In this document: piece by piece, positions 1 through 64,000 of the stretch
How positions within the stretch are numbered: position 1 is the stretch's first letter
How the letters are laid out: each line of letters begins with the position of its first letter
Assembly (NCBI GenBank): GCA_965222705.1
Contig: CBDCUO010000032.1
Location: 116,308 to 180,307, forward strand
From: Saprospiraceae bacterium
Lineage (GTDB): Bacteria; Bacteroidota; Bacteroidia; Chitinophagales; Saprospiraceae
Length of the DNA stretch: 64,000 nucleotides
Direction: 5' to 3'
The notes under the pieces: generated by a model
Told to the model about the DNA's origin: nothing
Databases searched by the model: none
Seen by the model: only the letters and a program-made list of their open reading frames with translations
Position numbers and translations under genes: made by a program

Positions 1-1458
1 CTCCCACGACTACGACTACTTATACGGTGGTCGCAATGAATGCTCAGGGTTGTACAGGAAGCGATCAGGTCACTGTATTCGTAATGCCAGGGGAAGATAT
101 TGTTGCTTGCCCTGACAAATTTATCTGTGGTGGTGGAAGCGTAAGATTGACCGTGAATGGTGGAGTAAGTTGGGTCTGGAGCCCAGCTACCGGTTTGGAT
201 AATCCAAATATAGCTGCACCGATTGCATCTCCAACTGTTACAACACTTTACACCGTAACAGGCACAGATGCCAATGGTTGTACGGATACAGATGAAGTAT
301 TAGTAATAGTAAATGGAAATATTGCAGCCAATGCAGGGCCGGATGTAACCATATGTCAAGGCAGCTCTACTAACTTAAATGCTTCTGGTGGAACGACTTA
401 CAGCTGGAGTCCAGCAACGGGTTTGAGCAATCCAAACATTGCTAATCCAACAGCTAGTCCTTTATTTACAACAACTTATACGGTAACAGTGACTAATGCA
501 GAAGGCTGTATCGGAACCGACCAAGTAACGGTTCATGTCAATAATATTGTGTTGATTAATGCAGGCTCAAATGTAACCATTTGTCGGGGAAGCGCTACTA
601 TTTTGAATGCTTCGGGGGGAACCAACTATTTTTGGATGCCGACAACGGGCTTGAGTAATCCAAACATTGCCAACCCAATTGCTAATCCAACAACCACGAC
701 TACCTACTGCGTAACTGTCCAGAATGCCAATGGATGTATGGGAACAGATTGTGTGACGGTAACGGTAAGAGATGGTGCGGAAGTAGTTGCTTGCGAAGAT
801 AAAACGATTTGCGCAGGAGGTAGTACGCCTTTGACTGTAACAACGGGCATTGCCTATTCCTGGAGCCCAGCAGCCTCTTTAGATAATCCAACGGTTGGTA
901 CACCAATAGCTAGTCCTCTCGTAACCACTACTTATACCGTGACCGTAACGGATGCCAATGGATGTATTGGAGTGGATCAGGTAGTTGTCAATGTAAACTC
1001 AGGAGAAGTCGCTAACGCAGGCAATGATGTCAGCATTTGTGCAGGTTCTTCTACACAGCTAAATGGATCAGGAGGAACGACTTATAATTGGAGTCCAACA
1101 ACGGGCTTAAGTAATCCATTCATAGCTAATCCAATAGCTAGTCCGACAACTACTACAACTTATACTTTGACGGTTAGTAATAATTCAGGCTGTACCGATA
1201 CCGATCAGGTAATTGTCGGTGTGACAAGTATGGCAAATGCCAATGCAGGCAATGATGTCAGCATTTGTGCAGGGGAAAGTACTCAATTAAATGCGACAGG
1301 CGGAATGACTTATAGCTGGAGCCCAACCACGGGCTTAAGCAATCCATTTATTGCTAATCCGGTTGCCAGTCCAATAACAACAACCATTTATACAGTAACT
1401 GCGACAACCAGTGGAGGCTGTGTAGCGACAGACCAGGTAATTGTTGGCGTTCATTCAG
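1..1458 (+). repeat. In-frame tandem array of ~228-bp (~76-aa) Ig-like modules inside the CDS
   Basis: The recurring peptide SWSP(A/T)TGL(S/D)NP.IA.P.ASP..TT.YTVT...GC..TDQV.V.V appears six times plus a partial copy at the window start. Confidence 0.8.
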
Positions 1459-3650
1459 CACCAACGATTTCACCAGTTATTTCTAATCCTAGTTGTTGTA
1501 ATAACGATGGCAGCATTACCCTAACCGTATTGGGCGGTTCAGGAAATTTTAGTTATAACTGGACACCAAATGTTTCCAACTCAAATAGTGCACAAGGTTT
1601 GGCAGCAGGAGAGTATAAAGTAGTTGTTACCGATAATATGGGCTGCGATGTAGTGGGCACCATTAATTTAGCACAAAATTGTAATACCTGTGAAGATATT
1701 GTTCCTGAAAGGTTGGTTTGTGTAGAAGAAGATGAAACCGTAAGTCAACTTTGTCTCCCAATTCGACAAGAAGACATCGGAAACTATGAAATTACGGCTG
1801 CCGGAACGATTCTTCATCCAACTCATGGATGTGATTTTGAAAACCTAAATGCTTACTCCTATTCTTTATTGCCAGGAGGAGGTAACGCTGGACCTTATAA
1901 AATTGATTCCTGGACAGTGAATGGAATTGTCTATAATGGCATGGTGAATAATATGAACGAGTTGACGACTTGGATGAATACCATTGATCCTACCGGAAAC
2001 TGGACACATAATTCACCTGTCCTGATTATTATGGGAGGACATCCGACTACTGTTTATGGCGATATGAAAATTACCCATCAAGCTACTTGGATTGAAACCA
2101 CCTTGAATCCAAATATTACAGGTGTAGCACAGGGAACATTGGTCGAGGTTCCATTGGGCAATGCAGATAGCGTAGTGGTTATGATCGAAAATAAAGAAGA
2201 TTGTTGCAAGGATATGATAGTTATAAAACGTTGTGGCACGACACCAGAAACTTGTACAGAAGAAATTATAACTGCACAGCTTATTGAAGCAGAAGTCAAT
2301 AATTGTAGTTCAGTTGGTACCATTTGTATTGAAATACCTTTACAAGAAATTTTAAATTATTCCTTTGCCGTAAATGGCAATGAATATGCAGGTGGTTTCC
2401 GAGGGTGTGATTTTGATACCATGTTTGCCTATACCTACTTTACAATGCCAGATATGGGAGCTAATGGACCCTATATGCTGCGATCTTGGCAAGTAGGTAA
2501 TCAGACTTATTCTGGTCAATTTAATACCATAACAGACCTGGTTAATCTAATGAATACTTGGGATCCAATTGGCGACTGGAAGCAGGAGGTTGCAACGGTT
2601 ACTATACAAGGTGGCCATCCTTCGGTCAATTATGGTGCTATGGATGTGGAGCAAATCAATACGGGTGCTTTTGCAATTCTTGAATTGAACACTAACCTCC
2701 TTCCAATGGGTACAGAACTATCTCTCAGCGTTGGAACACATGAGGTGCTAGTTACTAATAACTCTACCGAATGCGAGGATCGCTTTACAGCCATTATCAA
2801 CTGCGTGACAAGCCCCAAAGATGACTGTACGGATTTTATTACTGATGAAACGAGGGCTTACACCATTTCAGATTGTAGTGAAAAAGCAGGCTTTTGCGTA
2901 GAAATTCCATTTGCAGATCTGGGTAATTATACCATTGATCAAAATGGAGAGTTTTATACTGGAGAGATTGATGTTTGTACGACTGATGGGAATAGCATTA
3001 TGCTTTATGCTGGAGAAGGTAAACATATTTTCTTGTTGACCAATGAATTAACAGAATGTTCAGACGCTATTACTGTTAAAATAAGCTGTACAGAAGCAAT
3101 TGTTAATGGTAATAAAATGCCAAAGGCAGACAGGGATTTGAGTCGTACCCAGATGAATAGGCCAGTTGTTATTGACGTAGCTAGCAATGATAGGGCTATT
3201 GAATCAAGTACCTTGAGAATAATAGAAACCCCAAAATATGGCGAATTAATTATCAATCCCGATAATACAATTACTTATGAACCAAACGAGGGCTTCTGCA
3301 ATTCGCGACAGCCAGACTTCTTCCGATATGAAATTTGCAATGATTTTGGCTGCGATGAAGCAGGCGTGCAGGTGGTCGTTGATTGTAAACCGATTCGAGT
3401 ATTTAGTGGCTTCTCTCCAAATGGAGACGAGATTAATGATTATTTGAGAATTGATGGCTTGGAGGCTTATCCCAATAGTGTATTGAAAATATACAATCGT
3501 TGGGGGAGTGAACTCTTCTCCCAAAAAGGATACGCTAACAATTGGGATGGCACTTATGAAGGAGAGCCCTTGCCTCAAGGCACTTATTTCTATCTGCTAG
3601 ACGATGGAAAAGGCCATAAATATTCCGGATTCATACAAATTAATAGATAA
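1..3650 (+). CDS. Giant T9SS type-B-CTD surface protein, 5'-truncated by window edge
   Basis: The reading frame stays open to base 3 (PTTTTTYTV precedes the listed start), so the N-terminus lies outside the window. It has six full tandem ~76-aa modules (AGxDVxICxGSSxxLNxSGGxxYSWSPxTGLSNPxIANPxASPxxTTTYTVT), one SprB-type repeat (CCNNDGSITLTVLGGSGNFSYNW), 2.5 copies of a Cys-framed ~190-aa module and a cadherin/VCBS-like module. The C-terminus carries the gliding-motility CTD motif (FSPNGDEINDYL..IYNRWGSELF..NWDGTYEGEPLPQGTYFYLL). Confidence 0.85.
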   Translation, partial: PTTTTTYTVVAMNAQGCTGSDQVTVFVMPGEDIVACPDKFICGGGSVRLTVNGGVSWVWSPATGLDNPNIAAPIASPTVTTLYTVTGTDANGCTDTDEVLVIVNGNIAANAGPDVTICQGSSTNLNASGGTTYSWSPATGLSNPNIANPTASPLFTTTYTVTVTNAEGCIGTDQVTVHVNNIVLINAGSNVTICRGSATILNASGGTNYFWMPTTGLSNPNIANPIANPTTTTTYCVTVQNANGCMGTDCVTVTVRDGAEVVACEDKTICAGGSTPLTVTTGIAYSWSPAASLDNPTVGTPIASPLVTTTYTVTVTDANGCIGVDQVVVNVNSGEVANAGNDVSICAGSSTQLNGSGGTTYNWSPTTGLSNPFIANPIASPTTTTTYTLTVSNNSGCTDTDQVIVGVTSMANANAGNDVSICAGESTQLNATGGMTYSWSPTTGLSNPFIANPVASPITTTIYTVTATTSGGCVATDQVIVGVHSAPTISPVISNPSCCNNDGSITLTVLGGSGNFSYNWTPNVSNSNSAQGLAAGEYKVVVTDNMGCDVVGTINLAQNCNTCEDIVPERLVCVEEDETVSQLCLPIRQEDIGNYEITAAGTILHPTHGCDFENLNAYSYSLLPGGGNAGPYKIDSWTVNGIVYNGMVNNMNELTTWMNTIDPTGNWTHNSPVLIIMGGHPTTVYGDMKITHQATWIETTLNPNITGVAQGTLVEVPLGNADSVVVMIENKEDCCKDMIVIKRCGTTPETCTEEIITAQLIEAEVNNCSSVGTICIEIPLQEILNYSFAVNGNEYAGGFRGCDFDTMFAYTYFTMPDMGANGPYMLRSWQVGNQTYSGQFNTITDLVNLMNTWDPIGDWKQEVATVTIQGGHPSVNYGAMDVEQINTGAFAILELNTNLLPMGTELSLSVGTHEVLVTNNSTECEDRFTAIINCVTSPKDDCTDFITDETRAYTISDCSEKAGFCVEIPFADLGNYTIDQNGEFYTGEIDVCTTDGNSIMLYAGEGKHIFLLTNELTECSDAITVKISCTEAIVNGNKMPKADRDLSRTQMNRPVVIDVASNDRAIESSTLRIIETPKYGELIINPDNTITYEPNEGFCNSRQPDFFRYEICNDFGCDEAGVQVVVDCKPIRVFSGFSPNGDEINDYLRIDGLEAYPNSVLKIYNRWGSELFSQKGYANNWDGTYEGEPLPQGTYFYLLDDGKGHKYSGFIQINR

Positions 3651-3667
3651 TGGGAATGAAACCGTAA

Positions 3668-3701
3668 GACGGATTACCAATCCGTCCGCAGAGGCTTTTT
3701 T
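3668..3701 (+). terminator. Possible intrinsic terminator after the surface-protein gene
   Basis: An 8-bp stem GACGGATT/AATCCGTC with a 3-nt loop is followed after a 9-nt spacer by T6. The spacer weakens the call. Confidence 0.4.
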
Positions 3702-3847
3702 AATTAGATGAATTCTTCTAGGACCGAATTTTTTATACGGTGTTCATCCAAATTGAGAATAGCTGTTGGTCAAAATTTCGGCTCCCTCGGACTGTAAGAA
3801 TATAACAAACGGCTAAAAAAACAGATGTTCCTAAAATTGGTTGTTTG

Positions 3848-3879
3848 AGGGCTTGCGATTGAGCAAGCCCTTTTTCTTT
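3848..3879. terminator. GC-rich hairpin between convergent genes (possible bidirectional terminator)
   Basis: A 9-bp stem AGGGCTTGC/GCAAGCCCT with a 6-nt loop has a T-run on the + side and an A-run on the other side. It lies about 10 nt beyond the stop of the minus-strand transglycosylase gene. Confidence 0.5.
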
Positions 3880-3887
3880 AGTTAGGT

Positions 3888-4835
3888 TTATCCTCTGATA
3901 ATATTTTTAGATTTTTCTGCCACAATTGTATTATAATAATCAATAAAACCGTCCATTTTCACTTTTGGCAAAACTAAATAATTTCCCCGCGTACTATCGG
4001 GCAGCACCAATTGGCGATAAGAGGGATTTAGTCGTTTGATAATAGGAATTGGAATATCTAAAGCTTCTGATATTTGCTGAAAAGTTACTTTGTGATGGAT
4101 AGTAGCAATTTTTGTGAATTTTAAAAAATAATCCTCATCCGCTGGTTGCAAATTGTGTAAATGGTAATAATTCATTACATAAACCGCTGCTGCCAGTCTG
4201 TTTATATAATGCTGGGTTTGTTCTGGAAGATGCTCCTTGATTTCCCAGAAATCAGCTGCTTGCCCCAGGCGGATAGCTTTCTGTGCGCCGCCGCCGCCGC
4301 AGTTAAAGGCAGCAACAGCTAGGGTCCAATCCCCTAATAACTTATGCAAAAAAGTTAAGTATTTTATGGCTGCCTGAGTGGATTTAAGTGGGTCCCTGCG
4401 CTCATCTACCTGGTTATTGATAATAAGACCAAACCGCCTTGCGGTAGAGGGCATTAATTGCCAAAGCCCAACTGCTCCCACGCTGGAAATGGCATTGGGA
4501 CTCATACTGGATTCTATGACGGTCAGGTATTTTAGTTCTTCCGGTAAATTATGCGCCCTTAATTGTTTTTCAATAATAGGAAAATACATTTGAGCTCGAC
4601 CTAGTATTCGCCTCGTTCTGGGCCTTGCACGAATGATATAACTTTCAATGTTTTTCTGCACGATTTCGCTATACCTCAAATCCAATACGCCTGCCTTATC
4701 GAGCAGGCGGGCCTGGGTTTCGCGAGGGGATACATTATAACTGAGGCTTGATGAAAATGTAGAGTTTGCAAAAGAAAAATTGCAAAAAAGAAAGGTTAAT
4801 CCAGCTAGTATAGCTGAATACGCTAATCGGTTCAT
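3888..4835 (-). CDS. Lytic murein transglycosylase (SLT domain, MltD-like) with a degenerate LysM-like tail
   Basis: It has an N-terminal signal peptide (MNRLAYSAILAGLTFLFCNFSFA). The SLT catalytic region is present (ESSMSPNAISSVGAVGLWQLMPSTARRFGL). The C-terminal segment resembles LysM. Confidence 0.8.
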   Translation of the reverse strand: MNRLAYSAILAGLTFLFCNFSFANSTFSSSLSYNVSPRETQARLLDKAGVLDLRYSEIVQKNIESYIIRARPRTRRILGRAQMYFPIIEKQLRAHNLPEELKYLTVIESSMSPNAISSVGAVGLWQLMPSTARRFGLIINNQVDERRDPLKSTQAAIKYLTFLHKLLGDWTLAVAAFNCGGGGAQKAIRLGQAADFWEIKEHLPEQTQHYINRLAAAVYVMNYYHLHNLQPADEDYFLKFTKIATIHHKVTFQQISEALDIPIPIIKRLNPSYRQLVLPDSTRGNYLVLPKVKMDGFIDYYNTIVAEKSKNIIRG

Positions 4836-5388
4836 GGAATAATAATTTGTTTACAATTAATTGATAATCAGTAGTCTGTGTGGGATAACTGATACAAATA
4901 ATTTTGCCTATTTAATACTTTGTTCTGGTAAAGATGCCTTTTGTAAAAGGCGAATTTTGGATATCGTTCGATTGAATAACGTAACCTAAATAGGGTAGTT
5001 TCAGAAAATGGCGAAAAATATATAAGAATAGCGCGAAATCGTAAGATGGGCTGTTAATTTATGCTGTCAAATACCGTAAAGACTGCTTCTTAAGGTCAAA
5101 GTTTTTACCAACAATCCACGTACCGCCCAGAGCCTAAATGCGTTAGAGAGCATTTTAAGACACTAATAATCCAGTTCCTTGTATCTTTTGGGTCGATAAG
5201 TGAGTTTACGAATTGCTAGCAAAGGGTAACCTCTTTTTAGGTAAATGTGGCAATTCATTGAAACCAGGCAGATAGATACTGAATAATTCTTTGCTTGTTA
5301 TTTAGTAGTACTTTTATGCTAAAATTTCGATTGAAAATTGGTACACTAAGAAGAGGAGGACGGACAGAAGTAAATAATTTTCCTACCT

Positions 5389-8300
5389 TTAACGAGTCGC
5401 TTTAATTCGCGCTACGAACTGTCTCGCCGATCCCGGATTTAAGGGTTGGATCTCATAATTTTCGCCGTCTGGCATTTTAATGATGGTTTCTTTTTTCTTT
5501 AAACTAGCCAAGGCATCGTTATATCGGGTATTATTAGAAACCGTACTCAGGATGCCTCCTCTGTAACTAAAGAAATAAAAATACTCGCTGGGTGATTTGA
5601 TATAGATATAAACGCGATCGTCTCCATTGGAAGGCATTTTGAATTCTACATAACAAGTCAAGTTTTTATTAATCATGTCCACACCAATACTGCCTAGCCC
5701 TATGACATCTTTGGAGGACACAAACGATTGATAGTCAGGATCCCACTTCATAAGTAAGTCACTAAAAAAGAAAGTGTGGTGCTTGTACTTTTTTGGAAAA
5801 AACAAGGTTCTGTTTTTCATAATATTGACCGTTTCATTGAGTTCTGTATCGTTAAGAAGGAAATTTGAAAGGGCCTTTGTATAAAACGCTTCTTTGTTAG
5901 AATAAGCAATATCGGTGGCATCAAAACTGCTAGAAACAATATCGTTGACCACAATTCGAAGCAGGGAAGGGGGAATGGTCATATCCACTCCGGCCATCAT
6001 ATTAGCTACGACCGGAGCATCAAAAGTGCTGGAGTCTTGTTCGTTTGGATAATGCGTTTCAATCTCTCCTGCGGCTTTGATGCTGATATAGTCTAAACCG
6101 TCTCCAATGTTGAGCGGGCCTTCCCCCTTTACCTTTCCCGTTTTGTTGGAAAAAGTCAATAGGCTGCCTCGCAGTTTGTTTTCAATGACTTTAGTAGAAT
6201 CCCCAAAAATAAATTCATCTTTTGCTTTGTCATATTTGAATAAACCCGTTACAGGAAGAATTGGGCGATCTTTTCTAAAGAATAAGGGCATCATGGTGCG
6301 AGCATAGATGCGGGTGTTTTCTTTGCTCAGATAGAATCCCGTTCTAAGGGGGGTCCCTTCATAATTTTTAGGGACCTCGTAGGTAATAGTTAAATCATCT
6401 TTATCGCCTTCACTATTGATGGTAAACCATTGCGGGTCAGGCATTAAGGGTGCGTCGAACTTAGCAAAACCTTCGAATTGTAAATTTTTGGAAGAGGCGA
6501 ATAGCGAAATATCCCCTCTAAACTGTGTCTTTATATCAATATAAAAATTGTCTTCTTCTTTAATGGTTCCCTTGGCTCTGGTTTCGGTGCCTTTTTCGCT
6601 TCTTTTGCCTTTTCCAACCCGACTTCCTGTTATGTTTGAAAAATAAATTTCCTGTTTTTTATTGCCAATGTTATACTCATAATACCCATCCGCTGAGAAC
6701 TCTTTTCGTCCAGTAATATCAATATTGACGCGATTGATCACATGATTTTTATTTAGGGTATCTGCTACAATTTTGGCATTGGTGAGTCTTTTCATATCGC
6801 CATTGGGTTGGATGGTAATATCACCCGTTTCGGGGTAAATGAAAGCATCACAAGAGCGAATTTCCGATACGCCACCGATTTCCAACTGGCTGTTTTTTAA
6901 ATTGTAAAAAGCACTTTTTCCAGGAAAGGTGAGCGAGTCCTTGGCAGGGTGGATGGAGGTGAAATCGGCGTAATCATTTCTTGCGGATTTAAAAATGATC
7001 GTTTCGTCTTTAATATCCCATTCAAACTCATCCATAGTGGTAATGTACTGATTGTAAGGGAAGTAGGTGATGCCGATAGCTGCGTTGGATTTGAATGTAC
7101 CCAATTGTTTATCAAAATCAACTTCTCCCTTTAGATTAGAGGTTTTTAGGGCCAGCGCGTCGGCTTCCAGCGCTTTAATTTGAATATTCATCGTATCTGA
7201 TCGGGCAGAGAATGAGCCGAAAGAAAATTCATCTGAAGACATATTTGCTTTTTCCCAATTTAATAAGCCACTTCCTTTTAGCCCTGAAGGGGTCAAAGTA
7301 GCCAGTCCACTAAATTTATAATCTCCTTCTTTGTACAAGTCAAAGGGCAATTCTTTCGTGCGGATGTTCATACTATCACTATAAGGCAGCCAATTGATCC
7401 TTACATCCAAACCAATTGCCTGCGGGATTTCTTTAGAGCGATCTTCTTCCAGATCAAATCTTTCTGCACTGGCAGTCATTTCTTCTGGTTTAAATACAAA
7501 GTCATCAGAGTTGACAAGGGCTCCTAAATAAGTCAAAGTGCCTTTTCCTTGAAAGCCCTGGTTGCTTAAGTCAATTGCTCCCTTATAATTGCCGCGGTTT
7601 CGGTAGATAGGGTAGCCTGCTTCGGGCGTTTTGGTTAGAAAGCCCAAGGATTGATCTTCTTTTAATATTAACGTTTCTTCAAAATCGGGGAATATGCCTG
7701 CGCTAACAATTTTGCCTTTAAAATTTAAATCTGCTCCCTGAAATTTATCCAAACTATTAAAACTGAAGGGCTCTAATTGAAAGTAAAAGGAGTCTCGATT
7801 ATAAACGCTATCTTGGTCATAGAATACATAAGAATCGGCCTTGCTTTGGAAAGAAGGAAAGATGCCTATGTTTTGACTGCCAGATTTATTAGAAGGAGCA
7901 TCTATTAATAAGTAACCACTTAGGTATTCGATTTCGCTTCCAATGGCTTTGGCGATAGGGTTGCCTTTTTTGTCCCTTTCTTCAGTTGGAACAAATAAAT
8001 TAAAATAATGAACTGAGTCCATTTTAATATTAAACATGTCGTAATTAAAAGCAAAGCCTTTGCCCTCAAATACACCATAAGCAGCAAATAGTCGGCCGTC
8101 AAATTCCATATTTCGATTATCCTTGACGATTAGGGTTTTATTGGTAGGGATGGCCCCGACCCGCTGTTTTTTACTAAACTCTATATTTTTCACCCCATTG
8201 ATAGCCATATCTTTATGTTTTAAATCCATAATAGCATTGGCATCGTTGGATGCTGATGTTATTTTTAGTAGGTCGTAATCTACTTTTTCCCTACTAGCAT

Positions 8301-9870
8301 TGGCATAGTGAAACACTTTGTCTTTTACATCAATCAACTCAGATTCTTTATCGTATTTAATAAACCCTTTGGAAACCATATCGTACAGCAAAGGCTGAAT
8401 ACTGCTAATATTGAAGCGAGAATTTAGGCGTTTGGCGTATAGTCCGGCATCGACTTGTTTAGAGCCTTCCATATCGGAAAAAACTTTTAAGGTAGAAATG
8501 GGATTAACTGCTCCAAAACTTTGTAGCCTTTGATAATCACCAGCAGAAAAATATTTTAAAGACTCAAAAGCCACTTCTTTCTTGCTATTCTTGCCAACAG
8601 CTATCGCCTTCTCTCCTATGGTAATCGAATCTCGGTCAATATACCAGGTAACTTTGTCTGCATCTATATTAATTTGGTGAAAAGAGGTGAAAAAAGGATT
8701 TCGATCGCTGCCTCTTTCTCCTCGACTAAAGGACAGAATTCTATTAATAATGTCAAAACGCAAATTAACAGAAGGATGAACAATCGAATCTTCCTCTACA
8801 AACAATTCAATTTCTACCCTTTCTCCAGTAATCAATTCTCCTTTTTGAATAATAAAATTTTCTGCATTGGCCCGAAAAATTAATTTTTCATTTTCATCGA
8901 AAAGCAGAATGCTGGCAGGCGCTTCTTTTGAACCACTTCCGAGGACATTTGTGCCGTGTAATTTAAAAGAACCAATGTATTTTATCCCTGGGCCCAGGTT
9001 GTCAATTTCTAATACTTTTTTAAAGTTGAATCGAGGGAAAGATTTTATTTGTTCAGAAGCGACTAATTTGTCCTGGAAAATTCCTTTTATAGAATCTTGA
9101 AACATAGTGGGATAATAAAGCACTGCCTCTGCTACCTCATAGATCGTATTTTTTACATTGATTTCGTATCTGCCCAAATTGCAATAATGATCGGTTGATA
9201 AGCTGTGTCGTTCCCAAGTGACTTGTCCTTTTGTCCCTTTCCAAATATTTTCTAGGGGAAAAAAAGTTCCTATCGTTTTTTGAATGTAAAGAGAGTCCGT
9301 TTTTCGGGAAGCCAGCAAATCTAACTGATTAAATAAGACTTGGGGCGTTTTCTCTTTATAAATCAAATTGAAAGAATCCGCTATGGCATACCAGGAAACA
9401 CCCCCGCTTTGAGAATATTTTAAAGCATTTTGTTCAAACAAGTTCGCCGAAAATTCTAAATAATCTTTGATGGGGTTTAACCTTCGTCGCTCAATGTCCG
9501 TCATCATGCTTGATAAGACTTCATGCCATTCGATGAATCGCTGCGCTGCATTTTGCTGAGTTTTTATAAAAGTCAGCCCTTTTAAATAGGCGCTAAAATA
9601 GGGGCTGGCGGTCATTTTTAACTGAAGCATTCTGTTGCAAGTGTGTTTGATCGTATCTTGCTCCTCTACTGTAAAAGTGCCGCCCCGAAATTGCTTGCCA
9701 AACTCCTCAAAAATCTCCTGCATGACTTTTCGCTTGCTGGCGGTCATATAGTCTTTTAATTCCTCAAAAAACTGATTTTGATTTTCAGAGAAAGCTTCCA
9801 GGCGTTGGGCATTGCCAGCGAATAAAAAGGTGGTAAGTAAAAGAAAAGTGGTAAAAGCTTTTTTAGGCAT
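5389..9870 (-). CDS. Large (1493 aa) exported protein of unknown function
   Basis: This is a long uninterrupted ORF with an ATG start and a signal-peptide-like N-terminus (MPKKAFTTFLLLTTFLFAGNAQ). I recognise no catalytic motif. The composition is beta-rich and repetitive. Confidence 0.75.
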   Translation of the reverse strand: MPKKAFTTFLLLTTFLFAGNAQRLEAFSENQNQFFEELKDYMTASKRKVMQEIFEEFGKQFRGGTFTVEEQDTIKHTCNRMLQLKMTASPYFSAYLKGLTFIKTQQNAAQRFIEWHEVLSSMMTDIERRRLNPIKDYLEFSANLFEQNALKYSQSGGVSWYAIADSFNLIYKEKTPQVLFNQLDLLASRKTDSLYIQKTIGTFFPLENIWKGTKGQVTWERHSLSTDHYCNLGRYEINVKNTIYEVAEAVLYYPTMFQDSIKGIFQDKLVASEQIKSFPRFNFKKVLEIDNLGPGIKYIGSFKLHGTNVLGSGSKEAPASILLFDENEKLIFRANAENFIIQKGELITGERVEIELFVEEDSIVHPSVNLRFDIINRILSFSRGERGSDRNPFFTSFHQINIDADKVTWYIDRDSITIGEKAIAVGKNSKKEVAFESLKYFSAGDYQRLQSFGAVNPISTLKVFSDMEGSKQVDAGLYAKRLNSRFNISSIQPLLYDMVSKGFIKYDKESELIDVKDKVFHYANASREKVDYDLLKITSASNDANAIMDLKHKDMAINGVKNIEFSKKQRVGAIPTNKTLIVKDNRNMEFDGRLFAAYGVFEGKGFAFNYDMFNIKMDSVHYFNLFVPTEERDKKGNPIAKAIGSEIEYLSGYLLIDAPSNKSGSQNIGIFPSFQSKADSYVFYDQDSVYNRDSFYFQLEPFSFNSLDKFQGADLNFKGKIVSAGIFPDFEETLILKEDQSLGFLTKTPEAGYPIYRNRGNYKGAIDLSNQGFQGKGTLTYLGALVNSDDFVFKPEEMTASAERFDLEEDRSKEIPQAIGLDVRINWLPYSDSMNIRTKELPFDLYKEGDYKFSGLATLTPSGLKGSGLLNWEKANMSSDEFSFGSFSARSDTMNIQIKALEADALALKTSNLKGEVDFDKQLGTFKSNAAIGITYFPYNQYITTMDEFEWDIKDETIIFKSARNDYADFTSIHPAKDSLTFPGKSAFYNLKNSQLEIGGVSEIRSCDAFIYPETGDITIQPNGDMKRLTNAKIVADTLNKNHVINRVNIDITGRKEFSADGYYEYNIGNKKQEIYFSNITGSRVGKGKRSEKGTETRAKGTIKEEDNFYIDIKTQFRGDISLFASSKNLQFEGFAKFDAPLMPDPQWFTINSEGDKDDLTITYEVPKNYEGTPLRTGFYLSKENTRIYARTMMPLFFRKDRPILPVTGLFKYDKAKDEFIFGDSTKVIENKLRGSLLTFSNKTGKVKGEGPLNIGDGLDYISIKAAGEIETHYPNEQDSSTFDAPVVANMMAGVDMTIPPSLLRIVVNDIVSSSFDATDIAYSNKEAFYTKALSNFLLNDTELNETVNIMKNRTLFFPKKYKHHTFFFSDLLMKWDPDYQSFVSSKDVIGLGSIGVDMINKNLTCYVEFKMPSNGDDRVYIYIKSPSEYFYFFSYRGGILSTVSNNTRYNDALASLKKKETIIKMPDGENYEIQPLNPGSARQFVARIKATR

Positions 9871-9989
9871 GTCGGATAAATTTGCTGTTGGATATAATGG
9901 TTTTTTTGAAGCAAATCGAGCGCATTATTGTTTTGTGGGGATTTTTCCTTTTGTAGAGTCACTTGGGGAAAACAGATGCTTTGATCTAA

Positions 9990-10805
9990 CTAAGTTTTGT
10001 TCAGCTTCATACAAATCCACTCGCCTTTTTCTAGCACCTGTTTAATAGAAAAACCGATTTTTTTCGCAGAAGTTGTAAGAAGTGATTCGTCTGCTTTTAA
10101 AAAGCCGGAGATCAATAATTGACCACCTCGTTGGGTTTTTAAAAATAACGTAGAAAGAGAATCCAAAATTACATTTCTATTAATATTTGCGAGGATAAAA
10201 TCAAAGCCTTTCAGCTCAACCATTGATAGGTCTCCCAGCATAGCTTTGATAACTCCAACGTTGTTTTTAGTGCAATTTTCTAAAGTGTTTTCGTAGGAAA
10301 GCGGGTCATTGTCAATGGCGAGGATGTCTGTTGCACCTAGTTTAGCAGCTAAAATGGCGAGAATCCCCGTACCACAACCGTAATCCAATACCTTTTTATT
10401 TTTAAACTGGAGGTGCTGCATCATTTCCATAACCAAAAGGGTGGTTTCGTGATGTCCAGTGCCAAAAGCCATTTTTGGATTAATGGTGATTTGATGTTTG
10501 ACCTTTTTAAAGGTAGGATGAAAGTCTGCTCGAATGGCACAAAAATCATTGATTCGAATAGGCTTGAAACTGGATTCCCAGACCTCATTCCAATTTTGGG
10601 AAGGAATCAGTTTGGCTTTGTAAGAAAAACCGTATTGGTCAGCTAAATTTCTTACTACTACATCATTATAGGCTGCTTCTGTAATGTAAGCTTTTATTCC
10701 AAATACTTCTTCTTCAAAACCGTCAAAAGCATATTGGCTTAATAAAGCGATTAGAATGGCTTTTTTATCAGAAGAGCTGGTAATGCTAACTTTATAATAG
10801 TTCAT
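9990..10805 (-). CDS. prmA: Ribosomal protein L11 methyltransferase
   Basis: It has the PrmA hallmark FGTGHHETTLL and a SAM-binding motif (VLDYGCGTGILAI), and is about 270 aa. Its start overlaps the upstream MFS stop in an ATGA. Confidence 0.9.
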   Translation of the reverse strand: MNYYKVSITSSSDKKAILIALLSQYAFDGFEEEVFGIKAYITEAAYNDVVVRNLADQYGFSYKAKLIPSQNWNEVWESSFKPIRINDFCAIRADFHPTFKKVKHQITINPKMAFGTGHHETTLLVMEMMQHLQFKNKKVLDYGCGTGILAILAAKLGATDILAIDNDPLSYENTLENCTKNNVGVIKAMLGDLSMVELKGFDFILANINRNVILDSLSTLFLKTQRGGQLLISGFLKADESLLTTSAKKIGFSIKQVLEKGEWICMKLNKT

Positions 10806-11968
10806 TGGTCGGTTTGTGGCTGAGCAACTAAAAGGGTGTTAAAGAAACTCAATATTGTCATAATTACAAAAAGAATTCCGACAAAAATCATGGCAGTTTG
10901 CAAGGTTTTCCAGTCTGCCATGAAGCCGATAATAGGTGGCCCAAACAAAAATCCGGCATAGCCGATAGTCGTTACCATACTAATACCAATGCCGGGCGCA
11001 ATGCCTTTGATACTCCCTGCGGTGCTATATGCAATCGGAATGATAACGGATAAACCTAGCCCTATTAGGAACAAACTGGAAATAACAACAATCGGATAAG
11101 GAAACAAGATCATAAAAAATAGACCAATTGTAGCAACCAAGCTATTATAGGTCAATAATTTTTGGTCGCCAAAAGTGGCCCTACCTTTATCTCCGATGAT
11201 TCGCCCAAGCATCATTGCTGTAGCAAATGCACCCAATCCAATAGGAGCTAGAGCTGCATCTGACAAGGCAATATTCTTCATATAATTAGTACTCCAATCT
11301 GCCATAGCTCCTTCGCCTAGCATACAGCAAAAAGCAATGATACCGATCCCCAACAATTCCTTAGTAGGCAGGCGGAAAGCAGTTTCTTTTTGCACGCTTA
11401 AGCGGGTTGGTTTATCTGCTATTAAGTGGAAAGCGCTCCAGATAGCCAATATGGAGCCTATTGCAGCAATAATGGAAATATGTATTAATAAAGGCGTATT
11501 CCATCTGGTAAACAAAGCCCCTGCTCCTGCCCCAAGCATCATGCCCCCGCTAAAGACTGCATGAAAAGAAGACATAATGGGTTTTTTGTATAAATTTTCC
11601 ACCAAAACTGCTTGGGCATTCATGGCTACATCCATAATTCCCGTAGCCATTCCCATAATAAAAAAAAGACTGCCCAACATCCATACTTTGCCCATAATCG
11701 TAGTAAAGGGTACCAATAAGCAAAATAGAATGGCAGATAAGGCCGTAATTTTTTTACTTCCATTTTTGACGATGAGCCAACCCGTAAAGGGCATGGCTAT
11801 CAAAGCACCTATGGCCATCACTAGCAGTACTAAGCCCGTAGTGCTATTGTCCATACCGTATATTTCTTGGAATTTGGGCAGGCGAGCTACCCAATTGGCA
11901 TAAATGAATCCATTCACCAGAAAATAGAAGTTGACCGCAAGGCGATTTTTGTCCATTTTTTGTAGCAT
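10802..11968 (-). CDS. MFS transporter
   Basis: The 388-aa protein is almost entirely hydrophobic with about 12 predicted helices arranged as two six-helix halves. There is a 4-bp ATGA overlap with prmA. Confidence 0.85.
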   Translation of the reverse strand: MLQKMDKNRLAVNFYFLVNGFIYANWVARLPKFQEIYGMDNSTTGLVLLVMAIGALIAMPFTGWLIVKNGSKKITALSAILFCLLVPFTTIMGKVWMLGSLFFIMGMATGIMDVAMNAQAVLVENLYKKPIMSSFHAVFSGGMMLGAGAGALFTRWNTPLLIHISIIAAIGSILAIWSAFHLIADKPTRLSVQKETAFRLPTKELLGIGIIAFCCMLGEGAMADWSTNYMKNIALSDAALAPIGLGAFATAMMLGRIIGDKGRATFGDQKLLTYNSLVATIGLFFMILFPYPIVVISSLFLIGLGLSVIIPIAYSTAGSIKGIAPGIGISMVTTIGYAGFLFGPPIIGFMADWKTLQTAMIFVGILFVIMTILSFFNTLLVAQPQTDQ

Positions 11969-11978
11969 AAACTGGAAG

Positions 11979-12998
11979 TCAAGAATCGCTTTCTGTTTGT
12001 TTTTTTTGTTCTCGCTCTTCTTTTTTTCTTAATTTTTCTTCCCGTAATATATCATCTGATTTTTGGTAGGCCTTAATAATTTCTTTTACCAGTCGGTGTC
12101 GAACGACATCATTGGCATTGAGATAAACGGCTGCTATTCCGTCCAGGCTTTCCAGTAAATCAATGGCTCTTCGCAAGCCAGATTTTTGACTATATGGCAA
12201 GTCAACTTGAGACAAATCTCCTGTGATGATACATTTAGCAGTTGGACCAAGGCGGGTCAAAAACATCTTGATTTGAGTAGTGGTTGTATTTTGGGCTTCA
12301 TCCAGGATGATGAAAGCATTATCCAGCGTTCTGCCTCGCATAAATGCCAAAGGCGCTATTTCTATCACTCGGGTATCCAGAAAATGTTGTAATTTTTCCG
12401 TGGGGAACATGTCCTCCAGACCATCATAAAGTGGTCGTAAATAGGGATCAATTTTTTCTTTCAAATCTCCCGGCAAAAAGCCCAAACTTTCTCCTGCTTC
12501 TACGGCTGGCCGGGTTAGGATAATTTTCTTTACCACTCTGTTTTTGAGGGCTTTAACAGCTAAGGCAACTGCAGTATAGGTCTTTCCTGTTCCTGCCGGG
12601 CCAATGGCAAAAACAATGTCGTTTTTGTCCGATGCTTCTACTAGGTGGCGTTGATTTTTAGTCTTGGCTTTGATGGGCTTCCCATTTCGACCATGAACGA
12701 TAGTGGCATTGCTCGGACCGTTGCTCAGTCGAACTTCGTAGGGGTTGCCTCCATTGAGTAAATCCGTGACAGTATGGGTAGAAAGCTCTTTGTGATCTTT
12801 CAACATACGGACCATTGCCTCTAGTTTTGCCTTGGCCTTTTGAGTGTATTTTTTTTCGCCGGAAAGTTTAATATTATTACCCCTGGAAGTGATTGTAATA
12901 TCTGGAAAGGCTTCTCTGAGGAGGTTTAGTTTTGAATCTTTTTCACCATATAAAGCTACTAAATCCACATCCTCAATCTTTAGAATTATTTCGCTCAA
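11979..12998 (-). CDS. phoH: PhoH-family ATPase
   Basis: It has Walker A GPAGTGKTY, Walker B-like FIILDEAQN and the PhoH C-terminal motif ITGDLSQVDLP. Confidence 0.9.
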   Translation of the reverse strand: MSEIILKIEDVDLVALYGEKDSKLNLLREAFPDITITSRGNNIKLSGEKKYTQKAKAKLEAMVRMLKDHKELSTHTVTDLLNGGNPYEVRLSNGPSNATIVHGRNGKPIKAKTKNQRHLVEASDKNDIVFAIGPAGTGKTYTAVALAVKALKNRVVKKIILTRPAVEAGESLGFLPGDLKEKIDPYLRPLYDGLEDMFPTEKLQHFLDTRVIEIAPLAFMRGRTLDNAFIILDEAQNTTTTQIKMFLTRLGPTAKCIITGDLSQVDLPYSQKSGLRRAIDLLESLDGIAAVYLNANDVVRHRLVKEIIKAYQKSDDILREEKLRKKEEREQKKQTESDS

Positions 12999-13166
12999 TA
13001 GTTAGGTTAGTTGATGATTAATTAATTTTATTAAATTGAATAGTTGAAACGGAAATTAAGGCGAACAAGTTCCTTTGGCAGGATGAATTAATAAATTGCG
13101 CTTTTTGAAAAATATCAAGTCAAAGAATGTTAAGTTTATTATTTTGTCCTGCCTTTATTGATCCGA

Positions 13167-14282
13167 TTACATTTTTAAAGTCTGATTGATATAATAATTG
13201 ACCTTATTATAAATTCGCTTATATCGCAATTTGTATTTTCTGTATAAAACAGAATTATAAGAAGGTTCTTTCTTCTCTTTTATATAGCCCATGTCCTCCA
13301 TCCAGTCATCACTATAAATTTTACCCAAATACCGGCTGCCATGATCCGGAAATAGCACGACGACGACATCGTCAGGGGTCAATTCTCGTTTCATTTTATA
13401 GACTGCTTGCATAGCGGCTCCTGAAGAATACCCCACGAATAATCCTTCCCTAGAAGCTAGATTTCTGGTGCGGAAAGCACTATCTCGGTCGTGTACTTTG
13501 ATCATTCGATCAATTAGCTCAAAGTTTACATTTCCAGGAATGATCGTCTTTCCCAAACCTTCTACCTTGTAGGGATAGATTTCTTGTTTATCAAAAATAC
13601 CTGTTTCCCAATACCTTTTCAGTACGGAGCCATAAGCATCAACGCCCACTATTTGGATATTGGGGTTTTGTTCTTTCAAATATTTGGCCGTTCCCGAAAT
13701 AGTGCCTCCGGTGCCTACACAGCACACATAATGGGTAATGCGCCCTTCGGTTTGTTCCCAAATCTCAGGACCAGTGGAGTAATAATGGGCTTTCTGATTT
13801 GCTTCATCAAAGTTTTGGTTGAGGTAGTAGGAGTTGGGAATTTCTTTATTTAGCTGCTCGGCAGTAGAATAATAGGAGGAAGGGTCTTCTGGCTTGGCAT
13901 CAGAAGGACAGATAAAAACCTCTGCTCCCATGGATTGCAATAGCCTCAATTTTTCATCGGAAGCTTTACTACTTACGGTTAGCACACATTTATAGCCTTT
14001 TATTAAGCAAACCATAGCTAGGCTGAAACCTGTATTTCCACTAGTCGCTTCAATGATTGTTGCTCCAGGTCTTATTTTTCCTTCTTGTTCTGCTTTTTCT
14101 ACCATATATAAGGCTACTCGATCCTTAGAGGAGTGGCCCGGATTATGCCCTTCGACTTTTCCATAAACTTCTGCCTTAACAGGCCCTAGAGATCGCTGAA
14201 TTTTTACCAGAGGTGTATTTCCGATGGTATCCAATACACTATTATAAACCTTTGGGGAGTAAACGTTGGTGTTGAAAATCAT
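13167..14282 (-). CDS. PLP-dependent cysteine synthase / cystathionine beta-synthase family enzyme
   Basis: It has the PLP-lysine region NPGHSSKDRVAL, the TSGNTG loop and GTGGTISG. A basic C-terminal extension of about 50 aa follows. Confidence 0.8.
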   Translation of the reverse strand: MIFNTNVYSPKVYNSVLDTIGNTPLVKIQRSLGPVKAEVYGKVEGHNPGHSSKDRVALYMVEKAEQEGKIRPGATIIEATSGNTGFSLAMVCLIKGYKCVLTVSSKASDEKLRLLQSMGAEVFICPSDAKPEDPSSYYSTAEQLNKEIPNSYYLNQNFDEANQKAHYYSTGPEIWEQTEGRITHYVCCVGTGGTISGTAKYLKEQNPNIQIVGVDAYGSVLKRYWETGIFDKQEIYPYKVEGLGKTIIPGNVNFELIDRMIKVHDRDSAFRTRNLASREGLFVGYSSGAAMQAVYKMKRELTPDDVVVVLFPDHGSRYLGKIYSDDWMEDMGYIKEKKEPSYNSVLYRKYKLRYKRIYNKVNYYINQTLKM

Positions 14283-14534
14283 ATTTTCTTTTTTGCTGTG
14301 AGTATCTCAAGTATTGGGAATGAAGGAAAAAGAACAAGTTGAGATATATCTTTCTGTTATCCCTTTATTCCTTAACCACTTTGTTTAATCTATTTGCAAA
14401 AATAAAAATTATCGGGGAAAGTCGGATTTTTAAATCCTCTTTCTCTTTCCTATTTCTAATGGCGAAAAGATCTCGTGGATTTTTTTTATTATCTTTTCTA
14501 TTTTGCATTAATTTTTTTTCCTTAAAGTCTTTGT

Positions 14535-14957
14535 ATGACGAATATCATTGTTAAGGCTAGACTTATTCTGGAAAGAGACCATAAGGTATTGCTTTTGGCC
14601 CAAACTGGCAAGAATGGCGGAAAATTCACACTTGTAGGCGGAAAGGTGGAGAAGGGAGAGTATGCAAAGGCTGCCCTAATCAGAGAATGCCAAGAAGAAA
14701 TTGGTATTCGTCTGGCATCAGACCGCCTTGATTTGGTGCATGTTTTACACAAAAAAAGAGGGTCAGGAAACAGAATAACGCTCTATTTCACGACTAAAAA
14801 CTGGAAGGGAACCATTCATGCCAGAGAAACCAAAAAGTTTAAAGGAGTTGCCTGGTTTTCTATCTACGACTTGCCTTTTAGGACTTCTCCGACCGTTCGC
14901 CATGTTCTGGAGCAAGTAAAAATGGGGGAGCGATATTCAGAATTGTTCAAGCGATGA
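14535..14957 (+). CDS. NUDIX hydrolase
   Basis: A complete Nudix box GGKVEKGEYAKAALIRECQEEIGI (GX5EX7REUXEEXGU) is present. Confidence 0.85.
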   Translation: MTNIIVKARLILERDHKVLLLAQTGKNGGKFTLVGGKVEKGEYAKAALIRECQEEIGIRLASDRLDLVHVLHKKRGSGNRITLYFTTKNWKGTIHARETKKFKGVAWFSIYDLPFRTSPTVRHVLEQVKMGERYSELFKR

Positions 14958-15266
14958 CAGGTTGCCCTAAGCCGCTTGTAGAGGAGCAGTTGAGCAGATT
15001 ATGCCCGATCATTTTTGAAATGATACGGCCTGTTTTTAGCCAAAGAGGAGATTAGTTTTGCAATTTTTTGATTATTATATTAAATTACTAGTTTTATAAA
15101 AGCCCCTCATTTCTCTAAAAGTGGAATTAATCAGAAACGAGAATAACTAAATCAAAAAAGTCTCGTAACAACGAATGGGTGTAATTCACCCAGACCTTAT
15201 CATTTCACTATTTTTCCAAAACCGATTTACTGAAAAGTCAGTTGCTGACTTTTGCAAAGTGGACTA

Positions 15267-16010
15267 ATGAATAGTATTATTTCTGTTTTGCTAGTTTGCC
15301 TGATTGGCTTAAGCTATTGGCTATTGAAGCTGAGAAGGAGATGTGAACTGCTGGAAGAAACGATCAGTGAACTAAAGGAGGTGCAGGAAGCCAGGGAGGC
15401 TAGAGCAGCCTTGGAAGGAAGTGGCCAAGAAAGAAAAAGACTGGCCAAAGACTGGCATGACGGCATGGGCAATACGCTCTCTACCCTTAGGCTATTACTT
15501 GAAAATGCTACCTTTGAAAATGAGGAAAGGCAGCAAGAAATCGTGCAATTACTGGAAGCAGCACAGCAAGAATTTCGTCAAATAGTTGATAATGAAACGA
15601 TTGAATCTTTTTCCAATCAGGCGGAAATTCTTGGAACCTTAAGGAAATGGCAAAACCAACTAAAATTGGGAAATATTAATTTTTTATATAAAATGTATAA
15701 CTTTTCCAATTTTAAAAACAACAAAATACATTTAAAAAATCAAATATATAGAATCGCTCAGGAATTACTTAGCAATATCATTAAACATGCCAATGCGTCC
15801 AAGATAGAGCTGGAACTATTTGAAGCTAATGGAACTATCCAGTTAATTGCATCGGATAATGGAAAAGGCATAAAAACGAGTGGGCAAAAAGAGAGCTTAA
15901 TTCCTGGCATTCGAGAAAGGGTTGTTAATTTAAATGGCCAATTATTGATCGACACAAACGAAGGCTTCGAAACCGTAATTAAAATAACGGTTCCTACACA
16001 ATTGGAATGA
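15267..16010 (+). CDS. Small membrane-anchored sensor histidine kinase (HisKA_3 / NarX-DegS type)
   Basis: It has one N-terminal TM segment (NSIISVLLVCLIGLSYWLL), a coiled coil, the H-box DWHDGMGNTLS, and an HATPase N-box/G-box (AQELLSNIIKHA, DNGKGI). The ATG at 15267 is preferred over the listed TTG at 15252. Confidence 0.8.
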   Translation: MNSIISVLLVCLIGLSYWLLKLRRRCELLEETISELKEVQEAREARAALEGSGQERKRLAKDWHDGMGNTLSTLRLLLENATFENEERQQEIVQLLEAAQQEFRQIVDNETIESFSNQAEILGTLRKWQNQLKLGNINFLYKMYNFSNFKNNKIHLKNQIYRIAQELLSNIIKHANASKIELELFEANGTIQLIASDNGKGIKTSGQKESLIPGIRERVVNLNGQLLIDTNEGFETVIKITVPTQLE

Positions 16011-16211
16011 TGATTGCCCTTGATGATATCATATTTGATAGTATTTGTTTGCTTTTAAGAGTATGATTGAGTTTTGTTTTTTAGTGCTGAAAACGCAGCG
16101 GATAGGGCAGTTCAATTGCTTAGATTTACTCAATTTTCAAAATTTTAGGAACTCTGCCCCTTTACATATAAATTAAACATATTCTGAAATCCCTGAAATA
16201 AAAAAGTACCC

Positions 16212-16871
16212 ATGAACGATGGTATTCGAGTATTAATCGCCGATGATCATCTATTATTTTTAGATGGTTTGAAGCGGGTATTATGCGAAGCAAAAGCCTT
16301 TGATTTTGCCATAGTAGGCACAGCTACCTCTGGACAGGAGTTAATGAGGCTAGTAAAAACGACAAAACCACATATTGTTTTCCTAGATCTAAATATGCCG
16401 GGTATGGACGGCCTAGCAGCTATGGAAGAAATAAAGGCTTGGAACAAGGAGGTGAAAGTGATCGTTGTGACCATGTATGATGATAATAAAATCGTAAAAA
16501 CGGCTTTAAAATCCGGCTGTAGAGGCTATGTGCTAAAATTATATGGCAAATATGAACTTTTTTCGGCAGTAGAAGCCGTCCTTTCTGGTGATACCTATAT
16601 TGGGAAGGGCATTGACTTGACGGATCAGGGAATTCCCAAAAAGCCACAAGTAAAATTTGATGATACTTTTGTCAGAAAGCATAAACTAACCAAGAGAGAA
16701 CTGGAAATATTGAAATTAATTAGCCAGGCATTGAGCAATAAGCAAATTGGAAAAGAGCTATTCATTAGCGACCAAACCGTTAGCGTTCATAGAAAAAATA
16801 TTATGCGAAAACTAGGCGTCAGCAATACAGCAGGTTTGATAAAAGTAGCTTATGATAATAGTCTTATTTGA
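16212..16871 (+). CDS. Response regulator, LuxR/NarL family
   Basis: The receiver domain has ADDH.., VFLDLNMPGMDG and a conserved Lys region. The C-terminal LuxR HTH is LTKRELEILKLISQALSNKQIGKELFISDQTVSVHRKNIMRKLGV. Confidence 0.9.
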   Translation: MNDGIRVLIADDHLLFLDGLKRVLCEAKAFDFAIVGTATSGQELMRLVKTTKPHIVFLDLNMPGMDGLAAMEEIKAWNKEVKVIVVTMYDDNKIVKTALKSGCRGYVLKLYGKYELFSAVEAVLSGDTYIGKGIDLTDQGIPKKPQVKFDDTFVRKHKLTKRELEILKLISQALSNKQIGKELFISDQTVSVHRKNIMRKLGVSNTAGLIKVAYDNSLI

Positions 16872-17451
16872 TGCAAGTATCAAATAGAAATAAATCGTAT
16901 AATGACGGCAATTAGCATATCAAAACCGCTAAAATAATTTATTTTCTTGCGAATTATTGAAAATTTGCCTTACTTTGTCCCTGAAGTAATCCTGAAACAC
17001 ATATTTATTATAAATATTTTCCCATGAACTACAAATACGATGTGCATAAAGAGCATCAAATCCCCCTTTCATTTCTTGGAGCCTACCGGCTCGAAAATTT
17101 TCAGAGAAATAATTAGGTTTAGTAGTTCTTGCTAAAAGATAGTGGCATTATCACCTTTTTAATTTTTGGACTGATGCCTACATTAAATTCAAAAGTAGAA
17201 TTCTCATAGACGACCAGAACTGAAATTTTTCAATTATCCGTAGAATTGCCTTATACGGAAAAGTACTCATCACCTTTCATGGCATTAAGGAGCCTCTCTA
17301 AAAAAACAGAGGTCGCTTTACCTATGATTTATTTTCAAAGGTGTCACTCTGGTAAGCTAGTATAAGCACTAGCTATCATATTTAAGAAGTTGAGGGAGAA
17401 TTATCTTTGTTTAAAATTAAAGCATTTTTTTGCTTATATAAAAAATAGTGG

Positions 17452-17468
17452 TGTTCGATTAAAGTATG
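17452..17468. repeat. IS terminal inverted repeat (orfB-proximal end)
   Basis: TGTTCGATTAAAGTATG is the perfect reverse complement of 18655-18671. Confidence 0.75.
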
Positions 17469-18133
17469 GAGGGTTTAGGAACTCTCCAAAATAATAGTTC
17501 TTTGATAGTCAGTATTTTGTCGATTAACCCTTCTGCCATAGCAGGTGATTTTTTCTGGTATTTTGTTTCAAAAAGTGCTGCTTGAGGATTAATTAATATT
17601 CTCAAAGCACAATTTTCGTTACAATAATTGAAAAAAGCGGTCAATAGATTGATATGTGCATCATGGTATTTCACCTTTTTAGAATGGCACATTGTCTTTC
17701 TAGTCAAACGAGCATCGTCTTTACGATATTTACCATTTCTACTCTCAACAAAAGAAGTATTAATGGTTTTTGACCGTCCGTTTTTTCGGATGATTGCTAA
17801 AATCTCCGCCTCTGTTCCTTTGATAATTCTAGTAGTCACACTTTTAAGTTTGCCCTTGGCATCTCTTTCTTTATAGACTTGGGCATATTTCAAATTACTA
17901 TCTACTATTCTTTTGGGTATAGACGGTCGACCTCTACCTCCATATGGAACAGGCTCGTAGTGACAATAGGTCTCATATAAGACTTCTTCATAGAACCAAG
18001 CATCTGATAAAAATAATGGAGCTACTCCATCACTTTTGTCTTTTATTTTGTTAAGAAAAATTCTTGCTTGTGCTAAAGTTCTTTTGCCACTATGTACAGT
18101 ATGAACAAATCCTGTATCAGGTAAAACAGCCAC
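17459..18133 (-). CDS. IS1-family transposase orfB (InsB-like DDE region), probably made as an orfAB fusion by -1 frameshift
   Basis: The frame stays open upstream to the A8 run (reads ..KKKKNLTHEERQKSELDPEFADKQGDRWSFVAV..). SDAWFYEE parallels IS1 TDGWPLYE. VESRNGKYRK..RLTRKT parallels IERHNLNLRQHLARLGRKS. The stop codon lies inside the terminal IR. Confidence 0.8.
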   Translation of the reverse strand: MAVLPDTGFVHTVHSGKRTLAQARIFLNKIKDKSDGVAPLFLSDAWFYEEVLYETYCHYEPVPYGGRGRPSIPKRIVDSNLKYAQVYKERDAKGKLKSVTTRIIKGTEAEILAIIRKNGRSKTINTSFVESRNGKYRKDDARLTRKTMCHSKKVKYHDAHINLLTAFFNYCNENCALRILINPQAALFETKYQKKSPAMAEGLIDKILTIKELLFWRVPKPSIL

Positions 18134-18174
18134 GAAGCTCCATCTATCTCCCTGTTTATCAGCAAATTCAGGGT

Positions 18175-18621
18175 CTAGCTCGGATTTTTGTCTCTCTTCA
18201 TGTGTAAGGTTTTTCTTTTTTTTCTGATAAAGGACCAGAACTCATCTATTTGTAATTGTTCCAGATGCATTTGCTCTTGCATGTAATTCGTAAATTCATC
18301 ACAATGAGTGCCTGCTTTTTCTACCCAAGCTAAAAGGGAATCTGAGGTGACATCTGCTTGTTTACAAGTCTGGTTGACCCCCATTCCTCGAACTAGTAAG
18401 AGCAAGGTATTTATCACTTTTTCAATCGGTGTACGTAAATCAAAAAACATCGTGCCTTTGGTCAAGACCCAGCGATTACCACATTCGTTGCAATATACTT
18501 GGCCTTTTGACCGACTATTAATTTTGATATTTCCTGACTCTGGTTGATTGTAATAAACGCAATCTGGATTATCACAATACTGACGTGATTTTAATAAATC
18601 AAATTCTTCTTTACTTAGCAT
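18175..18621 (-). CDS. IS1-family transposase orfA (InsA-like: zinc finger, HTH, and first DDE aspartate)
   Basis: It has a Cys4 finger (CDNPDC...CNECG). The motif LQIDEFWSFIRKK parallels IS1 EMDEQWGYVGAK. The ORF ends shortly after the A8 slippery run. Confidence 0.8.
   Translation of the reverse strand: MLSKEEFDLLKSRQYCDNPDCVYYNQPESGNIKINSRSKGQVYCNECGNRWVLTKGTMFFDLRTPIEKVINTLLLLVRGMGVNQTCKQADVTSDSLLAWVEKAGTHCDEFTNYMQEQMHLEQLQIDEFWSFIRKKRKTLHMKRDKNPS
18216..18223 (-). promoter_or_regulatory. Putative programmed -1 ribosomal frameshift site (A8 run, context AGAAAAAAAAGAAAAAC)
   Basis: orfB is in the -1 frame relative to orfA, and the two frames overlap only around this homopolymer. IS1 elements are known to use A-run slippage. 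Confidence 0.6.
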
Positions 18622-18654
18622 TTGTATTCTCTTTTGAATACAAAGTTAATCTAT

Positions 18655-18671
18655 CATACTTTAATCGAACA
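18655..18671. repeat. IS terminal inverted repeat (orfA-proximal end)
   Basis: CATACTTTAATCGAACA is the perfect reverse complement of 17452-17468. Confidence 0.75.
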
Positions 18672-18955
18672 GTGCTTAAAAAATAATATAATTAAAAACT
18701 GAAAGAAGGGGAAAAGCAAAAACAATCAAGAAGTGTTCTCGTAATTAAAAAATGAAAAGAATAAATTCCCTGATGTGACTGTAGCTAAAATAATTGTCGC
18801 TCATCCCATTATAGGGTGAAAGAAACGGATACTTAACTGCGAAATCCTTTGTGTTCCTTGCAGTAAAAAAATAGCTTTCCCCCTTTTCTGGATAATAAAC
18901 GACAACTTTATTTATAGAAAAATATCATTCGGAAGTGCTAAAACCAGTTGCCTAG

Positions 18956-19747
18956 ATGACCATCAAAAAAATATTATTCACCTTCGGCTTTATTGTCTGT
19001 ACTTGTGTTTTTTTAGAAGCACAGATACAGTTGATGACTTCTGACGCAACGGCAGATAAGGGACAGGTGGTTGATATTGACATCATTATTTCCGGTTTTA
19101 GCGGGATTGTCGGGATGCAATTTTCTATTAATTGGGATAGCACGATATTGGTATTTAAAGAGGTGAATAATTTGACAGAACAATTGCCTCAATTTACCGA
19201 AGACGAGATAGGCCTAGCAGAGGTCGAGTCCGGAGCGATTAGGGTAGTGTGGATTGATAATTCGGTTAGTGGCGTGAATCTGGAAGACAGCACTTTATTA
19301 TTTACTTTAAAATTTGAAGTGATTGGCGAACATGGAGCTATTAGCCCCATTCGTTTTTCTAACCAACCAATTGCTATTGAGTTTATTGATACAGAAGGAG
19401 AAGTACAAATGGGTATAGAATTGATAGATGGAGAAGTCAAAATTCCCGATAATACGACCCCTGTCCTAGTCCAAGAAGTAGCTAATAGGGTGCAATTATT
19501 TCAAAATGACCCCAATCCTTTTCATTCTACTACAAAGATTATAGCTCGTTTTTTTAATTCGGAGCGAACGCAATTTTATATATCAACAATTGGCGGAAAA
19601 ATTATTTACCGCACTTCTTTTAAACCAATACCAGGCATTAATACGATAGAAATTGGGCGGTCTATTTTAAAGACTCCCGGAATTTACTTCTATACCTTGC
19701 AAGGTGAAAAATACCAGCTTTCAAAGAAAATGATTTTGTTGCCCTAG
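18956..19747 (+). CDS. Secreted single cohesin-like-module protein with T9SS type-A C-terminal sorting domain
   Basis: It has a signal peptide and a cohesin-like module (DKGQVVDIDIIISGFSGIVGMQFSINWDSTILVFKEV...IRFSNQP...DGEVKI). The Por-secretion-tail pattern follows (LFQNDPNPFHSTTKI...GIYFYTLQGEKYQLSKKMILL). Confidence 0.75.
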   Translation: MTIKKILFTFGFIVCTCVFLEAQIQLMTSDATADKGQVVDIDIIISGFSGIVGMQFSINWDSTILVFKEVNNLTEQLPQFTEDEIGLAEVESGAIRVVWIDNSVSGVNLEDSTLLFTLKFEVIGEHGAISPIRFSNQPIAIEFIDTEGEVQMGIELIDGEVKIPDNTTPVLVQEVANRVQLFQNDPNPFHSTTKIIARFFNSERTQFYISTIGGKIIYRTSFKPIPGINTIEIGRSILKTPGIYFYTLQGEKYQLSKKMILLP

Positions 19748-20305
19748 AAAGGAAAAAGATTTTATACAGTGTAACGTAATGAGATATCATAATTCTTCTT
19801 ATCGGGATAATCAGAAATAAAAAACTCGATAGAAGCATCACACAGGAAATAGTTATTTGATTATTTAAGATAAATGCCACGGGGATATTTGTAAATAAAA
19901 ATGTAAGACCTGATAGCTAAATTATTACAAAATATTTGCTGATTCATGGATGAGTTTTTAATACTGAGGCTTTATGTTTCGGAATAAAAACACTCAAATT
20001 TCCGCCTTTGCTTTTATCTGCCCTATATAAATGCAGCATATAGGTTAAAAAGTTCTTTTGCGAACTCGGTGTAAAAAGAATGATGAAAATTAAAATATTT
20101 TTATTGGCAATCTTATCTTTTTGCATTTTTTATGCTACATCGAAATTGCTCAAAGAACAAAAAATTACAATTCATTTATTTGAATAAAGCCATAATTAGT
20201 GCGTCAATGGTCTTAAATACAAAGATTTGTCAAAGTTGGCACGTTTTTGTCATATGTAAAAAATTAAAATGTAAGATTCGCTAATTATCCCAAACTCCGT
20301 TCGTA

Positions 20306-22921
20306 ATGAATAAGATTGTTACTGTTCTTATCGCAGGTCTATTACTATTGACATCTGCAATGTATTCTCAAACTTCCTTTTCCATAAATCCTTCTGTTAT
20401 TAATGGCAATGTTGGCGAAACGGTCACCGTAGAAGTAATCGTGAATGGTTTTACAGATATTGTCAGTATGCAATATGCCCTTAAATGGGACCCTGCAGTC
20501 ATCAAATTTGCGTCCGTAGGAGATTTTAATCTGGACTTTTTACTAGCTTCCAATTTTAACGTTAATACAGCTAATACAGATTTAGGAATTCTGCCGCTTT
20601 CCTGGTTTGATAATAATACGGTAGGTATCACAGTAGCAGATGGAACGGCTATTTTTTCTGTGAGTTTTGTGGTCCAGGAGGGCAATAATTCCGGTTCCAC
20701 GATTACTTTTTCGGAGGCAACCAACTTAATTATCGAAATAACAGATGCTAATGGAGATATTACCAATACAGTGACTTTCAACGATGGCCAATTCGGTGAT
20801 CCCAATAATAACGGGGGAGGGAATACAACTCCTTTGATTTCAAGTATTTCAAGTGGGTCGGGTGCAAGTGGTGGAACGGTGTGCCTAAATGTGTCGGTTT
20901 CTAATTTTACAGATATTACGGAAATGCAATATTCGCTCAACTGGAATCCTGCCGTGCTTCAGTTTGCCGAAATAAGAAATATGAATCTGACAGGCTTAAC
21001 GCAAGCTAGCTTTGAAACGACCCAAACAGCCAATGGGCAATTATCGGTGGATTGGTCTAATGCATCCGGGCATTCTGTTGCTAATGGCACAATTATATAT
21101 CAAGTATGTTTTAATTTGATTGGAGAAGGGGGCACTAGCTCTGCTGTTTCCTTTTCTAGCTCCCCAACCCCTATTTCTGTCACGACTACCGCTTCTGCCA
21201 CTTCGGTTGGCATAAGTGGGAGTAATGGTACTATTGGGGTGACAGGCGGCAGCAGCTCTACCGATTTTAGATTGCTTGCTTCTGCAGAAACGGGAAATTC
21301 AGGCGAAACGGTTTGTGTACAAATTTCTACCCAAAATTTTACAGATATTGTCAGTATGCAGTACAGTATGAATTGGAATTCGGCAGTATTGCAGTTTGAC
21401 ACCATTTTGGGGGCTAATTTAAATGGATTATCTTTTGGAAGTTTTAATGGAGCGGTTCCTGGAGAACTCCGATTTACTTGGGATGATCCCTTGGCACAAG
21501 GAATTACTTTGGCAGATAATACAGTCATCTATGAGGTGTGTTTTACTATTGTAGGGTCGGGGGGATCTAGTACCAATATAAATTTTACAAACTCTCCCAC
21601 ACCGATTGAAATCATAGATGGAACTAACAATGAAGTGCCTTTTAATAGTACTGCTGGAGCAGTAACAGTCCTAAGCGGGACAGGTACTTCTACTGATTTT
21701 AGATTAATTGGCTCTACGGAAACAGCAGAGGCTGGCGAAACGGTTTGTGTACAAGTTTCTACCCAAAATTTTGACGATATTATTAGTATGCAATACAGCA
21801 TGAATTGGAACCCTGCTGTATTGCAATACGATACCATTCTGGGAATTAATCTGAATGGTCTATCGGTTGGAAATTTTAACCCATCTGTGGCTGGTGAGCT
21901 TCGATTTACCTGGGATGACCCCCTGGCGCAAGGGATTACTTTGGCAGACAATACCGTTATTTATGAGGTGTGTTTTGTAGCAGTTGGTTCGGCAGGAAAC
22001 AGTTCTACCGTAAGTTTTTCCAGCTCTCCAACGCCCATAGAAATTATAGATGGAGCGAGTAATGAAGTACCGTTTTTTAGCACTGCAGGGCTAGTAACCG
22101 TAGTAAGTGGGGGCGATGGAGGAGGGCCGGACTCGAGTGCGGTTTTTAATGTTGCAGATACGACGGCAGTACCAGGAAGCAATATATGTGTACCTGTTAC
22201 TTTGACTAATTTTACAAACATACTTGGGTTTCAATTTTCTATGAATTGGGATCCTATGGTGATTCAATTTGATACGATTATGAATTTTGGACTGGATGGA
22301 TTGACTGGGGGCAATTTTAATACGGTGGTACCAGATGATGGAACGCTTAGAGCGACCTGGACAGACCCACTGGGCACGGGTGCTTCGGTAAGTGACGGGA
22401 CAATTGCTTTTGAAATTTGCTTTGACGTAATTGGGGCCGATGGAACCAGTTCAAATTTGGCATTTACCAATACACCCATTGCTCAAGAGTTGGTAGATAA
22501 TTCAGGAACAATTGACTTTCTGGCTAATGACGGAAGCATAACGGTAAATAACGATGTGATTATCCCTCCTATAGAGCTTACTGTCATGTTTTCAGACGCA
22601 AGTGTCACAACAGGAGAATCTGTATGCTTACCGGTGACTGTTAATGGTTTTACCAATATTGAAGGAATGCAATATAGCATGAATTGGGACCCTGCCGTAT
22701 TGCAGTATGATACTGTTCGAGGCTTTAATTTGACAGGATTGACAGCAGCGAGTTTTAATAATTCCGATCCTGGAGCTTTGAGATTGCTTTGGCAAGACCC
22801 GAATGCCCAAGGAATAAGCATTGATGATGGTGTGGCTATTTACGAGGTTTGCTTTATTGCGGTGGGAGCGGGAGGCACTAGTACAGACATAGGGTTTTTC
22901 GGGTACACCTCTAGCCATTGA
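20306..22921 (+). CDS. N-terminal part of a frameshifted ~1757-aa multi-cohesin surface scaffold (six modules)
   Basis: It has a signal peptide and six tandem ~140-150-aa modules (GETVCVQ(I/V)STQNF.DI(V/I)SMQYSMNWNPAVLQ(F/Y)DTI...). The ORF stops 8 codons after a T5 tract (22895-22899), in the middle of module six. Confidence 0.8.
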   Translation: MNKIVTVLIAGLLLLTSAMYSQTSFSINPSVINGNVGETVTVEVIVNGFTDIVSMQYALKWDPAVIKFASVGDFNLDFLLASNFNVNTANTDLGILPLSWFDNNTVGITVADGTAIFSVSFVVQEGNNSGSTITFSEATNLIIEITDANGDITNTVTFNDGQFGDPNNNGGGNTTPLISSISSGSGASGGTVCLNVSVSNFTDITEMQYSLNWNPAVLQFAEIRNMNLTGLTQASFETTQTANGQLSVDWSNASGHSVANGTIIYQVCFNLIGEGGTSSAVSFSSSPTPISVTTTASATSVGISGSNGTIGVTGGSSSTDFRLLASAETGNSGETVCVQISTQNFTDIVSMQYSMNWNSAVLQFDTILGANLNGLSFGSFNGAVPGELRFTWDDPLAQGITLADNTVIYEVCFTIVGSGGSSTNINFTNSPTPIEIIDGTNNEVPFNSTAGAVTVLSGTGTSTDFRLIGSTETAEAGETVCVQVSTQNFDDIISMQYSMNWNPAVLQYDTILGINLNGLSVGNFNPSVAGELRFTWDDPLAQGITLADNTVIYEVCFVAVGSAGNSSTVSFSSSPTPIEIIDGASNEVPFFSTAGLVTVVSGGDGGGPDSSAVFNVADTTAVPGSNICVPVTLTNFTNILGFQFSMNWDPMVIQFDTIMNFGLDGLTGGNFNTVVPDDGTLRATWTDPLGTGASVSDGTIAFEICFDVIGADGTSSNLAFTNTPIAQELVDNSGTIDFLANDGSITVNNDVIIPPIELTVMFSDASVTTGESVCLPVTVNGFTNIEGMQYSMNWDPAVLQYDTVRGFNLTGLTAASFNNSDPGALRLLWQDPNAQGISIDDGVAIYEVCFIAVGAGGTSTDIGFFGYTSSH

Positions 22922-23412
22922 AATAATCGGAACTGCACAGACGGTTAATTTTAATAGCCAATCCGCAACCGTATTAGTTACAGAAGAAATAATGCCGCCG
23001 GAGGAAGGTATATTTAATGTAGCCTCGGTTACTTCCCTAGAATCTAATGTTTGTATTCCAATTACTTTAAATGATTTTGCAGACATACTGGGTTTTCAGT
23101 TTTCTATGTCCTGGGATACAGCCGTCATTCGGTTTGATACAATCATAAATTTTGGGCTATCGGGCTTGTCAGGCGGTAATTTTAATACGAGAATGCCAGA
23201 TAATGGGACGCTTCGATCAACTTGGACAGACCCACTCGGTACAGGGGTGTCTGTTGATAATGGGACAGTTGCTTTTGAGTTATGCTTTAATGTAGTGGGG
23301 GAAGAGGGTGAAAGTTCAGTAATTGCATTTACTAATACGCCCATTGTTCAGGAGTTAATAGCCAATAGTGGTGCAGTTGATTTTACTTCAAAAAGCGGAA
23401 CCTTTACAATTG
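20378..23412 (+). repeat. Seven in-frame tandem cohesin-like modules (~420-450 bp each)
   Basis: Modules 3/4 and 5/7 are especially similar at the peptide level, for example TWDDPLAQGITLADNTVIYEVCF in both 3 and 4. Confidence 0.75.
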
Positions 23413-25580
23413 GAGATCCAGGAAACCAGTGTCCCGGACCTATTTCTGCCATACCTAATGCTCCAAATAATGTAAGCTGTAATGGAGCTAATGATGGCAG
23501 TATCAGTTTGGTAGTAAGTGGTGGCAACGGGGTTTATAATTATCAATGGAGCGATCCAAATATTGGCAATACGCCCAACCCAACCGACTTAGCACCGGGG
23601 GTTTATAATGTGACTATTACGAGCTGTGGAGGGCAAGAAGTAGTCGATAACCTTCCCGCTTCTTTACTAACAATCACAGAACCTTCTGATATAACTACGG
23701 TAGTTACGCCACAGGATGCCACTTGTGCAGGCGAAGCTAATGGCAGAATTAATGTGTCCATTGAAGGGGGAACCGCAGATTATGATTATGAGTGGAGTGA
23801 TGCTACTTTGGCGCCTTTAAATAGACCGGTCAATGCACTTCCAGGTACTTATAGTTTGATCGTTACGGATGCCAATGGTTGTATGGATACTACAGAAAAT
23901 ATTGTGATAGGGGCTCCTGCTGCAATTGCTGTGTCTGTAGAAACCACCAATGCTACTTGCAGTGGTAATCCTGACGGAACAGCAACCTTGAGTGCTTCTG
24001 GTGGTTCTGGGGAACCGTATAATTTTGACTGGGGCGTAGGAGGCATTACAGGAGCAAACCCCATGAATGTTCCATCGGGTGATTATACAGTGACAGTTAC
24101 AGATGATAACCAATGTACCAACTCCTTTACCGTATCTGTGGGGGCTGATACAGTTCTTTCAGGGACATTTCAAGCGATAGAAGACGCTTGTGGCGACAAC
24201 AAAGGCGCCATTAATGTTATACCTTCCGGAGGCATAGAGCCTTATACCTATACATGGGAAGGCCCCGTTGATATAGGTAATGTTTCTATGCCATTGAATA
24301 TTCCTATGGGAAATTATAACGTTACAGCGACGGATGTCAATGGCTGCTTTTTTACTATTAATAATATAGAAGTTAATGGGCCCTCCTCTGTGCTTGCGGT
24401 GAGCGAAACTATCCAAAGTCCTAACTGTTTGGAAGATACTAATGGCTCCATTAGTCTTAGTCCTTCGGGGGGATTCGCTCCTTACACCTATGAATGGAAC
24501 CCCGATCAAAGCGATAGTTCGATTTTGAACAATACAGGTGTGGGGACCTATACCGTAACTATAACGGATAGTAAAGCATGTACTTTGGTAAGGAGCTATA
24601 CGGTCAATTCTATTTCCAGTTTAGAGGTTGATGTCACAGTAGTAGGCAGGGAAGCCACAGCAGTTGCCTCAGGTGGGGTAACTCCTTATAGTTATGCGTG
24701 GTGTTTGCCAGATTCGACTGGAGAAAGCGTGGCTGGACTGAGCGAAGGGGATTGTAGTGTCACGGTAAGCGATGCACAAGGCTGTGAAGCCATTCAATCT
24801 TTCGAAGTATCAGCAGACACGCTTGTCGCTCGGGTATTAGCGCCAGGCCCGGTTAGTTGTAATGGTGCAGAAGATGGCATTTTACAAGCAATGGGTACAG
24901 GCGGAACTCCCCCCTATAATTATTTGTGGAGCAATGGAGCCACTAGTGATATTTTAATGAATGTAGGAGCGGGCAATTATACGGTGACGATTACTGATAA
25001 TCTCGGCGAAACCCAGGTCACTTCTTTTACATTAAATGCCCCTGATCCTATTATCATTAGCACGAATGAATTGCAACCTTCCTGTGTAAATGATGGAAGA
25101 ATAGAAATTGGGATTAGTGGAGGTACTATGCCTTATCGAACGGTATGGTCCAATGGAGAAACTGGTGTTTTATCAATTAATGGCTTGAATTTTGGCGACT
25201 ATGGAGTCGTGGTTACAGATGATAACGATTGTGTAGAGGAGGAAAGTTTTACCATTACTGTTAGCACGGATCCGAGTTGTAGAGAATGCTTTAAGGCGAT
25301 TCCGGTTATTACACCTAACGATGATGCAGTAAACGATGATTTTATCATCAATTGTGTTGGCACTGCTCCTAATAATCGCTTAGAAATTTATAACAGATGG
25401 GGTGAATTGGTCTTTGAAATGGATAATTATGCTTGTGAAAGCCCTGGTCAAGCGGGTTGTTGGCAAGGAGAAAGGCGAGGTATTCCACTACCCCCTGGAG
25501 GTTATTTTTGGGTGCTGGAATATGATGGCCCCAATGGAAGAGTACGAATCAGGGATCACGTAACTATTAGACGAGATTAA
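22992..25580 (+). CDS. C-terminal part of the same scaffold: seventh cohesin-like module, ~8 SprB-type repeats, T9SS type-B CTD
   Basis: This frame is open from 22893 and reads GFSGTPLAIEIIG, which completes module six. SprB repeats are present (CNGANDGSISLVVSGGNGVYNYQWSD and others). The CTD is ITPNDDAVNDDF..IYNRWGELVF..GGYFWVLEY. Confidence 0.8.
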   Translation: MPPEEGIFNVASVTSLESNVCIPITLNDFADILGFQFSMSWDTAVIRFDTIINFGLSGLSGGNFNTRMPDNGTLRSTWTDPLGTGVSVDNGTVAFELCFNVVGEEGESSVIAFTNTPIVQELIANSGAVDFTSKSGTFTIGDPGNQCPGPISAIPNAPNNVSCNGANDGSISLVVSGGNGVYNYQWSDPNIGNTPNPTDLAPGVYNVTITSCGGQEVVDNLPASLLTITEPSDITTVVTPQDATCAGEANGRINVSIEGGTADYDYEWSDATLAPLNRPVNALPGTYSLIVTDANGCMDTTENIVIGAPAAIAVSVETTNATCSGNPDGTATLSASGGSGEPYNFDWGVGGITGANPMNVPSGDYTVTVTDDNQCTNSFTVSVGADTVLSGTFQAIEDACGDNKGAINVIPSGGIEPYTYTWEGPVDIGNVSMPLNIPMGNYNVTATDVNGCFFTINNIEVNGPSSVLAVSETIQSPNCLEDTNGSISLSPSGGFAPYTYEWNPDQSDSSILNNTGVGTYTVTITDSKACTLVRSYTVNSISSLEVDVTVVGREATAVASGGVTPYSYAWCLPDSTGESVAGLSEGDCSVTVSDAQGCEAIQSFEVSADTLVARVLAPGPVSCNGAEDGILQAMGTGGTPPYNYLWSNGATSDILMNVGAGNYTVTITDNLGETQVTSFTLNAPDPIIISTNELQPSCVNDGRIEIGISGGTMPYRTVWSNGETGVLSINGLNFGDYGVVVTDDNDCVEEESFTITVSTDPSCRECFKAIPVITPNDDAVNDDFIINCVGTAPNNRLEIYNRWGELVFEMDNYACESPGQAGCWQGERRGIPLPPGGYFWVLEYDGPNGRVRIRDHVTIRRD

Positions 25581-25654
25581 AATAAGGGTACATTTTCAAA
25601 ATGTTGATCGAATAATAGATGAAATATTATTCCCAAAAGCTTAATTTATTTATA

Positions 25655-26587
25655 ATGAAAAAAACTATACTCTTTGTATTTGTATTATTTAGCCTGGGGA
25701 TTTATGCTCAGGAACAATCTGCTTTTACCCATTATCATATCAATCCCTTACTAATTAACCCTGCTTCGGCTGGAGTAAGTGGGAAGCATCAACTGATGCT
25801 CAATTTTCGAAACCAATGGACGGGATTCCCTGGTGCGCCGAAAACGCTTGCTTTCTCCTATGACGGACCAATTGGCAAGACTTTTGGAATAGGAGCGACC
25901 ATTTACTCGGAGGATATTGCTTCTATTAGCCGTTTTAGGGCAGCGATTAATTATGCGTTTCGTTATCAGTTGGATAAATTAAAAGTAGGCTTTGGTTTTA
26001 CGACCGAATTCAGCCAGGAGCGATTACCTGGTGACTTATTGACTAATAATACCGATTTTTATATAAATACCGATAATATCTTGAATGACGGTATTGACGG
26101 CGTGAATGAATTTGACGCAACGTTGGGCTTTTTTGGAATATATAATGACCAAACCTGGTTCGGCATTGCTTTCCCAAATATCATTAATGCTCGTTTGGAC
26201 GGGACGGTGACGGATAATCGAGACCAAACAGAGGGTTATTATCTATTTAATATGGGTCATCGCTTTAAATCTCGCCAATATGGTTTTATCTTAGAGCCTT
26301 CAATTTTGTTGCGGAAGGCTCGGTATGTGCCTTTTCAGGCGGATATTAATCTAAAAGGCTATTTTATAGATGAGCAACTAATTGGTGGACTGTCCTATCG
26401 AGGCGGCTCCAGAGGGGCTATAGGGATTTTGGTCGGAACGAAATTATCTAACTTTGGCTTTTATTATTCTTTTGATGTATCCTTCAAGCGATTTCAGCGA
26501 TATAATAATGGCTCGCACGAAGTTACAGTAGCTTTTAGTTTTGCCAGAAAAGAAAAACCCGTCGTCAACGGAACGACAAATAATTGA
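25655..26587 (+). CDS. PorP/SprF-family T9SS outer-membrane protein, cognate partner of the upstream type-B cargo
   Basis: It has a signal peptide MKKTILFVFVLFSLGIYAQ followed by the family N-terminus QSAFTHYHINPLLINPASAGV, and is about 310 aa and beta-rich. It lies immediately 3' of a type-B CTD gene. The internal ATG at 25655 is preferred. Confidence 0.85.
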   Translation: MKKTILFVFVLFSLGIYAQEQSAFTHYHINPLLINPASAGVSGKHQLMLNFRNQWTGFPGAPKTLAFSYDGPIGKTFGIGATIYSEDIASISRFRAAINYAFRYQLDKLKVGFGFTTEFSQERLPGDLLTNNTDFYINTDNILNDGIDGVNEFDATLGFFGIYNDQTWFGIAFPNIINARLDGTVTDNRDQTEGYYLFNMGHRFKSRQYGFILEPSILLRKARYVPFQADINLKGYFIDEQLIGGLSYRGGSRGAIGILVGTKLSNFGFYYSFDVSFKRFQRYNNGSHEVTVAFSFARKEKPVVNGTTNN

Positions 26588-26694
26588 ACCAATTGATAGT
26601 TAAGAAAAGTCGAAGCTAGGAAAAAAAGAATTTTAGAAATGTACTCCTCTACATAAAGACGTAAGATGTCCTTTAACAATTGGTTTTTGGGATG

Positions 26695-26727
26695 GCCCCT
26701 CTCGACAAGAGAGGGGCTTCTCTTTTT
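26695..26727 (+). terminator. Intrinsic terminator between convergent PorP/SprF and gldG
   Basis: A 9-bp GC-rich stem GCCCCTCTC/GAGAGGGGC with a 5-nt loop is followed by TTCTCTTTTT. Confidence 0.65.
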
Positions 26728-26772
26728 GAGTATTTTTTTTAATCATTCCCTTAACCGCTCTGATACCAATCC

Positions 26773-28278
26773 TTAAGCATATTTTTCCTGCATTCGTTTC
26801 ATCCGCTTATTTCGCTGCATCGTCGAACGTATAACGCCATAAACCAAAACCAAAAGTAAGGGTAGGCCAAAGTTCAGGTATTTCCAAAAATTTCGTTTAC
26901 TTGCATTTTCATCGCCTAGGTATTCGCTTTTTATAGGGCGGGAAGCGACTCCTTTTGTGCGCAATTCTATCAAGCCAGTATCGTCAGATAACCAATCAAT
27001 ACTATTGACCAATAGGCTGGAATTATCGGAACGTTGTCCACCTCTTTGCTGACCACTTACGGCAAAGTCCCCATCGCCAAAAACGACCAGTTTTCCACTA
27101 GAAATACCGTTTTCTAAAATGCCTCCAACTACTAAATTAGATAAGGGCAAATCTGCTGAGGTCCACTGTTTTTGCACGTCGAACATCAAAGGCGGTTTTA
27201 GAGTTCCTGCTCGCTCCGAAGAAAAGGCAATAGGGGTGAATATAGCAGAGCTATCCCCCGTAAATCGAATTGGGCTGGCAAAGGGCATCATCATTTGTTC
27301 TAGCCCTTTGGTGATTGGATGCTCCGCGAAATTGGAAATCATAGGTAAAAAGGGAAAACTAACGGGCGTATTCATCAAAAAAGGCCCTTGTCGTTGCTGA
27401 ACGGTCACACTACCACAGGCTGCATCAATCAAAAAACTACCCTCCACCTCGATTCCTTTAGCAGCGAGCCAGGTCTCTAGACTCGTGGTTACTTCTGTGC
27501 CTTGTGCAGTTGATAAATCTCCGTGGACTCGATTAATAGCCACTAAAATTTTCCCTCCTCTATTATAATAATCATCCAATTTGGCAAAATGATCAGGAGG
27601 AATAGAATCTTTTGGTGCAATAAATGCAACTGCCCTAAAGCGATCTGCAATGCTGGTTTCTGTATTTAAATCAATGTTTTCTACCGTATATAAAATAGAC
27701 AAGGATTGATAAGCTTCTTGCAAATCGGATAGGGAAGGTGCCCCATACCCCTGAATCAAGCCCACCGAGGGTTTTTCTAATACACTTATTTTTTTAATAC
27801 TGGTAGAAAGGGTGTATTCCATACCCGAGCCGGATACCAAAACGGGGATAATCTCTTGTTGGTCGCCCGACTTCATCACCGCTCCCGAAAAGACACGCTG
27901 TTGCTTGGACTGATCTTTTTCTCTCACCTGCACCATCAATGGCTGAATACCATTTTGCATAGCTTCTTGCTGCTTGGCTTCACTTTCTCCGGGGTCTATA
28001 AATTCGTAATCAATCATTCCTTTGGACAAAGTGGAATACTCGAACAACATCTCCTGGAAGTCCTCCTTGACCTTTTTCATTTGTTGGGGCATATCTTCTG
28101 AAAAATAGGCAGAAATGGTGATAGGGTCTTCCAGATTACCAATAATATCTTTGGTTGCTTTACTCAGTGTAAATTCTTTATCTTCTGTCAAATCCAGCCG
28201 ATAAAAAAAACGCTTGGATAAGATATTGACCAGTATTAAAATTCCGATAATCAAAAAAATAGAGATAGAATTTTTCAT
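26773..28278 (-). CDS. gldG: Gliding-motility ABC transporter auxiliary component GldG-like
   Basis: It has N- and C-terminal TM anchors flanking a large extracytoplasmic domain. It sits last in an ABC ATPase / ABC-2 permease operon in a Bacteroidota context. Confidence 0.65.
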   Translation of the reverse strand: MKNSISIFLIIGILILVNILSKRFFYRLDLTEDKEFTLSKATKDIIGNLEDPITISAYFSEDMPQQMKKVKEDFQEMLFEYSTLSKGMIDYEFIDPGESEAKQQEAMQNGIQPLMVQVREKDQSKQQRVFSGAVMKSGDQQEIIPVLVSGSGMEYTLSTSIKKISVLEKPSVGLIQGYGAPSLSDLQEAYQSLSILYTVENIDLNTETSIADRFRAVAFIAPKDSIPPDHFAKLDDYYNRGGKILVAINRVHGDLSTAQGTEVTTSLETWLAAKGIEVEGSFLIDAACGSVTVQQRQGPFLMNTPVSFPFLPMISNFAEHPITKGLEQMMMPFASPIRFTGDSSAIFTPIAFSSERAGTLKPPLMFDVQKQWTSADLPLSNLVVGGILENGISSGKLVVFGDGDFAVSGQQRGGQRSDNSSLLVNSIDWLSDDTGLIELRTKGVASRPIKSEYLGDENASKRNFWKYLNFGLPLLLVLVYGVIRSTMQRNKRMKRMQEKYA

Positions 28279-28326
28279 TTATTTTTTAATCAATTTTTTA
28301 TGAAAAAAATGATTCAGGGATTATCC

Positions 28327-29043
28327 TTACCCTCGATTCGATATTTTTAATTCTGCCAAAAACAAAAAAAGGAAAATAATAGAGCCGAAGTAAATCAGGT
28401 CTTTAGTATCTAAAACGCCTCTAGAAATGGACTCATAATGGTCTGGAATGCTCAAAGTAGTGATAATATCGCCGACGGTTCCAGATAAATACTGGCCGAT
28501 AAAACCCAGCAACCAAAGAAAAACAACATTAATAAATAACGCTAGTAGAAAAGCGACAATTTGATTTTGAGTTAGACTACTTGCAAAGATGCCAATACTG
28601 GTGAAGGCCGCACTTAATAAAAGCAAGCCAAAGTAGCCGCCGATAATGGCGCCATGATCCACATTACCCAATTGACTCACCGTAAAATAATAGGGAAGTG
28701 TAAAGGCAATTGTGATACAAATCATTAAAAAACAGGCAAGGAATTTTCCCAATACCAATTGTCGATTAGAAATAGCTTTGGTCAACAATAATTCAATCGT
28801 GCCGCTTCGCTTTTCTTCCGCTATTTGCTTCATGGTTAAGGCAGGAACTACAAAGAGTAAAACCAAAGGAGCAATAGAAAAAAATTGATCCAATGTCGCC
28901 TGTTGTCGAATAAATACATCCCCGCCAATAAGCCAAGTAAACAATCCTGCGACAATCAGAAAAATCGCTAAAATAATATAACCAATTAGCGAATTAAAGT
29001 AAGAACTTAACTCTCGTTTTGCAATTACCCAAACTGGATTCAT
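28327..29043 (-). CDS. gldF: ABC-2 type permease, GldF-like
   Basis: The 238-aa protein has six hydrophobic helices and lies between the ATPase and the GldG-like gene. Confidence 0.65.
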   Translation of the reverse strand: MNPVWVIAKRELSSYFNSLIGYIILAIFLIVAGLFTWLIGGDVFIRQQATLDQFFSIAPLVLLFVVPALTMKQIAEEKRSGTIELLLTKAISNRQLVLGKFLACFLMICITIAFTLPYYFTVSQLGNVDHGAIIGGYFGLLLLSAAFTSIGIFASSLTQNQIVAFLLALFINVVFLWLLGFIGQYLSGTVGDIITTLSIPDHYESISRGVLDTKDLIYFGSIIFLFLFLAELKISNRG

Positions 29044-29143
29044 ACTTTTTCTTTTATTTTTTAGTGTTCGTGCTGCATCCCGTTTATTAGGCAGAATGCA
29101 GTGGTAATTTTCGACAGACTAAACCTCACTGTACTTTTGTGCT

Positions 29144-30067
29144 TTAATTAATAGTCAAATCTCGGAAAATGTCCTCCAATTTCGTTTCAAAAGGAATCAT
29201 TTCACTCAATACCCATTTATTTTTGACACACAATTTAAAAATGGCTTTATTCGATTGTTGATCTGGTACACTTTGAATTTCAAATCGGTTGTCATCTGCA
29301 TCAATAAAATCAACTAAAGCAATAGAGGATAGAGCTTGCAATTTTTCATAGATTTCGTTGGCTTTTCCTTCCTCAATTTTTACTTTCAGTACCTGCTGTC
29401 CCTGTGCTTGTTTGCGAAGCGTAGAGGCGGTTCCGTCTGCTACGATTTTCCCTTGGTTGATAATCAAAATACGGTCGCAGGTAGCCTCCACTTCGGGCAA
29501 AATATGGGTACTTAAAATTACAGTTTTCTCCCTCCCCAACTGCCGGATTAGTTCTCTAATTTCTACGATTTGATTAGGGTCAAGTCCGGTCGTTGGTTCA
29601 TCCAGAATCAGTATTTCTGGATTGTGAATCATGGCTTGTGCCAGCCCGACCCTTTGACGATAGCCTTTTGATAGTTCTCCAATTTTTTTATGCTTTTCTA
29701 CATCTAATCCGCATACGCGGACCATCTCTCGTATCCGACTATCGGTCATACCTTTAGAAACCCCCTGCAGGGCTGCACAAAATTCCAAATAATCAATGAC
29801 GGGCATTTCGAGGTATAATGGATTGCTTTCTGGTAGATAGCCGATGTGCTTTTTGAGATTTCCGGTTTTAACGGATTGTCCACCAATTAAAATATCGCCA
29901 CTTTCTATATCAATAGAATTGGTAATCATTTTCATGGTCGTTGTTTTTCCGGCACCATTGGGGCCTAAGAACCCCAGCACCTCTCCCGTTTTTACTTCAA
30001 AAGAAATATTATCCACCGCTTTTTGAAATCCATAGCTTTTTGTGAGCTGTTGAATTTGTATATCCAT
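29144..30067 (-). CDS. gldA: ABC transporter ATP-binding protein, GldA-like
   Basis: It has Walker A GPNGAGKTT, signature LSKGYRQRV and Walker B ILILDEP, and is about 300 aa. Confidence 0.75.
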   Translation of the reverse strand: MDIQIQQLTKSYGFQKAVDNISFEVKTGEVLGFLGPNGAGKTTTMKMITNSIDIESGDILIGGQSVKTGNLKKHIGYLPESNPLYLEMPVIDYLEFCAALQGVSKGMTDSRIREMVRVCGLDVEKHKKIGELSKGYRQRVGLAQAMIHNPEILILDEPTTGLDPNQIVEIRELIRQLGREKTVILSTHILPEVEATCDRILIINQGKIVADGTASTLRKQAQGQQVLKVKIEEGKANEIYEKLQALSSIALVDFIDADDNRFEIQSVPDQQSNKAIFKLCVKNKWVLSEMIPFETKLEDIFRDLTIN

Positions 30068-30500
30068 ATTTTTTCTGAATTTGTATTATAACAAGTTGAA
30101 AAACCATTTTCTTAAAATATAATTTAGAAGGAGTAAATGGTGGAAGGCAGACACCTACTCCAAATTTAACAGGCTATTATTTTGATATGACCCAAAAAGC
30201 TCGAAGTAAGGAAGCTCAAAAAAATAACGCTGTCATTTGGGTTATTTTTTTGTTACTATTAGAAATTATTTTCTCAATTTTGTTGATGACATTTTTTATT
30301 TTTGGGAGGGCAAATATAAAGTTTTTCTGGAACTCTCTAAAAGATCGACTGGATATTTTAGACCGTGCCTTTTGATGATCAAAAACAAAATATCCTTGAT
30401 TAATTTCTCCAAACGTTCTATTTTGCTCCCTCTTTTTTGATTTAAAATTACCCGATTGATCAAAAGAGATTTTTCTGAATTATTTTAAATGGTTTTTGCT

Positions 30501-31094
30501 ATGAAATCAATCTTATCTATCTCTGGATTAATTCTAATGATGTCTTTTATGACGGGCTGTGGCCAGGGTGGCTCATCTGCTGCATTACCTACGGATTTGG
30601 CGGGCTTTACCACCACAAGTATTGCCAATGGTGCAGGTTTAAAAGCAGAAAAAAAAGATGCCAACGGGCAGGTAATAGAGGAGGGTATTTTGATTAATGA
30701 TATGAAAAACGGCACCTGGATTACTTATTATCCAAATAAGGAAAAAGCTATAAAGTCTTTGGCTACTTATGTGAATAATGAATTAAATGGCTTGTTTTTG
30801 ACTTTTTCGGATCGGGGACAAATAGAAACGCTCACTACTTATGCCAATGGGATTTACGATGGCAATTTTGCCAAATTTAAATTTGGACGTGTAGAGGAAT
30901 CGGCCACCTACTTAAACGGAGAATTGCATGGATTGTATAAGAAGTTCTCTAATACCAATAAAATACAGGTTGAAGCGGAATATAAAAATGGCAAGCAGGA
31001 CGGCTATTACCGCTATTACGATGAGGAGGGAAAGGTAGTGATGGAATATCAATACAAAAACGGCGAGAAAGTAAGTGGCGGTCTAAGTAAATAA
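30501..31094 (+). CDS. Lipoprotein with MORN-variant (YwqK-like) repeats
   Basis: It has a lipobox (LILMMSFMTGC). Repeats of the Y.NG...G....Y type are present (YVNNELNGLF, YANGIYDGNF, YLNGELHGLY, YKNGKQDGYY, YKNGEKV). Confidence 0.75.
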   Translation: MKSILSISGLILMMSFMTGCGQGGSSAALPTDLAGFTTTSIANGAGLKAEKKDANGQVIEEGILINDMKNGTWITYYPNKEKAIKSLATYVNNELNGLFLTFSDRGQIETLTTYANGIYDGNFAKFKFGRVEESATYLNGELHGLYKKFSNTNKIQVEAEYKNGKQDGYYRYYDEEGKVVMEYQYKNGEKVSGGLSK

Positions 31095-31524
31095 CTAGTG
31101 TAGTGATTTGTAATTAATAAGAGATCAGCATTTTCTTGGCAAAGCACTGATTTTCGATGCGTTGAAAGATTAATTCCATCTGGACAACGGGATTAAAAGC
31201 TTAAGATTTAAGCTAATAGATAAGGTTATGAGTATGGATTACCAAATACGTACTTTCCCTCTTTTTATTAAATTTTTTCTTACTACATTATTCTGATTAT
31301 TCTTAGGTACGCTAGTCCTTTTTGACGGGGAGGTTGGGCATTAAACTGCTTGTTAATGCAGACTTTTAAGTGTCAATGGCTATGTTTTTTGTTGCTGAGG
31401 GAGATTTGGTTTAATATTTGTGCAAAATCCAAAATAGGAATTCGACTATTATCAAGCATTATTCAATCTTCCAGTCATTTCAAACTAATCTTTAAGGGTC
31501 TATTTACATAATTTAAATAAATAT

Positions 31525-31532
31525 TATTTTTG
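31525..31532 (+). promoter_or_regulatory. Candidate Bacteroidota -7 promoter element (TATTTTTG = TAnnTTTG)
   Basis: The motif matches about 19 nt upstream of the ATG at 31551. It supports that ATG over the listed TTG at 31530. Confidence 0.3.
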
Positions 31533-31550
31533 CAAAAAGGCATAGTTTCT

Positions 31551-34500
31551 ATGAAGTTCAGTCGCCAATTTTATTATTTGCTGCTCGCTATTGTTTTTTT
31601 CTTTTTGCTTGCAAAAGGCTTAGAGCAATATTTTAGTAAGAGCAAACTGCTTAGCAAGTATGCGGCTTTGATCGAGGAAAATCTGCAACAATATGAGCAG
31701 GAAATTGAAGCAAAACTGAAAAATGAAACCTTCTTTTTAAGTGAACTTGACGCCAATAAAACAAACTACGGGGAAATAAAAAACTTTGCAAAGAGACATT
31801 ATAACATTTGTTTGTACCACAAAGATTCTTTGCTTTTTTGGTCCAATTCCATTGCCTTTCCCACGCCTGCTTTATTAGAAAACCTAAGCGTCCAACAACC
31901 AATCTTTACGCAGTTGTCAAATGGCTATTTTGCTGTCCGGAAGCATTCATTATCCTTTTTGCAAGATTCCGAAAAGTATGCCATTTCCCTAATTCCAATA
32001 AAATGGGAATACGATGAACATATTAAAAACCTCAACGCCCAATTTGAAGCGGGAAGCTTGGAAAAAATACCAGGTAACCTTCGAATCAGTTTAAGTCAAT
32101 CAAAATATCCGATCCATTCTCGCCAGGGTAAAGCGATCTGCTATCTTCAGGAAACGGATGATTTTATAGATAAAGGCATTCTTAAGTGGCTGCTATTTTG
32201 TTATTTGATCGGCTTTGTTTTATTGGGCATTACCATCAATATAATTGCTCAAAAATTACAGTTTTTTAACAAACCCTGGCTGGGGCCTGCCTTTTTATTA
32301 ATCACTGTATTTGGCCTGCGATTTTTTAGCCAGGACTGGAGCCTTAAGTTTCAGGAATTTCAGGTGTTTGAGCGATCTTTTGAAAATCCAAGCGTTTCAG
32401 TCGGTGATTTACTGATCAATATTATCTTGCTGTTATGGGTTGTTATCTTTATTCATAGAGAATCGAAGGGGAAAAATTTTAAGGTCAATTTTCCTCCCAA
32501 TATTCGTTTTTTCTTAACGACCATGAACTACCTCTCCGTCATTCTTGCCTTGTTAATACTAATAAGTGTATTGAAAAGCCTGGTTTTAAATTCGGGGATT
32601 GCCTTTGATTTTAAAAATGTTTTTAATCTTGACCAATATAGCGTTATAGCCGTATTGGGGGTTATTTTGCTGCTTTTTACTCAGTTTGTTTTTAGCCATC
32701 GAATGATGATTACGATTCATCGGCTGAATCTTTCTCAGCAGAAACGACTAATCGCAGGGGTGCTGGCAGTTGGTTTTTCTCTTCCGATCATTTATTTTAT
32801 AGACTTGCAGATTCCGCTGCATATTACCGCTCTATTGGCTTTTATTTTTGTCTTAGCTTATGATTTATTCATTGATATGGATAATCCCGGACTCGTATGG
32901 TTGGTGGGATGGATAGTACTATTTGCCGGTGTATCTTCTGGCTTGCTGTATAAATATAATATGGACAAAGAGGAAAAGGAGGAGTTGGTGATTGCTGAGG
33001 GCTTAGCACAAGAGCGAGATCAATTGGTTGAGCGAGCACTTTTGAGTTTTAAATCGGCTTTGCACTTCGAAGCTCCCCAAATTACTTCTACCGATTCTCC
33101 TTCTGTTTTGGGAAAAATAAAGGAAAAAGTTTACACCTCTTTTTTTAATCAAAGTTATTTGTATAATAATTATAAGTATCGGGTTTATGGCTTTAATGAT
33201 AGGGGCGAGTTTTACTTTAAAGATCAGCTACCTGGAAGTTTAGAGTCCTGGGAGCAAAAAATCACCCAATCTAGGCCATTGGAAACGGACCCAAATATTT
33301 ATTTCTATTCCAATAGCAAAGGCAATCAAAGTTATCTTCTCCGAATAGAGTCTCCATTTGCTAATTCTGCTAAAGGGGGTATTCATTTGTTTTTTGAGTT
33401 TGAAAAGGCTTCCAGAAAACGCTCAAAAGTTTACATAGACCTATTGACCGATGAAGGATTTAAAGGCTTAAAGAATATTGAAAACTATGACTATGCCATT
33501 ATTAAAAATGGCTTGGCGGTGGAGGAAGAGGGAATTGAGGCGGATGATCCCGATTTCGTTTTTCCAAATGAACCAGAAATAGGCGGGTATGATAAAACTC
33601 CAGGTACCAGAGGAAATACTATCAACTTTATGTACCGTTTTGGAGAAAAAGACTATGTGATTCTAAGCAAAAAGAAGAATAATTTGTTTCATCCGGTATC
33701 TCTCTTTTCTTATATTTTTTGTTTTTTAGCCATATTAGTATTGTTGTTTGCGCTGGCCAATTCCAAACTAAGAATATTGCCCTATAATTTCAATTTCAAT
33801 TTATGGAATAAGCCTTCTTTAAAAAATAGAGTTCAGTTTTCTACCATTTTTTTAACTATTGCCTCCTTTATACTAATTGGCATCGTTTCGGTTTATTTTC
33901 TCAGGGATTCCTATATAAGCTATGATAGGGATCGCTTGGGAAGGAAGGCCAGTTCTGTCCTGGCTAATGCAGAACAATTCCTCGGGTTGGAGAGTGACTC
34001 TTTGGATTTTTTACAAAATGTCGGCAACCTGAATTTTTTGCGGGATTACATTGGCGTATTGTCGGAAACCCATCGAATAGATGTCAATTTATTCGACAGA
34101 AACGGAGATTTGATTCAATCTTCCGAGATGGATATTTTCAAAAAAGGGGTTATTCCGCCCAAAATGAGTGCCCGTGCTTATGAATATTTGGAAAAATTTA
34201 ATTTGTCGGATTATGTGCAAATCGAAGAATATATAAGTGACTATAGTTTTATGACCGCCTTCATGTCTTTGAAGGATGCCAATGGAAAAAAGTTGGCCTA
34301 TCTGAGTGTCCCTTACTCTAATAAACAACGAGTTTTGCAAGATGATGTGGCTGATTTTATGGGAAATTTATTGAATGTATATGTCTTTCTATTATTAGTG
34401 GCGGGGAGCATTTCTATTATAATGGCCAACTCTATTACTAAACCAATTACGGCTATTGGGGAAAACCTTAAAGAAATTAAGCTAGGCAATCCGAATGAGC

Positions 34501-35285
34501 CTTTGGAATGGCGCACCAATGATGAAATTGGTGCTTTAATTTCTGAATACAACCGGATGATTTTGAAATTGGAGCATAGTGCAAAATTGCTCGCGCGCTC
34601 CGAACGAGAGGGAGCCTGGAGAGAAATGGCCAAGCAGGTAGCGCATGAAATTAAAAATCCATTAACCCCGATGAAACTGAGCATTCAATATCTTCAGCAT
34701 GCTTTTCAGTCGAATCCGGAGAATATAGAACCCCTTTTGAAGCGGGTTTCTCATACTTTGATAGAACAAATTGACAACCTGGCGCAGATTGCGTCCGAGT
34801 TTTCCAGTTTTGCCAAAATGCCGCGTGCTAATAATCAACAAATCAAACTCAATGATTTGGTTGAGTCTGTTCACGATTTGTTCAAGGAGCATAAAAATAT
34901 GGATGTTTTACTGAGTTTACCAGAAGATGATTTTTATGTTTTTGCAGATAAAAACCATTTGATGCGTGTGTTGAATAACATGATTAAGAATGCAATAGAA
35001 TCCATTCCTAAATCCAGAAGAGGAAAAATTCAAGTTTCCCTTTATAAAATGGGCAGCATGGCAATCATTCAGGTAGAGGATAATGGAGAGGGGATTCCGG
35101 AAGAGATGAAGTCTAAAGTTTTTGTCCCCAACTTTACTACTAAGAATTCGGGCACAGGTTTAGGGCTGGCCATTTCTAAAAATATCATTGAATCCGTTAA
35201 TGGGAAGATCTATTTTGAAACAGAAAAAGATAAAGGAACCAATTTTTATGTAGAATTGCCTTTAGAAGATATGCTAGTCAACTGA
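31551..35285 (+). CDS. Large polytopic sensor histidine kinase (HAMP-HisKA-HATPase)
   Basis: It has multiple TM helices and two large extracytoplasmic segments. HAMP is ITKPITAIGENLKEI...EIGALISEYNRMILKL. The H-box is AHEIKNPLTPM, the N-box NNMIKNAIES, and the G-boxes DNGEGIP and GTGLGLAI. Confidence 0.85.
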   Translation: MKFSRQFYYLLLAIVFFFLLAKGLEQYFSKSKLLSKYAALIEENLQQYEQEIEAKLKNETFFLSELDANKTNYGEIKNFAKRHYNICLYHKDSLLFWSNSIAFPTPALLENLSVQQPIFTQLSNGYFAVRKHSLSFLQDSEKYAISLIPIKWEYDEHIKNLNAQFEAGSLEKIPGNLRISLSQSKYPIHSRQGKAICYLQETDDFIDKGILKWLLFCYLIGFVLLGITINIIAQKLQFFNKPWLGPAFLLITVFGLRFFSQDWSLKFQEFQVFERSFENPSVSVGDLLINIILLLWVVIFIHRESKGKNFKVNFPPNIRFFLTTMNYLSVILALLILISVLKSLVLNSGIAFDFKNVFNLDQYSVIAVLGVILLLFTQFVFSHRMMITIHRLNLSQQKRLIAGVLAVGFSLPIIYFIDLQIPLHITALLAFIFVLAYDLFIDMDNPGLVWLVGWIVLFAGVSSGLLYKYNMDKEEKEELVIAEGLAQERDQLVERALLSFKSALHFEAPQITSTDSPSVLGKIKEKVYTSFFNQSYLYNNYKYRVYGFNDRGEFYFKDQLPGSLESWEQKITQSRPLETDPNIYFYSNSKGNQSYLLRIESPFANSAKGGIHLFFEFEKASRKRSKVYIDLLTDEGFKGLKNIENYDYAIIKNGLAVEEEGIEADDPDFVFPNEPEIGGYDKTPGTRGNTINFMYRFGEKDYVILSKKKNNLFHPVSLFSYIFCFLAILVLLFALANSKLRILPYNFNFNLWNKPSLKNRVQFSTIFLTIASFILIGIVSVYFLRDSYISYDRDRLGRKASSVLANAEQFLGLESDSLDFLQNVGNLNFLRDYIGVLSETHRIDVNLFDRNGDLIQSSEMDIFKKGVIPPKMSARAYEYLEKFNLSDYVQIEEYISDYSFMTAFMSLKDANGKKLAYLSVPYSNKQRVLQDDVADFMGNLLNVYVFLLLVAGSISIIMANSITKPITAIGENLKEIKLGNPNEPLEWRTNDEIGALISEYNRMILKLEHSAKLLARSEREGAWREMAKQVAHEIKNPLTPMKLSIQYLQHAFQSNPENIEPLLKRVSHTLIEQIDNLAQIASEFSSFAKMPRANNQQIKLNDLVESVHDLFKEHKNMDVLLSLPEDDFYVFADKNHLMRVLNNMIKNAIESIPKSRRGKIQVSLYKMGSMAIIQVEDNGEGIPEEMKSKVFVPNFTTKNSGTGLGLAISKNIIESVNGKIYFETEKDKGTNFYVELPLEDMLVN

Positions 35286-35298
35286 TTTGCGCTCTTGG

Positions 35299-37218
35299 TT
35301 ATTTTACCTGAACCTCTACAATTGGGATTAAAATTTCTACTCGAGTGCCCAGCGGTATTCGGGTATCTTTTTGATACAAATCAACCGTTTTCACAAAAAA
35401 GTGATTCATACGGGAATTGTGCAAAATACGCAGTCGGTCTTCTGTGATGACGGTACCGCGAGACTGGTGGTTGAGGTAAGCTTCATCTTTTTCTTTGAGC
35501 TCTTTAGCTTTTTTGCGACCAATGCCATTATCCTGCACCTTACATAGGATGGTGTAATCATCTTTTAATTGGAAATCAATTTCTACCAGTCCATTTTCTT
35601 TGGTGCGGAGGCCATGCTCGATAGCATTTTCGACATAAGGCTGGACGATCATGGTGGGGACGCCTAAAATGTCTTCTTCAATTTCGTCATCTATGGTGAT
35701 TTTGTAATCCAGCTTGTCCTTAAAACGCAATTTTTGATTAATAGACAAATAGTCATCGAGAAACTCGATTTCTTTTTCCAAAGAAATAATTTCCAAATCG
35801 GAATAATCCAGGCTTTGGCGCATCAATTTGGCAAATTTGGCTAGATATTTTGCGGCGGATTTTATCTCATTTGAAGTAATATAATTTTGAATGGAATTGA
35901 GGGCATTATACATAAAATGCGGATTCATTTGCGCTCTTAAGGCTTTTAATTGCAAACTGGTAGCTTGTAATCTAAGCATTTTTGCTTCTTGTTTTCGCTT
36001 TTCGGTTTCGTATTTAACCTCTAATTCCAATGCTTTTTTATTGTGAATTTGTTCGGTAGCTTTTGCGCTGATATCTGCGTACAAAACCTGATATTCATAA
36101 GCATTTTTGAAGTCAGTAGCCTGCGCGTAAAACTGAGCAATACTTTTGCAAATTGCCGATAATTGCTGCAAATCACCCCTTAGCTTGGCAAATTCAAAAG
36201 CCCTGATAAAGTGTTTTTCCGATAAGTCCCGCTGGCCTTTGTCGGCATATAATTGGGCTTTCCAACTTTCAATAACCGAAAAATTAATATAGTTGCCTTC
36301 TACTTTTGATTGATAAATGTGCTCTGCTCGATCATACAACTTCAAGGCCTCTTCATAGTTCTCCCTCAAGTAATAACAAAAACCCAGGTTGGCATAGGCA
36401 CCGGCTTGGGCGGCTGGATCCACCATATCGGTTATTTTGATCGCTTTTCTCAGGTATTTTTCTGCATTGTCTATGTTGTTCATACCGATATAGCCCTTTC
36501 CGATATTTAAATAATGCCAGGACAAGCGCGTTTTCATTCCAGTGACCTGACAAATCTCCATCACTTTTTTGTAGTGTTTGACTGCTTTTTCCAAGTCCTT
36601 ATTGCGTTCATATATATTACCTAAACCACTGTAAATCAATGTTAGAAAGTAATAATCTTTTAGGGTAATTGTTTGACTATTGGTATTAATTTCTTTGTCT
36701 GCTTCGAGTAAAAGCTCGATCGCTTTGCTATAATTGGAGTAATGTAGGTTGATGAAACCCTCTCGGCAGGTAATGCGGGCAGATAAGATGGGATCGGGGT
36801 AAACTTTTAGATGCTTAGAGGCTTGTTCCAGATAATTATTGGCTTCATCCAGTCGTTCTAGGTTGATGCAAATGCCGGCATAATCAATATAAGTTTCTGC
36901 CTGCATTTTTAAATCTCCCTGATTTTCGATGATTGTCAGTGCTTTTTTTAGATGATGTTCTGCAAGTGGGTAATTGTAAAACTGGTTTTCGATAAAAGCA
37001 GAGTTCAGATGAAAATTTAAATCCAAATCTTGCAGGGGGTGTTTTTTTAGGAAAGCTCGCTGTTGTTTTAGCAGCTCTTTAGCCCGCTGAATATCGGTGT
37101 AAGCATATACGCTCGTCAGCCGATCGATGGCCCTTGCCTGTTGCTCCTGATCTCGAAGAATGGAGAGGCTGGCTTCAATTTGCTGGATATTTAGTATAGG
37201 CGATGTGTATTCGGTCAT
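35299..37218 (-). CDS. Soluble TPR-repeat sensor histidine kinase of the LytS/YehU (His_kinase) type
   Basis: An N-terminal TPR array of about 380 aa has no TM segment. A coiled coil follows, then the motif RAQMNPHFMYNALNSIQ and an HATPase region (VENAIEHG, DNGIG). Confidence 0.85.
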   Translation of the reverse strand: MTEYTSPILNIQQIEASLSILRDQEQQARAIDRLTSVYAYTDIQRAKELLKQQRAFLKKHPLQDLDLNFHLNSAFIENQFYNYPLAEHHLKKALTIIENQGDLKMQAETYIDYAGICINLERLDEANNYLEQASKHLKVYPDPILSARITCREGFINLHYSNYSKAIELLLEADKEINTNSQTITLKDYYFLTLIYSGLGNIYERNKDLEKAVKHYKKVMEICQVTGMKTRLSWHYLNIGKGYIGMNNIDNAEKYLRKAIKITDMVDPAAQAGAYANLGFCYYLRENYEEALKLYDRAEHIYQSKVEGNYINFSVIESWKAQLYADKGQRDLSEKHFIRAFEFAKLRGDLQQLSAICKSIAQFYAQATDFKNAYEYQVLYADISAKATEQIHNKKALELEVKYETEKRKQEAKMLRLQATSLQLKALRAQMNPHFMYNALNSIQNYITSNEIKSAAKYLAKFAKLMRQSLDYSDLEIISLEKEIEFLDDYLSINQKLRFKDKLDYKITIDDEIEEDILGVPTMIVQPYVENAIEHGLRTKENGLVEIDFQLKDDYTILCKVQDNGIGRKKAKELKEKDEAYLNHQSRGTVITEDRLRILHNSRMNHFFVKTVDLYQKDTRIPLGTRVEILIPIVEVQVK

Positions 37219-37314
37219 AAAGAGCTGAAAAATTTAAATAAAATGAAATATATAACATTTTATTCTAAATTGGACAAATTAATTCAAGTTTCCAACAGTT
37301 ATGGCTTAAAATCA

Positions 37315-37968
37315 CTATGATTGATGATTAAAAATCAAGCTTCCAATTCGGACCATAGTGCTTCCTTCTTCCATAGCTATTTTATAGTCGCCGGACATGC
37401 CCATAGAGATTTCTTTAAAGTGTTTTTTTTCTTTAAAATAATTATTTTTTAAAGTATCAAAAATGATTTTTAAATTTTGAAACTCTCTTCTTATTTGCTG
37501 CGAACACTCTGTAAAAGTCGCCATGCCCATCACCCCGTCAATGCGGATGTTTTCCAATTTATAAAAGGCATCGGAAGCCAGTATCTCTTTCGCTTCCTCT
37601 AATTCCAGCCCAAATTTTGTACTTTCTTCAGCTATCCAAAATTGTAGTAAACAAGGAATAATTCGCCCCCTTTTTTTTGCCTGTTTATCAATTTCCTGAA
37701 GGAGTTTAAGGCTATCTACAGCCTGGATCAGTGTGACAAAAGGAGCGATATATTTGACCTTGTTGGTTTGCAAATGTCCGATTTGGTGCCACTCGATATC
37801 TTTTGGCAAGACTTCATATTTAGCCACTAACTCCTGCACCCTGTTTTCTCCAAAAATGCGTTGCCCTTGTTGATACATTTTCAAGATTTGTTCAGAGGTC
37901 TTCATTTTGGAAACGACCACTAGCTGGGTCTTGTTTTGAGCTAATTCTGCTAGTATTTTTTTGAGCAT
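37315..37968 (-). CDS. yggS: YggS-family pyridoxal-phosphate homeostasis protein
   Basis: The protein is 217 aa, with the PLP-lysine region LVVVSKMK, HQIGHLQTNK, and the MGMSGDY and RIGSLIF motifs. Confidence 0.85.
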   Translation of the reverse strand: MLKKILAELAQNKTQLVVVSKMKTSEQILKMYQQGQRIFGENRVQELVAKYEVLPKDIEWHQIGHLQTNKVKYIAPFVTLIQAVDSLKLLQEIDKQAKKRGRIIPCLLQFWIAEESTKFGLELEEAKEILASDAFYKLENIRIDGVMGMATFTECSQQIRREFQNLKIIFDTLKNNYFKEKKHFKEISMGMSGDYKIAMEEGSTMVRIGSLIFNHQS

Positions 37969-38022
37969 TTATTTTGAAATTGTTGGCAGTTTAGCAATTT
38001 AACAATAAACGATCTGTGGAAA

Positions 38023-40230
38023 TTAATCTTCCACTACAACTTTTACGCTTAAATAATTGGTCTGATCTGCTCTTAATTTTACCAGATAAAGCCCCCTTGC
38101 TAAATCTTGCTTTTCAAAAGAGGCAGATAGGCTATTGGCTGCGGGAAGAAGGTATTCTGATTTTATCAATTTTCCAAAGCTATCATACAATTCTACCAAA
38201 ATTTCTTCATCAGAAAAATTACCTTCTATAAAAAGAAGTTCGCCTTTTTTTATTGGATTAGGAAAGACCTTGACAGAGACGGATTCGGATAAATCCTCCA
38301 GGCCAGTAGAAAAGTTGCGAAAATATTGTGCAGCTAGATTAAAGGCATCTATCCCAATTTGTTCGCCAATCAGACGCCCTGGAATGTCATCCGCGGGCGG
38401 ATGAATTCCTCCCCATATACGCGATAAGCTCGTCTGATCGGAGGCATCCCGATAGGTTGCCCATTGCAGAATAATGTCTTGGCTCGGCCCGTCCTCAAAG
38501 ACTAAAAATTCGTTCTTTTTGGCGATAAACTCTCCCATTCCTCCAGGGAAAAAGGGGTCGCCTGTGAGCAAGGTCATGACTTCTGCAGCAGCCCTTGAAA
38601 AGGTAGAATGTCCCGAAATATAGCCTGCAAAAGGCGGCGTAACGAAAGTAGGACGTTGATAAGGCCACCAGTTTTCTGCTAAAATCCAACCGACTCCAGC
38701 GATGTCTGTATCGGCGTTTTCAATAAAATCAGGACCTTTCCAAGCATATAATTTTATTTTATTTAGATGTTCGTTATTTGGCCCTGCCAGCGGGTCGCCA
38801 GTTTCTACTTGCTCAATATAGCCCTCAAGTAAAGGAATTCCCGCAATGTGATAATTCGGCAAATTGGGATCAGAAGATTGTCCTAGCTCTGCCAGAAAGC
38901 GAATAGCAGAAATAGGGCGCACATAATCATACCAGCCTTTTATCCCCCAGGCGGCAATGGCGGCATCGTGCACAGCACCAGCTAATGCAAAATATGCTTT
39001 GACATCCCATTCGAGCTCATCCAGTATATCCCCTTTCCCTTTGAATTTCTTTTCAAAAAGGGGATGATCATTTACATAGTTTAAAATGGTAAACCAGTGC
39101 CCTGGCGGTGTTTCCGAATCTGGTCCATCTGCCCAGAACTCTGCCAATACCCGGGCGTAGTCGGCACGTGGGACGATTTGGGGTTCGTAGGGCTGGCCAG
39201 TATGTGGGTTGATGGCGTGTCCTTTACCAATATCTCCACCCTCGAATTGTTTATAAAAATCTCTTAAGCCAAGGGTAGTGGTCGGAAACTCATCGAGGTC
39301 AATATTGCCGATTGCTCCGGGGGAAATATCCCACATTACCCCGTCTGTAGGGTCCAAATGCGAAGACCATAAAGCAACAAGCGAAAAGCCCCATTGGTAT
39401 TCGGCGGTTTCTCCCCCCCCATTTTGGATATCAATAAGCGGCGGGGAGCCGGGGTCTTTATATACCCAATAGTCATCGCCTTGCCTATTATAAATTTTTA
39501 AATCTTCTTGCTTTAAGGCGAAAGGTGTCACCAAGCCCCATTCCGGACTTAAGAATTCGGGTGCGCCTCCGGGAATTTCGTTACCGCTCTGATCTACAAA
39601 AACTTCGAAGGTTAGTGGCTGCCAGCGATTGGGATCATATAGAAAGGGATTGATAGAAAGTTCGGGAGCGAGAGGGAAGTTATAGTTTCTATAATATAGA
39701 TTGGCATAGTCCTCCTGCTCATTGGCATTATCTTGTAAGCCAAATTCAATCATATATTGTGCCAGGTAATTGCCCAAGGCGGCAGCACTTCCACCCGTAT
39801 AGTCTGTAGAAATAAAGGAAGCATCGTAGCCCAATTCTGCGAATAATTCGTCAAACCTTGTCAGCGAAGTCGCTGCGCCAGGGGAGTTGGCAAAGCGATG
39901 TTTTAGTAGGCGGTAAGCGGCGTAACTCATAGCAGTTTCTCGTTGAGTACGGATATTACCCTCTCGGGCAATTCCCTCGAAAGGACAAGTAAAGCCATTC
40001 ACCGTTTTGCCGAGCAAAAAGGTCGTTGCTGTTTCGTCATAGACTGCCCAGGCATCGTATAAAACTATAGAAGTATGGAATAAGTTGCGGGCGTGTACGG
40101 TTGGCCGAGCATAGTCTATTCTAATCGCATCCAATAAGACCTCGTTCCATTGTCTGGCGACTGAGTGTTGGGCATGTACAAAAAGGGGATTTAAAACAAA
40201 AAAGAGAAATAACAAAGGTTTAAAATTCAT
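38023..40230 (-). CDS. Secreted vanadium-haloperoxidase / PAP2-superfamily enzyme with T9SS type-A CTD
   Basis: The internal ATG at 40230 gives the signal peptide MNFKPLLFLFFVLNPLFVHAQ. The tripartite PAP2 signature is intact: KGWYDYVRP (KX6RP), YISGHST (SGH) and SRIWGGIHPPADD (SRX5HX3D). The Por-secretion tail is VKVFPNPIKKGELLF...GLYLVKL. Confidence 0.8.
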   Translation of the reverse strand: MNFKPLLFLFFVLNPLFVHAQHSVARQWNEVLLDAIRIDYARPTVHARNLFHTSIVLYDAWAVYDETATTFLLGKTVNGFTCPFEGIAREGNIRTQRETAMSYAAYRLLKHRFANSPGAATSLTRFDELFAELGYDASFISTDYTGGSAAALGNYLAQYMIEFGLQDNANEQEDYANLYYRNYNFPLAPELSINPFLYDPNRWQPLTFEVFVDQSGNEIPGGAPEFLSPEWGLVTPFALKQEDLKIYNRQGDDYWVYKDPGSPPLIDIQNGGGETAEYQWGFSLVALWSSHLDPTDGVMWDISPGAIGNIDLDEFPTTTLGLRDFYKQFEGGDIGKGHAINPHTGQPYEPQIVPRADYARVLAEFWADGPDSETPPGHWFTILNYVNDHPLFEKKFKGKGDILDELEWDVKAYFALAGAVHDAAIAAWGIKGWYDYVRPISAIRFLAELGQSSDPNLPNYHIAGIPLLEGYIEQVETGDPLAGPNNEHLNKIKLYAWKGPDFIENADTDIAGVGWILAENWWPYQRPTFVTPPFAGYISGHSTFSRAAAEVMTLLTGDPFFPGGMGEFIAKKNEFLVFEDGPSQDIILQWATYRDASDQTSLSRIWGGIHPPADDIPGRLIGEQIGIDAFNLAAQYFRNFSTGLEDLSESVSVKVFPNPIKKGELLFIEGNFSDEEILVELYDSFGKLIKSEYLLPAANSLSASFEKQDLARGLYLVKLRADQTNYLSVKVVVED

Positions 40231-40313
40231 GAGTAATTTGAATAATTTTTTGTAAAAATTCTTTCTTTGACAAAAATACAATAGATGCACAGGAAAAGCC
40301 ATAGCGAATAGAG

Positions 40314-43127
40314 CTATTTTGTCTTAGAACTTGAAGTGGCTTTCAGTAATGGGCTGATTTTATCTGCTGCCTGCGTTGCAATATGATTTCCCAGAATTCG
40401 ATAGGCTTCAAATTGCTCGTCGTCAAAGTACTGGTCAATAGTGGATTGATGTGGGAATGCTGGATTGCTTTTTAAGTAATTAAAAATAGTGACAGGAATA
40501 TTGCCCGCACTATCTCGGCTGACATTTGATTTCAAATAAACTAGTTTGCCTTCTGAAGGAGTATCTCCCGTGTATTGGATGGTTCCCTGTGCAATGCAGC
40601 AAGGCCCAAGCATTAGACCCGATTGTTCGTCCTCTTTTGGGATCATATCTTCCAAATCGATGCTGACTTGTGTATTATCTCGAACATTAGCGACCCGAAT
40701 GGCATGATTAAAAGAGGTAAAGGAAAAGTCTTGGTCTTCTTCAAAATCACAAACTACGATTACCTGACATTGTCTTTCCAAAAGTGGCAATAGACCCAGA
40801 TTGTCTCCTGTATGTCCACCGTCTGACACATAGACGCGGGGGCTTCTGGCGGTCGTTCTCCCAATCAATTCTCTGACGATATAAATTGGCCAGAAGGTTC
40901 GGTAGGGAGATAATAATCCGATGACCCTCCGATAAAAGCGATTGGCACTACTCCTTTTGATGAGCTCCAGCCGCCTTAAATTTTCATACCAGGGGTTTTG
41001 TATCCAATAGCCGGTGCGCAAGTTAAAGAGGGTCATAAAAAAGTTTTGAGCGGCAAAGCTCATGCTGCCCATTGCAGAAGAAACGGCTGCTGCCGAAATG
41101 GTCATTGCTACAGACAATCGGGTATAGCCCATTCGGTAATAGTCGGTACTCATGAACCCCGTGCTATTGGAGCCGATGAAATATTTAGAAAACAAAAAAT
41201 GATCCGATTTTAAACTTCTTTTGACCAAATCATTGGTTCCTTGTAAGTTCAAGGCGGCATTTAATAAATGATAGGGTCCTTTTTCATTGCCCTTGCCTAG
41301 GTCTTTCAATTTTAATCCAACGTGATTGCGTAGATTGATTAAGGGCATTCCCTGGTGGAGGATAGATTGTTTATTATTGGGTCTTTTCACTCGGGCGTCT
41401 GTTCGCAGATAGGCTTCTGACAATCGGTCTCGATAGAAATAATGGAAAGACAATTTGTTAATATTAGCTGTATGCCCAATAAAAAAGAATAATAAAAAAG
41501 AAAGAACAAATAACAAAACCGCAAAATAATTTACTTCATAAACGCCTCCTCTAAACCAAAAATTGGGATCTAATTGGCTATTGATGCTCAAGATAACATG
41601 GGCAGTTGCCGAAAGTAGAAAAGAGATAAAAAGAATTGTAAAAATATTTAATAATGGATTTCTGGCTCTTCGCATTAATCGGCTAAACCAGCTCTTTCCT
41701 TTTTGTCCAACAAATTGACTGGCTAGAAAAAAATAGGCAAAGCCTCCAGAAACTAGAGAAAACAGAATATTAAAGGAAATAGAAGCGGAAAATAGAAATA
41801 TGATAATGATTGGCATTAGAAAACTTAGTACCAGTCCATAGATTACAGCTCCTTGCATACCCGTATAGAGTGATCGAAAAAGCCGCCCCTGGCTATGTTC
41901 ATGATTGGCAAATTCTATCAGTGGGATGACCGCATAAATTACCAAAAATAAACCAATAGAAAAACAAAAAGGTAGGGTAAACATCAGCCAGTAGTTCACA
42001 CTATTATTGGACAAGCCCATGACGATAAAAATAGCGATATATCCCAACACTGGCCCTAAAACAATACTGACAAAAAAGAAAATTCTTTTGAAATGAAAGG
42101 TGATATATCGCTGCAAATTATACCCGGAATTTCGAGCATAATTGGCATCCGTGCTAGGGTTAATATTTGCTTGTTTTTCCTCGTATTCTGTCAGAGCAAT
42201 TTTGTTGGGCAAGAAATCAACCCTTAGAATAAAATAAAAACCCAAGGATACCCCGATTGTGAAAAACAAAAAGGCAATATCGTAATTGGTCCATAAAGAG
42301 CTCCATATTTCTTTGAGTTGTCGAGTAAAAGATTCATTTTCTTTATACCAGTTTAATAAACTTAAAATTCCTTCAAATGGCTCAGAAATTTCCTTTGGCA
42401 GGTCGGGAGATTTAACCCCCGTTTCGTCAATGATTGGCTCTGCTATGGTTTCTTCACTTAGCACAGGTATAAATAAACCTTCTGAGATCAAATGAAAAAA
42501 GCCTAAATGAAAACTCATAAACATCACCAAGATAAAAAATAACATGGCGATATTATACCAAATGCCGGATAGCAAAGACCCTACTGCCCGCATTACTTCC
42601 CAGCTAAAAATACCTTTGTCAGGGGTCAGATATTCGCCATGAGTCCGCAAGTGGTGTATTTGATGGCGAACGCCCATTCGGGTTTTATCTGCAGCTTGAT
42701 AGCCGTCATTGGCGTTCATATTGACAAAGGGTGAGGTGTCTGGGTCCAGCCCAATTTCTGTTGCGCTAAATTTTGCATTGTCTATTTCCTTTTCACCCTC
42801 CGCGTCCTCATAAGGTGGTTCTTCACTCATCAGAGAAGTCAAACAAGCACCAATATATCCACCTCCTGATACGGTACTCAGATAGTCAAAGTGTTTAAAA
42901 ACGCCTTTTTCAATGAATGCCTGAATCATGCCTAGGCCCAGGGTAGCAGAGCGGACGCCTCCTCCGGAAATGGCAATGCCAGTGGGGTTTGTCATCTTAT
43001 CATTAGGGCTATTGCATAAGCCATTATTGAATCTACGTTTTGCTAAGTACTCTTTTTCTTTGGCAATAACTTCTTGTAATTCAGTCGTGTAAATATTCTT
43101 ATCTACACTTACATCTTTTTCTTGCAT
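40314..43127 (-). CDS. Patatin/cPLA2-like phospholipase with a large polytopic membrane insertion
   Basis: The oxyanion motif is GIAISGGGVRS, the nucleophile elbow STVSGGGY, and the catalytic Asp motif YVSDGGHTGDNLG lies near the C-terminus. At least 8 hydrophobic helices lie between the Ser and Asp motifs. Confidence 0.8.
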   Translation of the reverse strand: MQEKDVSVDKNIYTTELQEVIAKEKEYLAKRRFNNGLCNSPNDKMTNPTGIAISGGGVRSATLGLGMIQAFIEKGVFKHFDYLSTVSGGGYIGACLTSLMSEEPPYEDAEGEKEIDNAKFSATEIGLDPDTSPFVNMNANDGYQAADKTRMGVRHQIHHLRTHGEYLTPDKGIFSWEVMRAVGSLLSGIWYNIAMLFFILVMFMSFHLGFFHLISEGLFIPVLSEETIAEPIIDETGVKSPDLPKEISEPFEGILSLLNWYKENESFTRQLKEIWSSLWTNYDIAFLFFTIGVSLGFYFILRVDFLPNKIALTEYEEKQANINPSTDANYARNSGYNLQRYITFHFKRIFFFVSIVLGPVLGYIAIFIVMGLSNNSVNYWLMFTLPFCFSIGLFLVIYAVIPLIEFANHEHSQGRLFRSLYTGMQGAVIYGLVLSFLMPIIIIFLFSASISFNILFSLVSGGFAYFFLASQFVGQKGKSWFSRLMRRARNPLLNIFTILFISFLLSATAHVILSINSQLDPNFWFRGGVYEVNYFAVLLFVLSFLLFFFIGHTANINKLSFHYFYRDRLSEAYLRTDARVKRPNNKQSILHQGMPLINLRNHVGLKLKDLGKGNEKGPYHLLNAALNLQGTNDLVKRSLKSDHFLFSKYFIGSNSTGFMSTDYYRMGYTRLSVAMTISAAAVSSAMGSMSFAAQNFFMTLFNLRTGYWIQNPWYENLRRLELIKRSSANRFYRRVIGLLSPYRTFWPIYIVRELIGRTTARSPRVYVSDGGHTGDNLGLLPLLERQCQVIVVCDFEEDQDFSFTSFNHAIRVANVRDNTQVSIDLEDMIPKEDEQSGLMLGPCCIAQGTIQYTGDTPSEGKLVYLKSNVSRDSAGNIPVTIFNYLKSNPAFPHQSTIDQYFDDEQFEAYRILGNHIATQAADKISPLLKATSSSKTK

Positions 43128-43503
43128 GAAGTTTTTTTAGTCACTTATTTGATTTTCACTTTGCGTTAAAGGTAATAGTTTTTGAAAAAATAAATAGCCA
43201 TTTTTTTATCATTTGATAAAATTCGACTTGGCGGCATCCTTGAATAATGTTAATAGCTGGATAATCTATCAGGAGCGGCAAAATTCCCTTCCCGAAAAAG
43301 TTCATTTGCCCATTAATATACAAGAAACATTGATAATGGCCTTGTGCTACTTAATGATTCAAGTATATGAAAATGTATTTCAAAAATTGACGGTTTTCAA
43401 ATAAAAAGGCTTCTAATTTTGTCACCTTTTTAATTAAAAAAAATAAGCAAAAGCTTTATTAATCATTTATTTGCTTTATATTTGTTGGGATTATCAACTA
43501 AAG

Positions 43504-43547
43504 ATGAGCAATAAATGAGCAATAAATGAGCAATAAATGAACAATAT
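43504..43547 (+). repeat. 11-bp tandem repeat: ATGAGCAATAA x3 plus a degenerate fourth copy (ATGAACAATAT) that carries the start codon
   Basis: Read directly from the sequence. Units start at 43504, 43515, 43526 and 43537. Confidence 0.95.
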
Positions 43548-44370
43548 TGTTACTCAACGCTTTGTCAAGTGTATTAAACAGTTAAAAACAGACGGTGTGG
43601 TGCGCTCCATGCGCCAATTTGCGCTTTCTGTAGATTATTTGCCACAAAGTCTAAGCGAAATATTGAAAGAACGGCGAGATGTCACTATTGAACTATTGCG
43701 GAAATCTGTTGAATTATATAAAATCAACCCTGTTTATATTTATACGGGAGAGGGGCCGTTGTTTATGACTGATGAAGATCACAAAAACCTTCGGGTTTTG
43801 ACCATTGTAACGAACTCGCGGGGGGATGAACGAATTGTGTACGTGCCAGTACCCGCACAAGCAGGTTATGCCAGCGAAATGTCCAACCCTACTTTTGTGC
43901 AGGATTTGCCCTCTTTTACCTTGCCGGATTATAAATACAAAGTGGGGACTCATAGAGCCTTCGATGTTTCAGGAGATAGTATGGAGCCAACCTTGTTTGA
44001 AGGAGATAAGGTCGTTTGCAGTTTTTTAGAACCCACACTATGGGAGAGTTCTATTAAAAATAATTTTGTTTATGTAATTGTGACCCGTGCCGATGTATTG
44101 GTAAAAAGGGTTTTTTCATTTTTGAAAGAAGAAAAGCAAATTGAATTGCACTCTGACAATTCTTTTTATGCGCCTTATCGCATTAATTTGAGCGATGTTA
44201 GAGAGATCTGGTATGTGCGTGCCAAAATAAGCCCTTTTTTGCCTTCGCCCCAAAACATCTCCAATATGCTTCGAGAGGATATGCAGGAATTGCGCAAGCA
44301 ATTGGGCAATCAAAATAGAATGATCGAGATTTTGAATGAAACTATGGAAAAATTAGCGAATAAGCCATAG
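43537..44370 (+). CDS. CI/LexA-like self-cleaving repressor (HTH plus peptidase S24) with C-terminal coiled-coil extension
   Basis: The N-terminal HTH-like segment is MRQFALSVDYLPQSLSEIL. The S24 serine motif is VSGDSMEPTLFEGDKVV and the lysine motif is VLVKRV. A heptad-rich tail of about 50 aa follows. Confidence 0.8.
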   Translation: MNNIVTQRFVKCIKQLKTDGVVRSMRQFALSVDYLPQSLSEILKERRDVTIELLRKSVELYKINPVYIYTGEGPLFMTDEDHKNLRVLTIVTNSRGDERIVYVPVPAQAGYASEMSNPTFVQDLPSFTLPDYKYKVGTHRAFDVSGDSMEPTLFEGDKVVCSFLEPTLWESSIKNNFVYVIVTRADVLVKRVFSFLKEEKQIELHSDNSFYAPYRINLSDVREIWYVRAKISPFLPSPQNISNMLREDMQELRKQLGNQNRMIEILNETMEKLANKP

Positions 44371-44890
44371 AGAAGGAAAAATAAGGTTTAAATTCTAAAA
44401 ATTATTGAAAAAAACTAGCAAAAAATTAAATTTTTTAATTTATTTTTTACCTTTGCAAACTTTTTTGAATTTATTGCAGTTAAATAGATAGTAAAGTTAC
44501 CCTGTTTTTGGGTAACCTTCTGCTTTTAAACACCTACTTATAATCCCTCTAACTTTCCAGAGCATAATCATTAATAGCACCTAAAATCTGGACAAACAGC
44601 ATTTTGAGAAAAATTTGGACCTAGTGAATTGTTAATTGCGATTTTTAGCAATGGCGATGAGAAAGTAAGTTCCCTGCTTTTTGAATGTTCCTTATTAAAA
44701 AAATTAAATTGGGATAATTTACTCAAACGCGTTTTATTCTGAATTTTTTCGATTTTTAAGATTAAAATTTTGCTTTTTCCACGATTATCCAAAGTAGTTA
44801 AGTTATCGTTTACGTTAATGGCTGATTGAGATAAAAATCAGCTGGGAAAATAAAATATAATCCAATATAAATCGTTGTAAATTAATTAGT

Positions 44891-44898
44891 TACATTTG
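44891..44898 (+). promoter_or_regulatory. Candidate Bacteroidota -7 promoter element (TACATTTG) upstream of rpoD
   Basis: The sequence matches the TAnnTTTG consensus 64 nt upstream of the ATG. No strong -33 TTTG is seen. Confidence 0.3.
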
Positions 44899-44961
44899 TG
44901 ACCCTCGGTCTGAAAATTCGTCAAATAAAATATAACACTTTAAATTAAAACATAATATTAA

Positions 44962-45828
44962 ATGCGTGCATTAGTTATTACTAATACGATTACCAGGCGA
45001 GATGAAAAATCTTTGGAAAAGTACTTCAATGAAATTTCTAAATATGATGTGCTTAGCCCAGAGCAAGAGTTGGAGCTATTTCAGCGAATTAAAGCTGGAG
45101 ATAAACAAGCCATTTCACAAGTTGTGAATCACAATTTGCGCTTTGTGGTTTCTGTTTCCAAGCAATACCAGAACTTGGGCTTGGCTTTAGGAGATTTGAT
45201 CAATGAAGGCAACTTGGGCTTAATCAAAGCCGCCGAGCGCTTTGACGAAACAAAGGGCTTTAAATTCATTTCTTATGCGGTTTGGTGGATTCGTCAGTCC
45301 ATTCTTCAAGCGTTGAATGAAAAATCCAGAAAGATCAGATTGCCTCTTAATCACCAATCTAATGTTTCCAAAATCATTCAAAAGCGTACCCAATTGCTCC
45401 AGTTGAAGGAAAGAGAACCAACCTTGGAAGAACTTGCAGTAGAAACGGGTTTTTCGGAAGAAGTAGTGAAGAAAAGTTTGGAGTCTTACAAAAAGTGTCG
45501 TTCTTTGGATGCACCAATAGATGAAGATAGCGACTCTTCCTTGAGTGGCTTGATGGAAGATCATCAAATTGAACGACCAGATTTTGATTTGGCTTATAAT
45601 GAATCTATTAGTATTCAGGCAACCCAATTATTAAACTCCCTCCCAACAAGAGAGGCTTCTGTTTTAAAGTTGTTTTTTGGAATTGATAGAAAATATCCGA
45701 TGAACTTAGGTGATATTAGCGATTTGATGGGGATTAGTCGAGAGCGGGTTCGCCAGATTAAAGATAGGGGCTTGGATATGCTTCGAATGGCATCTAAAAA
45801 AATGGAGGTTGATTTTAGCCTGAACTAA
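44962..45828 (+). CDS. rpoD: Primary-type RNA polymerase sigma-70 factor (short Bacteroidota form)
   Basis: The protein is 288 aa. Region 2 reads NLRFVVSVSKQY..GDLINEGNLGLIKAAERFD..GFKFISYAVWWIRQSI. Region 4.2 reads LGDISDLMGISRERVRQIKDRGL. Confidence 0.9.
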   Translation: MRALVITNTITRRDEKSLEKYFNEISKYDVLSPEQELELFQRIKAGDKQAISQVVNHNLRFVVSVSKQYQNLGLALGDLINEGNLGLIKAAERFDETKGFKFISYAVWWIRQSILQALNEKSRKIRLPLNHQSNVSKIIQKRTQLLQLKEREPTLEELAVETGFSEEVVKKSLESYKKCRSLDAPIDEDSDSSLSGLMEDHQIERPDFDLAYNESISIQATQLLNSLPTREASVLKLFFGIDRKYPMNLGDISDLMGISRERVRQIKDRGLDMLRMASKKMEVDFSLN

Positions 45829-45842
45829 GACTGAAAAATTGG

Positions 45843-45890
45843 ATGACTAAATTGTTAGGCTGGCAGAAAGCAACCTAACAATTTAGTCAT
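45843..45890 (+). terminator. Long perfect hairpin just after rpoD (17-bp stem, 14-nt loop)
   Basis: ATGACTAAATTGTTAGG (45843-45859) pairs with CCTAACAATTTAGTCAT (45874-45890). It is followed by TTAAATATTT, which is only a weak U-tract. Confidence 0.5.
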
Positions 45891-46064
45891 TTAAATATTT
45901 ATTGCTATCTTGTGGGTTATTATTTTCATTATCTAATTGTATGGGATTTAGTTTGGAATGGTAGAGAGGTGGCCTATATTTCTTTAAATGCTATTAAATC
46001 TGCTGGTTAACTTTTACTATTCTCTTCTTGCCCCCGGACAATTATTTCACAACTAAAATATATT

Positions 46065-46259
46065 ATGGGCGGCCGTAGCATCAAAGTTAGAGTAATAAAA
46101 GAAACTTCTAAAAGTGTAACCATTCAATTTGTCAGTCTCAATCGAAAAATGCCTGTTCCAAAAAGCGATTTCGAGGAACGAGTAGAAAGTGGTGAGTACG
46201 AGGTTTTGAATCCAGAAGCACTCAAAAAAAACCAGAAGGAAAGTGTTGATGAAGAATAA
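46065..46259 (+). CDS. Small (64 aa) hypothetical protein
   Basis: It has an ATG start and a charged, non-repetitive sequence. A strong intrinsic terminator lies about 25 nt past the stop. No function is recognised. Confidence 0.5.
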   Translation: MGGRSIKVRVIKETSKSVTIQFVSLNRKMPVPKSDFEERVESGEYEVLNPEALKKNQKESVDEE

Positions 46260-46282
46260 GTTTCCCTCTCTTTCTAAGGAAC

Positions 46283-46317
46283 AAAAAGACGCCCAATTTA
46301 TGTGGGCGTTTTTTTTT
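46283..46317 (+). terminator. Rho-independent terminator
   Basis: The stem ACGCCCA/TGGGCGT has a 7-nt loop, an A-tract upstream and a T9 run downstream. Confidence 0.8.
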
Positions 46318-46411
46318 GTCCTTTTTTCCTCTAAAGATCTTTTCTTTTTATTACCATCTTTAGAAAATTATCGCAATATTTGGCAGCATTTTTAGCAAGG
46401 ATAACCCAAAA

Positions 46412-47743
46412 ATGAATATTCGAAAAGTTTTACTTTGGTCTTTAACGGTTTCTCTGGGTGGATTTTTGTTTGGTTTTGATACTGCTGTCATTTCCGGTGC
46501 TGAACAAGCGATTCAAAATTTGTGGGATTTAAGCGAAGCGGAGATTGGAGTGACGGTGGGGGCAGCTTTATTTGGAACCATTTTCGGTGCTTTGTTTGGT
46601 GGCATTCCAACTGACCGGTTAGGCAGAAAAAACACTTTGTTTTGGATTGGGGTTTTGTATTTGGCATCTGCATTGGGTTCTGCTTTGGCACCCAATAATT
46701 TTTTGCTGATGGTTTTTAGGGTGATTGGTGGAGTAGGAGTGGGGGCTTCATCTGTGGCTGCGCCAATTTACATTTCTGAGATTGCACCTGCGAAACGAAG
46801 AGGACAATTAACGGCTTTGTTTCAATTCAATCTAGTATTTGGGATATTGATTGCCTATGTGACCAATTACTTGATCAGCGGTTATGGGGGCGAGAATGCT
46901 TGGAGGTGGATGTTGGGCATAGAAGCAATTCCAGCTTTAGCATTTGTAATAATGATGTTGAACGTCCCTAGAAGCCCGAGGTGGCTAGTGGTAAAGGAGG
47001 GGAATATTGCAGAAGCAAAATCTGTTTTACAAATGATTGATCCCAATACAGTAGAGGAATCATTGGCTGCCATAGATGCTTCAGATGTAGCAAAGGCTTC
47101 TGGATTCAAAGAGTTTATTTCTGGCAAATACAGTTTTCCGATTATTCTTGCTTTTCTTTTTGCTTTTTTCAATCAGGTATCGGGTATTAATGCCATTATT
47201 TATTACGCCCCCCGAATTTTTTCTGAGGCGGACATGGCTGAAAGCGTAGCACTGCTTTCAACTGTCGGAATTGGATTGACCAATTTAATTTTTACTATGT
47301 TGGGTCTATTTTTGATTGATCGGTCAGGTAGAAAAACATTGATGTATATTGGTTCTATCGGCTATATTATTTCCTTGATTTTTATGTCTTCTGCTTTTCT
47401 TCAAGAATCCTTTGACGGTTTGACCTTCTGGATTTTTGTCTTTATTGCTTCCCATGCCATTGGGCAAGGAGCGGTCATTTGGGTATTTATTTCGGAGATA
47501 TTTCCCAATGAAGTTAGGAGCTATGGGATGTCTTTGGGAAGTGGCACTCATTGGGTTTTTGCCTGGCTGATTGCTACGGTATTCCCCTATTTTTCAGGAA
47601 AATATGGAGGGGGAATTATTTTTGCTTTTTTCGCAATAATGATGACGGTCCAGTTATTATTCGTCTGGAAAATGATGCCGGAGACCAAAGGCGTTTCTTT
47701 GGAGGATTTACAAAAACGATTGGCACCACAGGCCGGGCGATAG
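46412..47743 (+). CDS. MFS sugar porter (sugar:H+ symporter family)
   Basis: Sugar-porter signatures are present: GRKNTLFWIG, PRSPRWLV (PESPRW-like), DRSGRK and PETKGVSLEDL. It has 12 TM helices. Confidence 0.9.
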   Translation: MNIRKVLLWSLTVSLGGFLFGFDTAVISGAEQAIQNLWDLSEAEIGVTVGAALFGTIFGALFGGIPTDRLGRKNTLFWIGVLYLASALGSALAPNNFLLMVFRVIGGVGVGASSVAAPIYISEIAPAKRRGQLTALFQFNLVFGILIAYVTNYLISGYGGENAWRWMLGIEAIPALAFVIMMLNVPRSPRWLVVKEGNIAEAKSVLQMIDPNTVEESLAAIDASDVAKASGFKEFISGKYSFPIILAFLFAFFNQVSGINAIIYYAPRIFSEADMAESVALLSTVGIGLTNLIFTMLGLFLIDRSGRKTLMYIGSIGYIISLIFMSSAFLQESFDGLTFWIFVFIASHAIGQGAVIWVFISEIFPNEVRSYGMSLGSGTHWVFAWLIATVFPYFSGKYGGGIIFAFFAIMMTVQLLFVWKMMPETKGVSLEDLQKRLAPQAGR

Positions 47744-47753
47744 ACTTTCAAGG

Positions 47754-49838
47754 TCACCTTTTGAAGGTTGTTCGAACAGTTGTGTTCCAGATTTGGTTGT
47801 AAAAATCTAGCACGAGCCGGTTGGTGGTAAGCGTTCGAATAGTGTATAAATCTCCCCCAATGTTGACTATTTCTCCTTGTAGGTTATAAGTTAGAGTGGT
47901 GTGATTATAACCGTCAAATACGGTATAGGTTCCGTTTGGATAATAGGTACAATACATATCCATATTTATGCCCAAATCACTAGCAGAAACCCCATTGGCA
48001 CTAAAGTCTTGCAAATACCAGGTGCCTTGTAATAGGTCAAATTTAGTAGGTGATGGCGTATATTTTTCTTCTTCTAAGATTTTATTATCCTCTGCTGGCA
48101 AAGTTTCCGATTCTTGATAAGCCGTTTGTGGTTCAGAGCCATCTTCTACATTATTGATGACGACCACCGTAAATAAAGCAATAACCACAAAAGCTAAACC
48201 ACCTAAAAATACTGATAAACTAGATTTTTTCTTTTTGCTTACTTTTTTAGGAACTCTCTTGGTTGTTGAAGGGCGGTATTGGCCTTCCTGTAATTTTAAC
48301 TGACAACTCTTAATCCAGTCCTCCAGTTTTTTGCTAGGGCCAAATTCTTTCGCTTTTTGAAAATACTGGATAGCTAATACATAATTTTCTTCAGCATAGG
48401 CTTTTTTCCCGTCGTTGAATAATTGGATCAGTTTATCCTTTTGCTTACAGGTTTCTAGTTTTTCTTCAATATAATTTAAATCAGGAGCAAATCCCGGCAG
48501 AAAATGCTGCATACTTTGACGATAATGCGCTGCTGCTTCTGAAAACTTACGGTGCTTAAATAGTTGCTCTGCCTGATTGATGCCTTTTTTAAATAATGCT
48601 CTTTTTTCAGTGACACTTGCTTCTTGTTGTGCTTTTTGAACTGCTAGATTTTGTTTTTCTTTGATAAAAGCTTTTTCTCGATTTTGAGCGGTTTCAAAAG
48701 CTTTTATTTGATGATTAGCTTTGTCAATATACTTTCCTTCTGGATATTTTAAAGCATATTCCAAAAAGGCAGAAAGCGTATTTTTTAAATTGGCATCTTT
48801 CCAGCATGCTTCTTCTTCCACGATGGCGAGTTGCTCAACAGCCTGCTTATAATACTTTCCGTCCTTGTAATTCCGAATATAGCTGAGGTAAGCCCCCGTA
48901 GTATGTTCATTTTGGGCAAATCGCCAAATTTCTTCTTCTTTTAAAGCATGGATTCGTTTGGCAGCTCTCCGTAAAAACTGGCCGCTGGGAAAAAGCCTGG
49001 CATAATGCTCAAAGGCAGTGACGGTATTTTTTTGTTCAGCGATTGCCCATACGTCTGCCTCATCTTGTCGGGGACGAAAAATTAATTGTCCCCCTTTATG
49101 TCCTTTCACTTTTAGAGGCTCACCCCGAGGCGTTTGGTCGGCATTAGAGATAACCGCTTCAACCACTTTATTACATAATTCGGAAACGCTTAATGGTTTG
49201 ACTGCCGTTTTTAAATGATAAATCAAGCTATCTGCAAAAGGACTATTGTTGCCTGGTTTGCCGTCTAACACCAATTCTGTTCGACCGGCAGTTAGCCCCC
49301 AGCGAGATGGGTCTTTTTCTAGGCGGTTGGTTGCTCCAATACTTTTATAGGTAGCAAATAAACTACCTGAGAAACAGGAGTCCACTACCAGGAAAGTATG
49401 TTTGGAATTAATGGCATTTAGGTTATCTCGGATATCACTATTGGAAATATAATTGTGGTAGGCTCCTTGTTCGGCATTTACTGGCACCCAAAAACCCCGA
49501 TCTCTAAGTTGATCGTATTCGCCGTGGCCGGAGAAAAAAATCACTACATTATCATTATTTGTTACGGTCTGTGCCAGTTTTAAAAAAGCCTGATCTATGT
49601 TTTTTTCGGTAGCTTCTTGATCGAATAGGGTAATGATATTTTCTGATTCAAAAGCGTATTTTTCAGATAGCACTTTTATTAATTCCTTTGCATCTTTTAC
49701 GGCATTGTACAGTTTCGGGCAATGATAATAATCATTTATTGCAATGGAAAGGAGATGGTTTTTTCCCAACGGAAGGGCTTTTTTTGTCTGTTTTTCCTTT
49801 TGGAGACTGCCGAGATGACGATAATTCTGTTCAGACAT
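47754..49838 (-). CDS. Membrane-spanning caspase-family (peptidase C14) protein: caspase, helical repeats, TM, lipocalin-like domain
   Basis: The His motif is VVIFFSGHG and the Cys motif is FLVVDSCFSGS. Three ~38-aa repeats (W..A...NT..A...Y...(F/Y)P.G.Y) and a TPR-like segment follow. There is a single TM (LSVFLGGLAFVVIALFTVVVI) and a C-terminal LLQGTWYLQDF... lipocalin-like pattern. The ATG at 49838 is preferred over the TTG at 49856. Confidence 0.8.
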   Translation of the reverse strand: MSEQNYRHLGSLQKEKQTKKALPLGKNHLLSIAINDYYHCPKLYNAVKDAKELIKVLSEKYAFESENIITLFDQEATEKNIDQAFLKLAQTVTNNDNVVIFFSGHGEYDQLRDRGFWVPVNAEQGAYHNYISNSDIRDNLNAINSKHTFLVVDSCFSGSLFATYKSIGATNRLEKDPSRWGLTAGRTELVLDGKPGNNSPFADSLIYHLKTAVKPLSVSELCNKVVEAVISNADQTPRGEPLKVKGHKGGQLIFRPRQDEADVWAIAEQKNTVTAFEHYARLFPSGQFLRRAAKRIHALKEEEIWRFAQNEHTTGAYLSYIRNYKDGKYYKQAVEQLAIVEEEACWKDANLKNTLSAFLEYALKYPEGKYIDKANHQIKAFETAQNREKAFIKEKQNLAVQKAQQEASVTEKRALFKKGINQAEQLFKHRKFSEAAAHYRQSMQHFLPGFAPDLNYIEEKLETCKQKDKLIQLFNDGKKAYAEENYVLAIQYFQKAKEFGPSKKLEDWIKSCQLKLQEGQYRPSTTKRVPKKVSKKKKSSLSVFLGGLAFVVIALFTVVVINNVEDGSEPQTAYQESETLPAEDNKILEEEKYTPSPTKFDLLQGTWYLQDFSANGVSASDLGINMDMYCTYYPNGTYTVFDGYNHTTLTYNLQGEIVNIGGDLYTIRTLTTNRLVLDFYNQIWNTTVRTTFKR

Positions 49839-50282
49839 AGCTATGTTTTTTGCCAAATTTCTAAGGTTTGGGTATCTAAATTTAATTCTTTTTTTGAAAA
49901 GATGCTTTGAAAACCAACTGCCAGCTTATTGATAAGTGTTTAAAAAGGGGGTATTGTATCCTGACTTATTCACTAGTAATTTTATAGTGAAAAAGTAAAA
50001 GCTAGAAGAAGTATAAGGCAAAATTGCTGTGATTGGTATCATATTTGATTAATAATAATGTGTTTTAGCTTTTAGACCTAAACATTTAATATTCTTACCT
50101 GTATTCATTTTAGCAACTTAATCTCGCTTACAATTCTATAATATCAATCTCCGTCGTACTACTGCTTTAGGAAAAGCCAGTAATTTCCAAAGACAAATTT
50201 TATAAAGCTCATCTTCTCTAAAATTCAGAGAAAACCCTTTGTTTTTTCAAAATTTTAAGGAGCATAACCGATTTAAGCAACT

Positions 50283-53200
50283 ATGAAACCACAAGCATTA
50301 CTAAGCAGTTTTGGCAAATTTATCTTCCTGTTTGCACTGCTGTTTAATAGTATTTCCTCCCTTCGAGCAGAAGGCTCTAAAGATTTTAGAAACTATCCAG
50401 GCTACCGTTTATTTTTTAATGCCGAGCAAGAACAACAACTAAAGGTATTTGCTGCAGAAAGTGAAGCCATCAATATTGGCACCAGTCATGTCGGTATTGC
50501 TGGAGGGTTTATTACGGTTTATCGTCCGGATGGCACGATGCATTCCATTTTTGATGGCTCAAATGGGTCGGCAATTATTAATAACGATGTGGAAGAAATA
50601 AATGGCCCAACTGGAGGAGGAACGACCTTAGGGGCTGGCTATGAGCCAGGGGTTATTACCGTAGCAAATGGAGAAACCGGCGTATGGACTGTGCGATTTG
50701 AATATCCCACGTATGCCCTTACTGCTTTTACAAACAAACTCAATAGGGATGCCTGGACTCGGGCTGACCAACCAACTGGGCAGCGGGTAGTGCTGGCCTG
50801 GGATATTACCGTAACGCAAGGAGGAGCGGGAAATGCCGGAGGTGTTCCTGTGGAAGGCAGAGTATATTCCAATGAGTACATTTCTATTCAAAATGAAAAT
50901 GGCATTACGACCTCTCCAACTTTTTATATTTTGACCAAAGATGGATATCAGTATCAAATAGATTTTAAGGAAACAGACCCTTGGGGCTTTCCCTTATTTT
51001 CTAATTCTAGTGGGTTGGTTGCTGCTGACCAACAGCCTTGCTATCAATCGGCTGCTCAATTGGACTATAAGCGTTCTGCCGATGTTTCTTCTTGGACTAC
51101 CGGAGGGAAATACCTTTATCATCCCCAAGCAGAAGATACAGAAACGATTATTAATAATAAGGTATTTTTTAATCCTCCTGATCCCAGCATGCCGGCACGG
51201 GCGCTTGTGACGGACGTACTTAGAAATAATACACATACCACCTGGCTGTATCAGGAATTAATGGAAATAAGCCCCGTTTTTGAGGAAGTATCTTTTAAGG
51301 GGGCAGTGCCGGTAAATGGGCTTTGCGAGGAAGACTTTACAGCTCAGGAAGGCCTAGGCGGTACTTTTAGTTTTAAAATAAATATCAATGGGATCGCTAA
51401 AATCTCGCTGGATTTTAATGATAATGGTCGTTTTGATGATGTGGTAGATCGCACTTTTTTTCAAAGGATAGAAGTTGGAATGAATGCTGTTTTTTGGGAC
51501 GGCAAAGACGGCGAAGGGAATATTATCCCTGCGACGGCTGATTTTCATTTAAATTATAAAATAAGTGCGAGGGGAGGGGAGGTTCATATTTTAATGTTAG
51601 ATATTGAAAACAATTATGGCGGCATTATTTTTACCCGACTAAATGGGGTGGATAGCCCTTCTAATGAATATTACTATGACCATTCTTCCGTAGGAGGTAG
51701 CGTCAGTGGTGCTGGTAGTCCGGGCATGCCAGGAGTTTCGGTTACACCTTACACTTTTAGTAGCCTTTTTGGCAATAATAAATTATTAGATTATTGGACA
51801 TATATAGAATTTAATAATTTTGAAAACGGTGGACTTGACTTGAATATTGTAGAAAATTGTAGCCGACCAATTGTGGATTCTGATGGCGACGGTATTGCTG
51901 ACTTTCAAGACCTTGACGATGATAATGATGGCATAGCGGATATGTCGGAGTATTGCAATCCCGAGGGCGGTTGGCAATGTTTATCGGGTTTTGTTGACCC
52001 AAGTGCTGATAACGATAACGACCTCATTCCCAATTATTTAGATAGCTCTGATCCCATTGTTAATAATTTTTGTGCGGATAATAATGAAGATGGCGTTTGT
52101 GATGAAGTAAGCCCCCTTTATGACATGGATCGAGATGGCGTGCCAGATCACCTGGATTTGGATTCGGATAATGATGGCATTAGCGATTTGGTAGAAGCGG
52201 GACATAACCAAAAGGATATAAATGGCGATGGTATGATTGATGGGGATGCTTCTTTTTTTGGACAGAATGGCTTGTTTAATGCTTTGGCTTCTGACCCTGA
52301 TGCTGCCACCGCAGTAGAAAATTATACTCGTTGGGATGTGGATTTTGATGGCGTTCCTGACCACGATGACTTGGATTCGGATAATGATGGGATTAATGAT
52401 GTTGCAGAAGCCAATTTTGGGGAGTCGGATACTAATTTAGATGGCCGAATAGACGATGCAGGAAATCCGCCTGTGGTTAGCAGTATGGGCTTGGTTCCAT
52501 TAATTGATCCAGCTATAACACTTAGTCCCATTCCCTTGCCCCCGGATACTGATATTGATGGCATACCAGACTGGCATGATTTGGATTCGGATAATGATGG
52601 CATCAATGATGTAGGAGAAAGCCTTCGGCCAGACGATGACGACGATGGACGGATAGGAACGGGAAAACTCATTGTCAATGCAAATGGAATTGCCATTACA
52701 GATGGTAGTGCTGCTCCGTTAAGCACAACCTCTAGGCCAGTTAATACCGATCAGGAGGGAGAAGCTGATTTTAAAGATTTGGACTCGGATGGAGATGGGA
52801 TCAATGATGTGGACGAAGCAGACCAGCCTGATTCGGATCAGGATGGAATTGCCGGTACTGGTCAGCCAATAGTCAATAGCAATGGACAAATCATAGCCGA
52901 TGGAGAGAATACCCCACTTGTCCCAATTTCCAATCCAAAAGATTCAGATAAGGACCTAAAAAGAGATTTTCAAGATGTGGATCGAGATAATGATGGCATT
53001 GCAGATGCCTATGAGTGCCCGGGAGGCTGGCCTTGTGTGGATACAGATAATGACTCACTACCAGATGTGGACGATTTGGATTCAGATAATGATAAGTTAT
53101 TGGATAGCGAAGAATGTCCTGGCGGTGCGCCTTGCCCAGATGAAAATGCCAATAATTTGGTTAATTTTTTGGAATACAATTGCAATGTACGCAATACCCC

Positions 53201-56200
53201 ACAGCCGACTAATATTTTAGGCGGCGGTAGCTTTTGCGAAGGCGTACCAGTTAAGTTAACTGCTGATGGCGATACGGCTTTTACGGAAACAATTACCTAT
53301 TTCTGGACGGGACCCAATGAGTTTATAACTAGCGGAGCGGCAGCAGCGAATGTCGCTTTCTCTCTTGACTTAATTGACACCAGAGAAGCAGCGAGTGGCA
53401 CTTATGGTTTGGTTTTGGAAACCGAAAAAGGATGCCAATCCCAGCCATTGCAAACAACGGTTAATTTAAGAGAACAGCCACTTACCCCACAGCTAAGTGC
53501 TGTCAATGAAGAGCTTTGTGCAGGGGAAACCATTCAGCTAAATACCCAAAGTTATACAGGCAATGAAGTGCTTTATGAGTGGTTTAAGTTGGCAGATGGT
53601 AGTTCTGTTGCAATAGATACGACCCCCAATGCGACCCTTTTTATTGAAAATGCTGAAGTGTTGAATACTGGGGCTTATACAGTCAAAGTGACAGTAGATG
53701 GTTGCGCTTCCAATATTTCCAATGCTGCGCAGGTACAAATACATCAATCGGTGTCGAATCCGGTTGCTTCGGCAACCGCAACGATAGAAAATCCTGTTTG
53801 CGAAGGAGCAACGGTTTCCTTATCTGTTCCTTTTCAAGCCGGAGCAAGTTACCAATGGTATGGTCCAAATGGCTTTACTTCCGACCAACCGACTCCTGCT
53901 TTTCAGGATGCTACGGCTGCTATTAGCGGGGCTTATTATGCTGTTATTACGCTGGATAATTGTTCAGCTACGACCAATGAGGTCGAAGTATTGGTCTATG
54001 CCACGCCTGCCAAACCTGAAATTTTTATAGACCAGGCAATTCAATGCCAGGGTGATGAAATTGCTTTGAAAGTAAGAGATCCCGTTAGTTTTTCTGATAG
54101 TTCCTTGGTGTTTAACTGGTACACCATTGAAGGGAATCGTTTGGTCAACACGACGAGTGAGCCAGAATTAATTTTTAATAATATTGAAAAAACTAATAGT
54201 GGAACTTACTATGTAGAAGCAATGAATGGAGCTTGTACTTCTCCTGCTTCCAATGCCGCTTTGATTGATGTTCGACCCATTGTAGAAAACTTGACAGCCA
54301 GTTCTTCCACAGCAATTAATACACCTGCTTGCGAAGGAGATTTAGTGACCTTTTCTGCATCTTTCGAGACAGGAGCTACTTATGAATGGTATGGTCCAAA
54401 TGGTTTTACTTCCGATCAGCCTAAGCCTTCTATTGAAGCAGCAAAAACGGAGCAAAGCGGAATCTATTACGTAGTGGCTACTTTAAATGGATGCTCTACC
54501 ACTAGTAATGAAGTCAATATACGGATTAATCCAAGTCCTGAAAAACCAACTATAGGCATTGATAATCAAATTCAGTGTAAAGGTGACCCTGTAAGACTAA
54601 ATATTATAAGTCCCATTAATTATCCACTAGATAGCAATTGGCGATTTATTTGGTACACTACGGCTTCTTCGGCTCCAATCAGTACTACATTAGAACCTTT
54701 TTTAGATTTGTTAAGTTTGGAGGAGGCTAATAATGGCACTTATTATGTAGAAGCGAGCAACGGAAATTGCGTGTCAGCCGCCTCGAATAGCCAGTTGATA
54801 GAGGTACAATCAGCTGTCGAAAATTTCACCATTTCCAGTTCTGCTACGGCGGACAAACCTGCCTGCGAAGGGGATTTGGTGATGTTGATTGCGCCTTTTA
54901 TACAAGGTGCAACTTATCAGTGGTATGGTCCAAATGGCTTTACCTCCAATCAGCCGCGACCTTTTGTCCCCGAAGCAACTACGGACATTAATGGCGAATA
55001 TTATGCAGTTGTTTCACTGGGAGATTGCCCGACTACTAGTAATAGGGTCGAAGTAGCGGTAAGAGCAACGCCGCCAACTCCGAATCTCGTAGTGGACAAT
55101 ATGGAGCCATGTACTGGAGAGAAAGTAACTTTAAGATTCAATACTCCTATAAACGCCCCTGAAGGCAGTGATATAAAGGTGGATTGGTATATTGTAGAGA
55201 ATAATGAATTGATAGGTACTACTGAAAACTTGGCTTTAGAGTTAGATAATTTGGAAAATATGGATGATGGCGCTTACTACGGGATTTTATCCATAGATGG
55301 CTGTTCTTCCCAACCTTCTAATATTGCAGAAATTAATACCCAGGAAGGATTGGAAGCAGCTTTTATTCAAACAAATGCCAGCATAGAAAGCCCAATTTGT
55401 GAAGGAGAGCAAGTAACTTTATCTGTTCCATTTGAATTGGATGTCACCTACGAGTGGCATGGCCCAAATGGCTTTACTGCCAATATTCCAAATCCTTCGA
55501 TTCTCAATGCCTCAGCAGCGGCAAGTGGTGCTTATTATGTGGTGAGAAAAAAAGGAAATTGTTCCAGCGTGAGCCAAGAAGTAGTTATACAAGTAAGCCC
55601 GGTCCCTGACCAGCCAGAATTAATGTTGGTAGAGGCACCCCAATGTTATAGCGGAGAGGCAGTTTTAAGAATTAACAACCCGCAAATAATTCCAAATGGC
55701 AGTGAGGCAGTTTATAATTGGTATCATGTTCAGACAAACGAACTTGTTGGGACAAGCACTCAAGCTGTTTTTGCTCTTACCAATTTGACGAAGGCAAAGA
55801 ATGGTACGTATTATGCCGTTTTAACCGTTGATGGTTGTAGTTCATCGCCCTCAAACGTTGGCCACATTTCGGTACAAGAACCAACTGAAAGCCTCATTGC
55901 TACGACTACTTCCAGTCTTACCAATCCAATATGTGAAGGAGAAACGGTTGTTTTGAACGTACCATTTATTATAGGAGCGACCTACAATTGGTTTGGCCCC
56001 AATGGTTTTGCCGCCGATATTCCAAATCCTTCGATTCCTAATGCAACAGCCGCAGCAAATGGTGATTATCATGCTATAGTGACAACGGGCATCTGTCCGA
56101 TAAGAACCAATAATGTGGAGGTATTAGTCAAGCCAATGCCAGAAAAACCAACATTGGTTGTAGATGAACCCCAAAAATGTGAAGGCGATGATGTCGCATT

Positions 56201-57233
56201 GAATATTACCCGCCCACTTTCTTTTCCTGAAAATTCGAGTGTGACTTTTGAATGGTATGATGCTAGAACAGATTTGAAAATTACTTCTACAACGGCGTCC
56301 AGTTTGGTTTTTTCCAACTTAAAAGCATCAGATAGCGGCTCTTTTTATACCAAGATTATTCAGGATGCTTGTGAGAGTGCTATTTCCAATATTGCAGAAT
56401 TGGAAGTGAGTCGCACTCCCAATGAAACTGCCTTCATTATGGAGAATACCAATAATGCTTGCAACGAAACGGAAGTGATGATTGAGGCAATTCAGCCCAT
56501 GCAAGGGAGTGGTATTTGGTCGGCAGATTTGGATATTGGCATTGTGGACCCTCTGAATCCAGTTACTTTATTAACCAATTTAAAAGATGGGGACAATCAG
56601 ATTTTCTGGACGCTTTCTTATAAGGGTTGTAAAAACTATTCCAAAGATTCGATAATTATTCGACAGGAAGATGCAGTAATTGACGCAAAAGATGATGAAT
56701 ATACCATAGCTTTTAATAGTAAATTAGAGCAAGTGAATTTGCTGGACAATGACGTTTTAGATGATATAAGTGCTTATGAGGTGAAGTTAATGAATCAGCC
56801 TAAAAATGGTCAATTAACGTTTGACAATGGGCTGGCAAAGTACCAACCCAACGCCAATTTCTTTGGTATGGATGTCTTTGAATACGAAATCTGTAACATC
56901 AATTGCCCGGACAAATGCGATCTAGCTACGGTACGGGTACGCGTAGTGGATAACTCCAACAGTGCGCTTTGCTTTGCCCCCAATATTATTACGCCCAATG
57001 GTGATGGACTGAATGACTGTTTCAAAGTACCTTGTGTAGAAAATCATCCTGAAAACACCTTGAAGATTTTTAATCGCTGGGGTGATCTGGTACATGAAGT
57101 TGTCAATTATCGAAACGACTGGACGGGTACTTACGATGGCAATCCGTTGCCCAATGGCACTTATTTCTACATTTTGGATATGAAACAAGGCGGAGAAGAA
57201 CCCATGCAGGGCTATTTTACCATTATAAGATAA
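50283..57233 (+). CDS. Giant (2316 aa) T9SS type-B-CTD surface adhesin with TSP3 calcium-binding array and tandem Ig-like pairs
   Basis: It has a signal peptide, an N-terminal ~530-aa domain, DxDxDGxxD repeats and six ~177-aa repeat units. A cadherin/VCBS-like module and the CTD follow (ITPNGDGLNDCF..IFNRWGDLVH..DWTGTYDGNPLPNGTYFYIL). Confidence 0.9.
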   Translation: MKPQALLSSFGKFIFLFALLFNSISSLRAEGSKDFRNYPGYRLFFNAEQEQQLKVFAAESEAINIGTSHVGIAGGFITVYRPDGTMHSIFDGSNGSAIINNDVEEINGPTGGGTTLGAGYEPGVITVANGETGVWTVRFEYPTYALTAFTNKLNRDAWTRADQPTGQRVVLAWDITVTQGGAGNAGGVPVEGRVYSNEYISIQNENGITTSPTFYILTKDGYQYQIDFKETDPWGFPLFSNSSGLVAADQQPCYQSAAQLDYKRSADVSSWTTGGKYLYHPQAEDTETIINNKVFFNPPDPSMPARALVTDVLRNNTHTTWLYQELMEISPVFEEVSFKGAVPVNGLCEEDFTAQEGLGGTFSFKININGIAKISLDFNDNGRFDDVVDRTFFQRIEVGMNAVFWDGKDGEGNIIPATADFHLNYKISARGGEVHILMLDIENNYGGIIFTRLNGVDSPSNEYYYDHSSVGGSVSGAGSPGMPGVSVTPYTFSSLFGNNKLLDYWTYIEFNNFENGGLDLNIVENCSRPIVDSDGDGIADFQDLDDDNDGIADMSEYCNPEGGWQCLSGFVDPSADNDNDLIPNYLDSSDPIVNNFCADNNEDGVCDEVSPLYDMDRDGVPDHLDLDSDNDGISDLVEAGHNQKDINGDGMIDGDASFFGQNGLFNALASDPDAATAVENYTRWDVDFDGVPDHDDLDSDNDGINDVAEANFGESDTNLDGRIDDAGNPPVVSSMGLVPLIDPAITLSPIPLPPDTDIDGIPDWHDLDSDNDGINDVGESLRPDDDDDGRIGTGKLIVNANGIAITDGSAAPLSTTSRPVNTDQEGEADFKDLDSDGDGINDVDEADQPDSDQDGIAGTGQPIVNSNGQIIADGENTPLVPISNPKDSDKDLKRDFQDVDRDNDGIADAYECPGGWPCVDTDNDSLPDVDDLDSDNDKLLDSEECPGGAPCPDENANNLVNFLEYNCNVRNTPQPTNILGGGSFCEGVPVKLTADGDTAFTETITYFWTGPNEFITSGAAAANVAFSLDLIDTREAASGTYGLVLETEKGCQSQPLQTTVNLREQPLTPQLSAVNEELCAGETIQLNTQSYTGNEVLYEWFKLADGSSVAIDTTPNATLFIENAEVLNTGAYTVKVTVDGCASNISNAAQVQIHQSVSNPVASATATIENPVCEGATVSLSVPFQAGASYQWYGPNGFTSDQPTPAFQDATAAISGAYYAVITLDNCSATTNEVEVLVYATPAKPEIFIDQAIQCQGDEIALKVRDPVSFSDSSLVFNWYTIEGNRLVNTTSEPELIFNNIEKTNSGTYYVEAMNGACTSPASNAALIDVRPIVENLTASSSTAINTPACEGDLVTFSASFETGATYEWYGPNGFTSDQPKPSIEAAKTEQSGIYYVVATLNGCSTTSNEVNIRINPSPEKPTIGIDNQIQCKGDPVRLNIISPINYPLDSNWRFIWYTTASSAPISTTLEPFLDLLSLEEANNGTYYVEASNGNCVSAASNSQLIEVQSAVENFTISSSATADKPACEGDLVMLIAPFIQGATYQWYGPNGFTSNQPRPFVPEATTDINGEYYAVVSLGDCPTTSNRVEVAVRATPPTPNLVVDNMEPCTGEKVTLRFNTPINAPEGSDIKVDWYIVENNELIGTTENLALELDNLENMDDGAYYGILSIDGCSSQPSNIAEINTQEGLEAAFIQTNASIESPICEGEQVTLSVPFELDVTYEWHGPNGFTANIPNPSILNASAAASGAYYVVRKKGNCSSVSQEVVIQVSPVPDQPELMLVEAPQCYSGEAVLRINNPQIIPNGSEAVYNWYHVQTNELVGTSTQAVFALTNLTKAKNGTYYAVLTVDGCSSSPSNVGHISVQEPTESLIATTTSSLTNPICEGETVVLNVPFIIGATYNWFGPNGFAADIPNPSIPNATAAANGDYHAIVTTGICPIRTNNVEVLVKPMPEKPTLVVDEPQKCEGDDVALNITRPLSFPENSSVTFEWYDARTDLKITSTTASSLVFSNLKASDSGSFYTKIIQDACESAISNIAELEVSRTPNETAFIMENTNNACNETEVMIEAIQPMQGSGIWSADLDIGIVDPLNPVTLLTNLKDGDNQIFWTLSYKGCKNYSKDSIIIRQEDAVIDAKDDEYTIAFNSKLEQVNLLDNDVLDDISAYEVKLMNQPKNGQLTFDNGLAKYQPNANFFGMDVFEYEICNINCPDKCDLATVRVRVVDNSNSALCFAPNIITPNGDGLNDCFKVPCVENHPENTLKIFNRWGDLVHEVVNYRNDWTGTYDGNPLPNGTYFYILDMKQGGEEPMQGYFTIIR
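51876..53160 (+). repeat. Thrombospondin type-3-like calcium-binding repeat array (in-frame)
   Basis: At least 12 D-rich loops are present, such as DSDGDGIADFQDLDDDNDGIAD, DRDGVPDHLDLDSDNDGISD, DIDGIPDWHDLDSDNDGIND and DLDSDGDGINDVDE. Confidence 0.75.
53190..56420 (+). repeat. Six in-frame tandem units of 531-552 bp (paired Ig-like modules)
   Basis: The motif (Y/F)(Q/E/N/F)W(Y/H/F/T)GPN(G/E)F starts at 53304, 53856, 54387, 54921, 55455 and 55989. The last four spacings are 531-534 bp. Confidence 0.85.
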
Positions 57234-57303
57234 ACCGTAAGGTGGATTGTGCTTATTTCAAAAATAAAACCTTCTGAGATTATCTTATAATCAAATAAAA
57301 AAC

Positions 57304-58227
57304 ATGAAAAAAATAATTTATACCACTTTTTTTCTTTGGTCGCTGACTAACCTCCAGGCACAACACGATGTGCAGTACACCCATTTTTTATTTAACAAAC
57401 TGGCTTATAATCCCGCTTATGCAGGCGCGGCGGGCGAACCCAGCCTGCTGGCCATTTATCGCAACCAATGGCTCAATCTGGATGGTGCGCCAAAAACAGC
57501 AACGGCTAATTTTCATACGCCTTTTTTTGGGAGTCGTTCCGGCTTTGGAATTGGCGTGACCGCCGATAGGGTGGGCATGCTGCAAAACAATTATCTAAAT
57601 GTAAGCTATGCCTATCGCTTTTCAGTGGGCAAGGGCAAACTGAGTGCAGGGGTCAATGGTCGTTTGGAGCAAGGAAAAGTCAACTGGAATGAAGCCAGTC
57701 CATTGGACATTGGGGATGGTGCGATTCCAAGCAATGAAAATGCGAAAGTTCGTCCAAATTTTGGCTTCGGACTGTACTATGAGCAATCGAATTTTTATTT
57801 GGGCTTATCTATTCCTCAGTTACTTAATACAACTTTGTATAGAGATATTGACATAGTCGATAGAAGCACGGATTATCGAACGTATTATTTGATGACAGGT
57901 TTTTTGACTCATTTGAGCAGTGCTGTAAAATTTCAGCCTGGTGCAATGATTAGTTTTAATGCAGAAGCACCCTTTGAGCTAGATGTCAATGCCAATTTGA
58001 TTTTTATGGATGCTTTTTGGATAGGAGGCAATTACCGTTTGGGCGATTCCTTTGCCGCTTTGGTACAATACCAATTTACTCCTCAATTTCGGGCAGGTGC
58101 TGCTTTTGATTTTACAATGAGCGAATTGAAGTCTTACACGAATGGGAGTATGGAGGTCATGCTGTCTTACATTTTTGCAAAGAAGGACAAAACAGTTGAG
58201 CAGGTAAATAATTTGAGATTTTTTTAG
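57304..58227 (+). CDS. PorP/SprF-family T9SS outer-membrane protein, cognate partner of the upstream type-B cargo
   Basis: A signal peptide is followed by QHDVQYTHFLFNKLAYNPAYAGA. The protein is 307 aa and beta-rich, and it lies 70 nt downstream of the giant CTD gene. Confidence 0.85.
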   Translation: MKKIIYTTFFLWSLTNLQAQHDVQYTHFLFNKLAYNPAYAGAAGEPSLLAIYRNQWLNLDGAPKTATANFHTPFFGSRSGFGIGVTADRVGMLQNNYLNVSYAYRFSVGKGKLSAGVNGRLEQGKVNWNEASPLDIGDGAIPSNENAKVRPNFGFGLYYEQSNFYLGLSIPQLLNTTLYRDIDIVDRSTDYRTYYLMTGFLTHLSSAVKFQPGAMISFNAEAPFELDVNANLIFMDAFWIGGNYRLGDSFAALVQYQFTPQFRAGAAFDFTMSELKSYTNGSMEVMLSYIFAKKDKTVEQVNNLRFF

Positions 58228-58311
58228 GATAGGAACCCTTTTCCAATACTGCTCATCGCATTTGGTAGGGACAACCCCATCTTTTCACAAAAGAACTAAT
58301 ATCAAAAAATC

Positions 58312-60672
58312 ATGATAAAAAAACACTACTTTCTTCTAGTGCTATTGGTGATTCCCCTGATCAGCTATACTCAAAAAAACACCAAATCGGAAGCTGATAA
58401 AGCATATAATCGGTTGAGTTATCTCAAAGCAGCAGGTTTGTACCAACAGTTGGGAGTAGATGATTTGGATGTGGCTGCCAAGATTCGTTTAGCAAATAGC
58501 TATCGTTTGAATGGAGATACAGAACTGGCGGAGTACTGGTATGCGCAAGCCATTAGCAAGGCCAGCCATACAGACGATTTATTGTGCTATGCTCAAGTCT
58601 TGCAAAGCAATGGAAAATGCGAAAAAGCACTTGGCTGGTATAAGCATTATTTGAAAATGGTAGGAGCAAATGCCCGTTTGCCTAGAGCTTCCGTATCCGA
58701 TTGTAGTGAATGGGAATTTTTACCGAAACGGCAAGTTGTCGTGACCAATGTTCAGGAAATCAATTCTGGACATTTGGATTTTAGCCCGATTCCTTATAAG
58801 GGTGGACTAGTATTTACTTCTACGAGAGGGAGTGAAGCTAGTGAGTATGAAGACCTTTGGACGAAAGACCATTTTTCTGATTTGTTTTTTGCTAAAAAAA
58901 ATACGACTCAGACCTTTTCCACGCCGGAATTATTGGTAGGAGAGATAAATGGAGCATTTCACGATGGCATCGCCACTTTTAATAAGTCGGGAACCTTAAT
59001 GTATTTTTCTAGAAATGATGAACAGGGGAAGAATAGCAGAAATATTGTAGATTTAAAAATTTATCGTGCGGAGTTGCAGAACCAATTATGGGTCAATATA
59101 CAAGAGTTGCCTTTTAATAATAAAGAAATTTCCACTTGTCACCCAGCGCTTTCAGCAGATGGCAGAACCCTGTATTTTGCCTCCAATCGGATGGGCGGAT
59201 TTGGGGGCATGGATATTTATAAATCGGTTCGTGCTGGCAGTACCTGGTCCACCCCTGAAAACTTGGGGGCTACTATTAATACGGCAGGCAATGAGCTTTT
59301 TCCTTTTATTGACTTCAAAAACGACTTGTATTTTGCCTCTAATGGTCATGAAGGTGTAGGCGGACTAGATATTTATGTGGCACATAAAAACGGCGAGAAC
59401 TGGACAAAAGCAGAAAATATGGGTGCGCCTATTAACTCTTCCAAAGACGATTTTGGCTTTTCTATTTTGGAAAATGGCAAAGAAGGCTATTTTTCTTCTA
59501 ATAGAACAGGTGGGCAAGGCGGGGATGATATTTACCATTGGACAATTAGTGCTTCTGTTAATAGTAGCCAAAATGTGATTACGATTATGGATGAAGAAAC
59601 AGGAGAAAGACTGCCGGATGTAATAGTAACGGTAGTAGAGGGTATTATAAACGAAAAAAATATCAGCCCAATAAGTGGCTTAAAAGTCAACAACGATAGA
59701 GCTAATTACACAAATTACTATACCCGACCCATTAGCCTGTTGACGGACCCAAAAGGTAAAGTGCAACCTGATGTTAGAACCGGAAAGACCTATACTATTT
59801 TGGTAGAAAAAGCAGGTTATTCTCCGCTTAAAAAAGTAGTCAATGCTTATGATTTGCTCAGAACGTCAGAGTTTATAATTCTCTTAAATAAAAGAAAAGG
59901 ATTGTCATTAAAAGGGACGGTCATCCATGAAAAATACAACCATTTTATTCCCAATGCTCATATTGAGCTATTTAATTTTTGCACAGGAGAATATGAAAAA
60001 ATGCTTTCGGATGAATTGGGTAATTTTGAATTTTACCTCGCCTGTGGCTGTGATTATGAATTGACGGGTAACAAAGAACGCTTTAGTGCGGATAAAAAGC
60101 ATTATTCTACGATCAATATTGACTGTAAAACAGCAAAACCGATCAATTCCATTTTGTATCTAAGTGTGGAAGATATGCCTACTAAGCCCAAGCCTGCTTC
60201 TCCAAAACCCGCTACGAATGTCAAGCCCACCGCTATACCACCAGTAATTTCCCATGCAGAAAGCAATGCCTATAAAGTTGGCCAAATCATTTCTCTGGAA
60301 AACGTATATTATGATTTTAATAAATCCTATATCCGCAATGATGCAGCTCGCGAATTAGACCATGTAGTGAATTTATTAAAAAAATATCCCAGTATGGAAA
60401 TCCAATTGGCCTCCCATACTGACTCCAGAGGCAATAGTAGTTATAACCAACGCTTATCCCAAAAACGGGCAGATGAGGCGGTGAACTACATTATTTCAAA
60501 AGGGATTTCTTCTAGCAGAATTACAGCTAAGGGATATGGGGAGTCCCAGCCGAGAAATGGCTGTATTGACGGTATTCGATGCAATGAAGAAGAACATCAA
60601 CGCAACCGACGAACGGAAGTAAAAATCACTCAACTGGACGAAAATGTAAAAGTGCAATATAGAGGAAGATAG
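58312..60672 (+). CDS. OmpA-family protein with TPR, PD40 (TolB-like) beta-propeller repeats and C-terminal OmpA peptidoglycan-binding domain
   Basis: PD40-like repeats are present (SADGRTLYFASNR, NDLYFASNG, KEGYFSSNR). The OmpA_C region reads NVYYDFNKSYIR...HTDSRGNSSYNQRLSQKRADEAVNY...GYGESQP...NRRTEVKI. Confidence 0.85.
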   Translation: MIKKHYFLLVLLVIPLISYTQKNTKSEADKAYNRLSYLKAAGLYQQLGVDDLDVAAKIRLANSYRLNGDTELAEYWYAQAISKASHTDDLLCYAQVLQSNGKCEKALGWYKHYLKMVGANARLPRASVSDCSEWEFLPKRQVVVTNVQEINSGHLDFSPIPYKGGLVFTSTRGSEASEYEDLWTKDHFSDLFFAKKNTTQTFSTPELLVGEINGAFHDGIATFNKSGTLMYFSRNDEQGKNSRNIVDLKIYRAELQNQLWVNIQELPFNNKEISTCHPALSADGRTLYFASNRMGGFGGMDIYKSVRAGSTWSTPENLGATINTAGNELFPFIDFKNDLYFASNGHEGVGGLDIYVAHKNGENWTKAENMGAPINSSKDDFGFSILENGKEGYFSSNRTGGQGGDDIYHWTISASVNSSQNVITIMDEETGERLPDVIVTVVEGIINEKNISPISGLKVNNDRANYTNYYTRPISLLTDPKGKVQPDVRTGKTYTILVEKAGYSPLKKVVNAYDLLRTSEFIILLNKRKGLSLKGTVIHEKYNHFIPNAHIELFNFCTGEYEKMLSDELGNFEFYLACGCDYELTGNKERFSADKKHYSTINIDCKTAKPINSILYLSVEDMPTKPKPASPKPATNVKPTAIPPVISHAESNAYKVGQIISLENVYYDFNKSYIRNDAARELDHVVNLLKKYPSMEIQLASHTDSRGNSSYNQRLSQKRADEAVNYIISKGISSSRITAKGYGESQPRNGCIDGIRCNEEEHQRNRRTEVKITQLDENVKVQYRGR

Positions 60673-60681
60673 CTCAAAGTG

Positions 60682-60723
60682 TTTAGAAAAGCGTAGAAGA
60701 GCAATACTCTGCACTTTTCTAAA
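60682..60723. terminator. Hairpin between convergent genes (possible bidirectional terminator)
   Basis: A 10-bp outer stem TTTAGAAAAG/CTTTTCTAAA encloses a nested AGAG/CTCT stem. It is AT-rich, so only moderately stable. Confidence 0.45.
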
Positions 60724-60726
60724 TAT

Positions 60727-61728
60727 TTAATTTTCCGAAATTTTCAAAACCAATTTGCCTAATTTCTCTCCACTAAACAAGCGCAAAAAGGTTTCCCGAA
60801 AGTTTTCAATCCCTTCATAAATATCTTCTTTCGACTTCAATTTGCCTTGTGCCATCCACATCCCCATTTCCATAGCCGCCTTGCCGAAGTCTTTGGAATA
60901 ATCCATGACGACCATACCTTCCATTCTGGCACGGTTGATTAAAAGGGAAAGGTAATTGGAAGGGCCCCTAATAGCCTCGGTATTATTGTATTGAGAAATG
61001 GCTCCACAAATAACAATTCTGGCATGCCTTCTTATTTGAGCTAGGGCAATGTCCAACATTTCCCCGCCGACATTATCAAAATAGACGTCAATGCCTTCCG
61101 GAGCGGCTGCCTTTAGAGCAGGGTAAACTTCTTCATTTTTATAATCAATAGCGGCATCAAAGCCCAAGGTTTCCACCAGATATTTGCATTTATCAGGTCC
61201 ACCAGCAGTGCCAATAACTGTACAGCCTTTTATTTTGGCAATTTGCCCAACCACGCTGCCCACTGCGCCGGCTGCGCCAGAAACCAAAACGGTTTCTCCT
61301 TCTTTGATTTCGCCTACTTCTAATATGCCAAAATAGGCAGTCATGCCAGGCATCCCCAATGTGCCTATATAGACGGGCATGGGAGCAAGGCTGGTATCTA
61401 CTTTATAAAAACCCTGACCGTCGGTTTTTAAATACTGGGTCACGCCGCCCCAACCTGTGACAATGTCTCCCTTTTGGAAATGGGCGTTTTTGGACTCAAC
61501 GACCTCACCAATAGAGCCAGCACGCATGACTGCCCCAAGTGGGATAGGAGGAATGTAGGATTTGACATCATTCATCCAGCCGCGCATAGCGGGGTCTAAA
61601 GAGATATATTCGTTTCGGACGAGCAGTTCACCATCTTCGATAGAAGGGATCGGACTGACTTCCAGTTTCCAAGTATTTTCATCCGGTAATCCAACGGGAC
61701 GTTGCACCAATTTTATTTGCTTATTCAT
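60727..61728 (-). CDS. NADP-dependent oxidoreductase, medium-chain dehydrogenase/reductase family (YncB/CurA / alkenal reductase-like)
   Basis: The protein is 333 aa with the nucleotide-binding motif VSGAAGAVGSVVGQIAK. The overall pattern is that of the zinc-independent MDR leukotriene-B4 dehydrogenase-like group. Confidence 0.85.
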   Translation of the reverse strand: MNKQIKLVQRPVGLPDENTWKLEVSPIPSIEDGELLVRNEYISLDPAMRGWMNDVKSYIPPIPLGAVMRAGSIGEVVESKNAHFQKGDIVTGWGGVTQYLKTDGQGFYKVDTSLAPMPVYIGTLGMPGMTAYFGILEVGEIKEGETVLVSGAAGAVGSVVGQIAKIKGCTVIGTAGGPDKCKYLVETLGFDAAIDYKNEEVYPALKAAAPEGIDVYFDNVGGEMLDIALAQIRRHARIVICGAISQYNNTEAIRGPSNYLSLLINRARMEGMVVMDYSKDFGKAAMEMGMWMAQGKLKSKEDIYEGIENFRETFLRLFSGEKLGKLVLKISEN

Positions 61729-61818
61729 ATTTTATTATTTGAAATATTTTTGTTTTATTTTTTTAGAAAATTTTAAAATATATTGAAAATCAATAGCTTA
61801 TGAAACGAAATCGCTACG

Positions 61819-62727
61819 CTACCTTTCTTGTTCTTTTTCTAGGCGATGCCCAATAAATTGTAATTGCTCTTGCATGTCCTTTAACTGTAGCTGGAGTCGG
61901 TCAATATCGTGATTTAAACTGGGAGCGCCACCTGTTTTACTAGCTTCTACCATTTTTTCCAGTCGTTGCTCATTAGCGACTTCGTCCATACTGTTCATAA
62001 TGACCCCGATAAAAAGATTCAAAACGATCATGGTGCCAATTAATACAAAGGAAATAAAGTAAATAGCCGCTCCTGCACCATTGGCAACGGGAGTAGCACA
62101 GTCTTCACTTCCCCATTGTGGATGATCGCATCCGAATATGTTGATGTACATAATATCTGCCCAACCTTCGAGCGTGGTTATTTGGAAAAGAGTAATCAGG
62201 GAAGTTTGTAAATCTGCGAAATGAACGGGGTTGTTTTTGCCGAACATAAAAACGCCCAATACGCCATAAATGTAAAATAATAAAAAGAGCAAAACACTTA
62301 CATAACCCATAGACGGGATGCTTTTGAGCATGGCATCCACCAACATTTTAAGCTGCGGCATAGCTGTGACCAAGCGCAAGACCCGAAGGATTCTTGCCAA
62401 TCGAAATACAGCGACAAAACCCGCATTGATATTAGGCAGAAATACAGACATCCAGCAAACGACCACAATCAGAAAGTCAAAAAGATTCCAGGGGTCTTTA
62501 AAATAGTTGAGCGGTTGGTTGCCTTCTGCTGCGATTTTTATAATGGCTTCTACCGTAAAAATTAGTAGAATTAAATAATCTAGTGCATGAAGCATCGGCA
62601 ACCACTCGCGGACTCTATCTCCATACGTTTCAATGCCTACAATCACTCCAGCTAAGAGAATGGAGATAATAACGGTATTTTGAAACCAATTACTGTCTAC
62701 AATTCGGCGGTAAGTATTAGTACTCAT
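61819..62727 (-). CDS. Single-domain voltage-gated cation channel (BacNav/CavMr-like)
   Basis: It has a six-TM layout. S4 carries Arg at every third position (FRLARILRVLRLV). The pore is FQITTLEGWADIMY, S6 is FVLIGTMIVLNLFIGVIMN, and a C-terminal coiled coil follows. Confidence 0.85.
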   Translation of the reverse strand: MSTNTYRRIVDSNWFQNTVIISILLAGVIVGIETYGDRVREWLPMLHALDYLILLIFTVEAIIKIAAEGNQPLNYFKDPWNLFDFLIVVVCWMSVFLPNINAGFVAVFRLARILRVLRLVTAMPQLKMLVDAMLKSIPSMGYVSVLLFLLFYIYGVLGVFMFGKNNPVHFADLQTSLITLFQITTLEGWADIMYINIFGCDHPQWGSEDCATPVANGAGAAIYFISFVLIGTMIVLNLFIGVIMNSMDEVANEQRLEKMVEASKTGGAPSLNHDIDRLQLQLKDMQEQLQFIGHRLEKEQER

Positions 62728-62863
62728 GGTCTTTGCCTTATGGTTTTACCAATTTTTCCTTTAGCATTGCAAAGAAAGCCAAATTGATATTAAAACAGAA
62801 AGAATATATGCTTCTTTTTCTAGTTTGGCCGAACGCCTTTGTCCAAAGTTTGAAATTCAAGAC

Positions 62864-64000
62864 CTAATTCAGAAGCGGAATTCTCCGTTTAGCAATAATT
62901 TTTTGGTATTTAGGATGGTTGAACAAGCCTTTCAAATCTGGATCACCGTCAAAACGATAAAACATGAATAGTACACCTTTGTCAACGGCCTTTTCCAGTA
63001 AATCGAGTGCAATTTCCCAATTTCCTTCAACAGCCATTGCTTGTGCCATCGCATATTCTGTTGCTCCACGGTCGTAGGGTCTGTTGAGTGCAGCGAGTCG
63101 GTCAAACCATTTTTCTGCATTGGCTTTGTTTTTTAGTTGAAGTTGAATACGAACCATCAAAGAGAGTTGGCTAGGGCTTTGGCTATCTTCTGTCACAACC
63201 TGCTCCAAGGCTCGTGCAGCTTTTTGATATTCTCCTAAGTAATAATAAGACAAAGCTACTTCAAGTTCATTTTCCTTTGTTTCCACACTATTAAGGAATT
63301 TTTTCAGGAACTTGCCTTTATCTAATTCTTCCTCATTTGTTTTCAATCGCCAGGACTGAATAGCTTCCTTGAGTACAGTTGCAAAATGTCTATCCACGTA
63401 TTCCTTTTGCTCAGTAGCTTTAAGAAATTCAACCAATTCTTCTTGTCGGTCGGGAAGGGATGCCAAAATGAATGCTTTCACCTGGTCAGCTCTTGCACTG
63501 GGGAATTTACTGGAATTATTATCAAAAACGGCTAAAGCTTTTTCTATTTCTCCACTTCGCCAATAGGCATCTGCTAGGTATCGCAAACGCCAGGAATAAA
63601 CATACAATTTATCATAGGGAATCAAAGAGTCTGGAGTTTCTGTAAAATTCTGAACTGCCAGCTCTGGCATATTTAATTTGTTTAAAGGAGCATAAGAAGC
63701 TAAATAATTTGTTATAATATCTTTTTTATCCATATTGAAAAGCTCCAAATAGGTTTTAGCGGATTCTTTTCTTTTACCTTGTAAATCATATCGAAAATAT
63801 TGAAGATATTTTTTGTGAAAATCAGAAATACCTTTTTTGCTTTCGAGATCTTTAATAAGTGAGTCCACTTTTGCGTACTCTCCAAAATTAAAATGGCTTT
63901 GAATCAACATTAGTTTTGCAGAATGAAAATTAGAATCCAACTCAATGGCTTTATGGAATAACTTTACCGTTTTTTTATGATCGATGTAAAAATTTTCCCA
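62864..64000 (-). CDS. TPR-like repeat protein, N-terminus beyond the window edge
   Basis: The frame stays open from 63941 to base 64000 with no stop, so the listed TTG start is an artefact. The composition is helical-repeat rich in Y/A/L, for example ALSYYYLGEYQKAARALEQ. Confidence 0.7.
   Translation of the reverse strand, partial: WENFYIDHKKTVKLFHKAIELDSNFHSAKLMLIQSHFNFGEYAKVDSLIKDLESKKGISDFHKKYLQYFRYDLQGKRKESAKTYLELFNMDKKDIITNYLASYAPLNKLNMPELAVQNFTETPDSLIPYDKLYVYSWRLRYLADAYWRSGEIEKALAVFDNNSSKFPSARADQVKAFILASLPDRQEELVEFLKATEQKEYVDRHFATVLKEAIQSWRLKTNEEELDKGKFLKKFLNSVETKENELEVALSYYYLGEYQKAARALEQVVTEDSQSPSQLSLMVRIQLQLKNKANAEKWFDRLAALNRPYDRGATEYAMAQAMAVEGNWEIALDLLEKAVDKGVLFMFYRFDGDPDLKGLFNHPKYQKIIAKRRIPLLN

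Follow-up and report, generated by a model that had tools for sequence, protein, structure and literature searches.

Cohesin modules in type IX secretion substrates of a Saprospiraceae bacterium: a proposed non-cellulosomal cohesin-dockerin surface-assembly locus

Analysis of a 64,000 nucleotide stretch of a Saprospiraceae contig (hereafter the window) has revealed a locus that appears to encode two type IX secretion system (T9SS) substrates built from true cohesin modules. One is a small protein with a single cohesin, while the other is a large scaffold in which seven N-terminal cohesins would be carried on a stalk of eight SprB repeats with a type B sorting domain at its end. From the sequences and from analogous systems, it seems somewhat probable that the locus specifies a cohesin-dockerin system for non-cellulosomal surface assembly, fixed to the outer membrane through a PorP-like carrier, where we infer both the binding and the anchoring. 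The scaffold, once exported, would most likely be tethered to the outer membrane through the PorP/SprF-like barrel whose gene lies directly downstream, and its cohesins would most likely act as docking sites for dockerin modules of the kind found in Saprospiraceae. The outcome would be a polyvalent surface complex applying the scaffoldin principle to adhesins instead of glycoside hydrolases, with a presumed role in adhesion, or in prey or particle capture. This reading starts from demonstrated domain identities, fold matches, gene order and conservation, as well as the synteny of dockerin and scaffold genes in relatives. Cohesin-dockerin pairing is a classic example of programmed extracellular protein assembly, and to our knowledge nearly all characterised cases come from Gram-positive cellulosomes. 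If the reading is correct, the principle would extend to a Gram-negative phylum, with other secretion and anchoring machinery and with adhesins as cargo.

The smaller of the two cohesin genes (18956..19747, forward strand) encodes a 263 residue protein comprising a hydrophobic leader, one cohesin (residues 22-161, nucleotides 19019-19438) and a type A T9SS sorting domain (residues 186-260, nucleotides 19511-19735). The presence of one module and a type A domain had been predicted originally, and both Pfam Cohesin (PF00963; 29.4 bits, gathering score 24.1) and TIGR04183 (28.9 bits, cut-off 23) score above their cut-offs; Pfam PF18962 scored 22.6, under its threshold of 27. An AF2 model of the protein (pLDDT 73.9) returned cohesin matches by Foldseek with TMt values of up to 0.80. 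Both domains are kept in nine orthologues of 262-264 residues. By analogy, the protein would be attached to anionic LPS (A-LPS) or released.

The scaffold gene follows on the same strand and occupies two reading frames. Its 5' part is an 871 residue ORF (20306..22921) holding the leader, modules M1 to M5 and most of M6, with a Pfam Cohesin score of 153 bits over six stretches, while its 3' part lies in the other frame (22900..25580), where an 862 residue ORF is called from 22992. Module alignment places M1 at 20372-20791, M2 at 20828-21247, M3 at 21260-21679, M4 at 21692-22111 and M5 at 22133-22552. M6 starts at 22571 and, interrupted by a frameshift, ends in the other frame at 22991, with M7 following at 22998-23417. 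These are succeeded by eight SprB repeats (about 23450-25290; Pfam SprB 215 bits over eight stretches of the 3' ORF) and by a type B sorting domain (about 25305-25571), for which the 3' ORF scores 67 bits against CHU_C (PF13585, threshold 27) and 39.3 bits against TIGR04131 (cut-off 35). Once the frame is repaired, the scaffold reaches 161 bits for Cohesin over seven stretches, 197 bits for SprB over eight repeats and 65 bits for CHU_C. Together with TIGR04131, these scores bear out the architecture that had been proposed for the large gene, namely seven modules, about eight SprB repeats and a type B domain.

The seven scaffold modules are of about 140 residues each and recur with a period of about 145 residues. 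Their pairwise identity ranges from 25 to 77%, and the motif (M/F)Q(F/Y)S.NW(D/N) occurs in every one of them. Module 7 taken alone gives no Pfam Cohesin score; it shares 62% identity with module 5, which scores best. When compared to the related locus L001, each module of the window is nearest to its positional equivalent, with 70-84% identity. Searches with phmmer have matched the modules to the ScaB cohesins of A. cellulolyticus (3l8q, E=9e-7). For an AF2 model of M5 (pLDDT 87.4, pTM 0.81), cohesins constitute all of the top 50 matches in the PDB, the best being 6kgc_A (TM 0.82/0.80, rmsd 3.0). By HMM, by ScaB sequence match and by predicted fold, the modules are true cohesins, and they are predicted to form type-I-like jelly rolls with TM values of 0.80-0.82 to solved cohesins. 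The likeness to clostridial cohesins, first noticed as a sequence pattern, is supported by PF00963 scores above gathering in addition to the ScaB match and the modelled fold. Structure prediction of a single module had been suggested along with it, and for M5 the model agrees with the nine-stranded, flattened beta jelly roll of cohesins.

The large gene had been described originally as one ORF of about 1757 residues, a description that needs amending since the window holds two ORFs, separated within module 6 by an extra T in a T5 run (22895..22899, forward strand) that is T4 in the orthologue. Removal of one T restores an uninterrupted protein of 1757 residues, and the repaired junction, ...IGFSGTPLAIEII..., agrees with that of the intact orthologue in L001, ...VGFSGNPLQIEIV..., which carries T4. 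Four intact scaffold orthologues (1757, 1979, 1806 and 1958 residues) occur in the same gene order. The passenger and its sorting domain lie on one polypeptide in these four orthologues and in the window after removal of the T, and on separate ones as sequenced. A programmed +1 frameshift at TTT_T was considered and rejected, because all four orthologues carry T4 and read straight through in frame. The frameshift reflects either a sequencing error in the homopolymer or inactivation of the gene in the very recent past; if it is real, six N-terminal cohesins are cut off from any T9SS signal.

In the latter case the locus could be decaying, with the scaffold a fresh pseudogene and its regulation disturbed by an insertion sequence of the IS1 family located upstream. 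This element of 1,220 bp (17452..18671, reverse strand) was assigned to the family from its terminal inverted repeats and a transposase match. An IS1 transposase comprises an N-terminal ORF with a Zn-finger/HTH, joined by a frameshift to a DDE ORF. It contains an ORF of 148 residues with a Cys-rich N-terminus (18175-18621, reverse strand) and, in a different frame, an ORF of 224 residues (17459-18133, reverse strand). The profile NF033558 (transpos_IS1) matched the 148 residue ORF only (E=1.2e-10, 41.7 bits, under the cut-off of 100), and the 224 residue ORF gave no match to Pfam or NF033558. Together with this transposase match under threshold, the perfect 17 bp inverted repeats (17452-17468 and 18655-18671) lend support to the earlier suggestion of an IS1 element beside the locus. 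Its flanks, TAGTG on one side and GTGCTTAAAAA on the other, are contiguous in L001 as TAGTGATTAAAAA, which indicates a clean insertion, with a possible target-site duplication of 3-4 bp. Decay of the locus would be in line with this insertion, which separates the small cohesin gene from the regulator, in a spacer where the orthologous loci have no such element. It would also be in line with the extra T, set against four intact orthologues, and with the public gene call on the same contig (P0013), which is likewise of 871 residues. It nonetheless seems rather unlikely, as there is a single lesion within 5.3 kb, M7, the eight SprB repeats and the sorting domain downstream of the break still score strongly, and miscalled homopolymers are a frequent artefact of sequencing. 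Other draft assemblies (L006 and L008) also contain split multi-cohesin genes, which points to assembly or sequencing trouble in such repetitive genes.

A gene for a PorP/SprF-family outer-membrane beta-barrel of 322 residues (25619..26587, forward strand) starts 38 bp past the scaffold stop codon. Matches to PF11751 (176 bits) and TIGR03519 (193 bits, cut-off 90.55) agree with the original assignment of this gene, and a PorP gene directly adjoins the scaffold gene in L001, L002, L004 and L005 as well. Between the PorP gene and a convergent GldG-like gene, a GC-rich hairpin followed by a T-run (26694..26718, forward strand) resembles a terminator and marks the 3' end of the locus unit. A large TIGR04131 repeat protein followed by a PorP/SprF-family gene is also the arrangement of SprB/SprF in F. 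johnsoniae, PG1035/PorP/PorE in P. gingivalis and GhpA/GhpB/GhpC in Aureispira. Anchoring of type B cargo has a precedent in the P. gingivalis PorP-PG1035 pair (PMC9143113), and the Aureispira grappling hook GhpA/GhpB/GhpC offers one within Saprospiraceae for type B cargo with a PorP carrier (bioRxiv 10.1101/2024.01.29.577165). It is by extension from PorP-PG1035 and SprF-SprB that the scaffold is proposed to be anchored by its PorP-like neighbour. Unlike these systems, the passenger here is a cohesin array; there is no PorE/OmpA-like gene adjoining the cassette, and the PorP-like protein is without the Cys-X-Cys tail of F. johnsoniae SprF.

This last difference bears on the gliding cell surface invoked in the original prediction, by which the scaffold would be a mobile adhesin of the SprB type, propelled on the gliding track by its SprF-like partner. 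The eight SprB repeats, the type B domain and the adjoining PorP/SprF gene are features that such an adhesin would have, and genes for a GldA/F/G-like ABC transporter are found just downstream on the opposite strand, with best matches to TIGR03522, TIGR03518 and TIGR03521 that all fall under the equivalog cut-offs. In F. johnsoniae, coupling to the gliding track requires a Cys-X-Cys motif in the C-tail of SprF, which forms a disulfide link to GldK (PMC12635249); the motif is defined in this protein and its close homologues, where the tail is periplasmic. The PorP-like protein and its four orthologues have no cysteine at all, and hence no such motif. The scaffold, with 1757 residues, is also far shorter than SprB, with 6,497 (quoted in bioRxiv 10.1101/2024.01.29.577165). 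Propulsion on the gliding track is highly improbable, and gliding is not supported as the mechanism.

A domain scan covered 37 window ORFs, each of 120 residues or more, and omitted five short ones that overlap larger genes encoded on the other strand; it detected no Pfam dockerin, glycoside hydrolase or CBM, and the earlier conclusion that the locus is not a cellulosome stands. A custom dockerin HMM run on six frames of the 64 kb window with filters off, and two regular expressions applied to the same window, found no dockerin either. Ca-loop-like matches were confined to a protein of 2316 residues (about 52215-52451), which is unrelated, and they resemble thrombospondin-type-3-like repeats, not dockerins. 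Dockerins were likewise absent from the sequence flanking the nearest orthologous loci (L001, L002, L004, L005 and L007), and a dockerin-profile search of a 5.8-billion-protein collection recovered only fragments of 55-111 residues, none on the source contig.

A different picture emerged from 80 related genome loci, gathered by a query combining a cohesin with a type A sorting domain. In a scan of genome contigs, the best match was 51% identical. Dockerin-like modules were found in 101 ORFs of the 80 loci, 79 of which also contain a cohesin. The query enriches for proteins combining dockerin, cohesin and sorting domain, and only adjacency to scaffold genes is independent of it. A scaffold-type ORF occurs in 35 loci; a dockerin-bearing ORF lies directly upstream on the same strand in 23 of them, and PorP is present in 25. 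The full four-gene arrangement is found in a cultured organism, Phaeodactylibacter xiamenensis KD52 (L008), where the upstream protein with the dockerin has 2484 residues. The Saprospiraceae dockerin has the consensus NGVST.DLVLI.KHILG...L.SPYK.IAAD.N.SG.ITT.D.V.LRKLIL; such dockerins pass Pfam Dockerin_1. The first Ca-loop of the module is one residue short of canonical spacing, making it an atypical dockerin. It is located near the C-terminus of giant, adhesin-like T9SS proteins with HYR/Ig repeats. Five such proteins were tested, of which four exceed the Pfam Dockerin_1 gathering score of 22.9 (with 23.0-28.1 bits) and one has no Pfam dockerin match; all five bear a type A sorting domain, four contain HYR domains and the fifth PKD, fn3 or Ig-like domains occur in some, and enzyme domains were found in none. 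By nearest neighbour, scaffold cohesins and the cohesins of post-dockerin cassettes fall into distinct classes (130/144 and 77/79, respectively), a pattern reminiscent of cohesin types with separate specificities.

The idea of a polyvalent docking scaffold gains strength from these relatives, in which the same cassette is immediately preceded by Pfam-valid dockerins. For the ligand, described as unknown in the original prediction, the candidates come down to one defined class of dockerins, of which the window has no member. Another explanation is that the cohesin-fold modules bind some other ligand, such as a polysaccharide, a prey or host surface or one another, or act as spacers, so that the protein would be a direct adhesin. 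Read in this way, the scaffold would simply be one more long adhesin brought to the surface by the T9SS. Bacteroidota adhesins typically have SprB repeats and a type B domain, no dockerin occurs in the window or in the sequence flanking the five nearest orthologous loci, and there are known examples of non-cellulosomal modules resembling cohesins that have other partners, such as 2jh2 and 2w1n of C. perfringens, which are among the fold matches. We regard this explanation as unlikely, considering that in 23 of 35 scaffold-type loci a gene with a dockerin lies immediately upstream on the same strand, and that the modelled fold is closest to dockerin-binding type I cohesins. The individual conservation of the seven modules also suggests seven maintained binding sites rather than spacers. 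A counterpoint to docking is that the giants' own cohesin and sorting domain could satisfy their dockerins in cis or homotypically, without any scaffold.

Docking on a surface scaffold has clear parallels in Firmicutes, where C. thermocellum CipA, A. cellulolyticus ScaB and C. acetobutylicum CipA likewise carry tandem cohesins of about 140 residues on one secreted, cell-associated polypeptide. The window modules pass Pfam Cohesin and, as modelled, superpose on type I cohesins at TM of about 0.8, and the presence of a single-cohesin protein beside the scaffold is reminiscent of OlpA and SdbA, which are anchoring scaffoldins. Nonetheless, the host is a Gram-negative member of the Bacteroidota, and the C-termini of both cohesin proteins are T9SS sorting domains, not an SLH or sortase motif; where cellulosomal scaffoldins are anchored by SLH or sortase, T9SS export with anchoring by a PorP-like barrel or A-LPS is proposed here. 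A cellulosome would also include a CBM and dockerin-bearing glycoside hydrolases, neither of which is found in the window, and in place of enzymes the candidate partners in relatives are HYR/Ig adhesin-like giants. Cohesins and dockerins outside cellulolytic organisms, with roles that are non-cellulolytic or unassigned, were covered in the survey of Peer et al. (2009), as cited in PMC6487960. The A. fulgidus cohesin 2xdh, which is non-cellulosomal, is among the best fold matches of the module model (TM 0.76). When compared to such cohesins (A. fulgidus 2xdh, C. perfringens 2jh2), those described here form long arrays, of seven in the window and up to 13 per protein in the family, and belong to a conserved cassette that links them to T9SS sorting domains, SprB repeats and a PorP gene.

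A broader model, which we advance tentatively as a possibility, is that Saprospiraceae hold an undescribed T9SS cohesin-dockerin assembly. In it, a PorP-held scaffold, sometimes together with an A-LPS-anchored single-cohesin protein, would recruit giant HYR/Ig adhesins by their C-terminal dockerins, and the adhesins' own cohesins would allow chains or networks to form. Such an assembly would amount to a Gram-negative equivalent of the cellulosome, non-enzymatic and serving adhesion, floc formation or prey capture, and the window locus would be a member with its dockerin partners elsewhere in the genome. Activated sludge and marine particles both harbour abundant Saprospiraceae. If the model holds, the cassette, which joins cohesin arrays to T9SS sorting domains, to a PorP carrier of their own and to giant adhesins that bear dockerins, could help explain how these bacteria build sticky surfaces, give type B domain/PorP pairs a concrete new function and supply orthogonal cohesin-dockerin pairs for synthetic biology. 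The cohesin protein family comprises about 7,600 automatically annotated clusters. No description of a cohesin or dockerin system of this kind in Saprospiraceae or the T9SS was found in the open-access literature, and the Aureispira ixotrophy paper (bioRxiv 10.1101/2024.01.29.577165) mentions neither cohesin nor dockerin.

The wider neighbourhood is conserved. Upstream of the cohesin genes lie a histidine kinase gene (HisKA_3 and HATPase_c by Pfam; 15252..16010, forward strand) and a gene for a NarL/LuxR-type response regulator (Response_reg and GerE by Pfam, also assigned by NCBIfam; 16212..16871, forward strand), both kept in L001, L002, L004 and L005; the kinase may regulate the locus. The gene order NUDIX, histidine kinase, LuxR-type regulator, small cohesin protein, scaffold and PorP is the same in L002, L004 and L005, and in L001 from the histidine kinase onward. 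An accessory status had been suggested for the locus, which is at odds with the conservation of gene order and long spacers in relatives and with the positional orthology of the modules to those of L001. Recent horizontal acquisition was also considered, and was rejected in view of the conserved synteny and an unremarkable GC content of 0.39-0.43 (window range 0.34-0.45). An Rfam scan of positions 16000-27000 gave no match at E<=1, a sigma-70 promoter scan showed no excess over shuffled sequences (34 against 32, for a promoter type that is wrong for Bacteroidota), and an exact-pattern search recovered none of the conserved spacer motifs, which it missed because of indels. The 558 bp spacer noted originally before the scaffold gene is real (19748..20305, forward strand), and alignment reveals blocks in it that are conserved in L001, L002, L004 and L005; it is probably the promoter or 5' leader of the scaffold gene.

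Four plus-strand open reading frames, not three, occupy positions 18956-26587 of the window. They encode a small 263-aa protein (18956-19747), two parts of a large scaffold gene with 871 aa (20306-22921) and 862 aa (22992-25580), and a 322-aa barrel of the PorP/SprF family (25619-26587). The two scaffold frames differ and the break falls in a T5 run (22895-22899), where deletion of one T yields a single 1757-aa protein without internal stops; the repaired junction (...TSTDIGFSGTPLAIEIIG...) aligns to ...TSTNVGFSGNPLQIEIVG... of an intact orthologue, which has TTTT at that site. The protein of about 1757 aa in the original prediction is therefore the product of the repaired gene and not of the window as it stands, and a public gene call on the same contig (P0013) likewise has 871 aa. 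Since this is a single lesion in 5.3 kb and every part 3' of it is still whole and scores highly, the frameshift is explained by a homopolymer error or else by a very recent event, and it seems rather doubtful that the scaffold is truly inactivated in the source genome. Multi-cohesin genes are also split in two related loci, L006 (a long-read MAG) and L008 (Phaeodactylibacter xiamenensis KD52), which suggests a technical fragility of these repetitive genes. The L006 gene (10875-20492) is found as three overlapping pieces with about 15 cohesins and the L008 gene (10772-18965) as overlapping frames of 516 and 2224 aa with about 12; these splits could come from errors made in sequencing or assembling repeats, or from real frameshifts that recur. 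The window locus is a well-formed member of its kind, possibly broken.

The repeated module, about 140 aa long and 25-77% identical in pairwise comparisons across the eight copies, had been likened to cohesins, and this assignment is supported by three independent lines of sequence and model evidence: profile, match to solved structures and modelled fold. Pfam Cohesin (PF00963, gathering score 24.1) matches the small protein at 29.4 bits, the 871-aa frame at 153 bits over six stretches and the repaired protein at 161 bits over seven; module 7 is below detection when scored singly against this profile and is 62% identical to module 5. A phmmer search against solved structures matched Acetivibrio cellulolyticus ScaB cohesins (3l8q, E=9e-7). 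For the AF2 model of module 5 (pLDDT 87.4, pTM 0.81), the top 50 PDB matches are cohesins only, led by C. acetobutylicum CohA2 (6kgc_A, TM 0.82/0.80, rmsd 3.0) and including the non-cellulosomal A. fulgidus cohesin 2xdh, and the small-protein model (pLDDT 73.9) returned the same list. The modules resemble compact type I cohesins more than type II.

The remaining parts agree with the predicted architecture. Eight SprB repeats (197 bits) are detected on the repaired protein, with a type B sorting domain (CHU_C 65 bits on the repaired protein; TIGR04131 39.3 bits, cut-off 35), while the small protein joins its one module to a type A domain (TIGR04183 28.9 bits, cut-off 23), and the PorP/SprF gene directly following the scaffold scores 193 bits with TIGR03519. 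A strong hairpin with a T-run (26694-26718) closes the unit, 3' of which GldG-, GldF- and GldA-like ABC transporter genes lie on the opposite strand (best matches, all below equivalog cut-offs); genes for a HisKA_3 kinase and for a response regulator of NarL/LuxR type precede the locus. The interval from the regulator to the small cohesin gene contains a 1,220-bp element (17452-18671) with perfect 17-bp inverted repeats at its ends and two minus-strand frames that differ in phase, one of 148 aa with CxxC pairs that matches NCBIfam transpos_IS1 (E=1.2e-10, 41.7 bits, below the cut-off of 100) and one of 224 aa with no match. Its flanks, TAGTG and GTGCTTAAAAA, correspond to an uninterrupted TAGTGATTAAAAA in the orthologous L001 spacer. 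On these sequence features, the predicted IS1 element is accepted as a probable, divergent member of that family.

Nine small-protein orthologues of 262-264 aa, 44-64% identical, have the same two domains. Four orthologous loci (L001, L002, L004, L005) were read, and their intact scaffolds comprise 1757, 1979, 1806 and 1958 aa, respectively. In L002, L004 and L005 the order is NUDIX, kinase, regulator, long spacer, small cohesin, long spacer, scaffold and PorP; L001 has this order from the kinase onwards and keeps the GldG/F/A-like genes downstream. The L001 small protein is 64% identical to that of the window and its scaffold 77.6% over 1750 aa. Because each window module is closest to the L001 module at the same position (70-84% identity), the seven-module array is old, with every module individually maintained. 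The 558-bp spacer has conserved blocks in all five loci, which argues that the long spacers are not a mark of recent acquisition and are a conserved, probably regulatory, feature. The accessory status proposed from the IS1 element and the long spacers is not supported, in view of the conserved gene order and spacer blocks and an unremarkable GC content, only the insertion and the frameshift being specific to the source genome. Conserved blocks in the non-coding spacers (19748-20305 and 16872-17190) include ...AAACACTCAAATTTCC...CCCTATATAAATGCAGCATATAGG, with the inverted repeat CCTATA/TATAGG, TGAATAAAGCC.TAATTAG, and CTAATTATCCCAAACTCCGT immediately 5' of the scaffold ATG; conservation with L001 is also good in the stretch that follows the response regulator. 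Rfam gave no match on the conserved spacers, whose blocks may serve the adjacent LuxR-type regulator as operators or belong to a long 5' leader.

As predicted, neither a dockerin nor a glycoside hydrolase was found in the window. Across 80 related loci, a dockerin-like module (NGVST.DLVLI.KHILG...L.SPYK.IAAD.N.SG.ITT.D.V.LRKLIL) occurs in 101 frames, 79 of them also with a cohesin, in loci collected by a query that combined a cohesin with a type A domain, which enriches such cassette proteins and leaves only adjacency to scaffold genes independent of selection; domain calls used analysis-built HMMs, with a Pfam cross-check on a sample. The first calcium loop (NGVST.D) is one residue shorter than canonical. 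Typically the module is part of a cassette at the C-terminus of proteins 1,000-3,500 aa long, the order in the cassette being CarboxypepD_reg-like domain (Pfam-detected in L008), dockerin, cohesin and type A domain. Among five such giants checked with Pfam, four pass Dockerin_1 (23.0-28.1 bits, gathering score 22.9), the call for the L027 giant, with no Pfam dockerin match, coming from the analysis-built HMM alone; four carry HYR domains, with PKD instead in L012, some also have fn3 or Ig-like domains, and no enzyme domain was detected in the five. The most telling result is the gene order. Scaffold-type genes (multi-cohesin and/or cohesin with a type B domain) occur in 35 of the 80 loci, 25 of them with a PorP gene, and in 23 of the 35 a dockerin-bearing gene lies directly upstream on the same strand. 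Two layouts recur. One has a dockerin giant, a small single-cohesin type A protein, a multi-cohesin type B protein and PorP (L006, L008, L022, L081; partly L023, L065). Another has a cohesin-dockerin-cohesin type A giant followed by a three- or four-cohesin type B protein and PorP (L015, L017, L018, L021, L026, L033, L040, L041, L042, L064), with a dockerin-cohesin variant in L080. Nearest neighbours fall within their own class for 130 of 144 scaffold cohesins and 77 of 79 post-dockerin cohesins, as would be expected if binding specificities differed between the classes. For the lineage closest to the window (L001, L002, L004, L005, L007), the retrieved flanks contain no dockerin gene; in L002 a 1273-aa HYR and cohesin gene just 3' of PorP runs off the locus end. 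Ten loci (L012, L013, L020, L027, L054, L063, L066, L075, L079, L083) have two or three paralogous giants in tandem, each ending in dockerin(-cohesin) and a type A domain, the cohesin being lost in some copies.

What the analysis shows is the set of parts, their modelled fold and the conservation of the cassette. By what is established for the T9SS, the type B scaffold would be exported and stay bound to its cognate PorP-like barrel, as found for PG1035-PorP and SprB-SprF (PMC9143113), an arrangement that also fits GhpA, the grappling hook of Saprospiraceae, with its GhpB (PorP) and GhpC (PorE) (bioRxiv 10.1101/2024.01.29.577165). The type A small protein would be processed and then linked to A-LPS or released. 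Synteny and homology suggest that the dockerins of giant adhesin-like T9SS proteins bind to the cohesins and that a polyvalent assembly forms on the surface in this way. Of the predicted polyvalent docking scaffold with an unknown ligand on a gliding surface, the docking idea gains from the dockerin adjacency, while a propelled gliding adhesin is poorly supported: the SprF of F. johnsoniae requires Cys-X-Cys in its C-tail for the disulfide link to GldK and for movement (PMC12635249), but the window PorP-like protein and its orthologues have no cysteine at all. A static anchor is more likely for this reason.

Prior knowledge covers cohesins and dockerins outside cellulosomes, T9SS type B/PorP pairs and the automatic annotation that flags these proteins; a search of the open-access literature found no paper on cohesin arrays on T9SS substrates or on their synteny with dockerin-bearing adhesins. 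The genome scan found more than 486 relatives; almost all come from MAGs of Saprospiraceae and Lewinellaceae, and the cultured P. xiamenensis KD52 is also among them. Homologues of the 5' frame commonly combine Cohesin, SprB and CHU_C, and NCBI names for some include 'cohesin domain-containing protein'. The seven-module profile recovers 7,597 clusters at E<=1e-3 and 1,065 at E<=1e-30 among 1.84 billion representatives, with up to 13 modules per protein, and this large family can be picked up by routine annotation. Most of the interest lies in the wider cassette, which a cultured strain makes it possible to test.

At least five T9SS cargo genes are present in the 64-kb window. The 700-aa caspase-domain (Peptidase_C14) protein (47754-49856, minus strand) and the 937-aa patatin-like phospholipase (40314-43127, minus strand) have no connection to the cohesin locus, and the largest unannotated gene, a 1493-aa frame (5389-9870, minus strand), has no Pfam or NCBIfam match. 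A 1207-aa Ig_7/PKD/SprB/CHU_C T9SS substrate (27-3650, plus strand) reaches the window edge, and a 759-aa T9SS substrate (38023-40302, minus strand) has DUF6851, a VCPO-like helical bundle and a type A domain. A second type B cassette (50283-60672) consists of a 2316-aa protein with seven Ig_7 domains and CHU_C (50283-57233), its own PorP/SprF gene (57304-58227) and an OmpA, PD40 and CarboxypepD_reg protein that is PorE-like in appearance (58312-60672), in the same order as ghpA/ghpB/ghpC of the Aureispira grappling hook (bioRxiv 10.1101/2024.01.29.577165). At about 52215-52451 the 2316-aa protein carries repeated calcium-loop-like motifs (DINGDGMIDGD, DTDIDGIPDWHDLD), similar to those of thrombospondin type 3 repeats.

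What the first reader, a model, noticed from the sequence alone, without database searches (positions are those of the whole stretch)
40314..43127. Patatin/cPLA2-type lipase whose catalytic Ser and Asp are separated by a block of 8 or more membrane helices
The N-terminus carries the glycine-rich oxyanion motif GIAISGGGVRS and the nucleophile elbow STVSGGGY. Both resemble cPLA2 SGGGFR and GLSGS. The matching D-G-G motif (YVSDGGHTGDNLG) appears only about 690 residues later.

Between them lie at least eight strongly hydrophobic ~20-aa segments, for example IFFFVSIVLGPVLGYIAIFIVMGL, YWLMFTLPFCFSIGLFLVIYAVIPLI and LLNIFTILFISFLLSATAHVILSI. Typical patatin-like proteins are soluble with a small cap between the dyad halves. 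Here the cap position appears to be replaced by an integral-membrane domain, implying a lipase embedded in its own substrate.

No CD-NTase/cyclase gene (CBASS) and no secretion-system gene is adjacent. The gene is transcribed divergently from an S24 self-cleaving repressor. One possibility is a stress-released membrane-disrupting effector, but this is speculative.
Basis: partly seen in the sequence, partly recalled or inferred. Interest (0 to 1): 0.7.

Follow-up and report, generated by a model that had tools for sequence, protein, structure and literature searches.

The report
Phospholipase split by eight membrane helices
This gene encodes a phospholipase related to animal cytosolic phospholipase A2 whose catalytic domain is interrupted by about 380 residues forming eight membrane-spanning helices; the family is large, widespread in bacteria and unstudied, and the enzyme probably cuts lipids of the cell's own inner membrane from the cytoplasmic side.

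Summary
ORF 40314..43127(-) encodes a 937-aa protein with an oxyanion loop (S54-GGG-V-R59), a nucleophile (T85-V-S87-GGG) and an Asp motif (S768-D769-GG). Eight hydrophobic helices (residues 176-556) lie between Ser and Asp. All three motifs are invariant in every homologue where the position is present, across more than 10 phyla. AlphaFold2 gives one confident assembly (pLDDT 87.7, pTM 0.90). Foldseek's best PDB hits are human cPLA2 alpha and delta. With the membrane block removed, the family profile aligns collinearly with cPLA2 through both Ser228 and Asp549. Loop charges indicate N-in/C-in topology, so both catalytic halves are cytoplasmic. The family has about 7,800 clusters at 50% identity. 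It is a stand-alone gene with no conserved partner, absent from phages, and syntenic across seven Bradyrhizobium species. The membrane block is not at the cPLA2 cap position; it maps near cPLA2 residue 272, upstream of the cap. The S24 repressor neighbour is only local synteny. I read it as an inner-membrane-integrated cPLA2-type acyl hydrolase, a new architectural variant of a known enzyme class. Its physiological role is unresolved.

The parts
40314..43127 (-). Whole gene: 937-aa membrane-integrated cPLA2/patatin-type phospholipase (stop codon 40314-40316)
   Evidence: ORF list; Pfam Patatin and PLA2_B hits; more than 2,000 homologues; AF2 pLDDT 87.7, pTM 0.90
42603..43127 (-). N-terminal cytoplasmic half of the catalytic domain (residues 1-175): helix E24-x-x-Y-L-x-x-R-R, strand 1, Gly-rich loop, nucleophile elbow, and the conserved HQxHHLRxHGEYLTP motif just before TM1
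   Evidence: Translation check; invariant residues; secondary structure E49-54/H57-73/E82-85/H88-99; aligns to cPLA2 residues about 147-272
42951..42968 (-). Oxyanion-hole and phosphate-binding motif S54-G-G-G-V-R59
   Evidence: Invariant in 108 sequences and 65/65 genomes; aligns to cPLA2 SGGGFR
42858..42878 (-). Nucleophile elbow S84-T-V-S87-G-G-G90; the catalytic Ser87 lies between strand 82-85 and helix 88-99
   Evidence: S87 kept in 66/66 genomes; aligns to cPLA2 G-L-S228-G-S; strand-Ser-helix geometry
41460..42602 (-). Inserted polytopic membrane block (residues 176-556): eight TM helices (AF2 helices 176-214, 282-303, 338-372, 381-406, 410-446, 452-473, 480-518, 534-553), two variable periplasmic loops (215-281, 519-533), and a conserved cytoplasmic loop carrying R418-S419
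   Evidence: Hydropathy; AF2 helices; alternating K+R loop content 5/6/0/3/0/3/1; 8 peaks is the mode across 62 genomes; no significant PDB analogue; no Pfam family
40317..41459 (-). C-terminal cytoplasmic half of the catalytic domain (residues 557-937): N557-x-x-S-x-HYFYRDRL motif directly after TM8, core beta-strands, a shortened cap-equivalent (about 668-765), the Asp motif and C-terminal helices
   Evidence: Strong conservation; strands 575-866; collinear alignment to cPLA2 about 273-719
40815..40826 (-). Catalytic Asp motif S768-D769-G-G771, at the end of strand 764-768
   Evidence: D769 and G770 kept in 80/80 genomes; aligns to cPLA2 V-D549-S-G
43128..43536 (.). 409-bp divergent intergenic region shared with the S24 repressor gene (context only; no operator identified)
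   Evidence: Promoter-like sites and inverted repeats at chance level
43537..44370 (+). Neighbour, probably not functionally linked: 277-aa S24-peptidase/CI-like repressor
   Evidence: Pfam S24 E 3e-11; PHROG 4 repressor; present next to the 70%-identical homologue only

Best explanation
The gene encodes a polytopic inner-membrane acyl hydrolase (phospholipase A or lysophospholipase, possibly also a transacylase) of the cPLA2/patatin superfamily. A cPLA2-like alpha/beta catalytic domain is split about 90 residues after the nucleophile by a roughly 380-residue insertion that forms eight transmembrane helices. The helix number is even and the topology is N-in/C-in, so the N-terminal piece (oxyanion loop G55-G57, phosphate-binding R59, nucleophile S87) and the C-terminal piece (core strands, D769) come together on the cytoplasmic face as one Ser-Asp dyad enzyme. 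The active site would then be held permanently against the inner leaflet. Three conserved elements at the membrane-cytoplasm boundary probably form the portal through which a membrane glycerolipid reaches the active site: HQxHHLRxHGEYLTP before TM1, R418-S419 between TM4 and TM5, and NxxSxHYFYRDRL after TM8. The gene acts alone, with no conserved partner. Its most likely role is turnover or remodelling of the cell's own membrane phospholipids. Shown computationally: the architecture, motif invariance, topology bias, single confident fold and cPLA2 relationship. Inferred: Ser-Asp juxtaposition, substrate, portal and physiological role.
For: Catalytic motifs are invariant across 108 homologues and more than 10 phyla. 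AF2 gives mean pLDDT 87.7 and pTM 0.90, with strand-loop-helix geometry at G55-57 and S87 and strand-Asp at D769. Foldseek's top hits are cPLA2 alpha 1cjy and cPLA2 delta 5iz5 at probability 1.00 over 427-444 columns, whereas patatin, PlpD, ExoU and VipD match only 50-160 columns. hhalign of the TM-excised profile against cPLA2 gives E 9e-5 over 433 collinear columns through Ser228, Asp549 and flanking motifs. K+R content alternates between loops and the N-terminus is hydrophilic with no signal peptide, giving an 8-TM N-in/C-in topology. Helix counts across genomes are mostly even: 8 in 28 and 10 in 18 of 62. No neighbour family recurs in more than 5 of 51 loci, and those that recur are housekeeping genes. 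The locus is syntenic in 7 Bradyrhizobium species. There are no phage copies and no PADLOC hit. One member is fused to a class-3 lipase domain.
Against: No coordinates were available, so the Ser87-Asp769 distance and the position of the active site relative to the membrane were not measured. The hhalign probability is only 59%, against a low-diversity cPLA2 profile. Foldseek TM-scores are low (0.21-0.30) because of the insert. The first Gly of the canonical G-x-S-x-G is Thr here. No member has been characterised, so hydrolase versus transacylase activity and the substrate are unknown. The distribution is patchy, copies occur on rhizobial megaplasmids, and an always-membrane-bound phospholipase would need tight control. 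These last points are also compatible with a conditional, toxic function.
Confidence: 0.6

Rival explanations
1. Single-gene abortive-infection or stress suicide effector. The enzyme is kept inactive in the membrane, the TM block or its variable periplasmic loops sense envelope perturbation such as phage entry or membrane damage, and activation destroys the inner membrane.
For: Patatin-type lipases are known death effectors (CapV, PMC12480259, listed). The distribution is patchy and copies occur on rhizobial megaplasmids and chromids. The periplasmic loops carry clade-specific inserts of up to about 135 aa. An always membrane-apposed lipase must be gated.
Against: No PADLOC or PHROG match and no phage-borne copies. 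Neighbourhoods are housekeeping, not defence islands. The locus is fully syntenic across 7 Bradyrhizobium species. The soluble domain is strongly conserved across phyla, unlike fast-evolving defence genes.
Confidence: 0.15
2. One reading: a DNA-damage-released membrane-disrupting effector repressed by the divergent S24 (LexA/CI-like) self-cleaving repressor.
For: The divergent 277-aa gene has an S24 domain with GDSMEP and VKR motifs and matches phage repressor families. The same arrangement occurs next to the 70%-identical homologue.
Against: In that relative the whole S24-sigma70-MFS transporter block is syntenic, so common descent explains it. Homologues at 51-52% identity have unrelated upstream genes. 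No S24 family recurs in 51 diverse loci. No operator-like repeat or promoter signal above chance was found in the 409-bp spacer.
Confidence: 0.07
3. A biosynthetic or remodelling acyltransferase (transacylase) rather than a net hydrolase. The Ser-Asp dyad forms an acyl-enzyme from a donor phospholipid and passes the acyl chain to an acceptor lipid held by the TM block.
For: From established knowledge, several patatin/cPLA2 enzymes (cPLA2 gamma, PNPLA3) show transacylase activity. A large conserved membrane domain with invariant R418, G426 and P439 suits binding a second lipid. The stable chromosomal context fits.
Against: There is no direct evidence. The TM block has no detectable similarity to any acyltransferase or other known membrane family. 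The fusion to a class-3 lipase points to catabolism.
Confidence: 0.15
4. A catalytically dead, lipase-derived membrane protein (transporter or scaffold).
For: The nucleophile elbow departs from G-x-S-x-G (T-V-S-G-G).
Against: Ser, Asp, the Gly-rich loop and Arg are all invariant over thousands of divergent sequences, which is the signature of a working active site.
Confidence: 0.03

Closest known systems
Eukaryotic group IV cytosolic phospholipase A2 and fungal phospholipase B (Pfam PF01735 PLA2_B; PDB 1cjy, 5iz5)
   Same: Best structural matches. The collinear profile alignment covers the pre-motif helix (E-x-x-F/Y-x-x-x-R-K/R), SGGGxR, the Ser elbow, LLTPxK, FSPYEIG-like, V-D-x-G...N-L-P...P-L and I-x-x-D-F-S/E blocks. 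Both use a Ser-Asp dyad with an Arg after the Gly-rich loop. The Pfam PLA2_B score is above its cut-off.
   Different: cPLA2 is soluble and recruited to membranes by a C2 domain or lipid anchor, and has a roughly 180-residue cap with a lid just before the Asp. Here there is no C2 domain, the cap-equivalent is about half as long, and an 8-TM block is inserted at a different site, about cPLA2 residue 272. This family is bacterial.
Bacterial soluble or secreted patatin-like phospholipases (CapV of CBASS, ExoU, VipD, RssA/YchK, PlpD/FplA type Vd)
   Same: Gly-rich loop, Ser elbow and D-G-G dyad motifs. The N-terminal roughly 50-70 residues align.
   Different: Those proteins are soluble, secreted, or tethered through a separate C-terminal beta-barrel. 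None has membrane helices between Ser and Asp. No CD-NTase, chaperone, POTRA or beta-barrel is present here. Similarity is confined to the N-terminal motifs.
PlaF of Pseudomonas aeruginosa (single-pass inner-membrane phospholipase A1; from my own knowledge)
   Same: A functional analogy: a cytoplasmic-membrane-anchored phospholipase A acting on the cell's own glycerophospholipids for membrane remodelling.
   Different: PlaF is a classical alpha/beta-hydrolase with a Ser-Asp-His triad and one N-terminal TM helix. Its catalytic domain faces the periplasm and it is unrelated in sequence. This comparison was not tested here.
Mycobacterial-type long patatin proteins (TIGR03607 / DUF3376; from my own knowledge)
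   Same: Long bacterial patatin proteins with hydrophobic segments.
   Different: As I recall, their extra region follows the complete patatin domain rather than splitting it. Neither NCBIfam nor Pfam DUF3376 matched this protein.

Membership tests
Patatin-like phospholipase domain (PF01734 / PNPLA) | Profile match above the curated threshold | tested here: met
   39.5 bits against a cut-off of 27.7, but only profile positions 2-69 of 191
Patatin-like phospholipase domain (PF01734 / PNPLA) | Gly-rich oxyanion loop G-G-x-R/K after strand 1 | tested here: met
   S54-GGG-V-R59 is invariant; strand 49-54 then loop then helix 57-73
Patatin-like phospholipase domain (PF01734 / PNPLA) | Nucleophile elbow G-x-S-x-G | tested here: inconclusive
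   The Ser and the following glycines are invariant, but the first Gly is Thr (T85-V-S87-G-G). The strand-Ser-helix geometry is kept.
Patatin-like phospholipase domain (PF01734 / PNPLA) | Catalytic Asp in D-G-A/G at the end of a strand | tested here: met
   D769-G-G kept in 80/80 genomes; strand 764-768 precedes it; aligns to cPLA2 Asp549
Patatin-like phospholipase domain (PF01734 / PNPLA) | Ser and Asp juxtaposed in one alpha/beta fold | tested here: inconclusive
   pTM 0.90 and Foldseek probability 1.00 to cPLA2 over about 430 columns imply one fold. No coordinates were returned, so the distance was not measured.
cPLA2 / PLB catalytic domain (PF01735, PLA2c) | Profile match above threshold and full-length collinear homology | tested here: met
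   PF01735 scores 26.8 bits against a cut-off of 23. hhalign gives E 9e-5 over 433 columns after excising the TM block, at probability 59%. Foldseek's top hits are 1cjy and 5iz5.
cPLA2 / PLB catalytic domain (PF01735, PLA2c) | Large cap with lid between the core and the Asp | tested here: not met
   The cPLA2 cap stretch aligns mostly to gaps and the equivalent stretch here is about 100 aa. The cap limits are from memory.
cPLA2 / PLB catalytic domain (PF01735, PLA2c) | Soluble enzyme with separate membrane targeting (C2 domain, lipidation or secretion) | tested here: not met
   No C2 domain or signal peptide is present. An 8-TM insert is present instead.
CBASS CapV-type effector | Adjacent CD-NTase or cyclase gene and a match to defence-system models | tested here: not met
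   The neighbours are a VCPO-like T9SS cargo, YggS, a kinase, an S24 repressor, sigma-70 and an MFS transporter. PADLOC gave no hit. No recurrent partner was found in 51 loci.
ExoU / VipD secreted toxins | Secretion-system context and homology beyond the N-terminal motifs | tested here: not met
   Only residues about 28-101 align, at E 0.02-1.3. Foldseek covers 55-162 columns at low probability.
Type Vd autotransporter (PlpD / FplA) | POTRA domain plus C-terminal 16-strand beta-barrel | tested here: not met
   No such Pfam domains are present. The C-terminal half is an alpha/beta core, not a barrel.

The most novel reading that the evidence does not exclude
This is the founding example of an undescribed, very large bacterial class of cPLA2-type enzymes in which a polytopic membrane domain of novel fold has been inserted inside the catalytic domain. 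The domain would form a built-in conduit that feeds inner-leaflet lipids to a cytoplasmic Ser-Asp active site. The family would also be the closest prokaryotic relative of eukaryotic cPLA2/PLB and so bear on their origin.
Probability: 0.35. Interest if true: 0.75.

Novelty: new variant of a known kind. Interest (0 to 1): 0.55.

Why it matters
Patatin and cPLA2 enzymes are textbook peripheral, interfacially activated lipases. A version that is permanently integrated in the bilayer through a domain inserted between its two catalytic residues is a different answer to the problem of substrate access, and none of the eight literature searches found it described. The family is large: about 7,800 clusters at 50% identity at E<=1e-30, and at least 588 species genomes. 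It occurs in tractable bacteria (Bradyrhizobium, Sinorhizobium, Rhizobium, Mesorhizobium, Massilia, Mucilaginibacter, Spirosoma, Pontibacter), yet it is annotated only as 'patatin-like phospholipase family protein'. Characterising it could reveal a route of bacterial inner-membrane lipid turnover or remodelling. It could show how an always-membrane-bound lipase is kept in check. It could also give a prokaryotic reference point for the evolution of eukaryotic cPLA2 and phospholipase B.

Tried and rejected
1. NCBIfam, PADLOC and PHROGs scans of the protein gave no hits.
2. The PDB sequence search, with the single sequence and with the family profile, aligned only the N-terminal motifs.
3. hhalign against E. 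coli RssA as a single sequence was uninformative beyond the N-terminus, so I replaced it with a cPLA2 profile built from real database sequences.
4. hhalign with the TM block left in derailed inside the membrane region, at probability 43%.
5. A profile search with the TM block alone, looking for a free-standing relative, returned one fragment of the same family. It was probably swamped by hydrophobic words, so it is uninformative rather than negative.
6. An internal 4+4 repeat in the TM block was not detected (probability 0.4%).
7. The TM block has no significant PDB analogue; MgtE, AcrB and LeuT hits have probability below 0.4.
8. The S24 neighbour as a regulator: not conserved.
9. The downstream VCPO-like gene as an operon partner: absent even in the 70%-identical relative.
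10. An operator or promoter in 43100-43560: signals at chance level, and the scan does not cover Bacteroidota promoter types.
11. Eight literature searches found no description of the architecture. A Bradyrhizobium transcriptome paper lists a patatin-like gene, Bll7964, that I could not link to this family.
12. My first regex-based motif survey was too strict and was replaced by an HMM alignment. My first crude TM counter over-counted and was recalibrated to give 8 for the query.
Full report
OBSERVATION. The three motifs are present. S54-G-G-G-V-R59 is in GIAISGGGVRS, S84-T-V-S87-G-G-G90 is in STVSGGGY, and S768-D769-G-G771 is in YVSDGGHTGDNLG. Ser87 and Asp769 are 682 residues apart. Pfam reports Patatin (PF01734, 39.5 bits, cut-off 27.7) and PLA2_B (PF01735, 26.8 bits, cut-off 23). 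Both match only the N-terminal part; the patatin match covers profile positions 2-69 of 191. NCBIfam, PADLOC and PHROGs give nothing.

NOT CHANCE: A LARGE CONSERVED FAMILY. A word-indexed search found more than 2,000 homologues. Most are full-length (about 850-1,100 aa) and, where named, are called 'patatin-like phospholipase family protein'. An exhaustive profile search of 1.84 billion cluster representatives found 7,778 proteins at E<=1e-30, 14,528 at 1e-10 and 20,026 at 1e-3. They span Bacteroidota, Acidobacteriota, Desulfobacterota, Planctomycetota, Verrucomicrobiota, Alpha-, Beta- and Gammaproteobacteria, Chloroflexota, Gemmatimonadota, Nitrospirota and Acidimicrobiia. Cultured Bradyrhizobium, Mesorhizobium, Massilia, Mucilaginibacter, Spirosoma, Pedobacter and Geomonas are among them.

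In 108 aligned homologues the invariant residues include S54, G55-G57, R59, S84, V86, S87, G88-G90, G770 and G771, and D769 is at least 90% conserved. In an HMM alignment of the genome-encoded proteins, every sequence that has the position keeps G55-57 and R59 (65/65), S87 (66/66), and D769 and G770 (80/80). Ser-Asp spacing is 513-818 residues, median 668. Restricted to the insert and calibrated so that the query gives 8, the number of hydrophobic peaks is 8 in 28 and 10 in 18 of 62 genomes, with a range of 5-11. Insert length has a median of 390 residues. The split architecture therefore defines the family and is not a quirk of this gene.

ONE FOLD FROM TWO HALVES. AlphaFold2 with the 108-sequence alignment gives mean pLDDT 87.7 and pTM 0.90. 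A pTM that high means the relative placement of the N-terminal piece, the helical block and the C-terminal piece is confidently predicted. The local geometry is what a patatin or cPLA2 active site requires:
- strand 49-54, then the Gly-rich loop, then helix 57-73;
- strand 82-85, then Ser87, then helix 88-99 (the nucleophile elbow);
- strand 764-768, then Asp769-Gly-Gly.

Eight long helices (176-214, 282-303, 338-372, 381-406, 410-446, 452-473, 480-518, 534-553) make up the insert.

Foldseek against the PDB ranks human cPLA2 alpha (1cjy, E 2e-5) and cPLA2 delta (5iz5) first, at probability 1.00 over 427-444 aligned columns. That is far more than the 175 N-terminal residues could supply. Patatin, PlpD, ExoU, VipD and CapE match only 51-162 columns at much weaker scores. 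TM-scores are low (0.21-0.30) because of the insert. The tools returned no coordinates, so the Ser-Asp distance itself was not measured. This is the main untested step.

WHERE THE INSERT SITS. I used my recollection of human cPLA2 alpha only as bait and retrieved genuine vertebrate cPLA2 proteins. I aligned twelve of them (A3) and confirmed G-L-S228-G-S and V-D549-S-G in a 749-aa member. I then removed residues 176-556 from the family alignment and ran hhalign against the cPLA2 catalytic domain. The result was E 9.2e-5, probability 59%, and 433 collinear columns spanning family residues 17-927 and cPLA2 about 147-719. The matched blocks are:

| This protein | cPLA2 alpha |
|---|---|
| E-K-E-Y-L-x-x-R-R | E-K-x-F-R-x-x-R-K |
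| SGGGVR | SGGGFR |
| T-V-S87-G-G | G-L-S228-G-S |
| YLTPDK | LLTPQK |
| HFLFSKYFIGS | DWVEFSPYEIGM |
| V-S-D769-G-G-H-T-G-D-N-L-G-L-L-P-L-L | V-V-D549-S-G-L-T-F-N-L-P-Y-P-L-I-L |
| VIVVCDFEED | LIISFDFSAR |

With the TM block left in, the alignment derails (probability 43%). The excision junction falls right after YLTPDK, at about cPLA2 residue 272. That is 44 residues after Ser228 and roughly 100 residues before the cap (370-548 by my memory of Dessen et al. 1999). The cap itself aligns mostly to gaps. The equivalent stretch here (about 668-765) is roughly half as long. The membrane block is therefore an additional insertion at a different site, not a replacement of the cap. About 300 soluble residues still lie between Ser and Asp, similar to the 321 in cPLA2.

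TOPOLOGY. The N-terminus is hydrophilic with no signal peptide. Across 108 sequences the median K+R content of successive loops is 5 (with 8.5 acidic residues), 6, 0, 3, 0, 3 and 1. This alternation fits the positive-inside rule for eight spans with both termini inside. The two long outside loops (215-281 and 519-533) vary greatly in length, from 38 to 135 and from 1 to 137 residues. They carry clade-specific inserts. Conserved residues cluster at the cytoplasmic boundary:
- H155-Q-x-H-H-L-R-x-H-G-E-Y-L-T-P169 before TM1;
- R418-S419 and G426 at the start of TM5;
- N557-x-x-S-x-H-Y-F-Y-R-D-R-L-x-E571 right after TM8.

I infer that these form the junction and lipid portal between bilayer and active site. 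R59 corresponds to cPLA2 Arg200, which by established knowledge contacts the phospholipid phosphate. The TM block has no Pfam family, no significant PDB analogue and no internal repeat. A profile search for free-standing relatives was uninformative.

GENOMIC CONTEXT. In the window the gene is flanked downstream, after an 11-bp gap, by a 759-aa DUF6851/VCPO-like protein with a T9SS sorting tail. Upstream and divergent is a 277-aa S24-peptidase repressor, followed by sigma-70 and an MFS sugar transporter. The rest of the window is ordinary Bacteroidota chromosome, with T9SS cargo proteins and sensor kinases.

In the 70%-identical relative the S24-sigma70-MFS side is syntenic, but the downstream gene is an acetyltransferase. 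At 51-52% identity the upstream genes are unrelated. Other homologues sit among enolase, tRNA synthetase, TetR, glycosyltransferases and similar genes. Clustering the flanking ORFs of 51 diverse loci found no family in more than five loci. The few that recur are oligopeptidase F, SpoU methylase, M61 aminopeptidase, FAA hydrolase and a sigma-54 activator.

Seven Bradyrhizobium species share a fully syntenic locus, with flanks 86-92% identical over 70-99% of their length. There are no phage-borne copies. Plasmid matches number 39 records and are mostly rhizobial megaplasmids and chromids. One family member carries an N-terminal class-3 lipase domain, and others have unannotated N-terminal extensions.

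MECHANISM AND RIVALS. The best reading is an autonomous, inner-membrane-integrated cPLA2-type acyl hydrolase whose active site is assembled on the cytoplasmic face and acts on inner-leaflet glycerolipids. My confidence in the architecture is about 0.9. For lipid acyl-ester chemistry it is about 0.7. For the whole statement, including a membrane-lipid turnover or remodelling role, it is about 0.6.

Rivals:
- A single-gene abortive-infection or stress effector gated by the TM block (0.15). This fits the patchy distribution and the need for gating, but not the housekeeping, syntenic, phage-free context or the lack of defence-model hits.
- A transacylase making a specific lipid (0.15).
- A dead enzyme (0.03), contradicted by the invariant active-site residues.

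COMPARISON WITH THE KNOWN, AND NOVELTY. The protein belongs to the patatin/cPLA2 superfamily and is specifically cPLA2/PLB-like. It fails two features typical of cPLA2: a large cap, and being soluble with separate membrane targeting. It is not a CapV, ExoU/VipD or type Vd protein. Eight full-text searches found no description of a patatin or cPLA2 enzyme split by a polytopic membrane domain. Databases call it only 'patatin-like phospholipase family protein'. I classify it as a new variant of a known kind, of moderate to good interest (0.55). It is a large, widespread, experimentally untouched family with an unusual solution to interfacial catalysis, and it is possibly the closest bacterial relative of eukaryotic cPLA2.

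Noticed in passing
window 38023-40302 (-): A 759-aa protein with DUF6851, a vanadium-chloroperoxidase-like second helical-bundle domain and a T9SS C-terminal sorting tail. Its start codon is only 11 bp after the phospholipase stop, so it may be co-transcribed here. It is not next to the 70%-identical homologue in L087.
   Followed up: partly
window 43537-44370 (+): A 277-aa S24-peptidase, CI/LexA-like repressor with GDSMEP and VKR motifs and matches to phage repressor families, yet no prophage genes are evident nearby. The S24-sigma70-MFS transporter block is syntenic in L087.
   Followed up: partly
window 47754-49856 (-): A 700-aa caspase-domain (Peptidase_C14) protein with a long helical or repeat-like middle part and one hydrophobic segment near residue 550. 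It could be a conflict or programmed-death type protein.
   Followed up: no
window 5389-9870 (-): A 1,493-aa ORF with no Pfam family at E<=1e-5.
   Followed up: no
window 20306-22921 (+): An 871-aa protein with four cohesin domains in a Bacteroidota T9SS/SprB-rich neighbourhood. L004 and L006 neighbours show faint dockerin hits.
   Followed up: no
P0128 (1,252 aa) and P0171, P0173, P0217, P0233, P0189, P0210: Some family members carry N-terminal extensions of 170-650 aa. P0128 has a class-3 lipase domain fused in front of the TM-split phospholipase. The other extensions have no Pfam match.
   Followed up: partly
residues 215-281 and 519-533 of the protein (window 42285-42485 and 41529-41573); P0065, P0084, P0085, P0089: The two predicted periplasmic loops carry clade-specific inserts of up to about 135 residues, which could be sensor or interaction modules.
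   Followed up: no
L016, L018, L019: In three distant MAGs (one unclassified bacterium, one Hyphomicrobiales, one Ignavibacteria) the homologue lies between a SpoU-type methylase (immediately upstream in L016 and L019, about 2 kb upstream in L018) and a convergent M61 aminopeptidase. The shared arrangement is unexplained.
   Followed up: partly

Follow-up and report, generated by a model that had tools for sequence, protein, structure and literature searches.

We analysed a 64,000-nucleotide stretch of Saprospiraceae DNA (hereafter, the window), in which one minus-strand gene encodes a 694-residue protein with a caspase-family protease domain near its N-terminus and a lipocalin-like barrel at its C-terminus. 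On balance, and with modest confidence, we take the whole to be a single-pass inner-membrane protein whose cytoplasmic caspase is switched by a ligand of the periplasmic barrel. The earlier note on this DNA had presented the protein as a singular design. Sequence comparison instead shows it to be one member of a large family from Bacteroidota (Saprospiraceae-type) in which a constant caspase core and membrane helix are joined to an exchanged periplasmic domain.

Results

The open reading frame at 47754-49838 and its previously described domain order were both confirmed, and we add the strand (minus), which had been left unstated. From the N- to the C-terminus, the protein consists of a Peptidase_C14 domain, three hairpin repeats, a 58-residue helix, a TPR-like unit, a Lys-rich linker, a transmembrane helix, an acidic linker and an 8-stranded barrel. 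The features are as follows.

47754..49838, minus strand: whole coding sequence, 694 aa plus stop; ATG start, alternative TTG at 49856; identical protein P0002
49077..49760, minus strand: Peptidase_C14 (caspase/metacaspase-fold) domain, aa 27-254; from Pfam, AtMC4 alignment, invariant columns and model
49524-49526, minus strand: catalytic His105, by alignment to AtMC4 6w8s
49374-49376, minus strand: catalytic Cys155, by alignment to AtMC4 6w8s
48741..49067, minus strand: three helical-hairpin repeats of about 42 aa, aa 258-366, apparently of BamD/YbgF type (YfiO/TPR_6); invariant W, P and A in each repeat, model helices 260-364
48555..48728, minus strand: single long helix, aa 371-428; model helix 371-428, pLDDT 84-95
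48285..48545, minus strand: helical TPR-like unit, aa 432-518; model helices 432-518
48219..48284, minus strand: disordered Lys/Arg-rich juxtamembrane linker, aa 519-540; charge count, pLDDT <50
48150..48218, minus strand: single transmembrane helix, aa 541-563; Kyte-Doolittle 2.95, sole hydrophobic segment
48045..48149, minus strand: acidic, Pro-rich disordered linker on the outer side, aa 564-598; charge count, low pLDDT
47757..48044, minus strand: C-terminal 8-stranded beta-barrel, lipocalin-like, aa 599-694; model, Foldseek, G-x-W start motif

The ATG appears to be the better start: the gene call in the database agrees with it, as do the homologues, and the TTG upstream would add six residues. 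The database entry P0002 is the same 694-aa protein, and the gene is present in four sequencing runs, all from one study.

The motifs FFSGHG and VVDSCFSG, previously read as an intact caspase dyad context, are both present and align with the catalytic motifs of Arabidopsis metacaspase-4 (AtMC4, 6w8s), pairing His105 and Cys155 with its His86 and Cys139, respectively. The search with PF00656 that had been proposed as a check gave 62.5 bits against a cut-off of 21.4 (E 6e-17, Pfam), with a match spanning aa 30-237 and profile positions 5-221 of 233. In an alignment of 38 homologues, His105, Cys155, Asp49 and Asp153 all occupy invariant columns. The earlier note had named variation of the Cys and His residues among orthologues as an argument against its reading; because the dyad is invariant among these homologues, that argument does not apply.

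Structural modelling placed aa 27-254 in the caspase-hemoglobinase fold, with pLDDT >90 over the domain. Foldseek matched it to MALT1, metacaspases and caspase-11 with E values down to 2e-11; for the isolated domain, MALT1 3v4o gave a TM-score of 0.71 and E 1.8e-10. Orthocaspases in the strict sense are prokaryotic and comprise p20 without p10; here a p10-equivalent part seems to be present, judged from the extent of the Pfam match and of the model, because the match reaches profile position 221 of 233 and the modelled fold continues to aa 254. The loop that follows the catalytic Cys (aa 165-173) is low-confidence or disordered in the model and bears a conserved K/R165. Asp49 and Asp153 may be the acidic residues of the S1 pocket, an assignment that follows the TbMCA2 structure. 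The C14 fold, the His/Cys motifs and the two conserved Asp residues that align to the pocket lead us to expect a P1 preference for Arg/Lys. Cleavage after Arg/Lys is the rule in the non-caspase C14 members studied to date (PMC5756287).

Hydropathy analysis bore out the statement that the N-terminus has no signal peptide: we found no N-terminal hydrophobic segment, the highest value in the first 60 aa being 0.36. It likewise agreed with the reported basic stretch followed by one transmembrane helix, with a Lys/Arg-rich segment at aa 519-540 and the only hydrophobic segment at aa 541-563. The 20 aa ahead of the helix contain nine K/R and no D/E, and the residues just past it contain no K/R and seven D/E. 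These charges, +9 before the helix and -7 after it, predict that the caspase lies inside and the barrel outside. The same bias recurs among homologues, 88 of 98 having an N-side flank richer in K/R than the C-side flank. Extra Pfam domains were located C-terminal to the helix in all seven homologues checked, among them TonB_C and the GldM C-terminal domain, both of which are periplasmic. Taken together, hydropathy, the positive-inside rule and these post-helix domains predict a cytoplasmic caspase and a periplasmic barrel (N-in, C-out), in support of the inside-protease, outside-lipocalin topology put forward before. The acidic linker (aa 564-598) varies in length and sequence among homologues.

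The lipocalin-like nature of the C-terminal domain held at the level of fold, with an 8-stranded barrel and lipocalin structural matches, but the domain did not reach the PF13648 threshold: Lipocalin_4 scored 12.7 bits with the whole protein and 19.5 bits with the domain alone, against a cut-off of 22.4. The AF2 model of the barrel has a pLDDT of about 96 and eight strands by DSSP, and G605 and W607 of the G-x-W start motif are invariant in 26 sequences. Weak, sub-threshold Lipocalin_4 matches were obtained with 12 of 26 homologous C-termini (best E 2.6e-4). Among PDB entries, Foldseek matched the barrel to potempin E (8ehd; E 1.9e-4, TM 0.73), and also to siderocalins and BACOVA_00364; the AFDB clusters matched were mostly 'Lipocalin-like domain-containing protein'. 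A feature search of the ESM Atlas gave named matches that all belong to the lipocalin clan (GH43_C, DUF5640, Lipocalin_4, Lipocalin_3 and NlpE), with scores <0.9 that make them leads only. A word-seeded homologue search with the barrel alone (aa 596-694) returned only the query protein, because the domain is too divergent.

Between the protease domain and the disordered juxtamembrane linker, the model is helical. The three repeats noticed earlier are real, with the pattern W..A...NT..Y..Y...P.G and hairpins in the model, and their unit is about 42 aa long. From the query's own sequence, the region at aa 258-366 gave no Pfam match at E<=1; a profile built from the repeats retrieved 12,764 representative proteins, and the best 89 profile matches included 63 with PF13525 (YfiO) and 22 with PF13174 (TPR_6). 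Judged by these profile matches, the repeats seem to be a general TPR module of the BamD/YbgF type, shared with thousands of unrelated proteins and not specific to caspases; in at least one homologue, P0106, the TPR repeats lie on the periplasmic side. The "long coiled coil" reported after the repeats corresponds to the 58-residue helix in the model, but its coiled-coil character is suggestive only, with 11 of 17 a/d positions hydrophobic in the best heptad register; it may be a coiled-coil or dimerising stalk. The helices of the reported TPR-like unit are likewise present in the model, but its sequence matches are all sub-threshold (TPR_1, E 0.19; BamD TIGR03302, E 8e-4; designed TPR proteins, E 0.006). 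The whole-protein model has a pTM of 0.46, so that inter-domain geometry is uncertain.

Further investigation of the family revealed that 118 of the 120 listed homologues have both SGHG and DSCxSG motifs. Most of the 120 share the same arrangement, in which the caspase precedes a single helix at the equivalent place and a differing outer domain; the C-terminal domains of homologues include FGE-sulfatase, Fib_succ_major, WG_beta_rep, Lcl_C, GldM_4th, TonB_C and FKBP. No full-length counterpart was detected in 15 same-genus genomes, nor did an orthologue search of 25 relatives produce one; matches in these relatives covered the caspase domain and in a few cases ran on into the repeats, no further than about aa 405, at identities <=60%. 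The genome itself carries eight C14 genes. These include caspase+EAD11 and caspase+alpha/beta-hydrolase types, as well as exported paralogues (signal peptide+MORN+caspase, and signal peptide+cadherin-like+caspase+Fib_succ_major). Another paralogue, L007, has the same caspase type plus WG repeats without a membrane helix, so membrane spanning is not obligatory in the family.

The gene is flanked by an MFS sugar porter and by a giant CHU_C/T9SS adhesin that lies in a T9SS adhesin/PorP/OmpA operon, in agreement with the flanks given before. The earlier report of no adjoining gasdermin-like or other obvious substrate gene also stood, and we found no adjacent effector, NTPase sensor or other defence gene at the locus. 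Looking for conserved neighbours of orthologues had been suggested as a further check; across the window and the loci of P0003 and P0005 there is no conserved neighbour or partner gene. Two candidate associations were rejected. A link to the sigma-70 gene at 44962-45828 was dismissed: its product is an RpoD-type sigma factor with four regions, it is separated from the caspase gene by two gene positions, and neither the P0003 nor the P0005 locus has a sigma gene next to the related caspase gene. Assignment as an EACC1-associated caspase (NCBIfam NF047832) failed, with 53.7 bits against a cut-off of 140 and no EACC1 effector adjacent. A gasdermin or other protease-effector module would be expected to have an effector gene next to the protease or fused with it, and there is none here. 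A search of the whole genome with the Pfam gasdermin model gave no match, but the control genomes gave none either.

Discussion

In the mechanism that we propose, the barrel would bind a ligand in the periplasm, which could be a protein or a small hydrophobic molecule, and binding, acting across the membrane by way of the helical stalk, would change how the protein oligomerises. Induced proximity would then activate the caspase domain, as it does MALT1 and the initiator caspases, and the active protease would cleave after Arg/Lys in cytoplasmic targets brought in by the TPR repeats and encoded elsewhere than next to the gene. Self-cleavage, in the conserved K/R165 loop or the Lys-rich juxtamembrane linker, may occur too. 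A sensor outside coupled to a protease inside is thus a plausible reading; the one-component death or stress switch suggested earlier is an inference from it, and the outcome may be death, a stress response or ordinary regulation.

It is unlikely that the protein is instead a membrane-localised housekeeping or processing protease, whose helix and barrel merely anchor or position it at the envelope, perhaps close to a partner in the periplasm or outer membrane, and pass no transmembrane signal. Small Lipocalin_4-type barrels are common in Bacteroidota lipoproteins, where their role may often be structural, the closest solved match of the barrel (potempin E) is a protein-binding inhibitor and not a small-molecule sensor, and the paralogue L007 is soluble. 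However, anchoring would need no more than a single helix, and a cytoplasmic core that stays constant while many different ligand-binding ectodomains are exchanged is what receptor families show, and not what anchors show. A reversed topology, with the caspase exported to the periplasm, or a dead protease serving as a non-catalytic scaffold, is highly improbable. Other C14 paralogues in the genome are clearly exported, and, according to a passage in PMC5756287 that cites PMC3501461, a share of prokaryotic homologues in earlier surveys carry dyad substitutions. The present protein has no signal peptide, however, and a folded 540-aa N-terminal region that lacks one and is followed by nine positive charges ahead of the helix is very unlikely to be exported; the invariance of the dyad and of both Asp residues likewise argues against a dead enzyme.

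We also give rather low odds to a role in abortive infection or conflict, in which an anti-phage executioner caspase would have an ectodomain that senses attack on the envelope. Such an executioner would resemble the caspase-type proteases by which gasdermins, EACC1, Pepco or hydrolase toxins are licensed. The PADLOC 'caspase' model did match the protein (E 2.7e-16), but only over the caspase part (profile positions 2-182 of 453), and the EACC1-associated model fell far below its cut-off. The family is patchy and turns over fast, as the 0 of 15 same-genus genomes with a full-length counterpart illustrate, and the eight C14 genes of the genome include caspase+EAD11 and caspase+alpha/beta-hydrolase proteins typical of conflict systems (PMC7159879; bioRxiv 10.1101/2025.11.14.688446). 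Against this, the locus offers a sugar porter and a T9SS adhesin operon in place of an adjacent effector, NTPase sensor or defence gene, the neighbours differ at the P0003 and P0005 loci, and the sensors of known protease-effector modules are cytoplasmic.

Extending the preferred reading, a ligand-switched membrane caspase, to the family as a whole is more tentative. It is possible, if doubtful, that they make up a class of bacterial 'receptor caspases' with one membrane pass, in which ligands cluster the exchangeable periplasmic domains and thereby turn on a constant cytoplasmic protease specific for Arg/Lys, giving Bacteroidota an outside-in signalling or death pathway based on proteolysis and not on phosphorylation. 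The exchangeable binding domains in question are lipocalin-like, C-type-lectin/FGE, Fib_succ_major and WG-repeat domains. Such a class would correspond, in prokaryotes, to the coupling of death receptors to caspases, with both functions in a single polypeptide. As it involves one gene without partners and offers numerous ectodomain swaps made by nature, the family is a clean modular case in which to test whether envelope signals pass inward through activation of a caspase-type protease. If they do, bacterial transmembrane signalling would gain an extra proteolytic route, with a bearing on the origin of receptor-to-caspase coupling; if the protease is merely local housekeeping, the result would be an ordinary refinement of the annotation 'caspase family protein'.

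Our literature searches for caspases or metacaspases with lipocalins, and for Peptidase_C14 with Saprospiraceae, returned nothing relevant, and a query on membrane-anchored bacterial caspases returned unrelated papers only; the literature that we did find treats membrane-spanning bacterial caspase homologues in silico only. The logic of an extracellular receptor with a cytoplasmic metacaspase was proposed in this way for cyanobacterial proteins in 2012 and 2018 (PMC3501461; PMC5756287). Orthocaspases that carry a membrane helix and a receptor-like domain at the C-terminal end include Trichodesmium metacaspase-CHASE2, 'Metacaspase|iTMHo' (PMC3501461, PMC4933709) and Microcystis MaOC6 (PMC5756287). 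Among cultivable Saprospiraceae, Haliscomenobacter hydrossis possesses 28 metacaspase genes (PMC3501461). Like metacaspase-CHASE2 and MaOC6, the present protein has an N-terminal C14 domain predicted to lie inside, a membrane helix and a C-terminal extracytoplasmic putative receptor domain, and its predicted topology agrees with the 'Metacaspase|iTMHo' arrangement (caspase in, one helix, C-terminus out). It differs in phylum, being of a Bacteroidota-type family, in having a lipocalin-like barrel where those proteins have CHASE2 or FGE-sulfatase, in the long cytoplasmic TPR/helical stalk added between protease and membrane, and in its one helix, compared with the four that flank CHASE2.

The protease domain shares the C14 fold, the dyad motifs and the pocket-position Asp with the orthocaspase MaOC1 of Microcystis aeruginosa and with the type I/II metacaspases AtMC4 (6w8s), Yca1 (4f6o) and TbMCA2 (4afp) (PMC5756287). 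Those proteins are soluble, however, and sequence identity to them is only 12-20%. Its best structural match is the MALT1 paracaspase (3v4o, 3uo8; E 2e-11 to 1.8e-10). MALT1 is an Arg-specific, dimerisation-activated signalling protease that acts downstream of receptors, but it is a soluble eukaryotic protein whose recruitment depends on death and Ig domains and on the CBM complex; the two are alike in fold and working logic and do not belong to one family.

At the other end of the protein, the PF13648 barrels (BACOVA_00364, 4gzv) and Tannerella forsythia potempin E (8ehd) are likewise small 8-stranded up-and-down barrels with a G-x-W start from the Bacteroidota envelope. They are free-standing lipoproteins or inhibitors, whereas the present barrel, whose sequence score is below the Lipocalin_4 family threshold, is tethered through a helix to a cytoplasmic protease. 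In its combination of a constant enzymatic output with exchangeable ligand-binding domains, the family resembles the cyanobacterial DGR-diversified kinase/orthocaspase-CLec proteins, although cyanobacterial DGR targets are mostly predicted to be cytosolic (PMC7517822). The same principle of a constant cytoplasmic enzyme with exchangeable ligand-binding domains applies to single-pass receptor Ser/Thr kinases (kinase-FGE-sulfatase and PASTA kinases), from which the present protein differs in that its output is a protease and not a kinase.

Gene and predicted architecture

The earlier note had described a membrane protein joining a caspase-type protease to a lipocalin-like domain. All the motifs that it quoted are present in a single open reading frame:

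47754-49838, minus strand, transmembrane caspase gene, 694 aa counted from the ATG

With an alternative TTG start (49856) the protein would be six residues longer; we preferred the ATG because its database entry and the homologues start there. The gene is convergent with that of an MFS sugar porter and divergent from a T9SS adhesin/PorP/OmpA operon located 444 bp from the caspase ATG. The spacer before the adhesin gene, which encodes 2316 aa, is AT-rich:

49839-50282, 444-bp spacer

The nearest full-length relatives (49-51% identity) came from other metagenomes. One lies beside RecR and dTDP-sugar genes, the other beside Uma2, a TPR protein and FtsH; comparing the window neighbourhood with these two loci revealed no gene for a partner, effector or sensor that was conserved. 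The full-length AlphaFold2 model had a mean pLDDT of 83 and a pTM of 0.46.

Segments of the transmembrane caspase (AlphaFold2 model; membrane helix from hydropathy)
aa 27-254, caspase-fold domain
aa 260-364, three helical hairpins
aa 371-428, single 58-residue helix
aa 432-518, further helical TPR-like unit
aa 519-548, disordered basic stretch leading into the membrane helix
aa 541-563, membrane helix (in the model, helix 549-560, low confidence)
between membrane helix and all-beta domain, disordered acidic linker
aa 599-693, all-beta domain

Caspase domain

Pfam Peptidase_C14 matched aa 30-237 (E 6e-17; 62.5 bits, cut-off 21.4). When phmmer aligned the query with Arabidopsis metacaspase-4 (6w8s), the query's SGHG and DSCFSG fell on SGHG and DSCHSG of that enzyme, and the residue mutated in the C139A entry (6w8r) is the one aligned with the query's catalytic Cys. 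The caspase fold was predicted confidently except for a low-confidence loop (aa 165-173). Foldseek matched it to the isolated MALT1 paracaspase domain (3v4o, TM 0.71, E 1.8e-10), as well as to plant, yeast and trypanosome metacaspases and the Geobacter protein GSU0716. Across 38 aligned full-length homologues, the dyad His105/Cys155 was invariant, as were Asp49 and Asp153, and SGHG and DSCxSG occurred together in 118 of the 120 best database matches. Thus, neither a variable dyad nor the marks of a non-catalytic fold were found, in keeping with the earlier call of a protease. Behind the catalytic Cys, the loop has a basic residue (K165 in the query; K or R in 37/38 homologues), a candidate self-processing site.

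Topology and C-terminal barrel

The sole hydrophobic segment of the protein is aa 541-563 (Kyte-Doolittle 2.95). Hydropathy over the first 60 residues did not exceed 0.36, so a signal peptide is absent. The 20 residues N-terminal to the helix contain nine K/R and no D/E, and the 20 residues on its C-terminal side no K/R and seven D/E. By the positive-inside rule, the 540-residue N-terminal part is therefore predicted to be cytoplasmic and the C-terminal domain periplasmic. Of the 98 homologues whose helix could be scored, 88 showed the same bias. Additional Pfam domains lay C-terminal to the helix in all seven homologues scanned, among them two known to be periplasmic, TonB_C and the GldM C-terminal domain. 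We regard this architecture and topology as very probable.

The lipocalin-like assignment was supported for the fold but not for formal family membership. Lipocalin_4 (PF13648) scored below its threshold of 22.4 bits with the whole protein (12.7) and with the domain alone (19.5), so Pfam membership is not supported. The G-x-W start motif was invariant across 26 aligned homologous C-termini, 12 of which weakly matched Lipocalin_4, others matching DUF5640 or the lipocalin-like GH43_C. The predicted fold has eight strands (pLDDT ~96). Foldseek matched it to Tannerella forsythia potempin E (8ehd, E 1.9e-4, TM 0.73 by target), many siderocalin entries and a Bacteroides lipocalin-family protein (4gzv), and most top matches among AlphaFold DB clusters were named "Lipocalin-like domain-containing protein" or lipoprotein. 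Together, the motif, model and structural matches support a lipocalin-like barrel. The earlier structural reading of caspase, helix and lipocalin-like domain was thus largely right, its topology being a prediction.

At rank 24 (A0A354H131), the barrel is matched structurally by a protein of 721 aa whose name refers to sigma-70 region 2; such an ectodomain may therefore also be joined to sigma or anti-sigma-type transducers.

Helical repeats

At E<=0.001, a profile of the three hairpins, built from 19 homologues, matched 12,764 representative proteins (at 50% identity); at E<=1e-30 it matched 617. Many copies per protein were frequent, and a single protein contained as many as 12 matched stretches. 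Among 89 top matches scanned, PF13525 (YfiO/BamD) occurred in 63, TPR_6 in 22 and a caspase domain in only eight; others had a signal peptide or a domain of the FGE-sulfatase, peptidoglycan-binding, Sel1 or TIR kind. Judged by this domain content, the repeat appears to be a TPR module of BamD/YbgF type in general use, found on either side of the membrane; the simplest reading is that it forms a surface for docking proteins.

48741-49067, minus strand, ~42-aa repeat W..A...NT..Y..YL..P.G (also in database proteins P0122-P0271)

Pfam did not detect the repeat in the query; it is recognised only as YfiO/TPR_6, when copies are many. In homologue P0106 (828 aa), the part beyond the caspase domain and helix has a WG repeat, then repeats of the YfiO type, then an FKBP prolyl isomerase domain, an unusual periplasmic combination.

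Family and paralogues

Across the homologues, the caspase core and single helix are combined with a wide range of C-terminal domains. In the precomputed Pfam column for the 120 matches listed, these were FGE-sulfatase (~9), Fib_succ_major (~21) and WG_beta_rep (~20), with a few each of Lcl_C, GldM_4th, TonB_C and FKBP_C. The position of the helix (about aa 290, 430-480 or 540) varies with the presence of repeats and stalk. The source genome (5.77 Mb, 57 contigs) holds eight C14 genes of unlike architecture.

C14 genes of the source genome
1, transmembrane caspase of the window
2, shorter caspase plus helix protein
3, soluble caspase plus WG-repeat protein
4, L004:820-2220, contig C16, minus strand, caspase plus EAD11 (effector-associated domain 11)
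5, L012:1528-4839, contig C16, minus strand, 1103 aa, N-terminal caspase and C-terminal alpha/beta-hydrolase (DUF7379/DUF676-like)
6-8, L002:787-2208, L003:625-2202 and L008:964-3018, exported: two with signal peptide, MORN repeats and caspase; one with signal peptide, cadherin-like domain, caspase and Fib_succ_major

With these exported paralogues, this genome thus places caspase domains on either side of the inner membrane.

None of the 15 same-genus genomes contained a full-length counterpart or this exact architecture, a sign of rapid turnover by gain, loss and domain shuffling. Their matches spanned the caspase domain and in a few cases reached into the repeats (no further than ~aa 405); they had <=60% identity and numbered 0 to 8 per genome at E<=1e-20 (matches, not copy numbers).

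Proposed mechanism and alternatives

The analysis shows the architecture, intact catalytic residues, predicted folds, predicted topology and modular family; beyond these, we propose that the protein is a single-pass receptor protease. The periplasmic barrel would bind a ligand, and the helical stalk would pass on a change in oligomeric state. Proximity would then activate the caspase domain, as it does MALT1 and initiator caspases. Cleavage would follow Arg or Lys: the candidate residues of an acidic pocket, Asp49 and Asp153, are conserved, and every non-caspase C14 enzyme characterised has Arg/Lys specificity (PMC5756287). The TPR repeats would dock substrates, and self-cleavage is also possible. 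We hold the signalling step only tentatively, at somewhat below even chances.

Less probably, the protease is merely membrane-localised, the varied ectodomains notwithstanding. A role in conflict or abortive infection, also less probable, would recall two paralogues: the caspase-EAD11 protein has the kind of adaptor architecture that typifies the NTP-dependent conflict systems described by Kaur et al. 2020, and the caspase-hydrolase protein resembles protease-licensed hydrolase death effectors (bioRxiv 10.1101/2025.11.14.688446); the window gene itself has no effector or sensor gene among the neighbours described. Finally, and improbably, the topology is reversed or the enzyme dead, to be set against the charge bias around the helix and the invariant dyad.

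Comparison with known systems

A catalogue by Asplund-Samuelsson et al. 2012 (PMC3501461) covers metacaspases of prokaryotes that carry membrane helices; in their description, a Trichodesmium metacaspase-CHASE2 protein presents its receptor domain outside and leaves the metacaspase free in the cytoplasm. The same authors counted 28 metacaspase genes in Haliscomenobacter hydrossis (Saprospiraceae). Architectures written "Metacaspase|iTMHo" appear in a survey of the Baltic Sea (PMC4933709), and according to Klemencic and Funk, Microcystis MaOC6 is probably a transmembrane protein whose receptor domain is periplasmic (PMC5756287). Membrane-spanning metacaspases with an outer receptor domain are therefore a kind already known, in the papers found only in silico, and the concept is not new. 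Our literature search found no paper on a caspase or metacaspase with a lipocalin-like ectodomain. The transmembrane caspase with its lipocalin-like barrel is a real feature with a putative receptor function, and it differs from the membrane metacaspases described in silico in this ectodomain, in its long cytoplasmic TPR/helix stalk and in the scale of ectodomain exchange within its Bacteroidota subfamily.
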